The notes below the pieces were generated by a model. It ran no database searches and was not told where the DNA came from. It saw only the letters and a program-made list of their open reading frames with translations. From Tubulanus polymorphus (taxonomy: Eukaryota > Animalia > Nemertea): DNA of 64,000 bases. Each line of letters opens with the position of its first letter. Position 1 is the stretch's first letter. Position numbers and translations under genes: made by a program. The stretch covers positions 7,510,655 through 7,574,654 of the forward strand of contig NC_134033.1 of NCBI RefSeq assembly GCF_964204645.1. Direction: 5' to 3'. This document shows positions 1 to 64,000 of this stretch, in pieces.

Positions 1-767
1 TGGTTCCATTGGAGTAGGCCTACTATAAGTATAAATACTGTCGGCTAATAAATCGCTTATTGACAACTATGAAATAAAATATAAATTAAAACCAAATTCA
101 GATATGCTCTCTGTTCACTTTGAGTGGTTAATACATGTGTTGGACACATGAGTCCCTCCCAGGGGATGGAATGAGATTAAGGAAATGAATGTAACAATGA
201 TATGCCAGTTAAAACGTCAGAACAATTTCAAAACTTCCGAGCGTTTAGCCCCTTTTTCGATTTCTCTGATGGTCTCAATCCTTTTGTGAAGTAGGTTTTC
301 ATAGGCGCATGTGCATATCACCGTAAACAGGCCGAAACAATGACCTACTACCATTCTACAAATTGTAGCAGCCAGCAACACATCGTTAATCTGTATATGG
401 ATACTCGTTGTTTGAACAATAACAGTTTAGTATTTTGATAGTTAAGTATTTTGAAACTTTTCCGTGGGCAGCAACACAATGTTGTTATCTGCTGCTAACG
501 AAATCCAGGGGGTCAGTCATCTGGCCTCCATTAAGCTGCTTTAAGATGTGTGTAAACATCCTCTGCCCTCTCTGCCGAAAATAGTCCTTGTTATGCAATT
601 TTGTTATAACTGTTTCATATCAAAGCGACAGCTTAGAATTTTGACCAGGCAACGAGTATCCACGAGTATCTTTAACCAGTTTTTGTTTTTGACCAATCAG
701 AACAATTGGGGTTGGTGAATTGTGGAAGGTGAGATGGGGACCCAAGATCGGTTTTGGGTCACATTTG

Positions 768-1346
768 CCTTCCACGATTCGAGAAATAAACAGCTTTAGC
801 TTTGGAATTACATGTATCATACTTTAACTACGGATATCGTTATATTATATATTTTAAAGGTGAGAAGACTTTGTTTTTAAATCTATATCAATTTTGAAGA
901 TAACTGAATTGACATTGATAATTGTGAAGTCATATTATTCATAGTGGATTATGACTGAAATATCAGAGAGAAGAATATATCGGTCAGAGTTGAGCACACG
1001 CTGCTTCACTTTAAGATGGCTACAATTCTATGATGATTACTAGCTCACGTCCGCTAGTTGGTCAAGACCGATCTGAATTAAGTTTAACGTATACAAAGTA
1101 TGTTAGTTTCATTGTTAGTTTCAATGTTAGTTTCATTACTACGATTATGATAGAAAGAGATGAAATGACTGTAGTGTCGCAAATAGTTGCATGAATATCT
1201 ATATGTATATTAAACAATTACTACTATCATATCAAATATTGTAACACATTTACCTTCCACGATTCGAGAAATAAACAGCTTTAGCTTTGGAATTACATGT
1301 ATCATACTCTAACTACGGATATCGTTATATTATATATTTTAAAGGT
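768..1346 (+). repeat. ~94-bp near-identical direct repeat (768-861 and 1253-1346)
   Basis: ccttccacgattcgagaaataaacagc...ttttaaaggt occurs twice. Confidence 0.9.
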
Positions 1347-1825
1347 ACCGAGCTTAATTCCCCGAGCACCGGCTTTCGTCAGGGTGCTATATTAGTTCCG
1401 AGGTCGATAGGTTCCACTGCAGTAGGTTCGAGTCCTGACTTCGCGCTATACGGAATCTGACTTTAAACAAGTAAAATTGTTGCGATATACTTCTTAAATT
1501 ATTCCGCCCAGTTGGTTTTTATTTCATAAAGGAGAAAGTATTAACTTGGCCAGCACCATTTTTTTCTATATAATTTTTACCGTTAATTTATCCAACCCAG
1601 CAGGGGAATGACAGTCTCGGTATCTTTTTTTTACCTTACTACATATAACGACAAACCGTAGGCGACAACGGTTTTTCGGGCTCACACTCAAGCTCCAAAA
1701 TGCACATGAGAGAAATGTAGGATCCCATTTTTTAAATGGACCTTCCTTAGGTTACAACTTTTCACCCCCAGGCAAACCATAATAAGTTGCCCATGGGCTA
1801 AGTGTGGTTTACCTTGTAAGCTAGA

Positions 1826-2850
1826 GGTTGCTTAGAGTAAGGGCATTGCTTGAAAAATATTTTTAATTCGTGACTTCAAAGGTCTAGAAGTTTATATTGT
1901 ATTCTATCTTTCTTAATGAATTATTTTGTTATCAAATAAGACCAAAGATAAACATTTGTTTATGGTCAACGTCCAAAATTTCGTAGGGTACAGTTAGGCG
2001 CGGCGGGGAAACTATTCTATATTTTCAAAAAAATATTTTTCACAATATGAAAAAATATTCAAATAAAGTTCATATGATATCACATATCAGAGAGTGGCTG
2101 AATATTGAGTCTTGGAAATGAGACCTCTTCCAATGTATGGCCGCGGAAGCTAAAACACCGCGCCGTAGTATTAGATCGTTTTAAATCCTGGAATTTACCA
2201 CTACAATATTCAGACCTCGACCTATACCTATACTTATAGTATTTTCAGGTAACACGAAATTACAATTTCATCAAACAGAAAACACAGCGCTCATCTTCTG
2301 CTACGACGATTATTCAGCCTGTTTTTATACCAAATGTGCACGCGCCAAGCAGTATTACAGCATCACCATATAGTAGTCTGTATGAGCGTGTGTTTGCGTG
2401 TGCAACAGTCTAAAGGCTGGCTTATGTCGACAAGCAACGCGACGCCTACCGACTCCTACCGACGCAACTGAGAGCAACCGCGATCGCAGCCCAGCTTATG
2501 TCGACGTTCGCCATTAATGGCTTTCCCATATTTATTTTGGTAGCGCCGTAATTCCCCGTATATCCCCAAAACAGCCAATCACATTCGCTCATAGAGTCGA
2601 CGCCCCCCAATCGAGGTCATTGCAATTTTATACACCAGAGCTAAGAATTTTCCCGTCAAAAACAGTTTTTCATCGAATATAAACATAGTTGACCATGTCA
2701 TCGACAGAGGTTCGTCATGTCTTCAATCGTATCGATTATACGTCGTTTAACCCGAGAACCAATGAAAAAAATGCTCACATTAAAAAAACGTACCGCGATT
2801 TAACATGAATTGGCTCAATGCCAACCTCATACTGCTGACAAAGGTAAGCC
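1826..2850 (+). repeat. Interspersed repeat, uninterrupted copy; second copy at ~42561-43677 plus 47436-47523
   Basis: Long collinear similarity (gttgctt.gagtaagggcattgcttgaaaa ... ctgctgacaaagg). Confidence 0.9.
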
Positions 2851-3439
2851 AAAAAGCTGGAATGTTCTCCTTTTCACAGAATTTCGAGTGGCTCAATCTA
2901 TTTATTATCAGTGAAAGTAAGTTTCATAGAACCTAAACGAGAGGTAAAGAAAATATACACTATACATTCATATCATTATTATATACGTATTGTTGTTTTT
3001 GGCAAAGTAAATAAAAAATTATATAATTGCACATCGAAAGCATGTTAGCAAGAGCAAACTCAAAATATATACCCAATCTGCAATAAGCCTCTAAGTCAGC
3101 CGATAGTAAATCGATTGAGGCTTATTGTTATCCATAGACTCAACTATAAAAGATACTCAGTATTAAAGAATAACAGCAAATAATCATTTATCTATTTGCT
3201 GTTAATCTTTTGTGACTGGTTCCAATACACACAGCCGAGGTTGTGCTTAATAAATCGCGATGTTTTAAGAGCAAATTTAGTTCTACTGTTGCCAGTTCAG
3301 ATTTGACTATTGTCAAATAAGAGAAGATGAAGTTGAACTAAAGTTTTCAGTTTTAACCCTTTCGGTGCTGACTAACTACAGGGTTTCCAGTGGTAAGGCC
3401 AGGACAAAAAAAGTACTAAGAAGGGCTTTTTTAACAATT

Positions 3440-3720
3440 TAAAGGCGGGCGTAGGGTCGGCCTTGCGACTCACTGCGACCGCCAGCGACGATTGCATCGC
3501 AATGACTCACCGACCTATGCTTCCTTGCGACTGCCAGTGACGGGTTGCGACTGCCAGCGACGCCAGTCGCAATGAGTCGCACATGTTCTACTTTCTGCGA
3601 CGCGACCGTCGCAACCGACCAGCGTTGCAATCGACTGGCAGCAACTAGTCGCACACAGTCGCTGACAACTGCATAGCAACCGACTTGCGCGGCAACTTGT
3701 GACGCAACGCCTGGCTTTAG
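3440..3720. mobile_element. GC-rich MITE-like remnant (gtcgc/gcgac-rich, possibly PIF/Harbinger-type)
   Basis: Dense gtcgc/gcgac motifs. Terminus cgcctggcttt is mirrored by aagccaggcg at ~3779. Similar sequence at 2413-2505 and 33200-33900. Confidence 0.45.
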
Positions 3721-4180
3721 ACCCAAAAGGAAGGACTTCTCGATTGAAAAAGAGTACTTTCCAGCAAAATTAGGACCCAAGCCAGGCGCGCACTAGGCAG
3801 TTTTTAGTCGCCAATAGAAAGATTTTAAATCGTCGGCAATTTTTATGAAATCGCAGTCCGTTGTCAGCGACCGCACATTAGAAGATTTTTATCACCAAAT
3901 CACAGGCATTTGAGCTTGCTAGGAAATAAACATTCTATGAATCCAGCCCTATGCGATTTTGGACTCAACAATTCAGTGAAATTTGCGGGAACTAGACTAC
4001 CAAATGCAGTAACTTTAGCAAGCTACAAGATTATGGAGCTGGCAACAAAAATTTCTGACATGGCTGCCAGCTGCTACAATGCGTTATCAGTAGCAAAACA
4101 ATATGTTTCCAGCGATATTTCATTGTACTAGACATGATGAGAAGATTCATAGAGTAGCTGTGTTAACCGGGTTTAGAATA

Positions 4181-4371
4181 AATAACGAGACGAGTAGTAC
4201 TATATAAGTTAACTATTATGACGCACGAGCTTTTGCTACTAATGTATAGAAGCTTCATCAGGTTAATGAGTGATTCACCTGATTCACCCAATGAAGCTTC
4301 TACACATAAGTAGCAAAAGCTTGTGCGTCAAATAAATAAGTTCCCTTCATAGTACTACTCGTCTCGTTATT
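4181..4371. mobile_element. 191-bp hairpin element resembling an inverted Penelope pseudo-LTR pair with degenerate hammerhead cores
   Basis: 23-bp perfect terminal inverted repeat aataacgagacgagtagtactat and near-palindromic arms. Left arm, minus strand, reads CTGATGA-A-GCT...AGC-AAAA-GCTC. Confidence 0.55.
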
Positions 4372-4951
4372 CAATATTTCATTGAAATAAGGAAGAAAGT
4401 GCTCAAATCAATCAGTAATCAAGGGGCAAGATCTTTCGCATTTCAGTATAAATCATATCAGTAGTTCTCAGGCAAAAATGATCAATATCGGTAATATGAA
4501 AATAAGTTAAAATTCGCAGCTCCACTCCGAGCTCTAAAATATCACATGAAATTGTTAATTCTACTTAATTACCCCTCATTTGTCTTAGTGCGCTCACTTG
4601 TGTAAGGTCACAAAACAAGGCCATACTACATGTAGTACCAAATGTGTAAAACTTCCAACTAAAGCATCCTTAATTGTAAAAAATTGCTCCGTATGACCAT
4701 AGGTACCATATTAACAAAACTTTTTTAACTTACTGCATCAATTCAAATTCAACTCCATTGGCAACTTAATTATCTAGTTATCCCACACAAAAACAAAATC
4801 TTTTCTTAAGTTTTTCAAAAGTCGATCAAACCAAACAGGTATCTTTTATTCACCTTCACAGCCAACATTTGCATCAATAGTTGCATAGCTCAAGCTTAGT
4901 GCTAGTAGCAAGACTGTTGCGCTGATTAGAATTCAAATAATATTGAATTGA

Positions 4952-6640
4952 AATAAAGAAGTTTCCAGTTTCTAGGCGCCATTTTGTGGCAGTCCTCGAG
5001 GTCCCCATTGTTGCGATAATTTGCGCTCATTTTTAAAACATAAGTTTAGATTGAATATCACATAGTTCTGCAGCCCCTTCCTCGATGAACTTAATTTATA
5101 CAGCATTTTAAAGAAAATGAAATGCAGATATTTGTTGGCGATTCTTAAAAATTTTTGAATGCAACAATTGAGAACAGTGACGATGTGAAACCAAGGACCG
5201 CATATCTTAACCGCCCGTAAAAGAAATCGCAATATTAATTGATTTTGAAATATCTAAGTATGTCTTGAAGCTATATTTCCTATTTTCACAGAGCTTAAAG
5301 AGGGTTATTTGCAGTTTAAGCCTCTGTTAAAATCTTTTGAATATCTTTGTTGACGACTGATCTGTACCCGCTTGAGTTTGAGAAAATCTTTCAATGCAAT
5401 TTGATTTCTTCACATTTTCCAAGGGGATATTTTGAGATTATAATCCATATCTTGTTTTTACTGTATTTTGGCGGGGGCAATTCGTTTAGCTGGTTTCTTG
5501 ATCCAGTTTGTCCAGCTTTGAAGTTTGAACGGCCCAGTTGGGGAATTGTCGCATGCAGCCTAGCGCCGATTTTGTGTTCGGTGAAATCATGGGCCCAAAA
5601 CGTTTTAGAGTCCATGGTGAAATGTGCCAGTCAATTTAAACGCTTAGGACATATTTCAACACATATCTCTCTCTGGTAATCCCTCATCCTGAGATCATAC
5701 GATGAATTTACTGAATCTCAACCTTCTTGCTTGAAAACATCGACCAGATAACCTTACTGATATAAAATTCCAATATTATATTTAAAGAGGCTCCTGTCCC
5801 CCATTTGATATTCTGTTTTAGGGGGTCAACGTCGAGTTGGGCAACTTTAAGCTGCGCCGCATATTCAAAAATATATAAAAACTTAGATTTTGTTCTAGTG
5901 TCCATCCATGAGTGGTACATTCTGTTGAAAAGCAAATTAGGCTCTCAACTAGGCCACCTTTGCAACAAACACAGAACGTCCCCACTCTTACAAGAAATCC
6001 TTCGATTTTCCAACGCTACAAAACTCGAATTCCTCAAAGCACTCAAAGTCCATTTTTAACCTTACGAAAATAAAGGTAATATATAACCATAAGAAGCAAT
6101 ATTAATGATATCAAACCAGTATAAAATCTTATTTTTGCGATTTCTTTTCGCAAATCTCAATGTTCGGTGAAATGGCGGTGCGCAGTGGGAGACCCCTTTT
6201 GTGCGTAATCTCAAACTCAAGCGGGTACAGATCAGTCCTCAGGAAAGATATTCAAAAAAATTTTAAAGCAGGTCTAAACTGCAAATAACCCTCTCTAACC
6301 TCTGTGAAAATTGGAAATATAGCTTCAAGACATACTTAGATATTTCTAAATTAATAAATATTGCGATTTCTTTTACGCGCGGTTAAGATATGCGGTCCTT
6401 GGTTTCATATCGTCACTATTCTCAATTGTTGCGTCAAAAAATCCAAGAATCCCCACAAATATCTGCATTTCATTTCCTTCAAAATGGTGTATAAATTAAG
6501 TTCATCGAGCAAGGGACTGCAGAACTAAAATGATATTCAATCTAAACTTATGTTTTGAAAATGAGCGCAAATTATCGCAACAATGGGGACCTTGAGGGAC
6601 CGCCACAAAATGGCGCCTAGAAACTGGAAACTTCTTTATT
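4952..6640. mobile_element. Fold-back non-autonomous DNA transposon with ~430-bp terminal inverted arms
   Basis: 4952-5385 is the reverse complement of 6209-6640 (aataaagaagtttccagtttctaggcgccattttgtggc...). No transposase recognised inside. Confidence 0.85.
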
Positions 6641-9386
6641 GAAGCACTGCATGTACGCAAATCCAATTTTTACAATTGTATGTGAACCATTAGTGGACCC
6701 CGACTTAGGGCAGGTTTTTGATCGAACCAATTCTTGATTGAAATCAATTAGCAATGAGGTAACAGTGAGGCTACAATGGCAATATTGAGGATTCTACAAG
6801 GTATTACTCAGGATTCTACCAGGTTTCATCAGTGGTTACTAAGTTCTAAATCTCACTCATAATTTTCAGCAAAATTGATACCATACACCAAGTGACAAAG
6901 TCAATATCAAATATAGGAAATTTGATGCTTGTTTGATAAAAAATTGCCTAAAAGTCTAATTATTACTGCAATGAAACAAACGAATTTTCACTACATACAA
7001 TATATAACTGAGTGTATTGTTTTGGCTAAAGTTGACCAGTGGATATGTATATGGAAAGAACTAAGTTTCAAATGTTGGATATGTCTATGGAAAGAACTAA
7101 TTTTCAAAGTTCAATTTGTCAACTATCCACTGGTTGACTCCAAACAACCTTTGAGTAATAGGCCTCAGACTGCCAGCCATTTTTTACATTTATTGTTGTA
7201 TTCACAAGGAGTATAATTCGACTAACTAAACAACTACGGGGTACCTGGTAAAAATTCTAAGGAGTATTTTGGAGAATAATTTGAGTCTTGAAACAAGAAA
7301 CCTCTCTCAAAGGAGTCCTAGTCAGCACCGCACAAATGTTTAGGATAAAATTGAAGGCTGAATATATTGAAGTTTGAACTCTAATGACTACTACGGCACC
7401 GTAGCCATCACCACATATTAAGCACATATACTATCAAAATCATTTTTGTCATAATAACACTAAAGCTTTCCAGACTAGCTAAAACCAATGAGGATTCTTA
7501 CATCATTATATAGATAACATTAGCCCAAATTAATACAAATCATAATCAAGTTAGTATCAATAAAATCAAAGTATAAAATCAAAGTAGTGAAGTTGATTTA
7601 CCAAATACCACGGCCCCATTTGTTCAGGTGCAGGGGTAAAAATAATCCTGACACACCCCTGTCCAGGATCACTTCAGGCATTCGGAATCCTAGAGAACTG
7701 AAATCAAAAATTGTCATTTGGAAGTCGAATGTCTAGCCATGGTTATCATTCATCTTTGGTTATCTAGGCCTCTGAATATACATCAGAGCTGGGCATCATA
7801 GATGTGGAAAAAAAATAGTCCCTGGAATATTTTGAAATTCGTCAGTTATAACCATGGTTTCTCATTGTTACTATGGTGATTGTTGCCGAGATTTTGGAGT
7901 TATTCCTAGGGATAACTTTGATATTCAGTCTATGAAAACGGGCCCTGGAGCGGAAGCCTACAGTACCTGCGCCGTAGATGATCAGATTGATAGCCGGTAT
8001 CAATGGTAGATCTATCAATTTTTTGATAGTATTTCAAGAAATAACAAGTAATCATCCAATAGATGATTTATGCCTCACATAGCACATCCAAGTCGAATGG
8101 AATTAGAATGCCTAATGGACTTTTTTTAATCAATGGTCGCATTCCTAGTTGTTATTAAAGCTTACAAATTCGTGAAAAACTGTCAAATGGCTAACTTATG
8201 AAGAAAAAAAAATGAATGCCCGGACAGAGATGTAAGAATTTTTTTTCGTTGACGCCTGCATTAACAAAACAAATACCCGCCTTTATGGCCATCTTAATCT
8301 TTTAGCCAAACCAACAACTTAAGGGAAGTCTCACAATAAAAAGGGCAGTCTCACAATTAAAAACCACTTACAGACTTGCATTACAAGTGTCCAACTGGGC
8401 CCAGGCCCAAGTTTTATGAAAAAGTTAAATCATAAAACCTTTTTATTACAGTTCATATCAAATCAAAATTTTTCAACTGCAGTCACAGGTTTGGGGACCC
8501 TTTGGTTCACAAACATTATAAAATACAATCGTTTAAGTCAACTAAAAACTAAAATTAATGATAATTTTTGCTTTATGAGCTCTTTAAGGCAGTTTTGTTA
8601 TCATAGGAAAAAACAAGTGCCAGGGCAGTGTACCGAGAGGCTTTTTTTATGAGCAACCAATTTCCAATATGGTGGCATTGGGTAGTTGATGAAAGTACAA
8701 TCTGTTTCTCAACGTCGCATTTTTTTGTCATGTAATTAGGCTAAATCATCGTAATTTTTCTGAACCTTTGACTCCATCGCACGATCATAGCAAACCGTTC
8801 GCGAAATCGATCACAAAAATCATATGCTCGTAAAAACGCCTTTGATTCAAACAGATAATGCACTGACCTTGGCCGCTGATGAGACTACATACAATGGCTT
8901 TTCATCTTTATCGAGCCAGTTTTAATTGTTTGGACAAAATGAATAATGATGGACTAAGGATTAATGAAGGTAATCTTCTTCCCACGCCCACACCCTCAAA
9001 CATTCAATACACAGGCCCGTCAGGGTCATTCAAGGTCTCAAAACATAAATCCCGCAGTACCCGCAAACTGAAGCACGCAATGCGCTCAGGTTCGGTAGAA
9101 TTTTTAATTGGCCGCCGAAAGGCCAAATTGTTATCAAACTTACATAGCTTATGAATAAGACAAAAACTACGACGTGAGAGGGTAATTGCGCATTAGTCTG
9201 ATATCTATAGGATCAGTTTGAACTAAACCTTTGTCTTTTCATATATGCTTGTAGTTTTTTTTTGGCAACTTTTTAATTTCTCTAAAGCAGCTCTGACTGT
9301 CACACATGCGGAAATTGCCACAGTGTGGATCAGCGCCTGATACATAATCGCCATTCTCTTCTAATCCATGCCTTATATGTGATCAG

Positions 9387-9524
9387 GGTCCAGTTGCATA
9401 GTCACGGCTTAGATTTAAGACTGTTCTAAGACCAACTAAGTTCTATACTCGATCTAACAACCTCAGACCAGTCTTAAGATTTAAGACCACTTTTGGACTT
9501 AAGTCAGGACTGTGCAACTGGGCC
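9387..9524. mobile_element. MITE with 3-bp CAG TSD (PIF/Harbinger-like)
   Basis: TIR ggtccagttgcatagtc / gactgtgcaactgggcc, flanked by CAG on both sides. Confidence 0.75.
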
Positions 9525-9959
9525 CAGGATTTCACCAGTAAGTTCTAATTGAAACTAATAACAGCTGAAACTGCCAGAACCGGTACCGTAGGCACCTACA
9601 TTTTTTACCAAAGTACGCAGTTACTGAATTGAAGAAGCTGGAATCAAATGGATAAATGTTAATTCAAAAAAGGAATGATTGAACCGAAGCTGGTATTTAG
9701 TTGTATGAATGTGTGTAAGGACACTTCTCACAGTCAAGTTATTTCTCTGGAAACTATCTGCAGTTTTCCCGCCTCTCGGCACAGCCGCCCATTCACAGTA
9801 AGTGATGTAGTCATCGGCATTTTAAATTCACTTAGTGAATGAAAAAATATAAATGACTTGCTGATAGACTCTTATCAAAAATATTTCTTAAATGATTGTG
9901 ATCGACTATCGTCACCATTACGTGTGATACAATGATAAAACTTTTAGCCAAAATCCCTG

Positions 9960-10063
9960 GATCCGGGTCCAGAGTCGTGGGTTAGAGTTCACTCAGTTAA
10001 GATGTTCATTTTCAATGTTTTAACTCGGGGTCAAATCTTAACTCACGACTGTGGAACCGACCC
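9960..10063. mobile_element. MITE with 3-bp CTG TSD (PIF/Harbinger-like)
   Basis: Imperfect TIR gatccgggtccagagtcgtgggtta / taactcacgactgtggaaccgaccc, flanked by CTG. Confidence 0.6.
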
Positions 10064-10254
10064 CTGAACTATTTCTTTCTGTGAACGCAATCTCATAGAC
10101 AAGTGTGTATTTTGCATGACAGGCAACGTACACAATCGATTTCCAGGCATCGTCATAATAGCTTTTACAGCTAAAATTTGGGAGATCCCAATTCCAAGTA
10201 AGGAGATATATCCTAAGGCAGTCGCAAAAATCATTGGTAGTTGGTTGGAATGTA

Positions 10255-10400
10255 GCCGAAATGTAGACAGTTGATGTAATTTTGTTCAATAAAGTAAAAT
10301 CGAATTGGATTCTATATTTTTAGCGGAATAAAATTTGATTTTATTTGCAATTCGAGCACATGGCTAATAAGCATACCAAGGCCATCCATTCGATTTGAGA
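10255..10400 (+). repeat. Interspersed repeat shared with ~29590-29765
   Basis: ttgttcaataaag.aaaat...gagcacatggctaat.agcata.caagg..atccat..gatttga is present in both places. Confidence 0.7.
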
Positions 10401-11620
10401 AAAAGCTATCTTTCTCAAAATTTGCACAATTATCAATGACAAATTTTCTGTAGTGCAAATAAATAATTCCCCCCAACGGTTCATGTAGGACTGCAGATTT
10501 CTGCCGTAAGGCCAATTAGAGGGGAGACTTTGCTTCCTGAGTGATATTTTTGCATTCAAATTTTCGTGAAAAACCTCATGTAATTTGTAAACAGGCTGTT
10601 TAATCAAAATTTGGCTTCCTAGGAATTGGAGAATGCATGGTTTGTATGAATATAAGCTCAGCTGCACAGTTAAAACCCCCTTCCTCTGAAAACCATGTCA
10701 TTTAAATTCGCTCCATTTGTATAGTAATAGGCTCATCCCATTGCTGGCCAAAAAACAAAAGCAAAGAAAAATCGTGTCTATTTTACCAAACTGATTACCA
10801 GGTAGGCTGGTACCAGTTTAGGTGAGTTCTACTGTGCAAGCACCAGACATCAGATATTCTATCAGCACGCTTTCAAATAGATCTTTTTCATCCTCCCTTG
10901 GCAGAGATTCAAACCCGACGGCATTGCTACACTCAACTACAGCATGAAACCTGGCAACACAAGACAGGGTGCGCAGTTACGTGCGCAAGTTTACAGCACG
11001 AAAACTTGTGGCACCAATCAGATTGACCCTATTATAATAGCTGAGGGAAATTTCACAGAATAACTGTAAATGGGAAAACCTGCGCTAAGATAAAACGCAA
11101 TATTTGATGACATCATCTAAGCTGCACACTGGGTGAGTATGGCAGGGTTTCGTACCGTGGCAATCTAGATGTTATCAGGTTCGAAACCCTGCTGGGGGAG
11201 GATGGGTCTTTCCTATATGGTCAGGATAGTCACATCACAAATGCATATGTGCTATAGTGCAATCTTTACAAATGTTTGTCATTTCTTTCTATGCAATTTA
11301 TATTCCAAAGAGCATAAAAGAGCTCAACAGTAATGATAAGTAGTGAACTTGATGCTACTTTTTCAAAATATACTCCTAATAGGGACACACCATCTGACAA
11401 GATGCCGAGGGGCACTATGATAAGCCTGTGATATTTTGCTATTATGAAACGCACATTTTCGAAAAGTTATCAGGCAGCCCTAAACACATCGGACGTTGAC
11501 AATGAATGTTTGAGGATGGTGGTGGTACCTGGCATCGATAATAAAATCATCCATGGACTATTTCTGGACTGCACAGAACTTGCCACAAATCAGCGGAAGT
11601 TCAAATATATTTCTGTTTAA

Positions 11621-11918
11621 CCCTTTCAGTGCGTCTACACCGCAATGCGGTGTAGGAATCAGTGATAGATTTTGCTAGTACACCGCAGTGCGGTGTATTG
11701 ATTTAATTAGTAATTACTAATTATATCTCTTGAAAGATGGCAGCACCTGTCAAACATAAATAACATAAGTGAAATATTAGTAACTAACGATACACCGCGC
11801 CGCGGTGTAGACGCACTATAGTGGTATTCCCGTTATTCAACACACTAGGGTGGAATTTCTAAAAATTTTCAAATTATCTCTAGCACTATAGGGTATTAAC
11901 TAGTCAGCACTGAAAGGG
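11621..11918 (+). mobile_element. piggyBac-type MITE, copy 1
   Basis: TTAA TSD, CCC...GGG termini, TIR ccctttcagtgc. Confidence 0.88.
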
Positions 11919-12422
11919 TTAAAGCATTCGATTTCCGTTTTTCAATCTGCAATTTACAACATTCATTATAGCGATATCAAAATGATAAAAACCAAAATAT
12001 TTCTAACATACTGAAATTGAACACATATTTTTCTGCCTAAGATCATTTAATCGTGGATTAAGATTATACAATCAAAACTTAGTCAAGATTGTAAAACCAT
12101 AAGATAAAGTTGTACAATCTTGAATCAAAATCATACAATCACGTATAGTTAGTTGTTGAATGTTGGTGTAGTACAAAACTTCCCTGAATTGTTGTATGGT
12201 TGAAAGTTGTATTAAATATGTCTTCACTTTTACCATGGGCATCGTCACAAGATCACAGTTGTTATTTCGCAATGTAGACAAAAGAAGTAGGCCTACTATT
12301 GGATAGTTCAGTGGTTAACGTGTTAACTTAATTTTGGGTGAAGAAACATTGTAGTTTTCATTCTCGGTCTCTGTATCAAAGTTCTAATATAATCACCTAT
12401 TTAATTTGATTGAATTGAGTAG

Positions 12423-14706
12423 ACTAGGGGTCCAGGGACACCATGCCCACTTGCGAAGTGGTTTCAAATGCTCAACAATCTAACAATTTCAATATTCAAC
12501 GCCCCCTGGTGACCATATAGAAAAACCAATGACCTTGAACTCTCATAGAACATGTCAGCAGCTACAATTTTGTAATTGATTGTGATAACAAAATATGCCT
12601 CTTTACCAATCTAATATGGAAATACTAAGTTATTCAACGCCCCCTGGTGACCATAAGCAAAAGCCTATGACCTTGAAACTCACCACAATCACAGAACATG
12701 TTACTACAACTTTGCAATTGATCATGGTAACAAAATATGCCTAGGTACCATTATAATAAGGAAATACTAAGTTATTCTACTATTCAACGTTCCCTGGTGA
12801 CCATATAGAATAACTCATGTCCTTAAAACTCACTTCAATCATAGGATGATGTCATCAGCTACAACTTTGCAATTGATTGTGGTAACAAAATATGCTTAGG
12901 TATCAAATTCATGTGGAACTTGAAAGAATCTTTCTATGTGGTCGGGTTAGAAACCTTTGATCGAAGACACTCAGTGACAGTTGCGAACTACACCATTCAA
13001 CACCAGGCCACTACATGAGAGCACAATAAGTACACTGATACGATGTTGCAGTCTATATTCCCTTGTGGCCACGCAGCTGTAGCTACTTAGCGATCTGTAG
13101 CTACTTTGTTGCGATATCGTCTCATCAACATGCCATATCAACATATTGCTGTGCAATTATGAAGCAGGGTCAACAAGTCGATACTCGCATAGAGGCAGGA
13201 TCGTAGCGAACGAGCCGCGTCGATTCACAGGTTCCATTTCAAGTATATACTACACAATCTTGGTCAACCAGTACAGTGTTTTTTAATGGAAATTAGTATT
13301 CTTTAAAATTCATCTGTATATCGATACAAACGTTTTTTTTCATCATGATGACCCAGGGCGTATGCATATTTAATTTTAGTTCAAATATTTTCAAAGGAAT
13401 CTTTTTCTATCAATAGATTATCCTTTATCTAAATATTAATGGCTTCGTTGATTTTGATGAGCTACACGTGTTACTAAAACGATGGCGCTATCATCACAGC
13501 TCCGCAGTAAATATTGCAAACTATGTCGCACATCAACATGGAATTTTCTGCACAGTACAAGATGCTATTAGATTAATCTTTCTCATCTTTCTCTGAATTT
13601 TAGTTAGAGTAAATCGGATGATGAAAATTAATTTCATTTAGTTCTTAACTTTTGAAGTGAGGATTGGAAACTGTATTACTCGTGATATATGATGAACCTG
13701 TTTTCGGAACACAAATCTTAGATGCTTACACGCGTGAGAAGTGCTGGTTTTATGTCTTTGCCCAGGCCTCATATCATAACCAAATATCCGTTGTTGATTC
13801 AAATTTCATCAAAAACTGTTTTTTAGGCCTACGATATACAATACAACAAGTAGCGGCACACCTCAACGAGTAAGAATTCTTTTTTTTTAGAAAGGCTGAT
13901 CACCACAGCCATATCGGCGTGCAAAAGTCAAGGGATATCCCGATATGACATCAGGCGGGAAAATAATAATTATTTTACAGAATTCCTTCAATTTCTCCTT
14001 TCAGAAATAAATTCATTCATTCTTTGAACAAACTCAGGAAAATGCAACAAATTCCAGACTACCTGAGCAACTTACAAAGCTATCTCATGTCAAATAACGG
14101 AGAAAAGTGGGAAAATGAAGTGCAAGTCGAACCACTACGCAACCCGACCACAAAAACTTTTTCCCACCTACGAATGAGTAATGATGACACCAAGATGACC
14201 CCCAAATGCGTTATAATTGGCTGATTAAAAATACTTGTCTCAGGTATAAAACATCCCTTTTCAAAGAATACCCATCAGAAATTGGAATGAGAAATAGCAA
14301 ACCAGTAGGAAGCTACTGAATTCGGGCCAAAATTGACATTTTTGGGCACAATTGACATTTTTGGACGGCCATCTTGAATCCGATCAAACAATTTTTCTTA
14401 CTTGGGAGATTCAGATATATACGAAAGATCAAGGTAATTGATCAAAGCATCTGGAAAATTTGCCTTTATTTCCATTGAAAAAGTGATTTTGTCGAACAAC
14501 AATGGCTGCCAGTCAGCCATCTTGATACTGACAGGGCCAATTTTTGGACTGAAGGTGTGTCTAGGGTAGTTACATGTGTGACCCAACTATCAAGATGTTA
14601 CATTGAAGCGTCTTCAAAACTTCCCAAAATAACTGGATTCCTTCTACGGACGGACAAACGAAAAGTGAACACAATAGCCCGCTGGGACTTAATTCCCAAG
14701 TGGGCT
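12423..14706 (-). mobile_element. Non-autonomous Helentron-like element (HINE/DINE-1 architecture), copy 1, interrupted by ~1.2 kb (12918-14152)
   Basis: subTIRs gcccacttg(c)ga / tcccaagtgggc, terminal hairpins, ggac microsatellite, ~150-bp tandem units, A-run flank. Confidence 0.75.
12937..14152. mobile_element. Candidate TG...CA element inserted in HINE copy 1
   Basis: 12-bp perfect inverted termini tgtggtcgggtt / aacccgaccaca. HINE sequence resumes right after 14152. No clear TSD. Confidence 0.4.
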
Positions 14707-14922
14707 AAAAACAATCCAGTATTATCATGGTTTAAAATTAGTATTTTTGAAACAAAAGGTTCAATATAAACATGGGATTTTGATTCTACAACAAATATAA
14801 TCATCTATAACGGTCCCTAATACCCCATTCTTTATCATTGTAAATCTCATTACCATCTATCAATTAAGAGCAATGCGATGGTAGTACAGTCAAACTACCA
14901 GTAAATCAAGACAAGATTCAGC

Positions 14923-14928
14923 TTTATT
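14923..14928 (-). promoter_or_regulatory. Candidate polyadenylation signal AATAAA of the Mtl-like gene
   Basis: AATAAA on the minus strand ~1.07 kb past the stop, just before the repeat-rich region begins. No transcript evidence. Confidence 0.25.
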
Positions 14929-15995
14929 CAAATCTGCTGGTATACCTTGATTTCCAGATTCATATTTAGATTAACATAAAACCCATTTAGTACCAACATT
15001 TTCCACATGATTTGTACTAACAATGTTTGACTATATATAAACTGAAAGGTGGACTGGTATAGAGTACAGTTCCTGGACTGCCATACAACTTCAGCTTTAC
15101 TTATTTTTCATTTGTACATTTATCATAATTCAAAATGGTTATCGAAATTATTACTACTATTAACATTATCATTTCCTTAAAAATGTACCAAGAGTTTTCA
15201 AAGGGAGATTATTTGAAGAATTGGTCATTGTGGAATAATCAAAGTATCTGGGTGACAGATCAATCCCGCCTTACCATTTATAAACACCGCGCCTAAGATA
15301 CTGGGGTCAAGTTTGAATCGATCCCATGTGCGCTGGATTGTATAGCTGTCCAGGAGTTGTATAATTTAAGTGATATACCTAACCCATCTAGTAGACCAGT
15401 AGAACAGATGGGATCAGACGAGATGGGGTAGTTAATCAAACTCCTCCAAGAAATTCTCTCTTGTAGTGAAATGACAATCATAACAACCTTATATGAATTT
15501 CATCACATGAACAAGAGGTTTAGTACTACTTGCACTTCCTTTCACACACATTTTTAGCTGTAAAGACACAATAATAATCTGATGAAAACATAGAAAAACT
15601 ATTTTTCAAAAACTCGCAATATTGGCTCACGAAGCACTTGGATCCTGCGAAATGAAGACGTCACAATCAGAGAAGATGCGATAATGTTGAACGTAACAGC
15701 CATCAACATACTCGTAATCGCAATGAATTTGTCACCAGCTATGAAAAAATTCAAAGACATACTTGTATGTAATATATGTACGCGAGGAGATTTTCAAACT
15801 GACATACAAGGCAGTAGCGCTGTCACTGATGTCATAATAACAAAAACTACAGCAATTTTTTAAACACTTCGTCAGTATTTATCCGGCATCGTCGCTATTA
15901 CGTATGTACAATTAATAATCCATCATAATTATGTAATAATTATTACAATCATAATAATAATATTGATAATATCGATATAATTTCCTAGAGTATAT

Positions 15996-16073
15996 TCATA
16001 ATACGACACATTTCTTGCCAGTCCCCGGAGAGGGCTGCGGATGCAGAACAGCCCTCACAGCTTCGTCGAAAAC
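15996..16073 (-). CDS. Mtl: Mtl-like GTPase last coding exon with CAAX box
   Basis: tttgtag acceptor. Encodes [25 protein letters not shown] followed by TGA. Confidence 0.94.
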   Translation of the reverse strand, partial: VFDEAVRAVLHPQPSPGTGKKCVVL

Positions 16074-19000
16074 CTACAAACATAGAACAAAGAAAGATTA
16101 GGATTCAAAAGATTTTTAGATCAACCAATTTCAATATTCACTAATAATTCTTTCAAATAATCTAATGCTAATGCCTGGATAGATACTGGTCTCCAGAAAA
16201 TTCGATGGATAGATAGAAACATCCTTTTTGTCCAAACAAATAGACAAATGACAAAGCACAAACATCTGGTCATCATAGATCACGAAAATATCTATGAAAT
16301 TACTACTTTCATAGAGTCAACTTAAACATATATTGCAGTGATAACTACCCAATCTAATAGACCAGTAGCATTTCATCCAAAGCTATTATATTATACAGCA
16401 ACACCATCTACGCTAAAGTTAAGTTGGCAGAAAATGATCCGTTTGTACTGTTACCCAAACATGATGTTACAGACAACTTCACCATCTATATTGTTAAGTT
16501 TTATCTATTTGGTAGAGCGCATGATTCAATTATTTCTGTTAGGCAGATCACAAGCCCGTAGCCAGGATTTTGAAAGGGGCGTTCATAAATTATAAAAAAG
16601 GTTCACTTTTCATGTTTTGTATCCCAGGAAAGCGAGCATCATATGCTTAAAAACAGAATACTGGTTGGGTGCGAATTAAGAGAGGGTGGAACTTATTTGA
16701 TTTGATTTGAAAATTTTGAAAATGGAAACGTTTTAGATGCATTTCTGCCCAAATTCAGTGAATATTTCATATAAAAATGTCACTAAAAAATTGTAACTAA
16801 TCCTCAAAACATTTTCAGGATAAGGTTTTATTAGAATCCAACATTATACACTGGATTCTCATCCTTCATTTATGGACACTGGCAAATTTTTTGATAACAG
16901 TCTATATCTGTATCATAATTATGAATGTGAGCAAGTGCGAGAGAAGGGAGACGTGAAATCAAGTCTAAGAAATTTTCTTTGAAAAAAGTGGATCTCGAGA
17001 TATTGTGGGGGTGCTTTCCCACCCAACGCACATCCCCCCCCCCTGGGTACGGGCCTGTAAGTAACTCTGGATGTTTAATAGTGTAATTTATAATGTTTGC
17101 TAACTACACTCCTCTTGGGTGTTATCCCGCGAATATTTTCGTCACGGCTTTTGTATCTATATCTTCAACATAATGAATGCGCATGAGGGCCAAGGGGGGT
17201 TAATTTATTCTCTGTCATTGAACATTGCATGTAGTTGTTTCGCCGAGACGTTAAGTGACTGGTGAATTTGAAAATGATTTTTTGTATAAATCTGTAATTA
17301 CTGGAGCAATTCTCATTTTAAAAATATCTATAGAATCAATGGAATGTAATATAAAAGAATACTATGATGAAAATGTTATTGAAGAAATATGAAAAAAGTT
17401 TTTTAAATTCATCAACTATGTTACCGTGTGAGCCTAGTGTAAGCCACATGTGTTTATGTAAACATTATAGGCTAAACAACGGACTGCCAGCTGTCGCCGG
17501 TAAGATGCTCTGGCCTACACTGTACATCTCAAGTGGTGCCGGGCTCTGAACCTGTTACATAGGCTAAAAATTACCAAAATCATGAAGGACATTTTCTCAA
17601 AAGGGGCGTTCATTCGAACGGACGACCCCCCTGGCTACAGGCTTGGATCACACGTCTATTAAGCCTGGCACATAACTTTGGCATCACACACCTTACGCAG
17701 TGATGATACAATGATGCAATATATTTATTCTTTGCCTGCCAGGCCTATTTTTCAGGAAATACTGCGCTTTGCCAGGATTTCTGTATTTTTCAGATGTTCA
17801 TAAAACAAAAACTAAACGACATATCTTCATCAAATTTGCTTCATTATGTTCTATTGATATTCGCGTGATTTATTCTTTTTTCCCTTTCCACACTATTTCG
17901 TCGAAAGTACATGGGGTTTTTTACCTTACCGCTGTTTCCGATAAAATCCTTTTAATTTCATTGGGCTCACTATGATCTACAGATACTCAGTGCGAATTTT
18001 GATGAATCAACATTACAAAAGCACTGTTGGGCCGTAAACATCGAAAATTGAGCCCCATTCAATGAGGCAACATGTTTTTCATCCCGAGTCATCATCCCGA
18101 AGTCCACCACAGGCTGCTCGTCACTTCGATTATCGGGGATTTGTTAAAATGGCCGCCTATGTAAGGTGCACTGTTTAGCTGTTCCTGCTTAAGTTGGATA
18201 TAAATACCAAAATATAGCAGCAAAGCAGCGATAACCGGTTTTCTGCTCATCCTCGTTCGTATCTTGATCTTGTCTGAATATTGTGTCGACGATCGCGTGT
18301 AAGCTGATGCAGCCGCAACATGCCATAAAAATCGAAGGGAAGTTAGAATCATGTTCAACTGTCAAAACGGTTTTATAAAAGGACGGTTGACAGTCAATGA
18401 GGCCAACTTTGAAACCATGGATGACTGAACCAGATGGTTATTTGACTCTGGAAAATGGACTGTTAGGCCTCAATTAATCTTTATGGATTTCAAAAAAGCA
18501 TTTGATAAGGTCCAACATCAGCGATTACTAAATAAGATATTCGGAAACGGTATCAATGATGGGTCGCTTAAATGGCTCAGCATATTTCCCTGAACGAAAA
18601 CAGGTGGCCGAATTCAACGAAACTGTCTCATCTTGGAATAAATCGGTCTAACTAGTGGAGTCACGCAAGGTAGTATCCTCAGTCGTCTTCTCTTCGCTCT
18701 CCTGATAGATGATATACAGAGTAATTCAAAATGTACCGGACAGAGTATATTTCCAAAACGACCTAATTTAAAATGTACCCAACAAAGCATATTTCCAAAA
18801 CGACCTAAACAAGCTGTGTTCCGTTCATGGTCAGAAACATGGAAGATGGGCTTCAACATGAAAAGGATACAAACTTCGGGAACGCGATATGAAGGAAGCC
18901 ATGAAGAAATCGGAATCCGAAATGATAAAACTTAAAATTAAAGTCACTGAAAAAAAATCAATATTCTCGTAGAAATAATCCGAGATTCTTTAATATTGAG

Positions 19001-22000
19001 CATTCTGAGGGTGAGAACTGTAAAGAAATCATTGTGTCGTCTCTAAATAACCATTTGAAAGATCAAATTAAGCCACTACATTATGCCGACATTGAAATCA
19101 CGCACCGAGTGCCCTCAAAAACCCGGTCAACTGGGACCGTTAAGGTTAATGCTGACGCAATCATAGTGAAATTTTTTGATCGCGAGATTCGAAATATATT
19201 TTAATAAAAAGCACCTAAAAGAGGCAGATTTTTATGTGTCTGTAGACTTATGCCCTGAGATGAGCTCTATAAAGAAGAAAGCTGAAGAATCTGGTTTCTT
19301 TGAGAAAGTTTGGGCAAATGCAAATGGGATGCTGTTCGGGAGTAAGAAATCTGATGGATCTAAGCATAAGCTGAATCGTCTTGATCCTGCCTTAGCTATA
19401 AATTGCAGTCAAACTATGTAAATCGCCTGATTGCTGAACAAAGAGAGAACCATGAAAATAAATCACTAAATGGCCTTGGAAGTACATCATCATCAAAACG
19501 TAATTACTGGGTAATTATTAGAAAACTATCGGGTGATAAATTTGATAGTGGTATACCAACTCTCTTTGATCAAGAATCAAATAAAGAATGTACCTCGAGT
19601 TTCGAAAAAGCTAATTTATTACTGAATTTGGTGACAAAACAAGAGGCCCTATGGGCCTTGAAGCATTGGTAGATTATACTGTGGTATTAAGTGGTTATAA
19701 TGTTTTACATCTGCCGGCAAATCTTCTATGACGATGTTGATTGGAAGGACCACAGACTTAAAGGTCTATTTGTCTAGTACGATTTTATTCCTGAAAATGA
19801 ATTTATTTTCTGCCGAACGATTTAGCCTAGGCTATTTGTACTGTTAAACCTCATTAATGCGTTAACACTTTCTGTTGAAAAGACGAAACTAGTTTATTCT
19901 AATGTTTTCCATAATGTCCCAGCCAAGATATTTATATCAATAAAGATTTGGATACAAAAACCCATTTTTACGCATGAACTGTTATGCCCCATTGAAAAAT
20001 GAAAACAAAAACAGAACGATTTTTCTGAATGCAATTGCAAGACCCTCTGATTTTAGAGCTCCAAGCTCTGATGCATGTATGCATGCAAAACGTTGCAGAG
20101 AGCGATGCCGGCGTTGGTGTAACTGAGGCCGGCTGATGATTGTTTGTTTGTCTTTTTGTTTGTTTGGCTTTACGTACGTCCTTTGGATCTTGGTTTCCCA
20201 AGACTATTCCTATTGGATTGTTCATTTAACCTCACGACGGTACGGCCTTTGAAGTGTTGCCGGCACACTGTTCGCAGCCAACAGGATCGAACCCACTTGT
20301 CACTCAGCATTGATAGTGGATTCAACAGCATCACGCCTAATCTCACTGAGCTACCGAGGCCGCTCGATTCAATTCCAAAAACTACAGCAAATAACCATCG
20401 CAATATTGCAATTTACGACAAACAACGCGTAAATTCAATCACTGTTGTTTAACGTATGGAAAAGATAATAAAAGGTATTTTTTCCCGGCGCGCATTACAA
20501 AGCGAATCTCTGCTGAGTGCGTAAGAGGGTGCTACCGCCTTATGAGTGCGCAGCAGGCGGGTAGGGCGTCCTAAAGTGAAAACTTATATTAGAATATAGC
20601 CGAATCGAATTTTACAATGTCAGTCAACTGATTGATGATACAACATGGTTGTTCTTGGCGTTCTTAACAATGATATTTTCCTCCAATAAACAACTCTGGT
20701 AAAATTGAATAAAATGATCTATCTTTATTGGTGATATCGTATCATGGTGGTAGCCTACCGTTTACCGTTTGATGTTTTGTGTCATCATGAAATGGTTTAA
20801 ACTTTAGTAAAGGCGTTCCTGCACGATCACATATGGGTTTCAGTCACGAGTAGGCTGCCGTTCCACTGCTCTAGAAATACGTACTCTGACGCTGAGAATT
20901 AATCCCAAATAATCCCATGGATACTGATAGTTGGAATAACAGTGATATCCAAACACTGTGATATTTATAAACCGGAGGTACATAATTTTATGTTTTTCTA
21001 TTCAGAAGAGGCTGTTCCCCATTCTTTACTGCCAATGTCAATGCGGACATATCGCTACGCGATTGTTTAACCCGCTCTCATCTACCATATAATGAACGAG
21101 AAAAATGCGATCGAATAACTTTTTGGACCATTAAATCAGAAATCTGGCGACGCTATGTTGTGGTGAATAATTGAAACATTTTTTCGTCATTTTCAGCTGT
21201 TTCTAATGTTTTACATGAACGGAGTGACAATTTGAAGTTACTATGAAAATTAGAAGAGTCGGCGCTATTTTTTCGTACTACTATTTTCGATCCATTTTAC
21301 TAGCATTGGCATGATGTCATAGACGTCAACCAATGCTAAAAATATCATAACGTCAAAAACTTCCCGATTTCCCAGACCGATGTGTAAATAATGTTACAAT
21401 TAACTTAACATCTCCGGATTGCATCTCCAAATTGATACAACAGTTGCCTATTAATAAAGCCTGTGGTCCGGATGGTATAACAAACAGAATGTTAAAAGCT
21501 TCATAACATCAGATTGGTCTTAGGCCTACTGAATTTCAACCCTCCTAAACATCGTATTCCCACACCTTATTAAACAGGGATAGGTCTCTGGGGTATTCAA
21601 TTCGTAAAATCGATTTCATTTTCGGATTATGAAGAAATTGTTTGTAGGCCTACTTCGCTTTGCAGCAATGTTGCCAAATTTTTTATTGCAAATTTCGTTT
21701 GAAGTTCAATCCACGATTCCGTAAATAATCACAACTACTATACTATGCTTGCTTGAAACAGTAAAGCTCAGTCGGCCTAGAGGTCGCGTACAACTCAATA
21801 AACACTTCAAGCGACCTAGAAACGATCTCCTATGCACTGCGGCATTCGAGACGCTCACTCCAAATATCAAGCTTGAGTCCAGCTTACGGATAAGAATGTG
21901 TAATATACAGGCATTGAGTAAATATCCCCTGGATTTGGTAAAGATCGGTATGTACTGTAGGAAAAATAGAATATTGATAAATGGTTGAAACCTGCGGTCG

Positions 22001-25000
22001 AATCACTGGTAGTAATAAATCCATTTATTGATACCTCGTCACCACAACAGCTTTTCTCCCCTGCATTAGTTTGGCGTGTTTAGGCCTATACGATTCAGTA
22101 CTCTAATGATTTATCCAATGAAAATATCCAATAAAGAAACTAACTGTTTGAAGCCCACGGCCAAATCACTGGGAGTAATAAATTTATTTGTACTTGCTTT
22201 AATTCTCATAGCGACGAGAACTCGCAGCGGATCTGCGGAGCGACGATGAAAAGACACAAGTTGATTCATCGATCTTCAGAGTTCGCCAGTGCTTATAATA
22301 TTTAGAGTAAACTATATCCTGTGGGTCGGTAAGTGTACTGGTGAAGAAAATGGGTAATTGTTAAAATTTACTGTAGGAAGACCGCGGCTGAATGTGAAAT
22401 CTTGCAGCAATAAATTCATTTTCACTTAAATTGATTATCGAAGTGACGAGTAGCCTCCAGTGGATTTCGGGATGATGAAAAAATGTCGCCGCATTGTTTC
22501 CGATACCGCGGGTGATAGGAGTGGTTTATTAACCCCTTCAGTGCTGACCAATTAATACCCTATAGTGCTGAAGATAATTTGAAAATTTTCAAACATTCCA
22601 CCCTAGTGTGTTGAATAACGGGAATACCACTATAGTGCGTCTACACCGCGGCGCGGTGTATCGTTAGTTACTAGTATTTCACTATGTTTGACAGGTGCTG
22701 CCATTTTTCAATAGAGATAATTACTAATTACTAATTAGATAAATACACTGCAGTGCGATGTACTAGCAAAATCTATCACTGATTTATACAACGCACTGTG
22801 GTGTAGACGCACTGAAAGGGTTAAGTTGTGCTACTTTTAGGCCTACGTGGTTAACTGTTTAAAACAAACACAATATAATTGTTGTGTTTATTTACGGATT
22901 CATGGATTGAAATTCAAACAAAATTTGCGATAGAAGATTCAGCAACATTGCTATGACACATAGTACAAAGATTTGTTTCTTCGTCCGAAAATGAAATTGA
23001 TTTTACAAATTGAATACACCATGAGACCTAACCATGTTAAATAGAGGTGTACAATACAATATTTACGAGGGTTAAAGTGCAATAGGTCTAAGCCTCCTCT
23101 GTTACGGAGCCCCGGATGATAAGATCTTTTTTTCGTCCGAAACCTCTTTTCGTTCTAACAAATTCTTTTGTCAGAACAAAAAGTTTTTCTTTCTAACCGA
23201 AAATGTTTTATTCGATCAAACAAAATTGAAAATTTGAAAATGTTCGATCGAACAGAATTGTTTTCATTCGAACTATTATTTGAATAAAATTTTTGCTCAC
23301 CAATTTTTTTTTGTCGGGACAAAAAGTTTTTCCTTCAAACAATAACATAGCTTCTTAAGCTTCTTACTTGAACAAATTTTTTGTCAGAAGGAAAAGTTTT
23401 TCGTTCGAATAAAATGTATATTGTTCGATCGAACAAATTTTTTTTCATTAGAACAAAATTTTCTTGTTTTTCTTGTTTCTTTGTATCCGATATCCATATT
23501 ATGCCTTTTCAGGTTGAAGCTAACCATACATGTTTCTGACCATGTACAGGACTGAACTTGATTAGGTCGTTTTGGAAATTTACTCGGTCCTATACATTTA
23601 AGATAACTGTCTCTCAGGACAGTGAAGAGAAGACGACTTAGAATACTACCTTGCCTGACTCCACTAGTAAGATCTACTTATTTCGAAGATGAGACAGTTC
23701 CGTTGATTTCAGCCACCTGTTTTCGATCGGAGAAAACTGCTGAGCCGTTTAAGCGACCCATCATTTGATACTTATAGTTTGTTTAGTAATCGCTGATTTA
23801 GTACCTTATCAAATGCTTTGTCACAATCCATAAAGACTATAAGGCCTAACGGTCGAGATTCAAATAACCATCTGGTCCAGTTATCCATGGTTTCAAGTAA
23901 GCCTAATTGACGTTTGTAGACCTTCGTTTTATAAAACTGTGTTGACCGTTGAACAGGATTCTATTAAATTCCCTTCATTTTCAATAGCGCGGTGTGACTG
24001 AATCGGCATAGATATTATCGTGATCGACACAGTATTCAGACAAGATCAAGAATACTAACAGGGCTGTGCAGAGAACTCATTATCGATGATTTGCAGCTAT
24101 ATTCTGGTCTTGCTTTTTCATGTAAAATAAGCGGCATTTCTTCTAAGAGTGATAAAATCTGCAGCAATGACCAGTGAAAAGGGGGTATTTTGCAGAAAAT
24201 ATGCCCATTCATGCGTGTTCAGTCCCCAATTAAATAAATGACGTCACTAACACAATGAATATAACTACTGACGATAGTTTGGTTTAGTAGTAAAAGGCAT
24301 TCAACTAACTGATGTTGTGCGATGAATTTGCCATCTATCGTTTAAGTTAAGAAACAAGTCAACCGTACCAGTACGGTTTTGCCAGGCAAGTGATGGGAGA
24401 TATTGAACGTACCAGTTCGTTTTTGGCAGGCAATGAGTTAGGTAAAGTTATACGTGGGAAGTACCCAAACCTTTTGCACCCTTCCCCCTAAACATCAATA
24501 GATCTAGTGAACAATAAAGCAGGCGGTGCCAGTCGATGGGAGGTAAAATTGCAAGGTAACTAGTGGCATTTAATACTGTCGGATAGCTTCCTTTTTAGGA
24601 CTTACTTGTTTTAATCCACGCTGAGTCAATGCTGAACATTCCATATATTTATTCGCGCGTATTTTTGATGCAAGTTTTATTCCCTGTTCACGTTTAATCG
24701 CAGATAGACCCTGACCAGCTAGCTGCGATATCGCTTTTTTATCTTCCCTCAGATCTATTTTTGTTCCTACAAACATTAAAGCAAAAATTTCAGATGTCTG
24801 TCAGATGCATAGGAATTGTGATGATGTAATTTTTTTGTCAAGATGCCTATAAGTACAGCCGACCGGCATTTTTAATCGTTACTTTAGGGGTCTGGCTCAA
24901 AAATGATGATTTATACGATTAATGAATTAAGTGCATTTTGACTTTCTGCTTTCAATCACCAGTCTTAATGTTTATTTATGGAACCTGTGCTTTGGCTCCA

Positions 25001-28000
25001 GTAAAAAATGCATAGAAAAGGTTGAAAATAAATGTTTTTATGATAAGTCTAGAAAATCTTTGGGATCACAGATTCAAGTTCGGAATGTTAATATCTGAAA
25101 CTAAGGTATCCCACTACGTCCATGGTGAACAAAAAATTGCATTCATGGAAATCCATTGTCAGAAGAGATAATTGCAAACCCATTAAAAGGAAGTAACCAG
25201 GCAAACAAAAGGTAAGTTTTTGTAATGAATATTCTTTAAAGCAGTTTCTTCAATATCTGACAACAACAAATGATTCACCTCAAAAATCACATAGCTCAAG
25301 ATACATCTGGCTATCTGAGAAAACCGGCAATGATTCAGAATATCACGACTTACCGACTAAAATAATCGGGGCTTCGGGGCAGTGATGTTTTATTTCTGGA
25401 AACCACTTTGTTGTGACATTTTCAAACGACGATGGACTCACTACGCTATAACATATTAAAAACACATCCGTCTGCAGAGAAAAGTAACAAAAAATATATA
25501 ACATATCATTTTATGCAATTACCAAAGAGGGATCTACCTAAACAAACAACCAGCCGGATAAGATGAGGCCACAAAAGTAATTGTGTATTTTTATTTATCA
25601 AAACACAAGACTGCATAGAAAAATAAAATCTGTAAAAGAGCTTCTAGAAATTTTCATTTCAAAATGATAACAACTAGGGGTCTAATGACACAATTCATTC
25701 TTGATGATCTGAAAATATCAATATTCAACATCCCCTGGTGAACAAATACAGTAATCATTGACCTTGAAAATCACCACAATCATAGGACATGTCATGTGCA
25801 ACAATTTTGCAATTAAGGAAGAAGAAGACAGACCTGCCAATATCAAAAACAGATTTGGAGTAATTTTGATAGTAGTTTCCTCACCAGTAGAGTAGTTTTG
25901 AATAAAAAACTCAAATAAATTGAATAATTTGCCTTCACTAGACGCTGTTAAACATGGATACACATTTGAATAGAAATCCTTAAATTTCTGACAGGACTTT
26001 TTGTTGCCTGTTAGGCATTAACAGTTGCTGCAGCTTCATTCTTCCACGACTTACTTCACAGAATCTATCATATATACAAGACACATGCATATGAGAAGAC
26101 AGCTCGTGAGGTATTGATTCAACTACGAGATGAATTCCTATCATAGTAATGGATTTTTCCCTGGGACCATATTAGCCGTGCACCGATAGTAGAGAAATCA
26201 ATACAATTTTTATTCCATACATGTTGTATCTTTATTGTCGGGACCTGTTTCATTAGAATACGTATTAACCCCAAGATCAACTTAATAATTGATATAGCTG
26301 CAAAGCAGCGTCAAGGGTATCTGCCTTGCTGGTTTAAATGTCGCAATTGGGAAGAGCACAAAGATTTCACCAAAATAATTCTTATCGGTATATAACAATT
26401 ATTTCGAAGGAGCTCGACACATATCCGGGATTTGTGGATCCACAAGGGCTACCACGTAAAATGTACTGATGTACCTTAATTGTTTGGCGCTTTCAAAGTT
26501 CCGTTGGGAGTTGCATGAACTAATCGTACCCATTGGCATATGGCACTTATGTGTATATGTACTTATACCATGTTTATGATTTGATCCAGCTTTGAAACTG
26601 AATTTAAAACATGCATTCGTGAAGCATTTTGATAATATTACATCATTTAGATCTTGATTTGTTCTATCAAGAACTCAATCTTACTCTGATGAGTTGATGT
26701 TAAACAGTGATAGGAATATATCTCTGTTAATTTGATAAGACATCTGTATTATTGAAATATTTGAATACATACATATGTAAAGTTGTAGATCACCAATAAA
26801 GCACTATCATCAATATTATCATAAATTAACAACTGATGGAATCCGAAGCAATGAATCCCTTCAGGTCACATGAATGTAAAATGTCAGAAAACCCGTTATT
26901 GCTGCTTTACAGCCAGGGTCTTAGCCAGAAATGAATATGTACGTATCAAAATTGGAACATCCGAAATAATCAGCCAGTCCAATTCAAGTGGTGCCGCAGG
27001 CGATACCCGAGGTACCAAGAGGGGGGGAGCTGGAGTGGGATGTCCCCCCCTCGTCAAAGGGGGATTTGGGGGCCTACCCCCAAAGAATCTTGAATTTCGG
27101 CCACAATTTAAGTGATTTTAAGAGCACTTGGAGTCAGAGGAATGGATAGGTATAAAACCTGTCTGAATGTGATAGAAAATGATAGAAATGAATGAAAAAA
27201 AAACGAAGCTTAATTCAACTGAGATCTAAGTATGTATATATTTATTTATCATTTACTAGGACTTTCAGAGGTTGAGCAATGTGACTAGACACTTGTCTCA
27301 GCACTGATCTACATAACAGCTGTTTGTAATACTTCCATACCATGATAGGTGCAGAAGCTATCTTTTAGTTTGCAGGCTACAGTATCATGACATACATGCA
27401 CGTACTCCACAAGGGGTTATCATTTATTTATTGTAAAGGGTCAGATGGATACACATGCAAAATAAACAAAACGCCTGCTATGTTTATACAGCCTGTCATT
27501 TTTAAGAAAATCTTCATATTCTGACCAGTCTTGACCAAACTTTCCGGTCCCGTCAATTTCAGTTTTTCATTTTCTCCCCGTCGTAAATGACGGGTAGGAC
27601 GGGTGCTGGCTAAGACCCTGTTTACAGCTATATTTTACATTTGATTTGGAAGGTCCTCTTGCTTAGGAGTCAGTTTGTCAAAGCATCGAAGCAATGCAGT
27701 CTAACTTGTTTACGTCTCAGTTGCAGCGTGGTCATTATATAGCTCACCTAAATCACTTACACAGCCAGAAAAATCTTATGAAATTAAAAGCGTTTTCCGA
27801 GCACTTAGAGCGATTTGAGCCCATAAACGATCACATATTTTGAAAGTAATGACCATTTCCAATGCGGCACATCCACATTTCACTAACAATCAGCATCTTA
27901 AGCAGTAGAGGTCGAACCCCTAAATAAGTGAACATTGTGCGCTGCGCACCGCGCCACCCGAATGACTGTATTGAGTATAGACACTCGAGACACGACAACG

Positions 28001-31000
28001 CCATGTTTTCTCACTAAACGTACTACTACTAGTGGCTATAAATAGACGTAGCCTACACGTACAAATGAGGTCACGTCACACAGGTGCACGGCTATCGCCG
28101 AAAGATCACAGGCACTTGAATATGGGCTTTGATAATGGATAATTCACCAGCGATACGTTGTTCCTACTTCGATAATCCGCCATGTTTTATAATATTTTAC
28201 CCATGATGCAACGCGCACCCGTCGTTTAACTATACAGAAAACGATCCTATCTCCGTAATGCTTAAATCTACCCGCAATTATCGGGACAGCCAAACACTGC
28301 CGATGATTGCCGAAGTACGTCCTTAGAGTGAATTTTAATCCTGACATATAAGGAGTGCCCATAATTTCAATTGTAGATGATTTTTTGGAAATATTGACAC
28401 TGTTTTAGCTCCATTAAAGATTTTAACTGGCAACAAAATGGATTTTTGAAAATTCGCGATGCCTCTTCGGGATTGCTGTGACGTCATCTGTCCCGATATT
28501 TGCGGGTAGATTTAAGCATTACGGAGATAGGAGCATTTCCAGCCTTTCTGTATAGTATAGTTAGACGAGGGATGCGCATTGGATCATGGGTAAAACAGTT
28601 GCATCATGGATAATTAAGAGTTATTAAATTAGAATAATTAAGATTACGATAAATTGTATCATTTTTTACACACCAACAAGGTCAAAGCCCATATTCAAAT
28701 GCCTGTGGATAGATCGATAATTGTAACAGAAGGAAATTATACACTTCAGTAATAGAATCTAATAGAATCTAACTGTAAAACGATATAAATGTTGTCCGGT
28801 CTGCGGCGCTTTTACGGCCACCGGTAACAGCAAACTTTCGAATAAACCCTACCCCCCCCCCCCTCACATTTTCTTATCGTTTTAAGGGTTTTCAGAAAAA
28901 TGACCTTGGACTTGAAAAATCCGGAAAACTTTCCTCCCTGTGAGAGACTCCCGAACACCGAGCTGGCGTGTGTTTAATATATATAGGTCATTCATCGATA
29001 GACAATGCGTGCACTAATCAAAATAACCTTGCAGCGGACATGGCAGGTATTCATTGTAGTAAAGTTCAGTTTTTTGGTAATTTTACTCACAATGGTAAAA
29101 TCATTGTAGGTATTGAGTTGAAATCATAAAATTAAGAAAAGAAATGTCTTTAAGCATAAAATTTATCTCATTTTTTTATTTTGCGCTCTAGGCCTTTCAA
29201 ATTGTATCCCTACTAGCGTAGTGACGGGAACTTTCTCGAAAAAACTACGCCAATATCGTAGATGTTGGCAGGACTGGAAAGACCCAAACGATGCGAATCC
29301 TGACTGAGAGCTAAACTTTTATTAAAAACTCAAAATCATGAACAACAAATTACATAGTAAACCTGTTAAAATACAGTAGCCTACAAGATCCCCAATGGGC
29401 ACTGTGGCCAGCCTGTCTGCTTTTCATAAAATGGCAAATGCATTCTGTGGATTATATTTGTCAAATTCACTCCCAGCTCAGAGTAAATACCTATAATTTA
29501 CACATTACAATCGTGTTTTCGCAAGTAGCACAGTACAGGCTGGCAGGAACAAATACCTCAGATCAATCTTTTCCTTGATTTGAATGCGGAATAGAATTGG
29601 ATTTCTAAAATTTGCTCAATAAAACAAAATTGAATTGGATTTGATATTCTATTTGTTCAATAAAGCAAAATTGAAATGGAGTTGATATTTGCTGAATAAA
29701 ATACGATTGAATTTGCAGTTTGAGCACATGGCTAATTAGCATATCAAGGTTATCCATGTGATTTGACCCCTCAGATTTGACGCCTCTCAGAAAAATAGAT
29801 GCCTCTAGGTGCACTTTCCTATTTTATACTTGATAAGGATTGAATCTTGTTGAAAGGCCATCGACTTTAAGGCTGTAGATACTTGCTGAGGTAACAGAAT
29901 TTAAAGCCCAACGCACGTGGCAAGGAAAAAATGTTTTTACCTGTGAAAACGCAAAGTCTTTTACATATGCCGTATGCATTGGAAACAATAACACCGTGTG
30001 ATGTGCAAATAAGTTTGTGTGTTGAAAACCTTTTTCATCCAATGTGTTCTGGATGTTTTCTGTTTTGGAAAACATCTACCACGGCCAAATAACCGATAAG
30101 GGAGCATCACTGCATCACATGACATAAACACAAATTGATGTGAATAACTGATTGTATTGCTGTCTTCGTGGATTCCATGGCTGAAGAAATGTTATCTGCG
30201 TCATTTTGCTATGCCATTTGTGTTGAATGTTTAATCGATTGAGGGTAAAATTTTAATTAATAAGACTTGTCTTCTCTTTTGGTGAAACAATTGTTTTGCT
30301 GTGTGAAGCGGGCTTAAGAATACCATTTAGTGTCATTGGATGCTAGTCAGTGTAGGGCTTTTGCAGAATAATGTTCGACAGCATGATAGCACCTACTATG
30401 GACATCATAGGGAAAATTAGGATTTCTTAGGAAAATCGTTGAATAGTAAGAATTCCCAAGGAACAATTTCAAAAATTGAAACGGAGTAGGCCTAAGAATC
30501 AGTTAGAAAAGTAGAACAACTTGCATGCTTGCCATTACAGCGAAAAAATGCCCAAAAATATCTATTGAAATGCATCATCATCATCGGATGGCTGCCGAGC
30601 AGGCGCCTGCAAGCTTTGACCAACCCTTTCTGTCCGTGGCAAGGTCTGCGATACTCTGTGGGGACAGGTGGTTGTTGTAATTTCCTAAGATTTGCTGAAT
30701 ATATTTCAGGTAGGAGATGCGCTGTCATTAACCATGTTGTGGCACATAGAGGGCATATATTCTAGCTGGCTCCTCTTCTGGCAGGCGTAGAATGTGGCCC
30801 AGGAATCTCAGCTGTCTAGATCAAACTTGCTCGATAAGCAGCCTGGATTTAGTCATCTCGTAGACGTGGTCATTTGAGATGTCGCAAACAAGTTGATGCG
30901 GCTCTCCATTTCTGATGTGATGACCCAAGACAGACAGCCATATAAAAGTACTAAGACACGTCATGAGGCCTTGAAGAGCTTTATCTTGGTTGCCACTGGG

Positions 31001-34000
31001 GTGTCACTACTTCTCCAGAATTATTCCAGCTACCCCAAGTAAGCCCAAGTAAGAGCCCTGCAGAGTTGCCACTTATGTGAAGCTAAAAATCTGGAAAATT
31101 AGTCGGGAGGTCTGGGGCCCTCCCCCAGAAAAATTTTTGAAATTAGAACGCCAGGAGATGCGTTCTGGCGCAATTCGCGTTATAGGCCTCACTTTCATTA
31201 CCGGGAGTGTGTATCAATTTTCACGTCTGTCAATTACAATCCAATGAAAATCTGTCGCTTCAAACTTTCAGTAAGCGTTTTCTCAAAGGTTATACACTTA
31301 CTCACTCCAAGATATGTCAATAACAACAATGTGTATAGATCATTTTTTCAAATAGCGATTGGTTCCGCCAAATACACCTCATATATAAACCAGAGCCAAA
31401 AACAAACGAAGCGTCAGTCGATTTCGATCGTCGCGTCATCTTGGTTTAATCGTGTACTGCGGGGTTGTTGCCACGTAGTGGCAGCACAAACCCTCTACGG
31501 AGCCGTTACGTTTTGATGTTTAGGGTCGAATCCCGAATTGATTTTATTTTTTTTGCGATGTTTTATTTTGTGGTTATTTGAGTTCTCCCAAAAATCCGGA
31601 AATGAAATTGGATTTTTTTAAATCCGGAATTCCGGAGAAATCCGGAGAAGCGGCAACTCTGGCCCTGCGTCGTTTCAGATCATTGCTGCTTTAGGCGATC
31701 ATGGAGCCAAGATACTTGAAGTCCTGGACCACATTTATGGCCTCACCATATACATAGAGATCACTTGGATCATTGCTGTTAGACACGCACTCTATTTTTG
31801 GTATACTGATGATGAGGCCAATCTTGGCAGCAGAGATTTTCGTACTAGTCAGTTGGTTCTGAGCTTGCGTCTTTACAGACTCCAGAAATGCAATATCGTC
31901 CAGATCATTTATCCACTTTTTTGGGTGCCGTCGTGATGCCCTTGGATGCGTTACGATCCCAGAGTCATTACAGGCAGTCGCTCGCTTCAAGAGATAGTCA
32001 ATCAAAAATACAATTGAAATACAATGGAACCTCATTATAACAAAAATTCGAAAAATCTATTCATAAACAACTGATACTTTGTTTGTTGTATTCAGCATGA
32101 AATCGATTAAAATATTTCAAAATTAGTACAAAATTCATAGTAGATTGTTATATTGAGTTGTTAAATCTGAGATAGTTCAGATGAAGGAGGTTCCAATGAA
32201 ACAAGGTTTGTTCTTTGTACCTGCGGATATGACAAAGGACGTAGTCTGTCATAATCCTCTTGTCCAGCAGTGTCCCATAAACCTAAATTCACAGCTATTC
32301 CATCCACCATCATTGACGCTGTGTAATTATCAAACCTTCAAAAAAAAAATCAACATCAATTCATTCGTTAATAACCATTTGTTTATTATGGAGCATGTAT
32401 TGTCAACTAATCATCGATTAGTCAGATGAATAAAGGGCTTTTCAGAGGCTAGGGCACCAAACTTTCTAACAGTGATCTAGGCCTATGTCAATGTACTTTC
32501 CAGTGGCTGATTTAAAGATAGACTTCAGAATTTAGTTTAATTAGTGTCCATATGATACCTATAGCATGTAAAATTTTTGGCCTGTTAAAATCTGGACATT
32601 TTGTATGCCAGTGATTCCATATCCTGTAAACTGATCGAACATTAATGTAAATAAACAGGTGCACAATCTCCCGTCAACGCATCAAATGCATCAACCGCAT
32701 AGCATGAGTAACCTTGCTGAGTCACTTGAGACACTCATTATATTAATCCACAATTGGCTAGTGATATTCTTAACGTTGATTTTTATCATTGAAAAATGAA
32801 AGGGAAAATAATATTCAAGAAAGCTTAAATATTATGTTTAAAGAAAGCATAGAAATGACATCTAAAATCATAAAATCAGGACATAGATATTCTAAAATCC
32901 TATCTTTATAGCATAAGTCGGAACATCGTATTTTTCAATACCGACGCATAGCGATTAGGCCTACGACCAAATCGGGACACTTCGCAGCACTGAATTTAAA
33001 TGGGAATGTTACTCAGACCATATGCTACATGTTAGCCAAGTTTGAAAAAATATCTCGAAAAATGGAGGATGTATCGCGCTAACTTCTTTTCCAATGCAGC
33101 CCCCGCAATTTAAACTTCAGCGACCTTATTTCATGTTCAAAAAAATTTGCCAGCCTTAAGGGGCAACTGTGACTAAAACTGGAATCTGAGCGATCAATTT
33201 TTTGCCAGTTGCGTTTACAACTGACAGCGACGGTTGGCAACAAACAAACTGCCAGTCGCTACGAGTTGAACATGTTGAACTTTCAGCAACACGTCGCAGC
33301 GACTACCACAAGTTGTGCAGCGTTTTTGTCGACTTGAGTGCTTCTGCAACCAATTTCCGATATCAAACTGTAATGACATTGACCTTGCCACTGTATGGGT
33401 TCGAGTCCTGCTACATAATGTTTATTAAAACAATTCTATTTGGGCCGCTTTTTGTCAATAACTTTATGTTCCAACTATGAACACTGATAAATAGAACAGT
33501 CTTCATCTTGAAATATAAACTCTAAAATGAAGGTTCTATCGCGATAACTTTGTTTTCCAATGCAGCCCACACAATTTAAGCTACAGCGACCTAATTTCAT
33601 GTTCAACAAAATTTGCCAGCCTAAAGGGGCACTCAGATCGCCCTTACAACTATGACTACAACTGGAAGCGACTGATTCGAGCAACTAGCAGCGATCGTCA
33701 GCGATCAGTTTTTGGGCCAGTTGCGTTTACAATTGACAGCTGCGGTCGGTGATGGACAAACTGCCAGTTGCTGAGTTCAACATGTTGAACTTTCAGCAAC
33801 GTATCGCAGCGACTACCACAAGTTGCGCAGTGTTTTTGTCGACTTGAGTGCTTCTGCAACCGATTTCCGATATCTAACTGTAATGACATTCACCTTGCCG
33901 CTGTGTATGGGTTTGAGGCCTGCTATATAATGTTTAGTAAAACAATTCTGGCTGCAATTAACTGATATCTATCTCAGTGTAGAGTTAACAAATAAAAACC

Positions 34001-36551
34001 CACAGTTAGGTCTGTAAAACAGTTAATTTTCTTGACAGTTTCGAAGCTTTCACTAAGCCCCATCATCAGAAGAACAAAAACACAACAATAATTAAAGTAA
34101 TTCAAAATTACTTTAAATGGTAAATTACTTCAAAATTTTGCTAAATTAGCAAAATAAAATCTATACATGCAAAGTAAACGGTAACCAGTCTACCTGGTCG
34201 GCCTCGGATTGCACCAGAAAGCACCTGCTTGCACGGAATTTTCAAAAAATTTCTGGGGAGGACCCTCATACCCCCTCTATTCTTCAGTAGGGGTCCAGGG
34301 ACATCATACCCACTTGGGAAGTGGTTTCAGATGATCAGCAATCTAACCAATTCAATATTCAACGCCCCATCGAATGAAAAAATCCAACCCTGAAACTCAC
34401 CACAATCATAGAACATAGCAGCAGCTACAATTCTGTAATTGATTGTGGTAACAAAATATGCCTAGTTACCAATAGGCCTTTGATATGGAAAAACTATGCT
34501 ATTCTACTATTCAACGCCTCCTGGTGACCATATACAAAGCCCAATGACCTTGAAACTCACCATAATTATAGAACATGTCGGGAGCTACAACTTTCCAAAT
34601 GATTGTGGTAGCAAAATATGCATAGGTACGAATATTATATAGAATTACTAAGTTATTATATTGTTCAACGCCCCCTGGTGGCCATATACAGAAACCAATG
34701 ACCTTGAAACTCACCACGATCATAGAATATGTCAGCAGCTACAATTTTGTAATTGATTGTGGTAACAAAATATGCCTAAGTACCAATACAATACGGAAAT
34801 ACTAAGTTATTCTACTATTCAACACCCCCTAGTGACCATATAGAATTACCGATGACCTTGAAACTCACCACGATCATAGACCATGTCATGAGCTACAACT
34901 TTCCAATTGATCGTGGCAACAAAAATCCCTTATCAATAAAATGTGGAAAAACTTTTTACCACCTACGAATGAGTACTGATGACACCAAAATGGCTGCCAA
35001 TTGCGTCATAATTGCCTAATCAAATATACCTGTTTTGGGTATAAGAGATCCCTTACCAAAGAATACTCATCACAAATTGCAATGAAAAATGGCAAACAAT
35101 AAGGAAGCTACAGAACTCAGAGTTCAGACAAAAATTGACATTTTTGGGCATAAAAAAAGTCACAGGACAGCCAGCTTGAGTCCGATCAACTCAACTTTTC
35201 TCATGCTGATGGGCCCTTTGGAGATACAAATATATACGAACGATCAAGGTAGTTCATAAACGCTTCTTCAAAATTTCCCTTGAAAACTTCGAAAATGTGT
35301 AAAAGTGCCGATTTTGGCAAACAACAATGGCTGCCAGTTGGCCATCTTGAATCTGACAGGGCCAGTTTTTTAGCTGAAGATGTGTCTAGGGTAGATACAC
35401 GTATAAACCAAATATCAAGACATTACCTCAAAGCGTCTTCAAAACTTCCCAAAATAACTGACAACGGACACACGTACCCACTAAAACGACTTATGGGGTG
35501 AGTTAAAGGTACGGACAACACTTGTGAGGTTCACTTTTCTATTCTCGTAAGAGAGTCCTTGTGGGCTTCTGTCCAAAATTAGTGAGTTGACAGACAATGT
35601 GAAAAATGTGAAATAAGTATTCATGTGGCGAACAACAATCGTAAGTCCAACATGGGCTAAAAACGGAAATTGTTTTTACTTTAAAAATTTGAAACTAACG
35701 AGCCGGTTCAGCTGGTTTTGGTTTTTAAACCAAATTACCAATTTCTCAAATAAGCAATGATCTTTAAAACGTAAAATCTCGGGATTTTTCATTCTTATGC
35801 AGTCGATATGCGGAAAAAATTCATGCTGTTCCGATGAGAATTATCAATTCTTGATTTAAGGACAGTTCTGCTGAGGGTTATAATCACTCGTAGTTTCTAT
35901 TAATAAGTTGAGAATGAGAGGACCATGTTGAGTAAGTATGCAGCACTGCAGGGACTAGTTACTGATTCATATTATTGTGATTCAGAACTAATGCAGTAGT
36001 TCACATCAATACGAATATATCAAATGATCTATAACTCAAATGAACTGAATGGTTCCTGATTTTAGGGAAAGACTGCTCTCCTTCAATCAATGGTTTAAAG
36101 GGAATGAATTGTTTAGCCACGTTAATAGAAACATGCTATTTTCTCATATGGTGATTCTCCCTTTTTGATTATGAAATAGCGATGATTTTCTCTCTTCCCT
36201 CTCATAATTATTTGGTGTCTTCCTTACAAACCCACAGATTAAAGGCGATTTTGCATAAAAATGAGAATCGTCTGCACAACTTTGCATGGTATCAGAGTCT
36301 TTTTAAATAAAAATAATATTGCTTTTAATCACATTTTCTATTCTCCACATCTGAGTGTTCCTATTTTGTGTGCAGAGAAACTATAGCGTATGACAGGTTA
36401 TGTAAAAAACTACTCACACAGTAGGAACATACTCCTCAGGAAAACTGTCAGTTGTATACGATATCAGCATACATGTTTTACCTACAGTTCCATCACCGAC
36501 CACTACACACTTAATAGGGTGACCCTGCGTCATCAATACTGGAGATGCCAT
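15996..36551 (-). CDS. Mtl: Rho-family small GTPase, Mtl/MIG-2 (RhoG/Rac-related) type; spliced gene, 5 coding exons, 606 nt, 201 aa
   Basis: Manual exon join with GT-AG sites and consistent phases gives [202 protein letters not shown]1-G5 motifs are all present. [19 protein letters not shown] and KREQG match Mtl/MIG-2 as recalled. Confidence 0.93.
16551..17645. mobile_element. MITE / non-autonomous TIR element with apparent 5-bp TSD (GATCA)
   Basis: TIR caagcccgtagccagg / cctggctacaggcttg. GATCA at 16546-50 and 17646-50. An extra internal terminus at ~17042-17057. Confidence 0.65.
17921..18135 (+). repeat. Interspersed repeat shared with ~58727-58936
   Basis: ttaccttaccgctgtttc...gggccgtaaacatcga...ccccattcaatg...gtcacttcgattatc is present in both places. 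Confidence 0.8.
18205..18866 (+). pseudogene. Decayed CR1/L2-clade LINE reverse transcriptase fragment
   Basis: Translates to [17 protein letters not shown] and [22 protein letters not shown] (RT motifs), with stops and frameshifts. Confidence 0.8.
18900..19630 (+). pseudogene. CR1-like LINE relic: ORF1 piece plus ORF2 linker piece
   Basis: DIEITHRVP...[12 protein letters not shown] is ORF1-like. YWVIIRKL...IPTL...FEKANLLLN is ORF2 tether-like. Confidence 0.6.
21395..21505 (+). pseudogene. CR1-like ORF2 fragment upstream of the RT domain
   Basis: [19 protein letters not shown] matches the KA-x-GPDGI motif. Confidence 0.7.
22533..22820 (-). mobile_element. piggyBac-type MITE, copy 2 (inverted; in the last Mtl intron)
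   Basis: TTAA TSD. Reverse-complement match to 11621-11918. Confidence 0.88.
23128..23470. repeat. Degenerate short-unit tandem array with ttcgatcgaa / ttcgttcgaa palindromes
   Basis: Recurring tttt(t)cgt.cgaac / ttgtcagaac units. Confidence 0.55.
23505..24107 (-). pseudogene. Inverted second copy of the decayed LINE RT fragment
   Basis: Reverse-complement similarity to 18205-18866 along its length. Confidence 0.75.
24606..24766 (-). CDS. Mtl: Mtl-like GTPase coding exon 4 (G4, Rho insert, G5)
   Basis: tttgtag acceptor. Encodes (G)[10 protein letters not shown]...[20 protein letters not shown] donor. Lies within track ORF 24570..24776. Confidence 0.95.
25354..25471 (-). CDS. Mtl: Mtl-like GTPase coding exon 3
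   Basis: ttttctctgcag acceptor. Encodes [45 protein letters not shown] donor. Confidence 0.95.
25674..25812 (-). mobile_element. Short HINE terminal fragment
   Basis: actaggggtc terminus plus one ~150-bp unit. Confidence 0.6.
26914..27620. mobile_element. hAT-type MITE
   Basis: Perfect TIR cagggtcttagccag / ctggctaagaccctg and perfect 8-bp TSD tttacagc. Confidence 0.9.
28107..28707. mobile_element. Palindromic MITE with CAC...GTG ends and 3-bp GAT TSD (CMC-like)
   Basis: TIR cacaggca.ttgaatatgggctttga. Internal 33-bp inverted match tcctatctccgtaatgcttaaatctacccgcaa. Confidence 0.8.
30574..32010 (-). pseudogene. 5'-truncated RTE-clade LINE (RT C-terminus to 3' tail), split by a MITE
   Basis: DDIAFL...KIGLIIS..K...VQDFKYLGS, then DLKRRRAL. 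(GAT)n tail at ~30574-30586. Confidence 0.8.
31061..31661. mobile_element. MITE with 6-bp TSD inserted in the RTE relic
   Basis: TIR cagagttgcc / ggcaactctg. gccctg is duplicated at 31055-60 and 31662-67. Confidence 0.85.
32221..32335 (-). CDS. Mtl: Mtl-like GTPase coding exon 2 (switch II)
   Basis: T-rich tract plus AG acceptor. Encodes [40 protein letters not shown] donor at 32220. Confidence 0.95.
33089..33949 (+). repeat. Local tandem duplication (~33089-33439 vs ~33555-33949) including a MITE-like piece
   Basis: ttccaatgcagccc...aaaacaattct repeated with indels. Confidence 0.8.
34029..34074 (-). ncRNA. Minimal type I hammerhead ribozyme motif (Penelope-like), intronic and sense to Mtl
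   Basis: UUCUU-CUGAUGA-U-GGGGCUU-AGUGA-AAGCUUC-GAAA-C-U-G-UC-AAGAA: intact core, 7-bp helix II, 5-bp helix I. Confidence 0.65.
34288..35460 (-). mobile_element. HINE copy 2, in the first coding intron of Mtl
   Basis: taggggtccagggac terminus, subTIR, four ~154-bp units. Body is shared with copies 1 and 3. Confidence 0.8.
36418..36551 (-). CDS. Mtl: Mtl-like GTPase coding exon 1 (P-loop, switch I)
   Basis: ATG at 36551 with in-frame TGA directly before it. Encodes [44 protein letters not shown]. Donor GTGAGT at 36417. Confidence 0.93.
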
Positions 36552-37412
36552 TCAGCCTGCTGCAATATCAAATGTACAAAATCATATGTAGAATTTCATA
36601 GCAGAGACTCTCAGTCAATGAATAACATTAAATCAAAGACTATTGAAAATGAAAAACCTTTCATTTAATAAAACAGGCGTAACCAGTATGCACAAGATTA
36701 TTCTGATTACCTTCATGAAACTGGGTGTAGCACCAACATAGCATAAATGACCAGAATAAATTTACCTTTGCTTACGGTTTCTGACCCTGTCAAGAAGGTG
36801 CTGACAGAAAATATTTTTGGGACTAACTGGAAAATAATTAAAGACCAATGGTCTTGTAGCTCACCTGACCATCAACTAATAAGCAGTTTAAAGACTTGTT
36901 ATATAATATCCCATGTATAAAATGGATTAGACGCTGGTCTTATTGCAAGGGCCAGTGGCAAGATGGGAAGAGGAAAATCGATATACACATAGCCTTTCAA
37001 ACCTTCAAAGGAGCGATCAAAATCAAACGGCTACTCTTGTTTTAATAACCATATTTATTTTCAGATAATAATATTCATATCAAAAGATAGGATAGGAGCT
37101 AGGCCTAATCATATCAGAAATTTTGTCTTAGAATATTGGTTGAAATGTGTTTTTCGGAAAAATCTATAATTCCTGCTTCAATGAGTCGAGGTGGTGATTC
37201 ATTCTTGGGGTACCGGTATCTGTAAAACAATGCGTAAGATCAATAGAAATAAAGTGAAAATTAAATTGCATTTAATTGAATTGCAATAACAGTGTAATAC
37301 TAGACAAGAGGATTGATATCCTGTCCGTCGGTCCCGTACTAACATCTTGCTGTAATAGACATTTTCGGGGCACTAAGGACCAATGACAATCATTATTCAT
37401 AGAATATCTTAC

Positions 37413-37800
37413 CTTCAATGAGCAGAAATGCTGTGTAAATACACCCGTGAATAAACCAGGAAATGCGGTAGCGCGCGGTGTCTAGTGTATGGAGACGCAT
37501 CGGGGTCATTCACAAATATAATCAAAGAAACCAAAACTTTGATCTTTTGAAACAAAATGGCAACATTGCCACTGAAATATTATGAAATAAAATTTAACCT
37601 TGATCTCGATTGATTCGCATTTAAAATAAAAATCCACCATTCGGCGAATTCTGTCCACACTTGAATTTTAAAAATGTTCCTAATAGGCTACCATATTTCT
37701 TGGATCTATCCAAGAAACAATAGTTCATAGGTCGAGCCACGTTATTAGAGAGTTAGGCGAGAGTCAGACCTCTGCGTTTAGACCGGCCTGGAAGTAAATC
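37413..37800 (-). other. Candidate non-coding 5' exon / promoter region of the Mtl-like gene
   Basis: Coding exon 1 is preceded by a splice acceptor (ttgcagcag), so an upstream exon is expected. A strong AAG|GTAAG donor sits at 37412. The 5' boundary is a guess. Confidence 0.35.
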
Positions 37801-38287
37801 TAGACGTTTTTCCAGCTAAAATTGTGTGAAAGTGTTTGAACAACACCCAAATCTTTATAGTACTAGCAGTCCGGGTCTATTTTGATTTCACAGAAACGCA
37901 TTTATACAAAAAGAACGGCAATTTGCTTCGATTTTGGTATATTTTCGATTATTTCACAAAAACAAGAGTTCAGCATTCTATGAAATTTTCAGATTGTAAA
38001 ATAGATACTATATGACACCTCCGATAAAAAAATCAGATCTCAGGACCATCTAGATAAAAAGTGTGCCACCCGTTTTACTGAAAGTTTTCGCGATAGGCAA
38101 ATGCATTGGAAGCATGACGTCATCAGCTAGTGATAGCAAAAGCGAACCATAGGTTCGTTAATTAAATAAAGAATGAATTCTGACCATTTCAGCTTGCGAG
38201 AATATAATAAAACACGCCACAGACGACAACTGTTCACACGCTCAAACATGAAACTCCAAAAAATTACCATACGTGTCAGTTCGCATA

Positions 38288-38422
38288 GCATTTTGGATAT
38301 TTTCGTAGCCTACATAGTCCAATAGCTAACTATTGTGAAGGCAACTTTTTTAATTTCAGCATTTTGGATATGTTGTAGGCCTACCTAGACCAACGGCTAA
38401 ATTTTGTGAAGGCAACTTTTTG
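38288..38422 (+). repeat. ~71-bp tandem duplication
   Basis: agcattttggata...ttgtgaaggcaactttt occurs twice. Confidence 0.75.
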
Positions 38423-41164
38423 TATTTCGACACAATTTCAGTTATGAGGTCATTTTCGCTTTCATGTCACTGAAAACCAGATTTCCTAGTGCCTAATTCG
38501 GCCACTAGGTGATGCACCAACCAATTCTTTGCACTCCAGAACTAGACCCTTCGTTTACGATTGACTTATATAAGCATTGAGAAACTGCAAAGGATTTGTT
38601 TTTTTGGGTACATAATAATAGCGGCGTATTGAAAAAACAGTGTTCTTCAGTCTGTTCATAAACATAACAGCTAGAAAGCATGTTCGTTACTCGCCTATAC
38701 ACAAACTTGGTCTTATGGTAACAGAAAAAAATAGTGTGAGGATGAGACGAAAGAGTCTTTTTTATTTTTCTAACTTATCAGAGAATTCAGTTGTAAATGA
38801 TAAATATACGCAAATGATGAATGTAGACGGCAGCAATTCTATGGCTACCATCTTTGTGGTAAAAAATGTTGTTCGCTTTCATTGTTGGCGTTGATTCCAA
38901 AGTATTGATTTCACCGAAAATTGATTGACATTGGAAAAGTTGACTAATCTAATTGAAATGTAGAAGAAATTGAAGCGCAATAACCCAGTGCCACTAGCGT
39001 TCCTGACGGATTATCGTCGAATCTTAGCTCCCCTCAGTGGCCTTGCTGGTATCCCTTTCCACGACATTTTTGCATGTTGATAGAGAAACCTTTGATGAAT
39101 AACCTAATAATTATGAATATGAATTTGATTCACTCAAAATAATTTCATTTCTCACCCGCCGCTAAATATATGGAGAGTAAATGTAATAAATTGGCATTTA
39201 TATTGTTATATACTGATAAGGGAAATTTGTGCATGTAGTTGCATTCTGTGTGGCGCCATTTTGAACGGGTCACGTGATCTACTTGTAGGGAGCCCACGAG
39301 TTGGTGTCAATGTGAGCGCGCTCACGCCCAGTCAATAAGACCGATAGTTGATCTGAGTGCAATCTACGATAGTCGCCGATAGTTGAGTCGCGTCGTAAGG
39401 TCGATCTGAGTATTCCATTCATTTAATGAATGGAATAAGCATTTGAAATAAAACAAAAGAAAATTTACCAAACCACCCTTCCCCCACTCAATCCTGCCCC
39501 ATGGGCCGTGAAGACTTATGGACGAAAATTGCACTCATTTTTATGTTAGAATATCATAATCTTCGATAAGAATAATCACACTTCAGAATAATCAGAAAGT
39601 TATTGATTTTTTGAAAAATACGGTCTACGCACGAGGCGCTGTAATCGCACACGCAGCGAAAGAGTTAAGCATCAGATGTTGTAGGAGAACCCATACGTAC
39701 ATCGCCTGGTATTCGGACTACCTCCGATCACACGCCACAATTGGTTCCTGTTGGCATAAAACATCCAGACTGGGATCATATACATACATGCCAACATTGG
39801 GATTACCACTATCAGTATCTTTGGTTAAAAGTTCAGTTTTTTTTTCAGTATTTTGTAGGTCCCATTTTCAGTAAAACTTTCTTTAGCAAAATTTTCAGTA
39901 TTTTAATATCTCAATCAGTATTTTCTCATTTTTACCTTAAGAATCATCAGTACTCAGTTCATTAGATCAGTAGCATTTCGTAAAAAGGGTAGAATGGTCT
40001 GGACAGCTAGGGTTAGGGTTGGCATCCTTTCTCGAAATTAACATGCGGAAATAGCTGGCTGTAATTGTCTTATTACTCTAAACACGCAGTTCTTTAGTGG
40101 TACTGGAATGTCTGAATCCCCACCCTTGCACTTTCTTGACACTAAACTTAAATTCACAAAAATTCTTACTTTCACAATCTTTAAAAGCGCCATCAAAGCT
40201 GCATCGGACTAATGGATCAGACATGTTCAAATAGGGACTGCAAACAGGACTTCACCAACAGTAAATTTTGAATTGAATCGAATGTCATTTTTCTCAAACC
40301 TCGGCCAATATTAGTTCAATGCAATCATAATATCATCAATGAAACTTAACTATTGTAGTTATGTATACAAAATCATAGTTTTAAAATTATATGAGATTTT
40401 TTGGTGAAAAAATCGTATTTTGCTGACTTGAAGAGAAAAACATGTACTTAAACATTATTGACTGTACTGCTGTACTGATAAACTTTTTAAGTGAAAAAAA
40501 ATGTGACGAATCGTATGGGTTGGCATGTATGCAGACCATGTGTGAATTGGCATGTCTGAATTCCCACCCTTGCTCTTTCTCGACATATTAACACGTTCAC
40601 TGCCGCTGACGAGATAAATCGTCATGGTGGGTGCACTGCAGTTTACCATGACGTGTTATATCGTCATCGATTCAATGCCATTTCATAGCGTTACGAATGA
40701 CCTGGCAGAGGCGAGAAACCAGCTAAAAATTGTCAAGCAGTATGGAGAGACTAAGATATTATTTATGGGGGTAACTCAAGTCTGGTGCACACTTGAAATA
40801 AATTTTTTTCATAAAAATCATCAGAAAGCAAAGAATTTTAGCTTCTTTTCCGGCCAATATTTAGAGAGCATATAACGACTAAAATCATTCTATATCATTC
40901 TTACAATGAAACTTTTATTCTTTTAGATTTCTATTTGATTTTTCACACTTTTCACTAGCAATGGGGACAAGAGAAAATAGAGAATCTCTTCACCATTGCA
41001 TCTTCTCATTAATTTTTTCACTAAAATAGATCATTGTATTGATTTATGAATGTACACAAATAGTGCAAATAAGAAAGTTTGCTAACCGCCATGAGCCCAT
41101 GGCCATCAGCCCTCAGCAATAATTGTAGCCTTCTTCAACTAATTATATGTGATAGAATTGTGCG

Positions 41165-41230
41165 TGTCTCTATGGCGTAGATGGTAGAGTGTCCACCTCG
41201 TAGTCCGTAGGTTCCGGGATCAATTCTCAC
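41165..41230 (+). mobile_element. tRNA-derived SINE head (degenerate)
   Basis: A-box-like TGGCGTAGATGG and degenerate B-box GGGATCAATTC at tRNA-like spacing. Confidence 0.5.
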
Positions 41231-41398
41231 AATAGAAATGCTGCACGGATTAGTGGGCCGAGTTCGTCGGTGGGCCGAGTCAGTAGTCTGACTCGGAAAT
41301 AGGACAAGTTGGCAATGGACTGAGATGGCGGTGATTCATGCAAATTACTGAATGACAAATCAATGTTCTAGGTTCAGAATATCTCACGGAATCCAATG

Positions 41399-41817
41399 CA
41401 GTGATTCATTTTATGATATCTTCACTAGAAAGTAGATTTTTGCTCCGTTATTCATCTCAGAATTGTAACAACCTTTCAATAGGACACCACATTGGATTGG
41501 TAAATCTAAAGTGAAGATTTGTCTAAATTATTTGCTGAAATGATGTGAGGGTAATCAGTGCATAAAACTATTGTTGTCAACTGTCACTTGGGTTATTAAT
41601 GCTAGCCAAATTGTCTGATATGTTTGTTGAAATTGACAAGAAATTTAATTTTTCTTCCTCAAATTGAGTGGGTTATGAAACATTGTTTCAGCAAATATTC
41701 TAAAACAAATCTTCACTTTAGATACACCCATCCAATATGGCGCCTGGTTCAAAAAATGAGACAAAATCCAGGCTAAAAATCTACTTTCTAGTGAAGATAT
41801 CAAAACATAAGCCACTG
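41399..41817. mobile_element. Palindromic MITE family, copy 1 (copy 2 at ~49777-50225)
   Basis: Inverted arms tgatatcttcactagaaagtagattttt / aaaaatctactttctagtgaagatatca. Collinear second copy. Confidence 0.75.
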
Positions 41818-43677
41818 TACTGTATTGCTGATCACAAGGGCTCGTATCAGAGTTGTAGGTAATGTAAAAATTCATTCAGATGGAAGTAAACTATTGTTTG
41901 TGCATAAATTTGTAATCCTAAGTAGCTTTTGACGATCGTAGTAACTCAAAACTTTTGACAAGTCGCCTCAAAAAATAGTTGAAGTGAAGCAACATTACAG
42001 ATATGACGGCTTTTCGTGTTGCATGATGGGATTGTAAATTACGGATTCGGACCTGAACTTGGCCTGACATTGATGCCAATGCATATATTATTCTTTTTTC
42101 AAATTCTTAGGGTAAAATTGACCAACATTTATGCGTTTTATCAACAAAAAATAACATTTAGAGTAATTTTTGAGAGACATATTGAATTTTAAAATTTTAT
42201 TAATTTAGTCCGTATTGGAAATCCCGATTGTGGCAATCAAATCAATTCAAATCAAATCAATAAACTCTCCGGTTCACAATTTAAATCATCAACAAGAGGC
42301 CCAAAGGCCTTATACCTTCATGACACAGTAGAAGAAGAAGGATTCAGTATTCAAAAGTTTACAGAAAGATTTACATTGTAACGATGTAACAAGTCTTAAA
42401 ATAGTTAAGATGGTAGGCCTACAGGCTATGTGGCGAAAATGTTCATTTTCTGTTAATATATCCTTACATGAAAAGATAAGCCCATTTCAGCTGCCCCAAA
42501 GATCACACTACATGAAATTAATTGCCCATAGGCAAAGTGTGATTAACCTTGACAGCTAAAAGTTGCTTGGAGTAAGGGCATTGCTTGAAAATTCTTTTTA
42601 ATTCGTGACTTCAAAGTTCTAGAAGTTTATATTGTATTCTATCTTTCTTAAAGAATTATTTCGTAGTCAAAAGACCAAAGATAAACTTTCATTTATGGTC
42701 TACGTCCAAAATTTCACAGGTTACAGGTAGGCGCGGCAGGGAAATTATTTTATATTTTCAAAAAATATTATTCACAATATGAAAAAATAATCAAATAAAA
42801 TTCATATGATGTCACATATCAGAGGGTACTTGAATATTGAGTGTTGGGAACGAAACCGTTTCCAATGTATGGCCGCGGAAGCTAAAACACCGGGCCGTAG
42901 TATTAGATCGTTTTAAATCCTGGAATTTACCACCACAATATTCAGACCTCAACCTATACCTATAGTTTGCTGCTTAGTATTTTCAGGTCACAAGAAATTA
43001 CAATTTATTACAAATTCTATCAAACAGAAAACACAGCGCTCATCTTCTGCTATGACGCCAAGAAGCGTTACAGCATCACCATATAGTAGTCTGTATGAGC
43101 GTGTGCAACAGTCTAATGTTTAGCACTTCCGCGCACGTGGAGGCCTTGTGTAGTGAATGTTCGCTTCACTTCAATCTCAATCAACACAATCACCAAGTAG
43201 GGTAACTCCACGTAATTTCGGAAGACCACATAAATTCTGAAGCTTTCTTCTACAGCATCTCCGCGGTCCCGGAAGGGAATACCTCGCCGGATTAGGCCAA
43301 ATTAGATATAGGGGAGGTAGGTTGGTATTTCCTGGGAATTCCACGCCATTAAAATGAAACAATACCTATGGCGAAATGTGAAATAATTGTATTCTCACCA
43401 GCAATGAGCAATGTTCGCCATTTATGGCTTTCCCATAATTATTTTAGTAGCGCCGGAATTCCCTGTATATCCCCAAAACAGCCAAATCACATTCGCTCGT
43501 AGAGACGACGCCCCCAATCAAGGTCATTGCAATTTTATACGCGACAGCTAAGAATTTTCCTGCCAAAAACAGTTTTTCGTCGAATTTAAACTATGTTGAC
43601 CACATGTCTTCGACGGAGGTTCGTCATGTCTTCAATCGTATCCATTATATGTTGTTTAACCCGAGAACCAATAAAAA

Positions 43678-46600
43678 CTAGGGGTCCAGGGACACCATGC
43701 CCACTTGGGAAATGGTTTCAAATGCTCAACATCTAACAATTTCTATACATAACGCCCCGTGTGACCATATACAAAAACCAATGACCTAGAAACCAACCAC
43801 AATCATAGTACATGTCGGCAGCTATGATTTTGTAATTGATTGTGATAACAAAATATGCCTCGTTACCAATTTAATATGGAAACACTAAGTTATTCTACTA
43901 TTCAACGCCCCCTGGTGACCATATGCGAAACCCAATGGCCTTAAAACTCACCACAGTCGTAGGACATGTCATGAAACACAACTTTGCAATTGATCATGGT
44001 AATGTAACAAAATTTCATTTCTCAAGACAGATACCTCTATCCCCTTGTTTATTAGCGACCGTACAGAAGATACATTTCCCCTTACTCCAACTCCGGCGAT
44101 AACCCGCGGCTCCTTAGTCCCGAAATTGTTCCCGGTGGTAAATAGTACCGCCGCCGTATTTATCTCGCCTTTTACACACGAAATAATTATCGAAAGCTAT
44201 CATGTACGATACCGTTTGAAAGAGGATTATAAAGTCTTGACTCGGTGAAAGCATCTACTAATGTCATCGTTTTTAGGCGACACGAGTTGTAGTTTGGTAG
44301 ATGAACCGATTTCGCCGGTTTGTTTACTTCCGGTCCGGCCACATGGCCCGCTCGATAAGCGGGAGAGTTAAAGTTTCTACGAAGACGTCTTGTTACTGTC
44401 ACCATAACATATCACCTTAGTATTTATTCGCAGAAATTAAGTTCTTAGATAATTATCATTATTACAAACCTAGAAGATGATTTCGGCACCTTCGTGTCTT
44501 AAAACTAACGAGTATTCGACGGTTAAACCGGCGATCTCGAACGCAGTCACCCATGACGGCAGCCTTTCGGGACCTCACTTGACTTTACGACCGAACTATC
44601 TAATACGAATTTCATATCATCAGAAAGTACAAGTTCCAAGCTTTTTAATGGTATGTTACTTCAATAAGAAGACAACGTAATTCAGCAGCAACGCGGCTGG
44701 GAAGAATCCTAGGAAGCACATCCGACGGGGCGGCCATTGTTGAGCGACCAGTGAAGCGACGCGGAGTGAAGATGCAACACGTCGGAGTCGGCAATATCAG
44801 AACATAAGGCGCGCAGTTTTCTCTTTCAGTCAGTTACTCGGAGAACGTCTTTTTAAGATATAAGTCGGTCCGGGGACAGCGCCGCCTGTCGGCGTTGCAG
44901 GTCTTGTGCCCGTTCGTCTCTGTTCCTTCTTTCTGAGTTAAAATTAAGGGCCTTAGGCCCACAGAATCCCCCTTACTGTAAATACGTTACTAGTCTTGAG
45001 CATTGCTCCTTGTTAAATATTAAGCTACGGCAAAATCATAGTACGATTTCCTTACTTATGGCCATTAAGCCATTGGGCATTACGTTCACCGTCCATACTT
45101 ATGTATTATTGACGGGCCCTGTGTTTCTCGTTTGTCCTTAGGAACGTCGAACTATAATCCGTTAATACTTATGTATTAAGTACGGATTCTTGATACTAGG
45201 TCTTGGGTTCTTGTGCTGATTCCTCCCCCGTTCATACTAAAGTATATAGAGACGGGTTTGACCATTATTTGCGCTTATAGCATTATTGAACTATTATTCT
45301 TCCTTCGTGTATGTGTGATGTAGGCCCTTAAGGCCAGCTTTTATGCGCGTATCTTTAAGTTTCAATAAATTTTATATAGGTAACCCTTATGGTGTTAAAA
45401 TGTTCGCGGTCTTTATGTTCGTTGTATAAGTTTGAAGCGTAACAGCAAGTGTCAATCGCATTATCTTTTCCCTTTGTAAGTACGTAAGCATTTGTGGAGT
45501 ATGAACCTGTCTTGTATTTGAGCATGACGTATGTCAGTTTCCGGTAGATAAATAAAAGCTGCTGTCGCAGCACGTAATGGTATTAACGATTTAGTAATAG
45601 TATGTTGGGTAGTAAAACCGTTGACTTGGTCGGAGCGTCCATGGTCTGTATAGAGGCTTACTCTCGGAAATGGTAGAGTCCAGCGGAACGTAGTGCAATC
45701 CCGTTCGGGTGACGGGCGGTTTCTGTTTATTCCGCTATCCAATTTAGGCTCAAGCGAGGAAATTCCACGTCGGGGGTGGGTGACGTGGTGTGTGATACGG
45801 TCGATTCAGGTTCATGTATAGCTACGAAGTCGTATGTTATTGGGTGAACAGAAGGGTGCGCATCGCTATCTGTAGGTTCTAACATAGGGTTGGGCCCGAT
45901 CCTTAGTTCCCGGAGGATAGTTTTCGAATCGACCCAGTCGTTACGTTCCTGGATCTATCAGCAATCTACACCCGGGGTTGCGGGAATTGCTTACTCGTGT
46001 GTTAGGTCGAGTTAAGCCTGAGAGTCATTTATTATTCTACACACAAACATAACTTCCTGTGGTGGTCGTAGACCCCTTCATAAACATCTTTCCCGTTGTT
46101 TACGCGACGCAGGCGGACCCTTTGAAACGGCGCCATTTTACATACATCGATTACATAAGTACACATTTACATATATACACTCTGAGGACATATAAGAGGA
46201 TCACGCTACCGCTATGATCGACCCTGGTGCGAGTGAGTGCACACGCTCGTCCGGTAAGTATGTTCAGGCCCTATGTGGATGGAGACATGCTAGAATTTTG
46301 ATGTATTCGAACTACGAAACGCTACAGTAACGAAATATGTCTAGGTACCAATCTAATAAGGAAATACTAAGCTATTCTACTATTCAACGCCCCCTGGTGT
46401 CTATATGGAATAAGTAATGTCCTTCAAAACTCACCACAATCATAGACAATGTCATGAACTACAACTTTGCAATTGATTATGGTAAGAAAATATGCCTGGG
46501 TACTAATCTAATAAGGAAATACTAAGTTATTCTACTATTCAACGCCCCCTGGTGACCATATACATTAACTAATGTCCTTTTAAACTCACCATAATCATGG

Positions 46601-47435
46601 AAGATGTCATGAGCTACAACTTTGCAATTGATTGTGGGAACAAATATGCATAGGTACAAATATAATATAGAAATACTAAGTTATTGTATTATTCAACGCC
46701 CCCCTGGTGGCCACATACAAAAACCAATGACCTTGAAACTCACCAATTTCATAGAACACGTTATGGGCTACAACTTTCCAATTGAACATAGTAACACATT
46801 ATGCTTAGGTATCAATTTAATGTGGAAAAACTTTTTCCCACCTACGAATGAGTACTGATGACACCAAGATGGCCGCCAATTGCGTCATAATTGGCTGATC
46901 AAAAATACCTGTCTCAGGTATAAAACATCCCTTTCCAAAGAATACCCATCACAAATTGCAATGAGAAATGGCAAACCAGTAGGAAGCTACAGGACCTAGA
47001 ATTCTGGCCAAAATTGGCATTTTTGGGCACTAAAAAGGTCATAGGACGGCCATCTTGAGTCAGATCGACCCAATTTTTCTTATGCTGATGGGCCCTTCGT
47101 AGATTCAAATATAAATCAAAGATCAAGGTAATTGATCAAAGTGTCTTCAAAATTTCCCTCGAAAACTTCGAAATTGTGTAAAAAGTGCTGATTTTGGCGA
47201 GCAACAATGGCTGCCAGTCGGCCATCTTGAATCTGACAGGGCCAGTTTTTGGGCTGAAGATGTGTCTAGGGTAGATACATGTATAAACCAAATATCGAGA
47301 CATTACCTTGAAGCATCTTCAAAACTTCCCAAAATAACTGTATTCCGTCTACAGACGGACGAACGCTACGACGAACGGACGGATGGACGAAAAGTGAATG
47401 CAATAGCCCGCGGGGACTAAAGTCCCAAGTGGGCT
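43678..47435 (-). mobile_element. HINE copy 3, complete, carrying a nested solo LTR
   Basis: Perfect 12-bp subTIRs (43699-43710 and 47423-47434), hairpins at both ends, (GGAC/GAAC)n microsatellite. Inserted in an A/T run with no TSD; the empty site is visible at 2761-2772. Confidence 0.85.
44003..46326. mobile_element. 2,324-bp solo LTR (TGT...ACA) with 4-bp GTAA TSD
   Basis: catg-GTAA-[tgtaac...gctaca]-GTAA-cgaaatatg versus uninterrupted units catggtaacaaaatatg. No coding capacity recognised. Confidence 0.75.
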
Positions 47436-49206
47436 AAAAATGCTCACATGAAAAAACGTACCACGATTTTACATGAATTGGCTCAATGCCAACCCCATAC
47501 TGCTGACAAAGGTTAACCAAAAATGAAAAATGCATTAAGAATAGGTGTAGGCGTCGTGCTAAAAAGGAAGCCAAGTTGGATGGCAACTTTGGTGGCCATA
47601 CTTGAACTCAATTTTAAATAAGGGGTAGACATTTCACCTATGCGCGAAGAATTGCAGGCTGTTTCGTGCTAGAAATTCAAGATGGCTGACCCGATGGCCA
47701 TATTTGAAAGCCGATGACCTCCATATACAAAAGGCTTGGACAGCTTACCTACCCGATCCTAACACCAAATTTTGCGGAAATTCATCAAAAATTGCAGGCT
47801 GCATCGTGCAAAAAAATATTCATCTGGCCACCCCAATGGCAGCCATATTTGATCACCAAGAACATTTTTTACAATAGGGGTGGACATCTCGCCAGACTCA
47901 ATCTTCATGCTAATTTTCAAAAAGATTCATCGCAAATTACTGGAGAATTACTGTATCAAATTCAATTCAATTCCAGAGGGCCTGGCTTAGGCCTATGCAG
48001 GGAGGAGTCAATTCAGATTAGACTTTTTGAAAAACCTGCACAGATGCCTATTCAAATCACATGTAATTAAAAAATTCAGTGCTTCTTAGATTGATGTCCC
48101 TGTTTGCATCTTTGTTAAAACTATTGTTTACATCGAACGTCTTCAACAGCTGATACGACCGCACCCGCGTCTGTCAATCATCTTAATTGATTCATATACT
48201 AAAATGCTCACTATGAAAAAACTATGCGGTGAATCAATCCGGAATTTTTCAGTAGAATGTCAGACACTAGGTACCTTTCTTTAAAGGTTTATTTGTTGTA
48301 TATCATTAACAATCAGTTATATAATACTTTATTCATAACTTTGAAGCTGCGCGCCAGTAGCGAACGCTCAAGCAAGGTCAGTCATGTAGGCCAACGATAA
48401 CACGAAACGGACCACAGTTTTCCCGGTTAAGAGCGTCTCTCCACATAAAATAGAGGGACTGTAATGGACCATTTGTTGACATTAACCTTTAATAAACTTC
48501 GTATGGATACAATCAAGATAATTTCATCCTATAATTCCACTTTTCGCGCAGCTTAAACGTGGCGCCGCCATACTCTAGTCACGATGTATCTCTATACACA
48601 TCAAAATCACACTTGAATTACAAGTGTTGACTTATGAGAAACAATCGAAATCTAGCAATTTGATTGGGAAAATAGCAGCAATATAGGCCTAGTTGAAAAA
48701 AGTTGATAAACCACCTCCGACTGTTTAATCATTTAAAAGCTTTGCCTTCATATGGAATGATTTCCGCCTTATCACAGGTGCACTCTGCTGCCGTGATTCG
48801 CCCATTCAACGATAAAAACTTTCCCACGGTCTTACTATCGGCATTTTCTAATAATTTAGGGAAATATTTTTAAAAAGCGAAATTTCACACTGCATTAATA
48901 AGATTAAAGTATTTATTCGTTTGACAAATCTTCCTCTGAACTCCCACCAATAAGTTATAAGTGGTGACACGAAAATGACGTCATGACATTGACGAAATGA
49001 CAACTCACTACCAGCTTATAACCTTTATGACGTAGTCATGACACGTTTTCAAAGTCAACAAGGTAACTAATTTATTCATTTGAGTACAAAGGTTTGATTT
49101 GACACTTAAATCAGTTGTTGCATTGCAATTAACAGGAGTTAACCTCTATATGATGCTTTTGCGTCAGACGTTGTAGGGAACCATGGAACCGGTAACAACG
49201 ACTGGC

Positions 49207-49399
49207 ATGCAATTAAATCTAGTCCTTCTACTGATGTTTTTAAATCGCAACTTAAAACCCATTTGTTCACTAAAGCTTTTAACTAATGATGTAAATTGTT
49301 TTTTCTATCTTTATGTTTAAATTGTGTCTTTATATTGTAAAGCAAATGAGCATATTTTATATGGATTTTAGGCTCAATAAATTATTAATTATTATTATT
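49207..49399 (+). pseudogene. L2-clade LINE 3' end
   Basis: IKSSPSTDVFKSQLKTHLFTKAFN-stop, then a tgtaaagc..tgag tail and (TTA)n. Confidence 0.75.
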
Positions 49400-50232
49400 C
49401 AGACTACCTGTGTTGCTGATGACATTTTAAATCTAAAACAGTGATATGAACCATTTATGAGAGGTGTGGATCTACACATTACCGAATAATGTGGCATCTA
49501 GGCAAATCTATTATCCGCTTCCAATCATGAAACTGAATGTCGGTGTCAGTGCCAGTTTGATTTGAGGTAGTCGGTTAGTCCGCAATAATGGCAGGGTGAA
49601 CAGGATTGAGCCTGGTCACTATAGTTCAGATCTAGCTAGTTTCAAGATAGCCGACTTTATGACCGAACAATAGTGTGTTCGGGGTAAAAGTGCAGATCCG
49701 CACCTCTCGTGATTGACGCAATCTACTGAATTACAAATCACTGTTCTAACTTCAGAATGTCTCACAGAATGCAATGCAGTGATTTATTTTATGATTTCTC
49801 TTCTAGAAAGCAGATTTTTGGCCCGGTTTTTATCTCAGAATCGTGACGATCTTTCGATAGGACACCATATTGGATTAGGAAATCTAAAGTGAAGATCTGC
49901 CTTAAGTTATTACTGAAACGATGTGAGGGTAATCAGTAAGCCTCCATAAAACTAATCAAATTTTTGTCAACTGTCACTGAGGTTATTAATGCTAACCAAA
50001 TTTCAAGATATCATCGTTGAAATAGACAAGAAATTTATATTTTTCTTCCTCAAAATGAGTGGGTCATGAAACATTGTTTCAGCAAATATTCTAAACAAAT
50101 CTTCACTTTAGATTGACCCATCCAATATGGCGTCTGGTTCAATAATCGTGACGATCTCGAGACAAAAGCCGGTAATCCAGGCTAAAATGTACTTTCTAGT
50201 GTAGATACCATAAAATAAAGCAGTGTACCGAA

Positions 50233-50556
50233 CATCCTCGCTTGCCAGGGGTCCGGTATCGCTCCCGAACTCGCTTCCACCAGCCCCCTGGCCTCACGAA
50301 GCGTGATTTCATTACTGGCGCTGTTGCGCATGACGTCATATATCAACACGTCACAATACTTCCGCGTTCGCTACGTGTTCGCTGATTGGTCCATTTAGCC
50401 TACCGGGAAATTCCATAGATGCCTAATGTCGTTTGTAACAAGCACTGTGATTGGCCCGACCTGATTCTGGTCGGCTAGTAGCCTAACGACTCCAACGACT
50501 CGTGAGGTCAAGGGGCTTTAGCAGAGTGGGTTTGAATCCCTTGACGGGTGAAGATG
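50233..50556. mobile_element. TIR element with 9-bp TSD
   Basis: tgtaccgaa / tgtactgaa flanks. 19-bp imperfect TIR catcctcgcttgccagggg. The paralogous site near 41815 is empty. Confidence 0.7.
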
Positions 50557-52339
50557 TGTACTGAATTGCTGATGACATTTTGGGTCTGAATCAGTGATAT
50601 TTAATGTAATTGATTGAACCATTTACGAGAGGTGCGGAACTGCACTTTTACCTGTGTTCGGTTATGAGTTCCGACCACTAGTAGACTAGCTACGAAAACC
50701 GAAGTTCGGCCAGACAGTCACAACGTCAACGTCGCCGTAGCGTAATCGTAGTAAATGAAATAACGGCCACACTAGAAATCAGTTTCGGGTTCAAGTTTTT
50801 TCTGTAATCTATCAATTTGAAGAACAAAACGTACCTCCTCGTTTTACCTAAACATCTAAAGATCCCAGTGGTCTATCATCAAAAGCAATCGAAGAGGTTT
50901 CAACAGTTGAAATCGATGAATATTGGCGACATTTTTTCATATATTTCGACCTCTCCCATCAGCGCCGCCATATTGGTTATTCTCTGACGTCATTACTGTC
51001 AATGACCAATCAACGAGGCGTATATGATACTATTTTTAGTAATGAATATTTCGGGGAAGCCCCGGAAGTGAGTGGGATGCATTGAACTTAAGCATATTTG
51101 GTGGACTTCCAAGATTATGTGAAAAACTACGGTCTAAGCTTCTTTAGGGATAGAAAAGAAATTTCCAAACCGATTTTTCGCACCTACTAAATCAGACCGG
51201 AGCCGACTGGAACAAACCGGAGCCGACCCGAAAACGTCCTCTAGTAGATTGGTCGCCTGTGATATTGTAAAGTCTTTTAGAGCTTACTTTTAATTCCAAA
51301 TAGGCCTAGCACTATAATCAATAATCATGTCCTAAAATGCATTTCAGTAGGCCCAGCAAAAGAAAGCGAAGTGACTAAATTTATAAAATCTTAACCTTAT
51401 TTTTTATATATTTTCAGATGAAAGGAAGCAAGAGAATTTTAAAAACCAATCAACAGACGAAATTGGAAAAGCTGCAACGAGTAGCTGGTCAAACCAACTT
51501 TGATTTTGTAAACGCCTAATTAATTTACCCTTACAACAATTAGATTAACAGACACATTTTGAATCTGCATTGATAATCGAAAATTCTAATAACTGTGTAA
51601 ATCTTAATAATAATTTTTCTCACCACAATTAACTTATATCCAAATTCCATAATTGCAAATTGGTTTAATTCAACACAAGATTTGTCCCTTTGATCCTCTG
51701 TTCCATTCTTATGTTATCTCACTCTATTACTTGTAGTCATTCAACTTGTATTCAATTTGTTTTGATTTTAGTATCCCCTAGATTGTCTCTATAATAATAT
51801 TTTTAAGATTTACACGTATCATTAATTAGTTTGCTCTTCTTTAGCTTTTAACTTTTTCTTAGATTTTTGTATCATTTCTGATTACTTTGTCTCAAAAGAA
51901 TATTGAAATATTGAATAAACTACTTCCTCAAAGAAAGATTTTATGACTAATTGTATTATCTTTTCGTTATTATTGTAGGATTCTTTTTATATTACTCTTT
52001 ATCCATCGACACCGGCGTTGGCCTTAAAACTTTGCCCATTGAGATTGACTTAGGAAAACAAACGAAAGTTACACTTCATATCCTCCCTATCTGGATACCT
52101 GTTGTCGCAATCTAGTGCCAACAACATTGCTTCTTGTAAACCATACTTGATAAAAATATAAACCCGATTACTCTTAAATCCACAATTTCGAAAAATAAAC
52201 ACCATTATATTCGGCCTACAGTACAGCTAAACTGCTGAGCTTGCCTGACTTCCGGGTTCATCAGTGCTCGAGTGTGACCTCGATTCATCGACAGTAACTA
52301 AAAATAGATCAGGTGCGCTGCGCTATTCTCCGCCACCTC

Positions 52340-52622
52340 TATCTTCAATTAGAGACCGGCCAAAGCTCAAACCCGATGCGCCGTATGAGCTCGATGCTTA
52401 TGCCATATTCTTGCGCGAGTGTCAGTTCGCTATAAATGTAATCGAAGCGTTGGCGACATTGGAGTATCCAGAGAATCTCCACCAACTCGTTATGAAATTA
52501 CCAAATAGGCTACATGATAGATGGCGCGGTATTGCATACGAAATACGAGAAAAGGGTGGCAAAGTCCGATTTTGTCACCTCGTTAATTTTGTTCATAAGG
52601 AAGCGCAAAAGATGAATGATCC
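52340..52622 (+). pseudogene. BEL/Pao LTR-retrotransposon gag fragment
   Basis: PENLHQLVMKLP...RWR...F.HLVNFV.KEA...NDP resembles Pao gag. It ends at the Gypsy LTR. Confidence 0.7.
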
Positions 52623-52762
52623 TGTGACGTCCAACTGATTAAACACGGACAATAGAGTTAGACAATACTACAAAGTCTCTTTATTCAGCCACGTAACTAC
52701 ATCCGGCCTACACTAGGTTACATAAACAACCTAACACTTATACACTGACGTATGACACTACA
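52623..52762 (-). repeat. Gypsy 3' LTR (140 bp) with PPT at 52763-52774
   Basis: Minus strand reads AAAAGGAGGGGT then TGTAGTGTC...GACGTCACA. AATAAA inside. Confidence 0.8.
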
Positions 52763-53091
52763 ACCCCTCCTTTTACCAGATTTTGAATGAACTTACAAAA
52801 CTAAAAACCTATAATACGAATAATTTGTATTTCCCGTTAACCACAAGTAACACCAGTCTAATCAAACTATATGGACATAAAATCAAAAACTACAAGTATC
52901 TAAATTAAACATTATTAAGTCCAAACACCGTTCTAGTGACTAAACTACTCCCGTAACCCAACTATCGATAAACTTATAACTTGACTTAGGGTCCTACTAA
53001 TTGGAACTTCATATAAGCAAATATCAAACTCAGACATCATCCAAAATTCCGTTAACTAATTGAGATACAGCTGCTACGAATTAATTCATCA

Positions 53092-56000
53092 CTACACGTA
53101 ATCTTTAAATCTAGCCGGTACGCGTACGTTTCGACCTGATCTCGTTTGTACCGGTTGATCGTCAGCTGGCAACTCCGAATCGAGCAAGCCAGAATCGGTG
53201 ACTATACCGTCGGGCCTGGACTCGATGTCAGAATCGGAATTAGATTTCTCGTCAGCATCATCCGCCTCTACGAATTTCTTTAGGTGAGCGGGATTTCTGA
53301 CGTACTGGTTACCGCTCTCAGATTGAACCGTTACGCCTTTATCGTCCCTGCTAACTACTACTAAGGTCTTATCCGCGTTACGCGTAGACAGTTTATTCTC
53401 TTTTCTCTGTTCGATCAATACGCGATCACCAAATTTCAGATCGCTTGGTTTAGCTCGACGACGCGTATCTGCGTAATCTTTGCCTTTTTGTCTCTCCTCC
53501 CTTATCGCGATCTCTGACGGCCTGATCTGAGACATATTCTCGATCGCCGAACTCAGGCAATTTCGTATGGATTTCCCGGCCAAACATAATCTTGGACGGC
53601 GATACACCGGTCGTTTCTCGCGGAGTGGAGTGGTAAGCTAATAAGAACTTATACAGTTCTCCCTGCCAGTCCTTGCCCTCCGCTTGCGCAATCCGCATGC
53701 TCTTTAGTAATGTCCTATTTTGCCGTTCTATCTCCCCATTAGCCTGTGGCCAGATGGGGGGGGGGGGTGGCTTAACCTGTGCTCGATATTATTCTCGGCC
53801 AGGTAATGTTCGAATTCTTCCGAGATGAATTGTTCATCTCCCGTTGTCAGTTTTCAGCGACCTTGGTAACCCAAATGCTGCGAATATCTTATCTAAACAA
53901 CGTATTATCTCGCGGGACCTATATCGGCTATAATAATCGATAATTGCCAATACGTATTCCCCTCCCGGCATCGGACCAAGGAGGTCTGCGGCGGTATCCT
54001 GCCACGGCCCAGCCGGCAGCTCGTACCTTTTCATCGGTTCCGGTCTAGACGGCAGACTAACAAGTTGGCAACCCCGGCATGGGTTCACAACTTTCTCTGC
54101 ATCACGATCTATGCCCGGCCACCATACTTTCGCTCTCAACCGACGCTTCGTTTTCACGATTCCTTGATGGCCCTCACGACACGTTTCAGTAGTGATTCGG
54201 GGATAACGATACGGCAGCCCCGTAAGATCATGTTATCGACAGCGCAAAGTTCAGCCCGAACGTTCTTATACCCCGGCGGACAGTCGTGCCACTTATCCGT
54301 CTCGATGCACTCTCTGACGATTCGTAGCTTCTCGTCAGACTCAGATGCTCTGCCGATCTCTGAAACCTTCAGCGCGAATGGCGTAGCGTGAGCTACGATG
54401 AACCGCACATACTCCTCGCCCATATTGTCGTCGTTTCCGTCCGACGGATTAATTAGCCGCGACAGCGCGTCTGCGGCCATTTCTTTACCGGGAATATGCT
54501 TGACGGTGAAGTCATAGGGTTGCAAACGTAATACCCACCTCTCAATCCGCGCGCATGGTTTAGACCTTGGCGAATAAATGAAAGTCAGAGGTTTATGATC
54601 CGTAACGATATCGAACCGTATACCGTAAAGAAACGTGTGGAATCTCTCACATGCCCACACGATTCCCAGCGCCTCTCTCTCCGTTTGCGAATAACGCCTC
54701 TCAACCTGAGATAGGCTGCGATTTGCATAATACACGACGCGTTATACCTTGTCCTGCGTTTGCACTAACATTGCCCCCAGACCGACTGGGCTGGCGTCGA
54801 CTATAATTTCAGTCGGGGCGCCCTTTTCGAAATACGCTAGTGTATCTGCTTTACCGAGCTCTAGTTTCAGCTTACCAAACGCACGGTCGTGTTCTTTACC
54901 CCAGTGGAACGATACGCCGTTTCGGGTGAGCTGTCTCAACGGATCCGCGATTGTCGACAAATTATTGATGAATCGACTACTGAAATTCACCAAGCCCAGG
55001 AAGCTCCGGACTTCAGATGCGGAATTCGGCTTCCTTGCCTCGAGAACAGCTTTCACGCGATCTTTTGTCGGAGATATACCATTGGCTCCGAGAATATGAC
55101 CAACATACTCTATCTCAGGTAAACGTATGTGGCATTTCGGCAGATTCACAGTGAGTCCGTTTTTTTGCTAAAGTTTGCAGCACTTTGATAAGACGAGCGT
55201 CGTGCTCATCGTCCCCTTTCCCGTGAATAATCAAGTCATCTGAAATGTTCGCGACGCCCGGACAATCAGCAAGAACCTGCTTAACGACATGTTGGAAGAG
55301 TTCCGGGGCTGAACTTATACCGAACATAAGTCTTTTATAACGGAAAAGACCAAGATGACATGAAAACGTTGTTATACTGCGCGATTCCTCTTCAAGTTCT
55401 AACTGGTGAAATCCACTCTTCAGATCTATCTTACTAAAGACAGTACTACCTTTCATGCTCTGAATTACCTCGTCAACCGTCGGAATCGGGTGACGCTCAC
55501 GTATGACGGCTGTGTTTGCTTGCCGCATATCTACACAGACGCGAACATCCCCCGACGGTTTCGGCGCAATTACAAGTGGAGAGACCCAGGGCGTCGGTCC
55601 TTCCACCTTTTCGATTATGTCTTCCTCAAGGAGCTGATTAATCTTTGTTTCTAATCTGTCACGCAAGGCGAATGGAATTCTCCGAGAATTCTGCGCTACC
55701 GGTTTGATATTCTCATCCACATTGATTTTAGCTTGGTAGCCCTTTAGTTTACCGACCCCCAAACAAATTTCAGGATATCGTTTCTCAATATCGCTTATCG
55801 TTATTAATTGTATTAATGCCCAATCCGACCTTGAGAACGCCCAGTTTCTCAGCAGTAGATTTTCCAATCAGCGATCTACCTTTACCGCTAATAACGAGGA
55901 ACTCCCCCTCCACAGAACGGTCGCCAACTCCGAGGGTTGTGACGAATTTACCGACTGTAGATAACGGTTCTACTGAGCCGTATGGGTAGAGTTTTTTCGA

Positions 56001-56737
56001 TACCCGCACCGCAGTGCAGCTGATTTTCTGTTTTTTCAAATAATTCTACGTATCAGAGTCAATCACATTCACGGTTGAACCCGAGTCAACCAACGCTCGT
56101 ATAATTATACCGCCTACTTTTAAATCGATGACGCCATCGCGCATCTCGTGACGCAACGAAAACAAGCTCTCTCCGACTGTGAATGGATATTCGGCCTCGT
56201 CATCGGAATCTCCCGCCACTGCGTTTGTTTTGTTTCTGTGTCTCGGCTCCCGGCCACCAGTGAACTTACTCTTACAGCATTTTGCGAAGTGACCCACTTT
56301 TCCACATTTCTTGCAGGAAGCTGACTGAGCAGGACATGATTTATCTTTTGAAATATGTCCCTGTTTCCCGCAACGGTAACACGTAATATCTGTCTTCGCG
56401 CCAGAACGATAATTTCTACTGTAAACATTCGGCTTCGGTTTCCTCCTATCGACCTGATTAACCTCACTTCTCGGTTTAACTTCCTCCATCTGCCTAGACT
56501 GTATATCGACGGCTTCCATAGCTCTGGCTAGACTGAAAACAGTATTCAAATCGAGGGCTTCGCCTTTCTGAAGAAGTTTCCTTCGTAGCTGCGAGGACCT
56601 ACATGATTCAACGACATGATCGCAAATCTGTTCCTCCTCGTCGGCAAGCTTACAGTTTTTCGCCTGATTGCGTAATCTGGCAACAAACTGGTCTACCGTT
56701 TCCGAACCCTCCTGTTTCAGGGAACGAAAAATGTGTC
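53092..56737 (-). pseudogene. pol: Gypsy gag-pol, disrupted
   Basis: Two CCHC knuckles, protease LVDSGS, RT (WVSPLV, FSKIDLKSGFHQL, ISDD), RNase H (IVDAS, TDHKPL), integrase (DLLGP, IDYYSR, TDNG). Split into at least 8 ORFs by stops and frameshifts. Confidence 0.92.
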
Positions 56738-56763
56738 ATGTAGGCCAACGATAACACGAAACG

Positions 56764-57387
56764 TTGTATGTTGATAGTAATGAAAGTAATAGTAATTCTG
56801 CTGAAGTTGAACCTGAAGTTATTTGGAAAAGACCTTTCTTATTCTATGATAAGGATAATATAAAAGATCATTTCTGCGAGCCTTGTCGAGTAAAATATAG
56901 CCCTGAAAATATAGAAGATTGGGAGAATCATCAATTTCGTAAAGTACATATAGATAAAATTTCTAATAAATTTGAAACTGAATTCAATGAAAGAAAAAAT
57001 AATTTATTAGGAAAAATAAAATATGAGAAAACGTTACCAGATAATAAAGAAACAGTTGAAAAGTTAGAAAAACAATATAATGAATTAACAAGAAAAACAT
57101 ATAATTGTAAATATTGTAAATTGATTATTACAACAAGTAATTCAAATCTACATAATAGAACAATAAAACATAAAGAAAACGTAAGAAAATACCAGGAGCT
57201 TAATGAAGATCTATTACCAATAAATTATAAACGAAAATGTCCACAATGTAGTTATGCGACCTTAAGACAAGAAGGTACTGTGTTATTTTGTGTTGATTGT
57301 GGATGGCAAAAGAATTTATGGGGTGAAGAAAAAACTAGAAATTTTCTCATAGAACCAAAATTAAATTATCTAGATGAAATTTTTTAA
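56764..57387 (+). CDS. Zinc-finger protein of the virus-like fragment (probably 5'-truncated)
   Basis: 207-codon open frame with CxxC...H...H twice (CEPC, CKYC) and a C4 ribbon (CPQC...CVDC). Confidence 0.55.
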   Translation: MYVDSNESNSNSAEVEPEVIWKRPFLFYDKDNIKDHFCEPCRVKYSPENIEDWENHQFRKVHIDKISNKFETEFNERKNNLLGKIKYEKTLPDNKETVEKLEKQYNELTRKTYNCKYCKLIITTSNSNLHNRTIKHKENVRKYQELNEDLLPINYKRKCPQCSYATLRQEGTVLFCVDCGWQKNLWGEEKTRNFLIEPKLNYLDEIF

Positions 57388-57580
57388 ATATTTTCTATAG
57401 AAGATCATACACCAGAATATATGCAATGGCTTGAAAAAATGAAAATAATAGAAAATAAAAATGGTGAAATAACTAAAAAAGATATTATAAAAACAATTAT
57501 TCCGTCAACATTTAACACAAAACAAAAGAAAATGTATTTATATTTATTATTATGAAAAACCTAAATTAACAGAAGAAGAT

Positions 57581-57763
57581 ATGGAAAATATAAAAAAAAT
57601 ATTCAAACAAATATTAATGTATCATTTGGAAAATAGAATAACAGATTCAATTAATTATGAATTCTTTTTAAATAAGATTGTAAATTATTTAAACATCGAT
57701 ATTATAATTCCATTTGACGAATTAACAAACAAAAAGAAACAAAGAAAGCGAGATAAAATGTGA
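57581..57763 (+). CDS. Small hypothetical protein of the virus-like fragment
   Basis: 60-aa ATG ORF within a run of short same-strand ORFs. Confidence 0.3.
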   Translation: MENIKKIFKQILMYHLENRITDSINYEFFLNKIVNYLNIDIIIPFDELTNKKKQRKRDKM

Positions 57764-57891
57764 TACAAGATAGAACTTTATTTAAATGAGAAAAATGAAA
57801 TGGAAGAACCTAAACAAATTATACAAGAACAATTAAATGAAAATGAAGAAGCCACGAGTGATTTCGAGTATGATGATATTGATTTTATGTT

Positions 57892-58343
57892 TTAATAACC
57901 ATAAGGTAATGTTTTTATACCATCATCTAAAATACGCCTTCATCAAATGGATTCAAACTAGTTTTTTCAACTTCATTAATGTACATCTCGTGATCTTCTG
58001 ATCTTAAACAATTCATTTTAAGTTTCATTACAATTGATTTATATAAACACTTTATATAATCTTGAAATTCTATATGTTTATCAACCACATGTTTTGTTAT
58101 TCCTTTTAACTTTTTAGCTTCATGATCTTTTGTTCTGTAACTATACATTTTACTTCTTATCCCAACAAATTCAATCATTTCATCACCCCCTAATTCATCT
58201 TTAAATTTACCAGGAATCTTTTTATTATCATTGCTAAATAGTTCATGATCTTTGGGATAATTGCTAAAATCAAAATGATGTTTTAATGTTTTTAAGTCTT
58301 TTGTTATGTCATTTGTCTTGATTTTTAGTATGTAACTGTCAGT
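57892..58343 (-). pseudogene. polB: Family B DNA polymerase (Polinton-type pPolB) C-terminal palm/thumb fragment
   Basis: TDS...FDFSNYPKDH.LF...NKKIPGKFKDE.GG...EFVGIRSKMYS...KLKGI...LRS..H...KTSLNPFD, then after a frameshift RILDDGIKTLPYGY-stop. Confidence 0.88.
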
Positions 58344-58508
58344 ATTTTTTTGGATTAATGGGAACCCAGAATTGAATGTTCCATCATCTGTTGATAAATC
58401 ATAAACATAGTCAGTTGGGTTATATATTTCAAATAAATCTTTAACTTCTTCTGTAAATTCTTTTTCTACATGCCTTAAATTAAAACAATTTGGTTTAGAT
58501 TTAATTAA
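58344..58508 (-). other. C-terminal part of an intein (blocks F/G), in frame with the polymerase
   Basis: LIKSKPNCFNLRHVEKEFTEEVKDLFEIYNPTDYVYDLSTDDGTFNSGFPLIQKN, followed directly by extein TDS. Confidence 0.8.
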
Positions 58509-58690
58509 TTAGGGTTTTCTGTTACATCACAGAAAACCCTATTGAGATTCGCGTGTTTCTTATTATTAGGGTTTTCTGTTACATCACAGAAAACCCTATT
58601 GAGATTCGCGTGTTTCTTATTATTAGGGTTTTCTGTTATTTCACAGAAAACCCTATTGATATCCGCGTGATTATTATTATTATTATTTTC
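58509..58690 (+). repeat. Three 57-bp tandem units, each with a 13-bp hairpin, followed by (TTA)n; likely a HINE-type terminus
   Basis: tagggttttctgt-N6-acagaaaacccta at 58510, 58567 and 58624. Confidence 0.85.
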
Positions 58691-59165
58691 TTCCACACTA
58701 TTTTTACCAAAAGAACATAGGCTTTGTTACCTTACCGCTGTTTCATATACAATCCATATAATATCGTTCAGCTCACTGAGATCTACAAATAGCCCGCGTG
58801 TTTTTTCACGAATCATCGTTACAAAAGCGCTGTCGGGCCGTAAACATCGACAATTTAGCCCCATTCAATGGGGCGACATGTTTTTCGAGTCGTCATCCCG
58901 AGATCAACCCGCAGGCCGACTGTCACTTCGATTATCAATTCAAGTATAAATGAACTAATTTATTGCCGCAGACTTCAAATTCAGTCGCGGTCTTCAAACA
59001 GTGATTTTAACAATAGCCCATTTTCCTCATCAAATCATATTACCGATACACTGGAAGTTGACTACTTTAGATTTTAAAAGCACTGTCGAGCCGTAAACAT
59101 CGACGAATCGACGTGTGTCACTACATCGTCGTTCCGGAGATCAGCTGCGAGTTTCTCCTCATCAT

Positions 59166-62100
59166 GAGAATCAAATCGAGTACAAATTAATTTATTACTA
59201 CCAGTGATTTGGCTGCGGGTTTCAAGGAGTTAGTATAACAATACCTATTTTTCTTTACCGAATTAACCGTGTATTTACTAAGATAAATCTTTAGTGTACC
59301 GGGGAATCGTAGGCCTAAACTAAACACGCCGAAGAGATATAGCGGAGAAAAGCTGTTATGTCGACGAGGTATCAAAATAAAAGAATATATTACTTTTTTC
59401 GGCCGCGGCCCTCTTTATCAATACCATCAATACTCTATATTTCCTACAATACATACCGATCATATTCAAATGCACAAGGTATTTACTAAATACAAGTATA
59501 TAACACACTCCTATCCGTATGCTGGACTCACACTTGACATTCGGAGTAAGCGTTCGCTGTGGGGGAAAGGGATCGTTCGCTGTGTCGCTTGTAGTGTTTA
59601 TCGAGTTTTAGGCGACCTTAAAGCTTTAGTATGGTGGCTGATAAGATAAATAACACGAATATGCAAATAAGGGCGACATTACGACAAAACTAAAATAACG
59701 CGAGAAAACAATGATTTTGATTTTGTCGCCCGCGACAATACATTATTTTGGTTTTATCGCCCACGACAATTCATTACTTTAGTTTTATCGCCAGCGACAA
59801 TGCATTATTTTGGTTTTGTCGCCCGCAACAATTCATTATTTTGGTTTTATATTTAGTTTTTGTCGCCCGCGAAATTTTTCTTTTTTGGTTTTGTCGCCCG
59901 CGACAATTCAATATTTTGATTTTATCGCCCGCGATAATTCATTATTTTGGTTTTGTCTCCCGCGACAATTCATTATTTTGGTTTTGTCGCCTGCGACAAT
60001 TCAATATTTTGGTTTTGTCGCCCGCGACAATTCATTATTTTGGTTTTATCAACCGTGAGAATTCAATATTTTGGTTTTATCGCCCGCGATAATTCATTAT
60101 TTTGGTTTTATCGCCCACGACAATTCATTATTTTTGTTTTGTCGCCCGAGACAATTCATTATTTTAGTTTTATCGCCCACGACAATTCATTATTTTGGTT
60201 TTATCGCCCGCGACAATTCACCATTTTGATCTTGTCGCCTGGACAATTCACCATTTTGGTTTTGTCGCCCGCGACAATTCATTATTTTGGTTTTGTCGCC
60301 CCGACAATTCTTTTTTTGGTTTTGTTGCCGCGACAATTCTTTTTTTGGTTTTGTTGCCGCGACAATTCATTAATTTGGTTTTGTCGCCCGCGACAATTCA
60401 TTATTTTGGTTTTATCGCCCACGACAATTCATTACTTTGGTTTTATCTCCAGCGACAATTCATTACGGGCTATTGTGTTCACTTTTCGTCCTTCCGTCCG
60501 TCCATAGACGGAATCCAGTTATTTTGGGAAGTTTTGAAGACGCTTCAAGGTAATGTCTTGATATTTGGTTTATACATGTACCTACCCTAGACACATCGTC
60601 AGCCCAAAAACTGGCATTCTGAGAATCAAATCGAGTACAAATTAATTTATTACTACCAGTGATTTGGCTGCGGGCGTCAAGCAGTTAATTTAGTTTTACT
60701 AAGATAAATCATAAGTGTACCGGGGAGTCGTAGCGTGGAGTCGTAGGCCTAAACTAAACACGCCGAAGAGATATAGCGGAGAAAAGCTGTTATGTCGACG
60801 AGGTATCAAAATAAAACAATATATTACTTTATTCGGCCGCGGCCCTCTATATCAATACCATCAATACTCTATATTTCCTACAGTACATACCGATCATTGT
60901 CAAATCCACAAGGTATTTACTAAATACAAGTATATAACACACTCCTATCCGTATGCTGGACTCATACTTGACATTCGGAGTAAGTGTTCGCTGTGGGGGA
61001 AAGGAGATCGTTCGCTGTGTCGCTTGAAGTGTTTATCGAGTTTTACGCGACCTTAAAGCTTTAGTATGGTGGCTGATAAGATAAAAAAACACGAATATGC
61101 AAATGAGGGCGACATTACGACAAAACTAAAATAACGCAAGAAAACAATGATTTTGATTTTGTCGCCCGCGACAATTCATTATTTTGGTTTTATCGCCCAC
61201 GACAATTCATTACTTTGGTTTTATCGCCAGCGACAATGCATTATTTTGGTTTTGTCGCCTTCGACAATTCATTATTTTGGTTTTATATTTTGTTTTTGTC
61301 GCCCGCGACAATTTTCTTTTTTGGTGTTGTCGCCCGCGACAATTCAATATTTTGGTTTTATCGCCTGCGACAATTAAATATTTTGGTTTTATCGCCCGCG
61401 ATAATTCATTATTTTGGTTTTGTAGCGTGAGAAAATTCATTATCTTGGTTTTATCGCCCGCGACAATTCATTATTACTGTTTTATCGCCCGTGACAATTC
61501 GTTATTTTGGTTTTGTCGCCCGCGACAATTTTTTTTGGTTTTGTCGCCTGCGACAATTCAATATTTTGGTTTTGTTGCCCGCGACAATTCATTATTTTGG
61601 TTTTATCGCCCGCGACAATTCAATATTTTGGTTTTATCGCCCACAATAATTCATTATTTTGGTTTTATCGCCCGCGACAATTCATTATTTTGGTTTTGTC
61701 GCCCCGACAATTCATTATTTTGGTTTTATCGCCCGAGACAATTCATTATTTTGGTTTTATCGCCCGCGACAATTCAATATTTTTGTTTTATCGCCCGCGA
61801 CAATTCATTATTTTTGTTTTGTCGCCCGAGACAATTCATTATTTTAGTTTTATCGCCCGCGACAATTCATTATTTTGGTTTTATCGCCCGCGACAATTCA
61901 CCATTTTGATCTTGTCGCCTGGACAATTCACCATTTTGGTTTTGTCGCCCGCGACAATTCATTATTTTGGTTTTGTCGCCCCGACAATTCTTTTTTTGGT
62001 TTTGTTGCCGCGACAATTCTTTTTTTGGTTTTGTTGCCGCGACAATTCATTAATTTGGTTTTGTCGCCCGCGACAATTCAATATTTTGGTTTTATCGCCC

Positions 62101-64000
62101 ACGACAATTCATTACTTTGGTTTTATCTCCAGCGACAATTCATTACGGGCTATTGTGTTCACTTTTCGTCCTTCCGTCCGTCCATAGACGGAATCCAGTT
62201 ATTTTGGGAAGTTTTGAAGACGCTTCAAGGTAATGTCTTGATATTTGGTTTATACATGTACCTACCCTAGACACATCGTCAGCCCAAAAACTGGCATTCT
62301 GAGAATCAAATCGAGTACAAATTAATTTATTACTACCAGTGATTTGGCTGCGGGCGTCAAGCAGTTAATTTAGTTTTACTAAGATAAATCATAAGTGTAC
62401 CGGGGAGTCGTAGCGTGGAGTCGTAGGCCTAAACTAAACACGCCGAAGAGATATAGCGGAGAAAAGCTGTTATGTCGACGAGGTATCAAAATAAAACAAT
62501 ATATTACTTTATTCGGCCGCGGCCCTCTATATCAATACCATCAATACTCTATATTTCCTACAGTACATACCGATCATTGTCAAATCCACAAGGTATTTAC
62601 TAAATACAAGTATATAACACACTCCTATCCGTATGCTGGACTCATACTTGACATTCGGAGTAAGTGTTCGCTGTGGGGGAAAGGAGATCGTTCGCTGTGT
62701 CGCTTGAAGTGTTTATCGAGTTTTACGCGACCTTAAAGCTTTAGTATGGTGGCTGATAAGATAAAAAAACACGAATATGCAAATGAGGGCGACATTACGA
62801 CAAAACTAAAATAACGCAAGAAAACAATGATTTTGATTTTGTCGCCCGCGACAATTCATTATTTTGGTTTTATCGCCCACGACAATTCATTACTTTGGTT
62901 TTATCGCCAGCGACAATGCATTATTTTGGTTTTGTCGCCTTCGACAATTCATTATTTTGGTTTTATATTTTGTTTTTGTCGCCCGCGACAATTTTCTTTT
63001 TTGGTGTTGTCGCCCGCGACAATTCAATATTTTGGTTTTATCGCCTGCGACAATTCATTATTTTGGTTTTGTAGCGTGAGAAAATTCATTATCTTGGTTT
63101 TATCGCCCGCGACAATTCATTATTACTGTTTTATCGCCCGTGACAATTCGTTATTTTGGTTTTGTCGCCCGCGACAATTCATCATTTTGGTTTTGTCGCC
63201 AGCGACAATTGATTATTTTGGTTTTATCGCCCGCGACAATTGATTATTTTGGTTTTATCGCCCGCGACAATTCATTATTTTGGTTTTGTCGCCCCGACAA
63301 TTCTTTTTTTGGTTTTATCTCCAGCGACAATTCATTATTTTGGTTTTGTCGCCCGCGACAATTCTTGTTTTTGGTTTTGACGCCCGCGACAATTCATTAT
63401 TTTCGTTTTATACTTTGTTTTTGTCGCCCGCGACAATTTTTTTTGGTTTTGTCGCCTGCGACAATTCAATATTTTGGTTTTGTTGCCCGCGACAATTCAT
63501 TATTTTGGTTTTATCGCCCGCGACAATTCAATATTTTGGTTTTATCGCCCACAATAATTCATTATTTTGGTTTTATCGCCCGCGACAATTCATTATTTTG
63601 GTTTTGTCGCCCCGACAATTCATTATTTTGGTTTTATCGCCCGAGACAATTCATTATTTTGGTTTTATCGCCCGCGACAATTCAATATTTTTGTTTTATC
63701 GCCCGCGACAATTCATTAGTTTGGTTTTGTCGCCCGCGACAATTCAATATTTTGGTTTTATCACCCGCGACAATTCATTATTTTGGTTTTGTCGCCCCGA
63801 CAATTCATTATTTTGGTTTTATCCCCGCGACAATTCAATATTTTTGTTTTATCGCCCGCGACAATTCATTAGTTTGGTTTTGTCGCCCGCGACAATTCAA
63901 TATTTTGGTTTTATCACCCGCGACAATTCATTATTTTGGTTTTGTCGCCCCGACAATTCATTATTTTGGTTTTATCGCCCGAGACAATTCATTATTTTGG
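59166..64000 (+). repeat. Higher-order tandem repeat (unit ~1.45-1.68 kb) containing 31-bp minisatellite arrays
   Basis: tgagaatcaaatcgagtac at 59166, 60620 and 62300. Arrays of ttcattattttggttttRtcgcccgcgacaa at ~59715-60465, 61150-62145 and 62830-64000. Confidence 0.95.
60467..60615 (+). mobile_element. HINE fragment captured in the higher-order repeat (again at 62147-62295)
   Basis: Reverse complement of ~47240-47410 (gggctattg..ttcacttttcgtcc...ttgggaagttttgaaga...taccctagacacatc). Confidence 0.8.

Follow-up and report, generated by a model that had tools for sequence, protein, structure and literature searches.

A relic of a pol-c-type intein in the polymerase of a Polinton, in what is likely animal nuclear DNA

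Inteins are described as absent from metazoan genomes in the available text of reviews (PMC5784728, PMC8529194), and work on intein inhibitors relies on that absence. An earlier note on one 64-kb stretch of DNA (the window) proposed that an intein has invaded the protein-primed polymerase of an animal Polinton there. Is this segment the end of an intein, did it come from a family able to splice and to spread, and does it lie in animal DNA? The features that bear on these questions are as follows, in window positions; the ORF of each coding feature is given with its strand.

52249..52638, plus strand: BEL/Pao-like gag piece (atlas score 0.92, DUF1759, animal phyla), a lead, with 155 shared features against the 170 usual for true family members
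53092..56768, minus strand: decayed Gypsy-type LTR retrotransposon adjoining the relic on its left (zinc knuckle, RT, RNase H and integrase zinc finger, above Pfam cut-offs)
56769..58509: A+T-rich Polinton relic of about 1.74 kb, delimited by GC content (0.17-0.32 per 100 bases), a step in read depth and ORFs
56755..57387, plus strand: zinc-finger ORF of the relic (zf-U1, PF06220, E 1.8e-5, 24.9 bits, cut-off 22), its 5' end cut by the junction near 56769
57491..57763, plus strand: short VLTF3-like ORF (PF04947, poxvirus VLTF3, E 3e-4, 21 bits, below the cut-off of 25)
57892..57939, minus strand: final polymerase residues, in a shifted frame
57939..58343, minus strand: C-extein of a Polinton protein-primed family B polymerase, beginning with Thr+1-Asp-Ser of motif C (79% to P0002, 81% to P0009)
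58344..58508, minus strand: C-terminal 55 aa of a pol-c-type intein (post-endonuclease linker, block F, block G)
58508..64000: 57-bp tandem array plus a high-copy repeat of the host that contains 31-bp arrays; the N-terminal part of the intein is lost to this region

An intein end in a decayed Polinton polymerase

The minus-strand frame is open from 58508, upstream of the reported ATG; it stops at 57927-57929 after 193 aa and reads as the earlier note had written it. Its first part ends ...YVYDLSTDDGTFNSGFPLIQKN and is followed by TDSYILKIKT; the codon of Asn55 occupies 58346-58344 and the polymerase starts at Thr56. The intein-free polymerase P0002 aligned to residues 55-190 of the frame only (79% over 136 aa). 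Since P0002 reads YFDTDSYILKIKT at the same place, the relative being YFD/TDSYILKIKT (a slash marks the insertion point throughout), the first 55 aa of the window frame stand in for everything upstream of the motif-C D/T bond, and the proposed insertion at D/TD is borne out. The intein-bearing P0016 aligned to the whole frame including the intein end (59% over 189 aa), and the intein end was 75% identical to that of P0141 over 55 columns. Block F reads VYDL (Asp codon 58400-58398) and block G reads GFPLIQKN, with Lys in place of the penultimate His and the terminal Asn encoded at 58346-58344. The block F Asp, terminal Asn and +1 Thr that mark a class 1 intein are thus all present (VYDL ... N/T), and the same holds for the relatives.

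We scored the window with a profile of 65 PolB inteins that contained zero Polinton rows. It picked the 55 aa from among 1,583 six-frame window segments with an E value of 9e-8 (runner-up 0.87) and gave them 32.6 bits, compared to at most 6.9 for shuffled versions (1,437 scored of 2,000); the same search of six-frame segments yielded no second intein piece elsewhere in the 64-kb window. The intein profile check proposed earlier had a split outcome: Pfam and NCBIfam gave no match to the 55 aa alone, whereas the dedicated PolB-intein profile did. A PDB sequence search with the window frame returned no intein match, and the sole Intein_splicing row for the 193-aa frame (E 1.9) covers residues 60-184 and was rejected as not being the intein. 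At the level of sequence, these comparisons confirm that 58508-58344 (minus strand) is an intein C-terminus at the D/TD site of a Polinton protein-primed polymerase.

The copy is a relic, as had been claimed. A stop at 58511-58509 lies at the start of the 57-bp tandem array (58508-58682), and the N-terminal part of the intein is lost at 58509, including Ser1, the block B Thr/His region and the endonuclease motifs described below; the frameshift placed near 57940 corresponds to a change of tblastn frame from -3 to -2 at about 57939. Lacking both the N-terminal part of the intein and the N-extein, the window copy cannot function. Inspection of the 1.74-kb relic, its ORFs and its Pfam matches revealed no terminal repeat and neither an integrase nor a capsid gene. 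The 57491..57763 ORF, covered by reads as deeply as the remainder of the relic, is probably a Polinton accessory gene.

Other elements lie elsewhere in the window. We take 53092..56768 to be Gypsy from its domain order. The high-copy repeat on the right has dispersed relatives elsewhere in the window: between 59165 and 64000 its tandem units measure about 1.68 kb and each contain 31-bp arrays, and parts of them are related to 17851-18134 and 21781-22496. Related tandem arrays of 142-155 bp lie at 12492-12906, 34387-34924 and 46333-46785. The end of an ORF at 31691-32056 (minus strand) presumably resembles a LINE reverse-transcriptase C-terminal region, judged by motif; the ORF has no Pfam match. 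Phage and Rfam searches gave no match.

Full-length relatives, splicing and homing

Intein-bearing relatives were found by several routes. Among the best 120 of 766 relatives of the P0002 polymerase region, two carried an intein (P0016 and P0096), in a search that scores split matches lower; among the best 150 in a representative library, seven had an intein end (P0141, P0143, P0144, P0148, P0156, P0160 and P0163), five of them decayed; and the best 120 of 958 in a profile search added P0288, P0289, P0291, P0293 and P0295. A DNA scan with the terminal motif returned 70 stretches (19 viral, 50 metagenome and one genome), of which 67 continue as giant-virus-type PolB and one, L059, as a further Polinton polymerase with a stop codon inside its intein; L041 and L070 were discarded as chance matches. 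A related-locus search of viral contigs with P0016 or A1 found nothing. Some giant-virus-type PolB in the scan carry shortened pol-c inteins (L001, L005, L011 and L016, 221-229 aa; L009, L015 and L034, 264-277 aa), probably with reduced endonuclease domains. Related inteins also occur in other proteins: P0385 has a LAGLIDADG intein after an ADP-ribosylglycohydrolase domain, a non-polymerase host, and P0292, which is type II topoisomerase/gyrase-like, has at least two intein regions, one of which scores high against the Polinton intein profile.

Seven Polinton alleles are full-length (P0016, P0096, P0288, P0289, P0291, P0293 and P0295), with inserts of 337-354 aa. All seven, and L059, have Ser1, a DVT[EK]DH block B, VYD[LI] and Asn/Thr, together with two intact LAGLIDADG motifs (GFFx[GA]DG and GFYx[AG]DG). 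The full-length copies that the earlier note expected, possibly with a homing endonuclease, exist and carry the motifs of one. The penultimate residue is Lys in the window, P0291, P0295 and Mimivirus, Ser in P0016, and His in P0096, P0288, P0289, P0293 and L059; in class 1 inteins a penultimate His is common but not required. Apart from this variable position, the residue set is the one given for class 1 splicing in the accessible part of PMC7765530. The expected Y-x-D end of the N-extein is present, but ASD, SSD and YSD ends occur beside it.

Domain and structure comparisons agree with this assignment. Only P0293 passes the Pfam cut-off for Intein_splicing (37.7 vs 35.8), while the matches of P0016, P0096, P0288, P0289, P0291 and P0295 fall under it, so that Pfam alone does not call most full-length alleles. 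P0096 passes TIGR01445 (25.2 vs 24.5), LAGLIDADG_3 passes its cut-off in five of the seven, and an A2 profile matches PI-PkoII and the NEQ068 pol-c split intein. The predicted model of P0291 has block pLDDT values mostly of 80-96 across the insert, and its top PDB matches are the endonuclease-bearing inteins 7qsu (E 2e-16), 7qst and 1dq3, along with giant-virus polymerases; by this model, the P0291 intein has a predicted Hint fold. A single-sequence model of P0141 reached pLDDT 34. On the polymerase side, PF03175 (Polinton-type protein-primed PolB) is above cut-off in P0016, P0293 and P0295, and the relatives given by the family search include a stony-coral protein (P0087).

In the intact relatives the insert parts the two motif-C aspartates, so the precursor polymerase would be inactive until splicing. 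From established intein chemistry, splicing is predicted to begin with an acyl shift at Ser1, aided by the block B Thr/His and the block F Asp, and to proceed through attack by Thr+1 and Asn cyclisation, which would restore x-x-D-T-D-S. The insert also houses an endonuclease with two LAGLIDADG motifs, whose predicted targets are the empty motif-C sites of related Polinton copies; these would then be repaired from a filled copy, with rare spread to distant ones.

Intein-free alleles, also anticipated earlier, exist in P0002, in P0415 and in empty members of the P0293 cluster. P0412 (filled) and P0415 (empty) differ by a 339-aa insert and at 6 of 691 other residues, with none of 55 near the site, and P0293/P0433 form a further filled/empty pair with precise junctions. 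By sequence, then, the inserts are in frame, missing from orthologues and precisely bounded, as a class 1 intein should be. Among the 15 listed of 136 members of the P0293 cluster, on contigs of up to 1.0 Mb, seven were filled, six were empty and two had no visible site. The empties differed from the filled members at 13-19 of 55 positions around the site, compared to 7-51 of 850-1,136 elsewhere (about 1-5%); the interval used (-10 to +45) was picked after seeing one pair, and its p-values are thus inflated. The empty sites are of three types, YTD-CDS, YFD-TDA and YGD-TDA. In the empties P0429 and P0431 the site reads YTD-CDS, with Cys for the motif-C Thr, within the patch of local divergence. 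Such a patch is consistent with conversion from a different Polinton, or with escape from cutting; the P0412/P0415 pair has none.

Intein and polymerase trees were built separately. The intein trees were quick trees with no outgroup, and of the 183 inteins parsed, 77 remained after filtering for lengths of 300-430 aa and at 70% identity; P0290, P0292, P0303, P0358, P0385, P0005 and six loci were dropped as unparsed, and L012 was excluded from the later trees. The 12 Polinton inteins tested came together on a single branch (SH-aLRT 100) amid 65 further PolB inteins, which are mostly giant-virus by contig or protein name, with one in an archaeal bin (P0398). This single branch was recovered in three trees, one of them made without the terminal motif. 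The polymerase tree had 46 rows and kept 35 of 47 empty polymerases; P0415 and P0295 joined only in the later distance analysis. On it, intein state required 9 changes, 7 of them forced by starred branches, and was not clustered beyond shuffles (126-133 of 500 were as low). Across 10 alleles, which as kin are not independent, intein and extein distances were correlated (Mantel r 0.49, p 0.006), and the groupings largely agree. P0295 breaks this agreement, with an extein at 6.3-6.8 changes per column from the others but an intein at a distance of 1.2-1.9. Because its intein is nested among the rest despite so distant an extein, the intein likely jumped at least once, into a distant polymerase class, as judged from these sequences. 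P0295 scores 111 bits against PF03175, compared to 52-62 bits for window-type polymerases; by this score P0295 is likely Alpha-class and the window type Beta-class, in the terms used in the available text of PMC8502044. The idea of a single animal Polinton lineage thus held as to the polymerase but not as to the number of lineages: there are several of one class plus one very distant class, and this spread suggests that Polintons likely captured the intein long ago.

As to the source, a giant-virus subgroup including P0370 (Mimiviridae sp. ChoanoV1) shares the GF/GY-type intein end. A sister relationship of the Polinton inteins and the GFPL-type giant-virus inteins was not rejected (p-AU 0.67; the constrained tree was 12.4 higher than the free quick tree). 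Since the trees have no outgroup, the direction from virus to Polinton rests on the intein being common in giant-virus PolB and rare in Polintons. We infer that a giant-virus PolB intein was likely the source of the Polinton family, through a single capture. From then on the family would have stayed with one class of Polinton polymerase, being gained and lost repeatedly among close relatives.

We put at roughly 0.85 the probability that the window holds a relic of a class 1 pol-c-type intein in Polinton motif C, with intact relatives predicted to splice and to home, a likely giant-virus origin and at least one jump. An alternative history accepts a true intein but has it gained once in antiquity and then inherited and precisely lost, with no present-day homing. 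The agreement of the intein and extein trees in grouping the same alleles, a Mantel correlation that plain inheritance with losses would equally produce, and the clean flanks of P0412/P0415 all suit such a history, but it leaves unexplained why both LAGLIDADG motifs are intact in every full-length allele, why the P0295 intein sits in a very distant polymerase and why divergence in the P0293 cluster is concentrated around the site; we regard it as unlikely. Homing, which the distribution of filled and empty copies points to, remains our preferred account. That the family is also native to animal genomes and still active, having resided long in Polintons, gating the polymerase by splicing in animal cells, homing between integrated copies, meeting altered empty sites and having crossed the two main polymerase classes, is a broader proposal to which we give even odds.

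The host of the window copy

The host-side context in the window consists of the BEL/Pao-like and Gypsy-like remnants and the dispersed repeats. The BEL/Pao group is called metazoan in the accessible text of PMC3118150, and the gag piece at 52249-52638 therefore points to an animal host. P0096, whose NCBI record lies in a symbiont bin from the lucinid clam Ctena orbiculata, appears to be carry-over from the host. On this indirect evidence, the window copy likely lies in animal nuclear DNA.

Read depth was measured on about 12% of the raw data of run X6, at 85% likeness; X6 is a sample other than the assembly's, in which alleles may add differences. Depth was 36-39 on the Gypsy flank, stepped up where the relic begins on the left (about 38 to about 250), and ran at 192-310 over 56819-58105, 451-484 on the conserved C-extein and 3,800-4,600 over 58808-59500 in the high-copy repeat. 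On the intein end it was 156, about 4x the Gypsy flank, and at position 58455 153 of 167 reads were unlike the window copy. Together, this depth and these differences indicate that several other intein-bearing copies likely exist. At the frameshift site the length differed from the window in 167 of 248 reads, and X1 and X2 contigs diverge from the window at 58509-58510; the length differences and contig exits suggest that the truncation and frameshift are absent from most other copies. Loose contig ends occur at 56768 and 58509-58510. One X1 contig crosses the left junction with just 29 letters on one side, and none of the contigs listed reaches the threshold of 31 on both sides.

These observations bear on the possibility that the intein is functional solely in Polinton-like viruses that are free or infect protists, the animal copies being passive fossils or the host not an animal at all. 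Several intact alleles do sit on metagenome-size contigs, several others are decayed fragments, and VLTF3-like genes have been described from PLVs and non-animal datasets (10.64898/2026.06.19.733378, as far as its available text goes). The BEL/Pao-like piece within the window, the multicopy signal of the intein end in the reads and the seven listed full-length filled copies on contigs of 95 kb to 1.0 Mb nevertheless speak against it, and we judge it quite improbable. Chance resemblance, or an assembly chimera of giant-virus and Polinton sequence, would account for the silence of Pfam and NCBIfam on the 55 aa but is refuted by the independent homologues P0141 and P0016 with the same intein-polymerase junction, by a profile score far above shuffles and by runs from two studies of the same organism that cover the intein-polymerase stretch. 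Overall, the interpretation in the earlier note is supported.

Relation to known inteins and polymerase insertions

Endonucleases inside Polinton pPolB have been reported before. A nematode study describes HNH and VSR nuclease domains there (10.1101/2023.08.22.554363), and PMC11071308 suggests intein invasions as the origin of nuclease insertions in pPolB. As described in the available text, these cases resemble the Polinton inteins in placing an endonuclease within pPolB but have no splicing domain, LAGLIDADG motifs or motif-C insertion, whereas the Polinton inteins have all three. The word intein occurs neither in the nematode study nor in the main Polinton papers listed by the literature search. 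We found no report of a Polinton intein in the literature, although supplements, Repbase, InBase and subscription journals may hold earlier annotation.

Viral polymerase inteins on nuclear scaffolds, with viruses as carriers, are likewise known: the accessible text of PMC10710043, from which the words polinton and metazoa are absent, describes inteins in the DNA polymerases of giant viruses, located on nuclear scaffolds of algal and protist origin. The carrier there is a giant virus and the hosts are an alga and protists; in the present case a multicopy Polinton carries the intein, and its host is likely an animal. The Chilo iridescent virus intein, cited in the part of PMC549080 available, also belongs to a virus of animals, but to a free insect giant virus; it is Gln-type and neither integrated nor in a Polinton. 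The window copy is a known kind of intein, pol-c, in a host class for which we found no report, and likely in animal nuclear DNA. A conserved Polinton intein family would qualify the rule that animal genomes are without inteins. It would also mark an exchange of genes between Polintons and giant viruses, and so imply that both were once in a shared cell. That divergent alleles keep their splicing and endonuclease motifs intact further suggests that these Polintons still express their polymerase and depend on it, a point relevant to whether they replicate. The near-identical filled and empty copies offer a way to test homing in a multicopy eukaryotic element.

The closest known systems are the pol-c inteins of Mimivirus and other giant viruses. 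The available text of PMC549080 gives pol-c as the Mimivirus (YGD/TDS) and archaeal insertion site, and by site and sequence kinship the Polinton intein is a pol-c allele. The two share the motif-C site, Ser1, DVT[EK]DH, LAGLIDADG motifs and the Asn/Thr end. The closest giant-virus inteins are of similar length (about 340-360 aa) and about 40-45% identical, and one giant-virus subgroup has the same FNxGFPLIxKN end, which bears out the KN/TDS kinship with giant-virus alleles put forward in the earlier note. However, the giant-virus inteins reside in an RNA-primed, delta-like PolB, whereas those described here reside in the protein-primed polymerase of an integrating element, and the Polinton alleles form a branch of their own.
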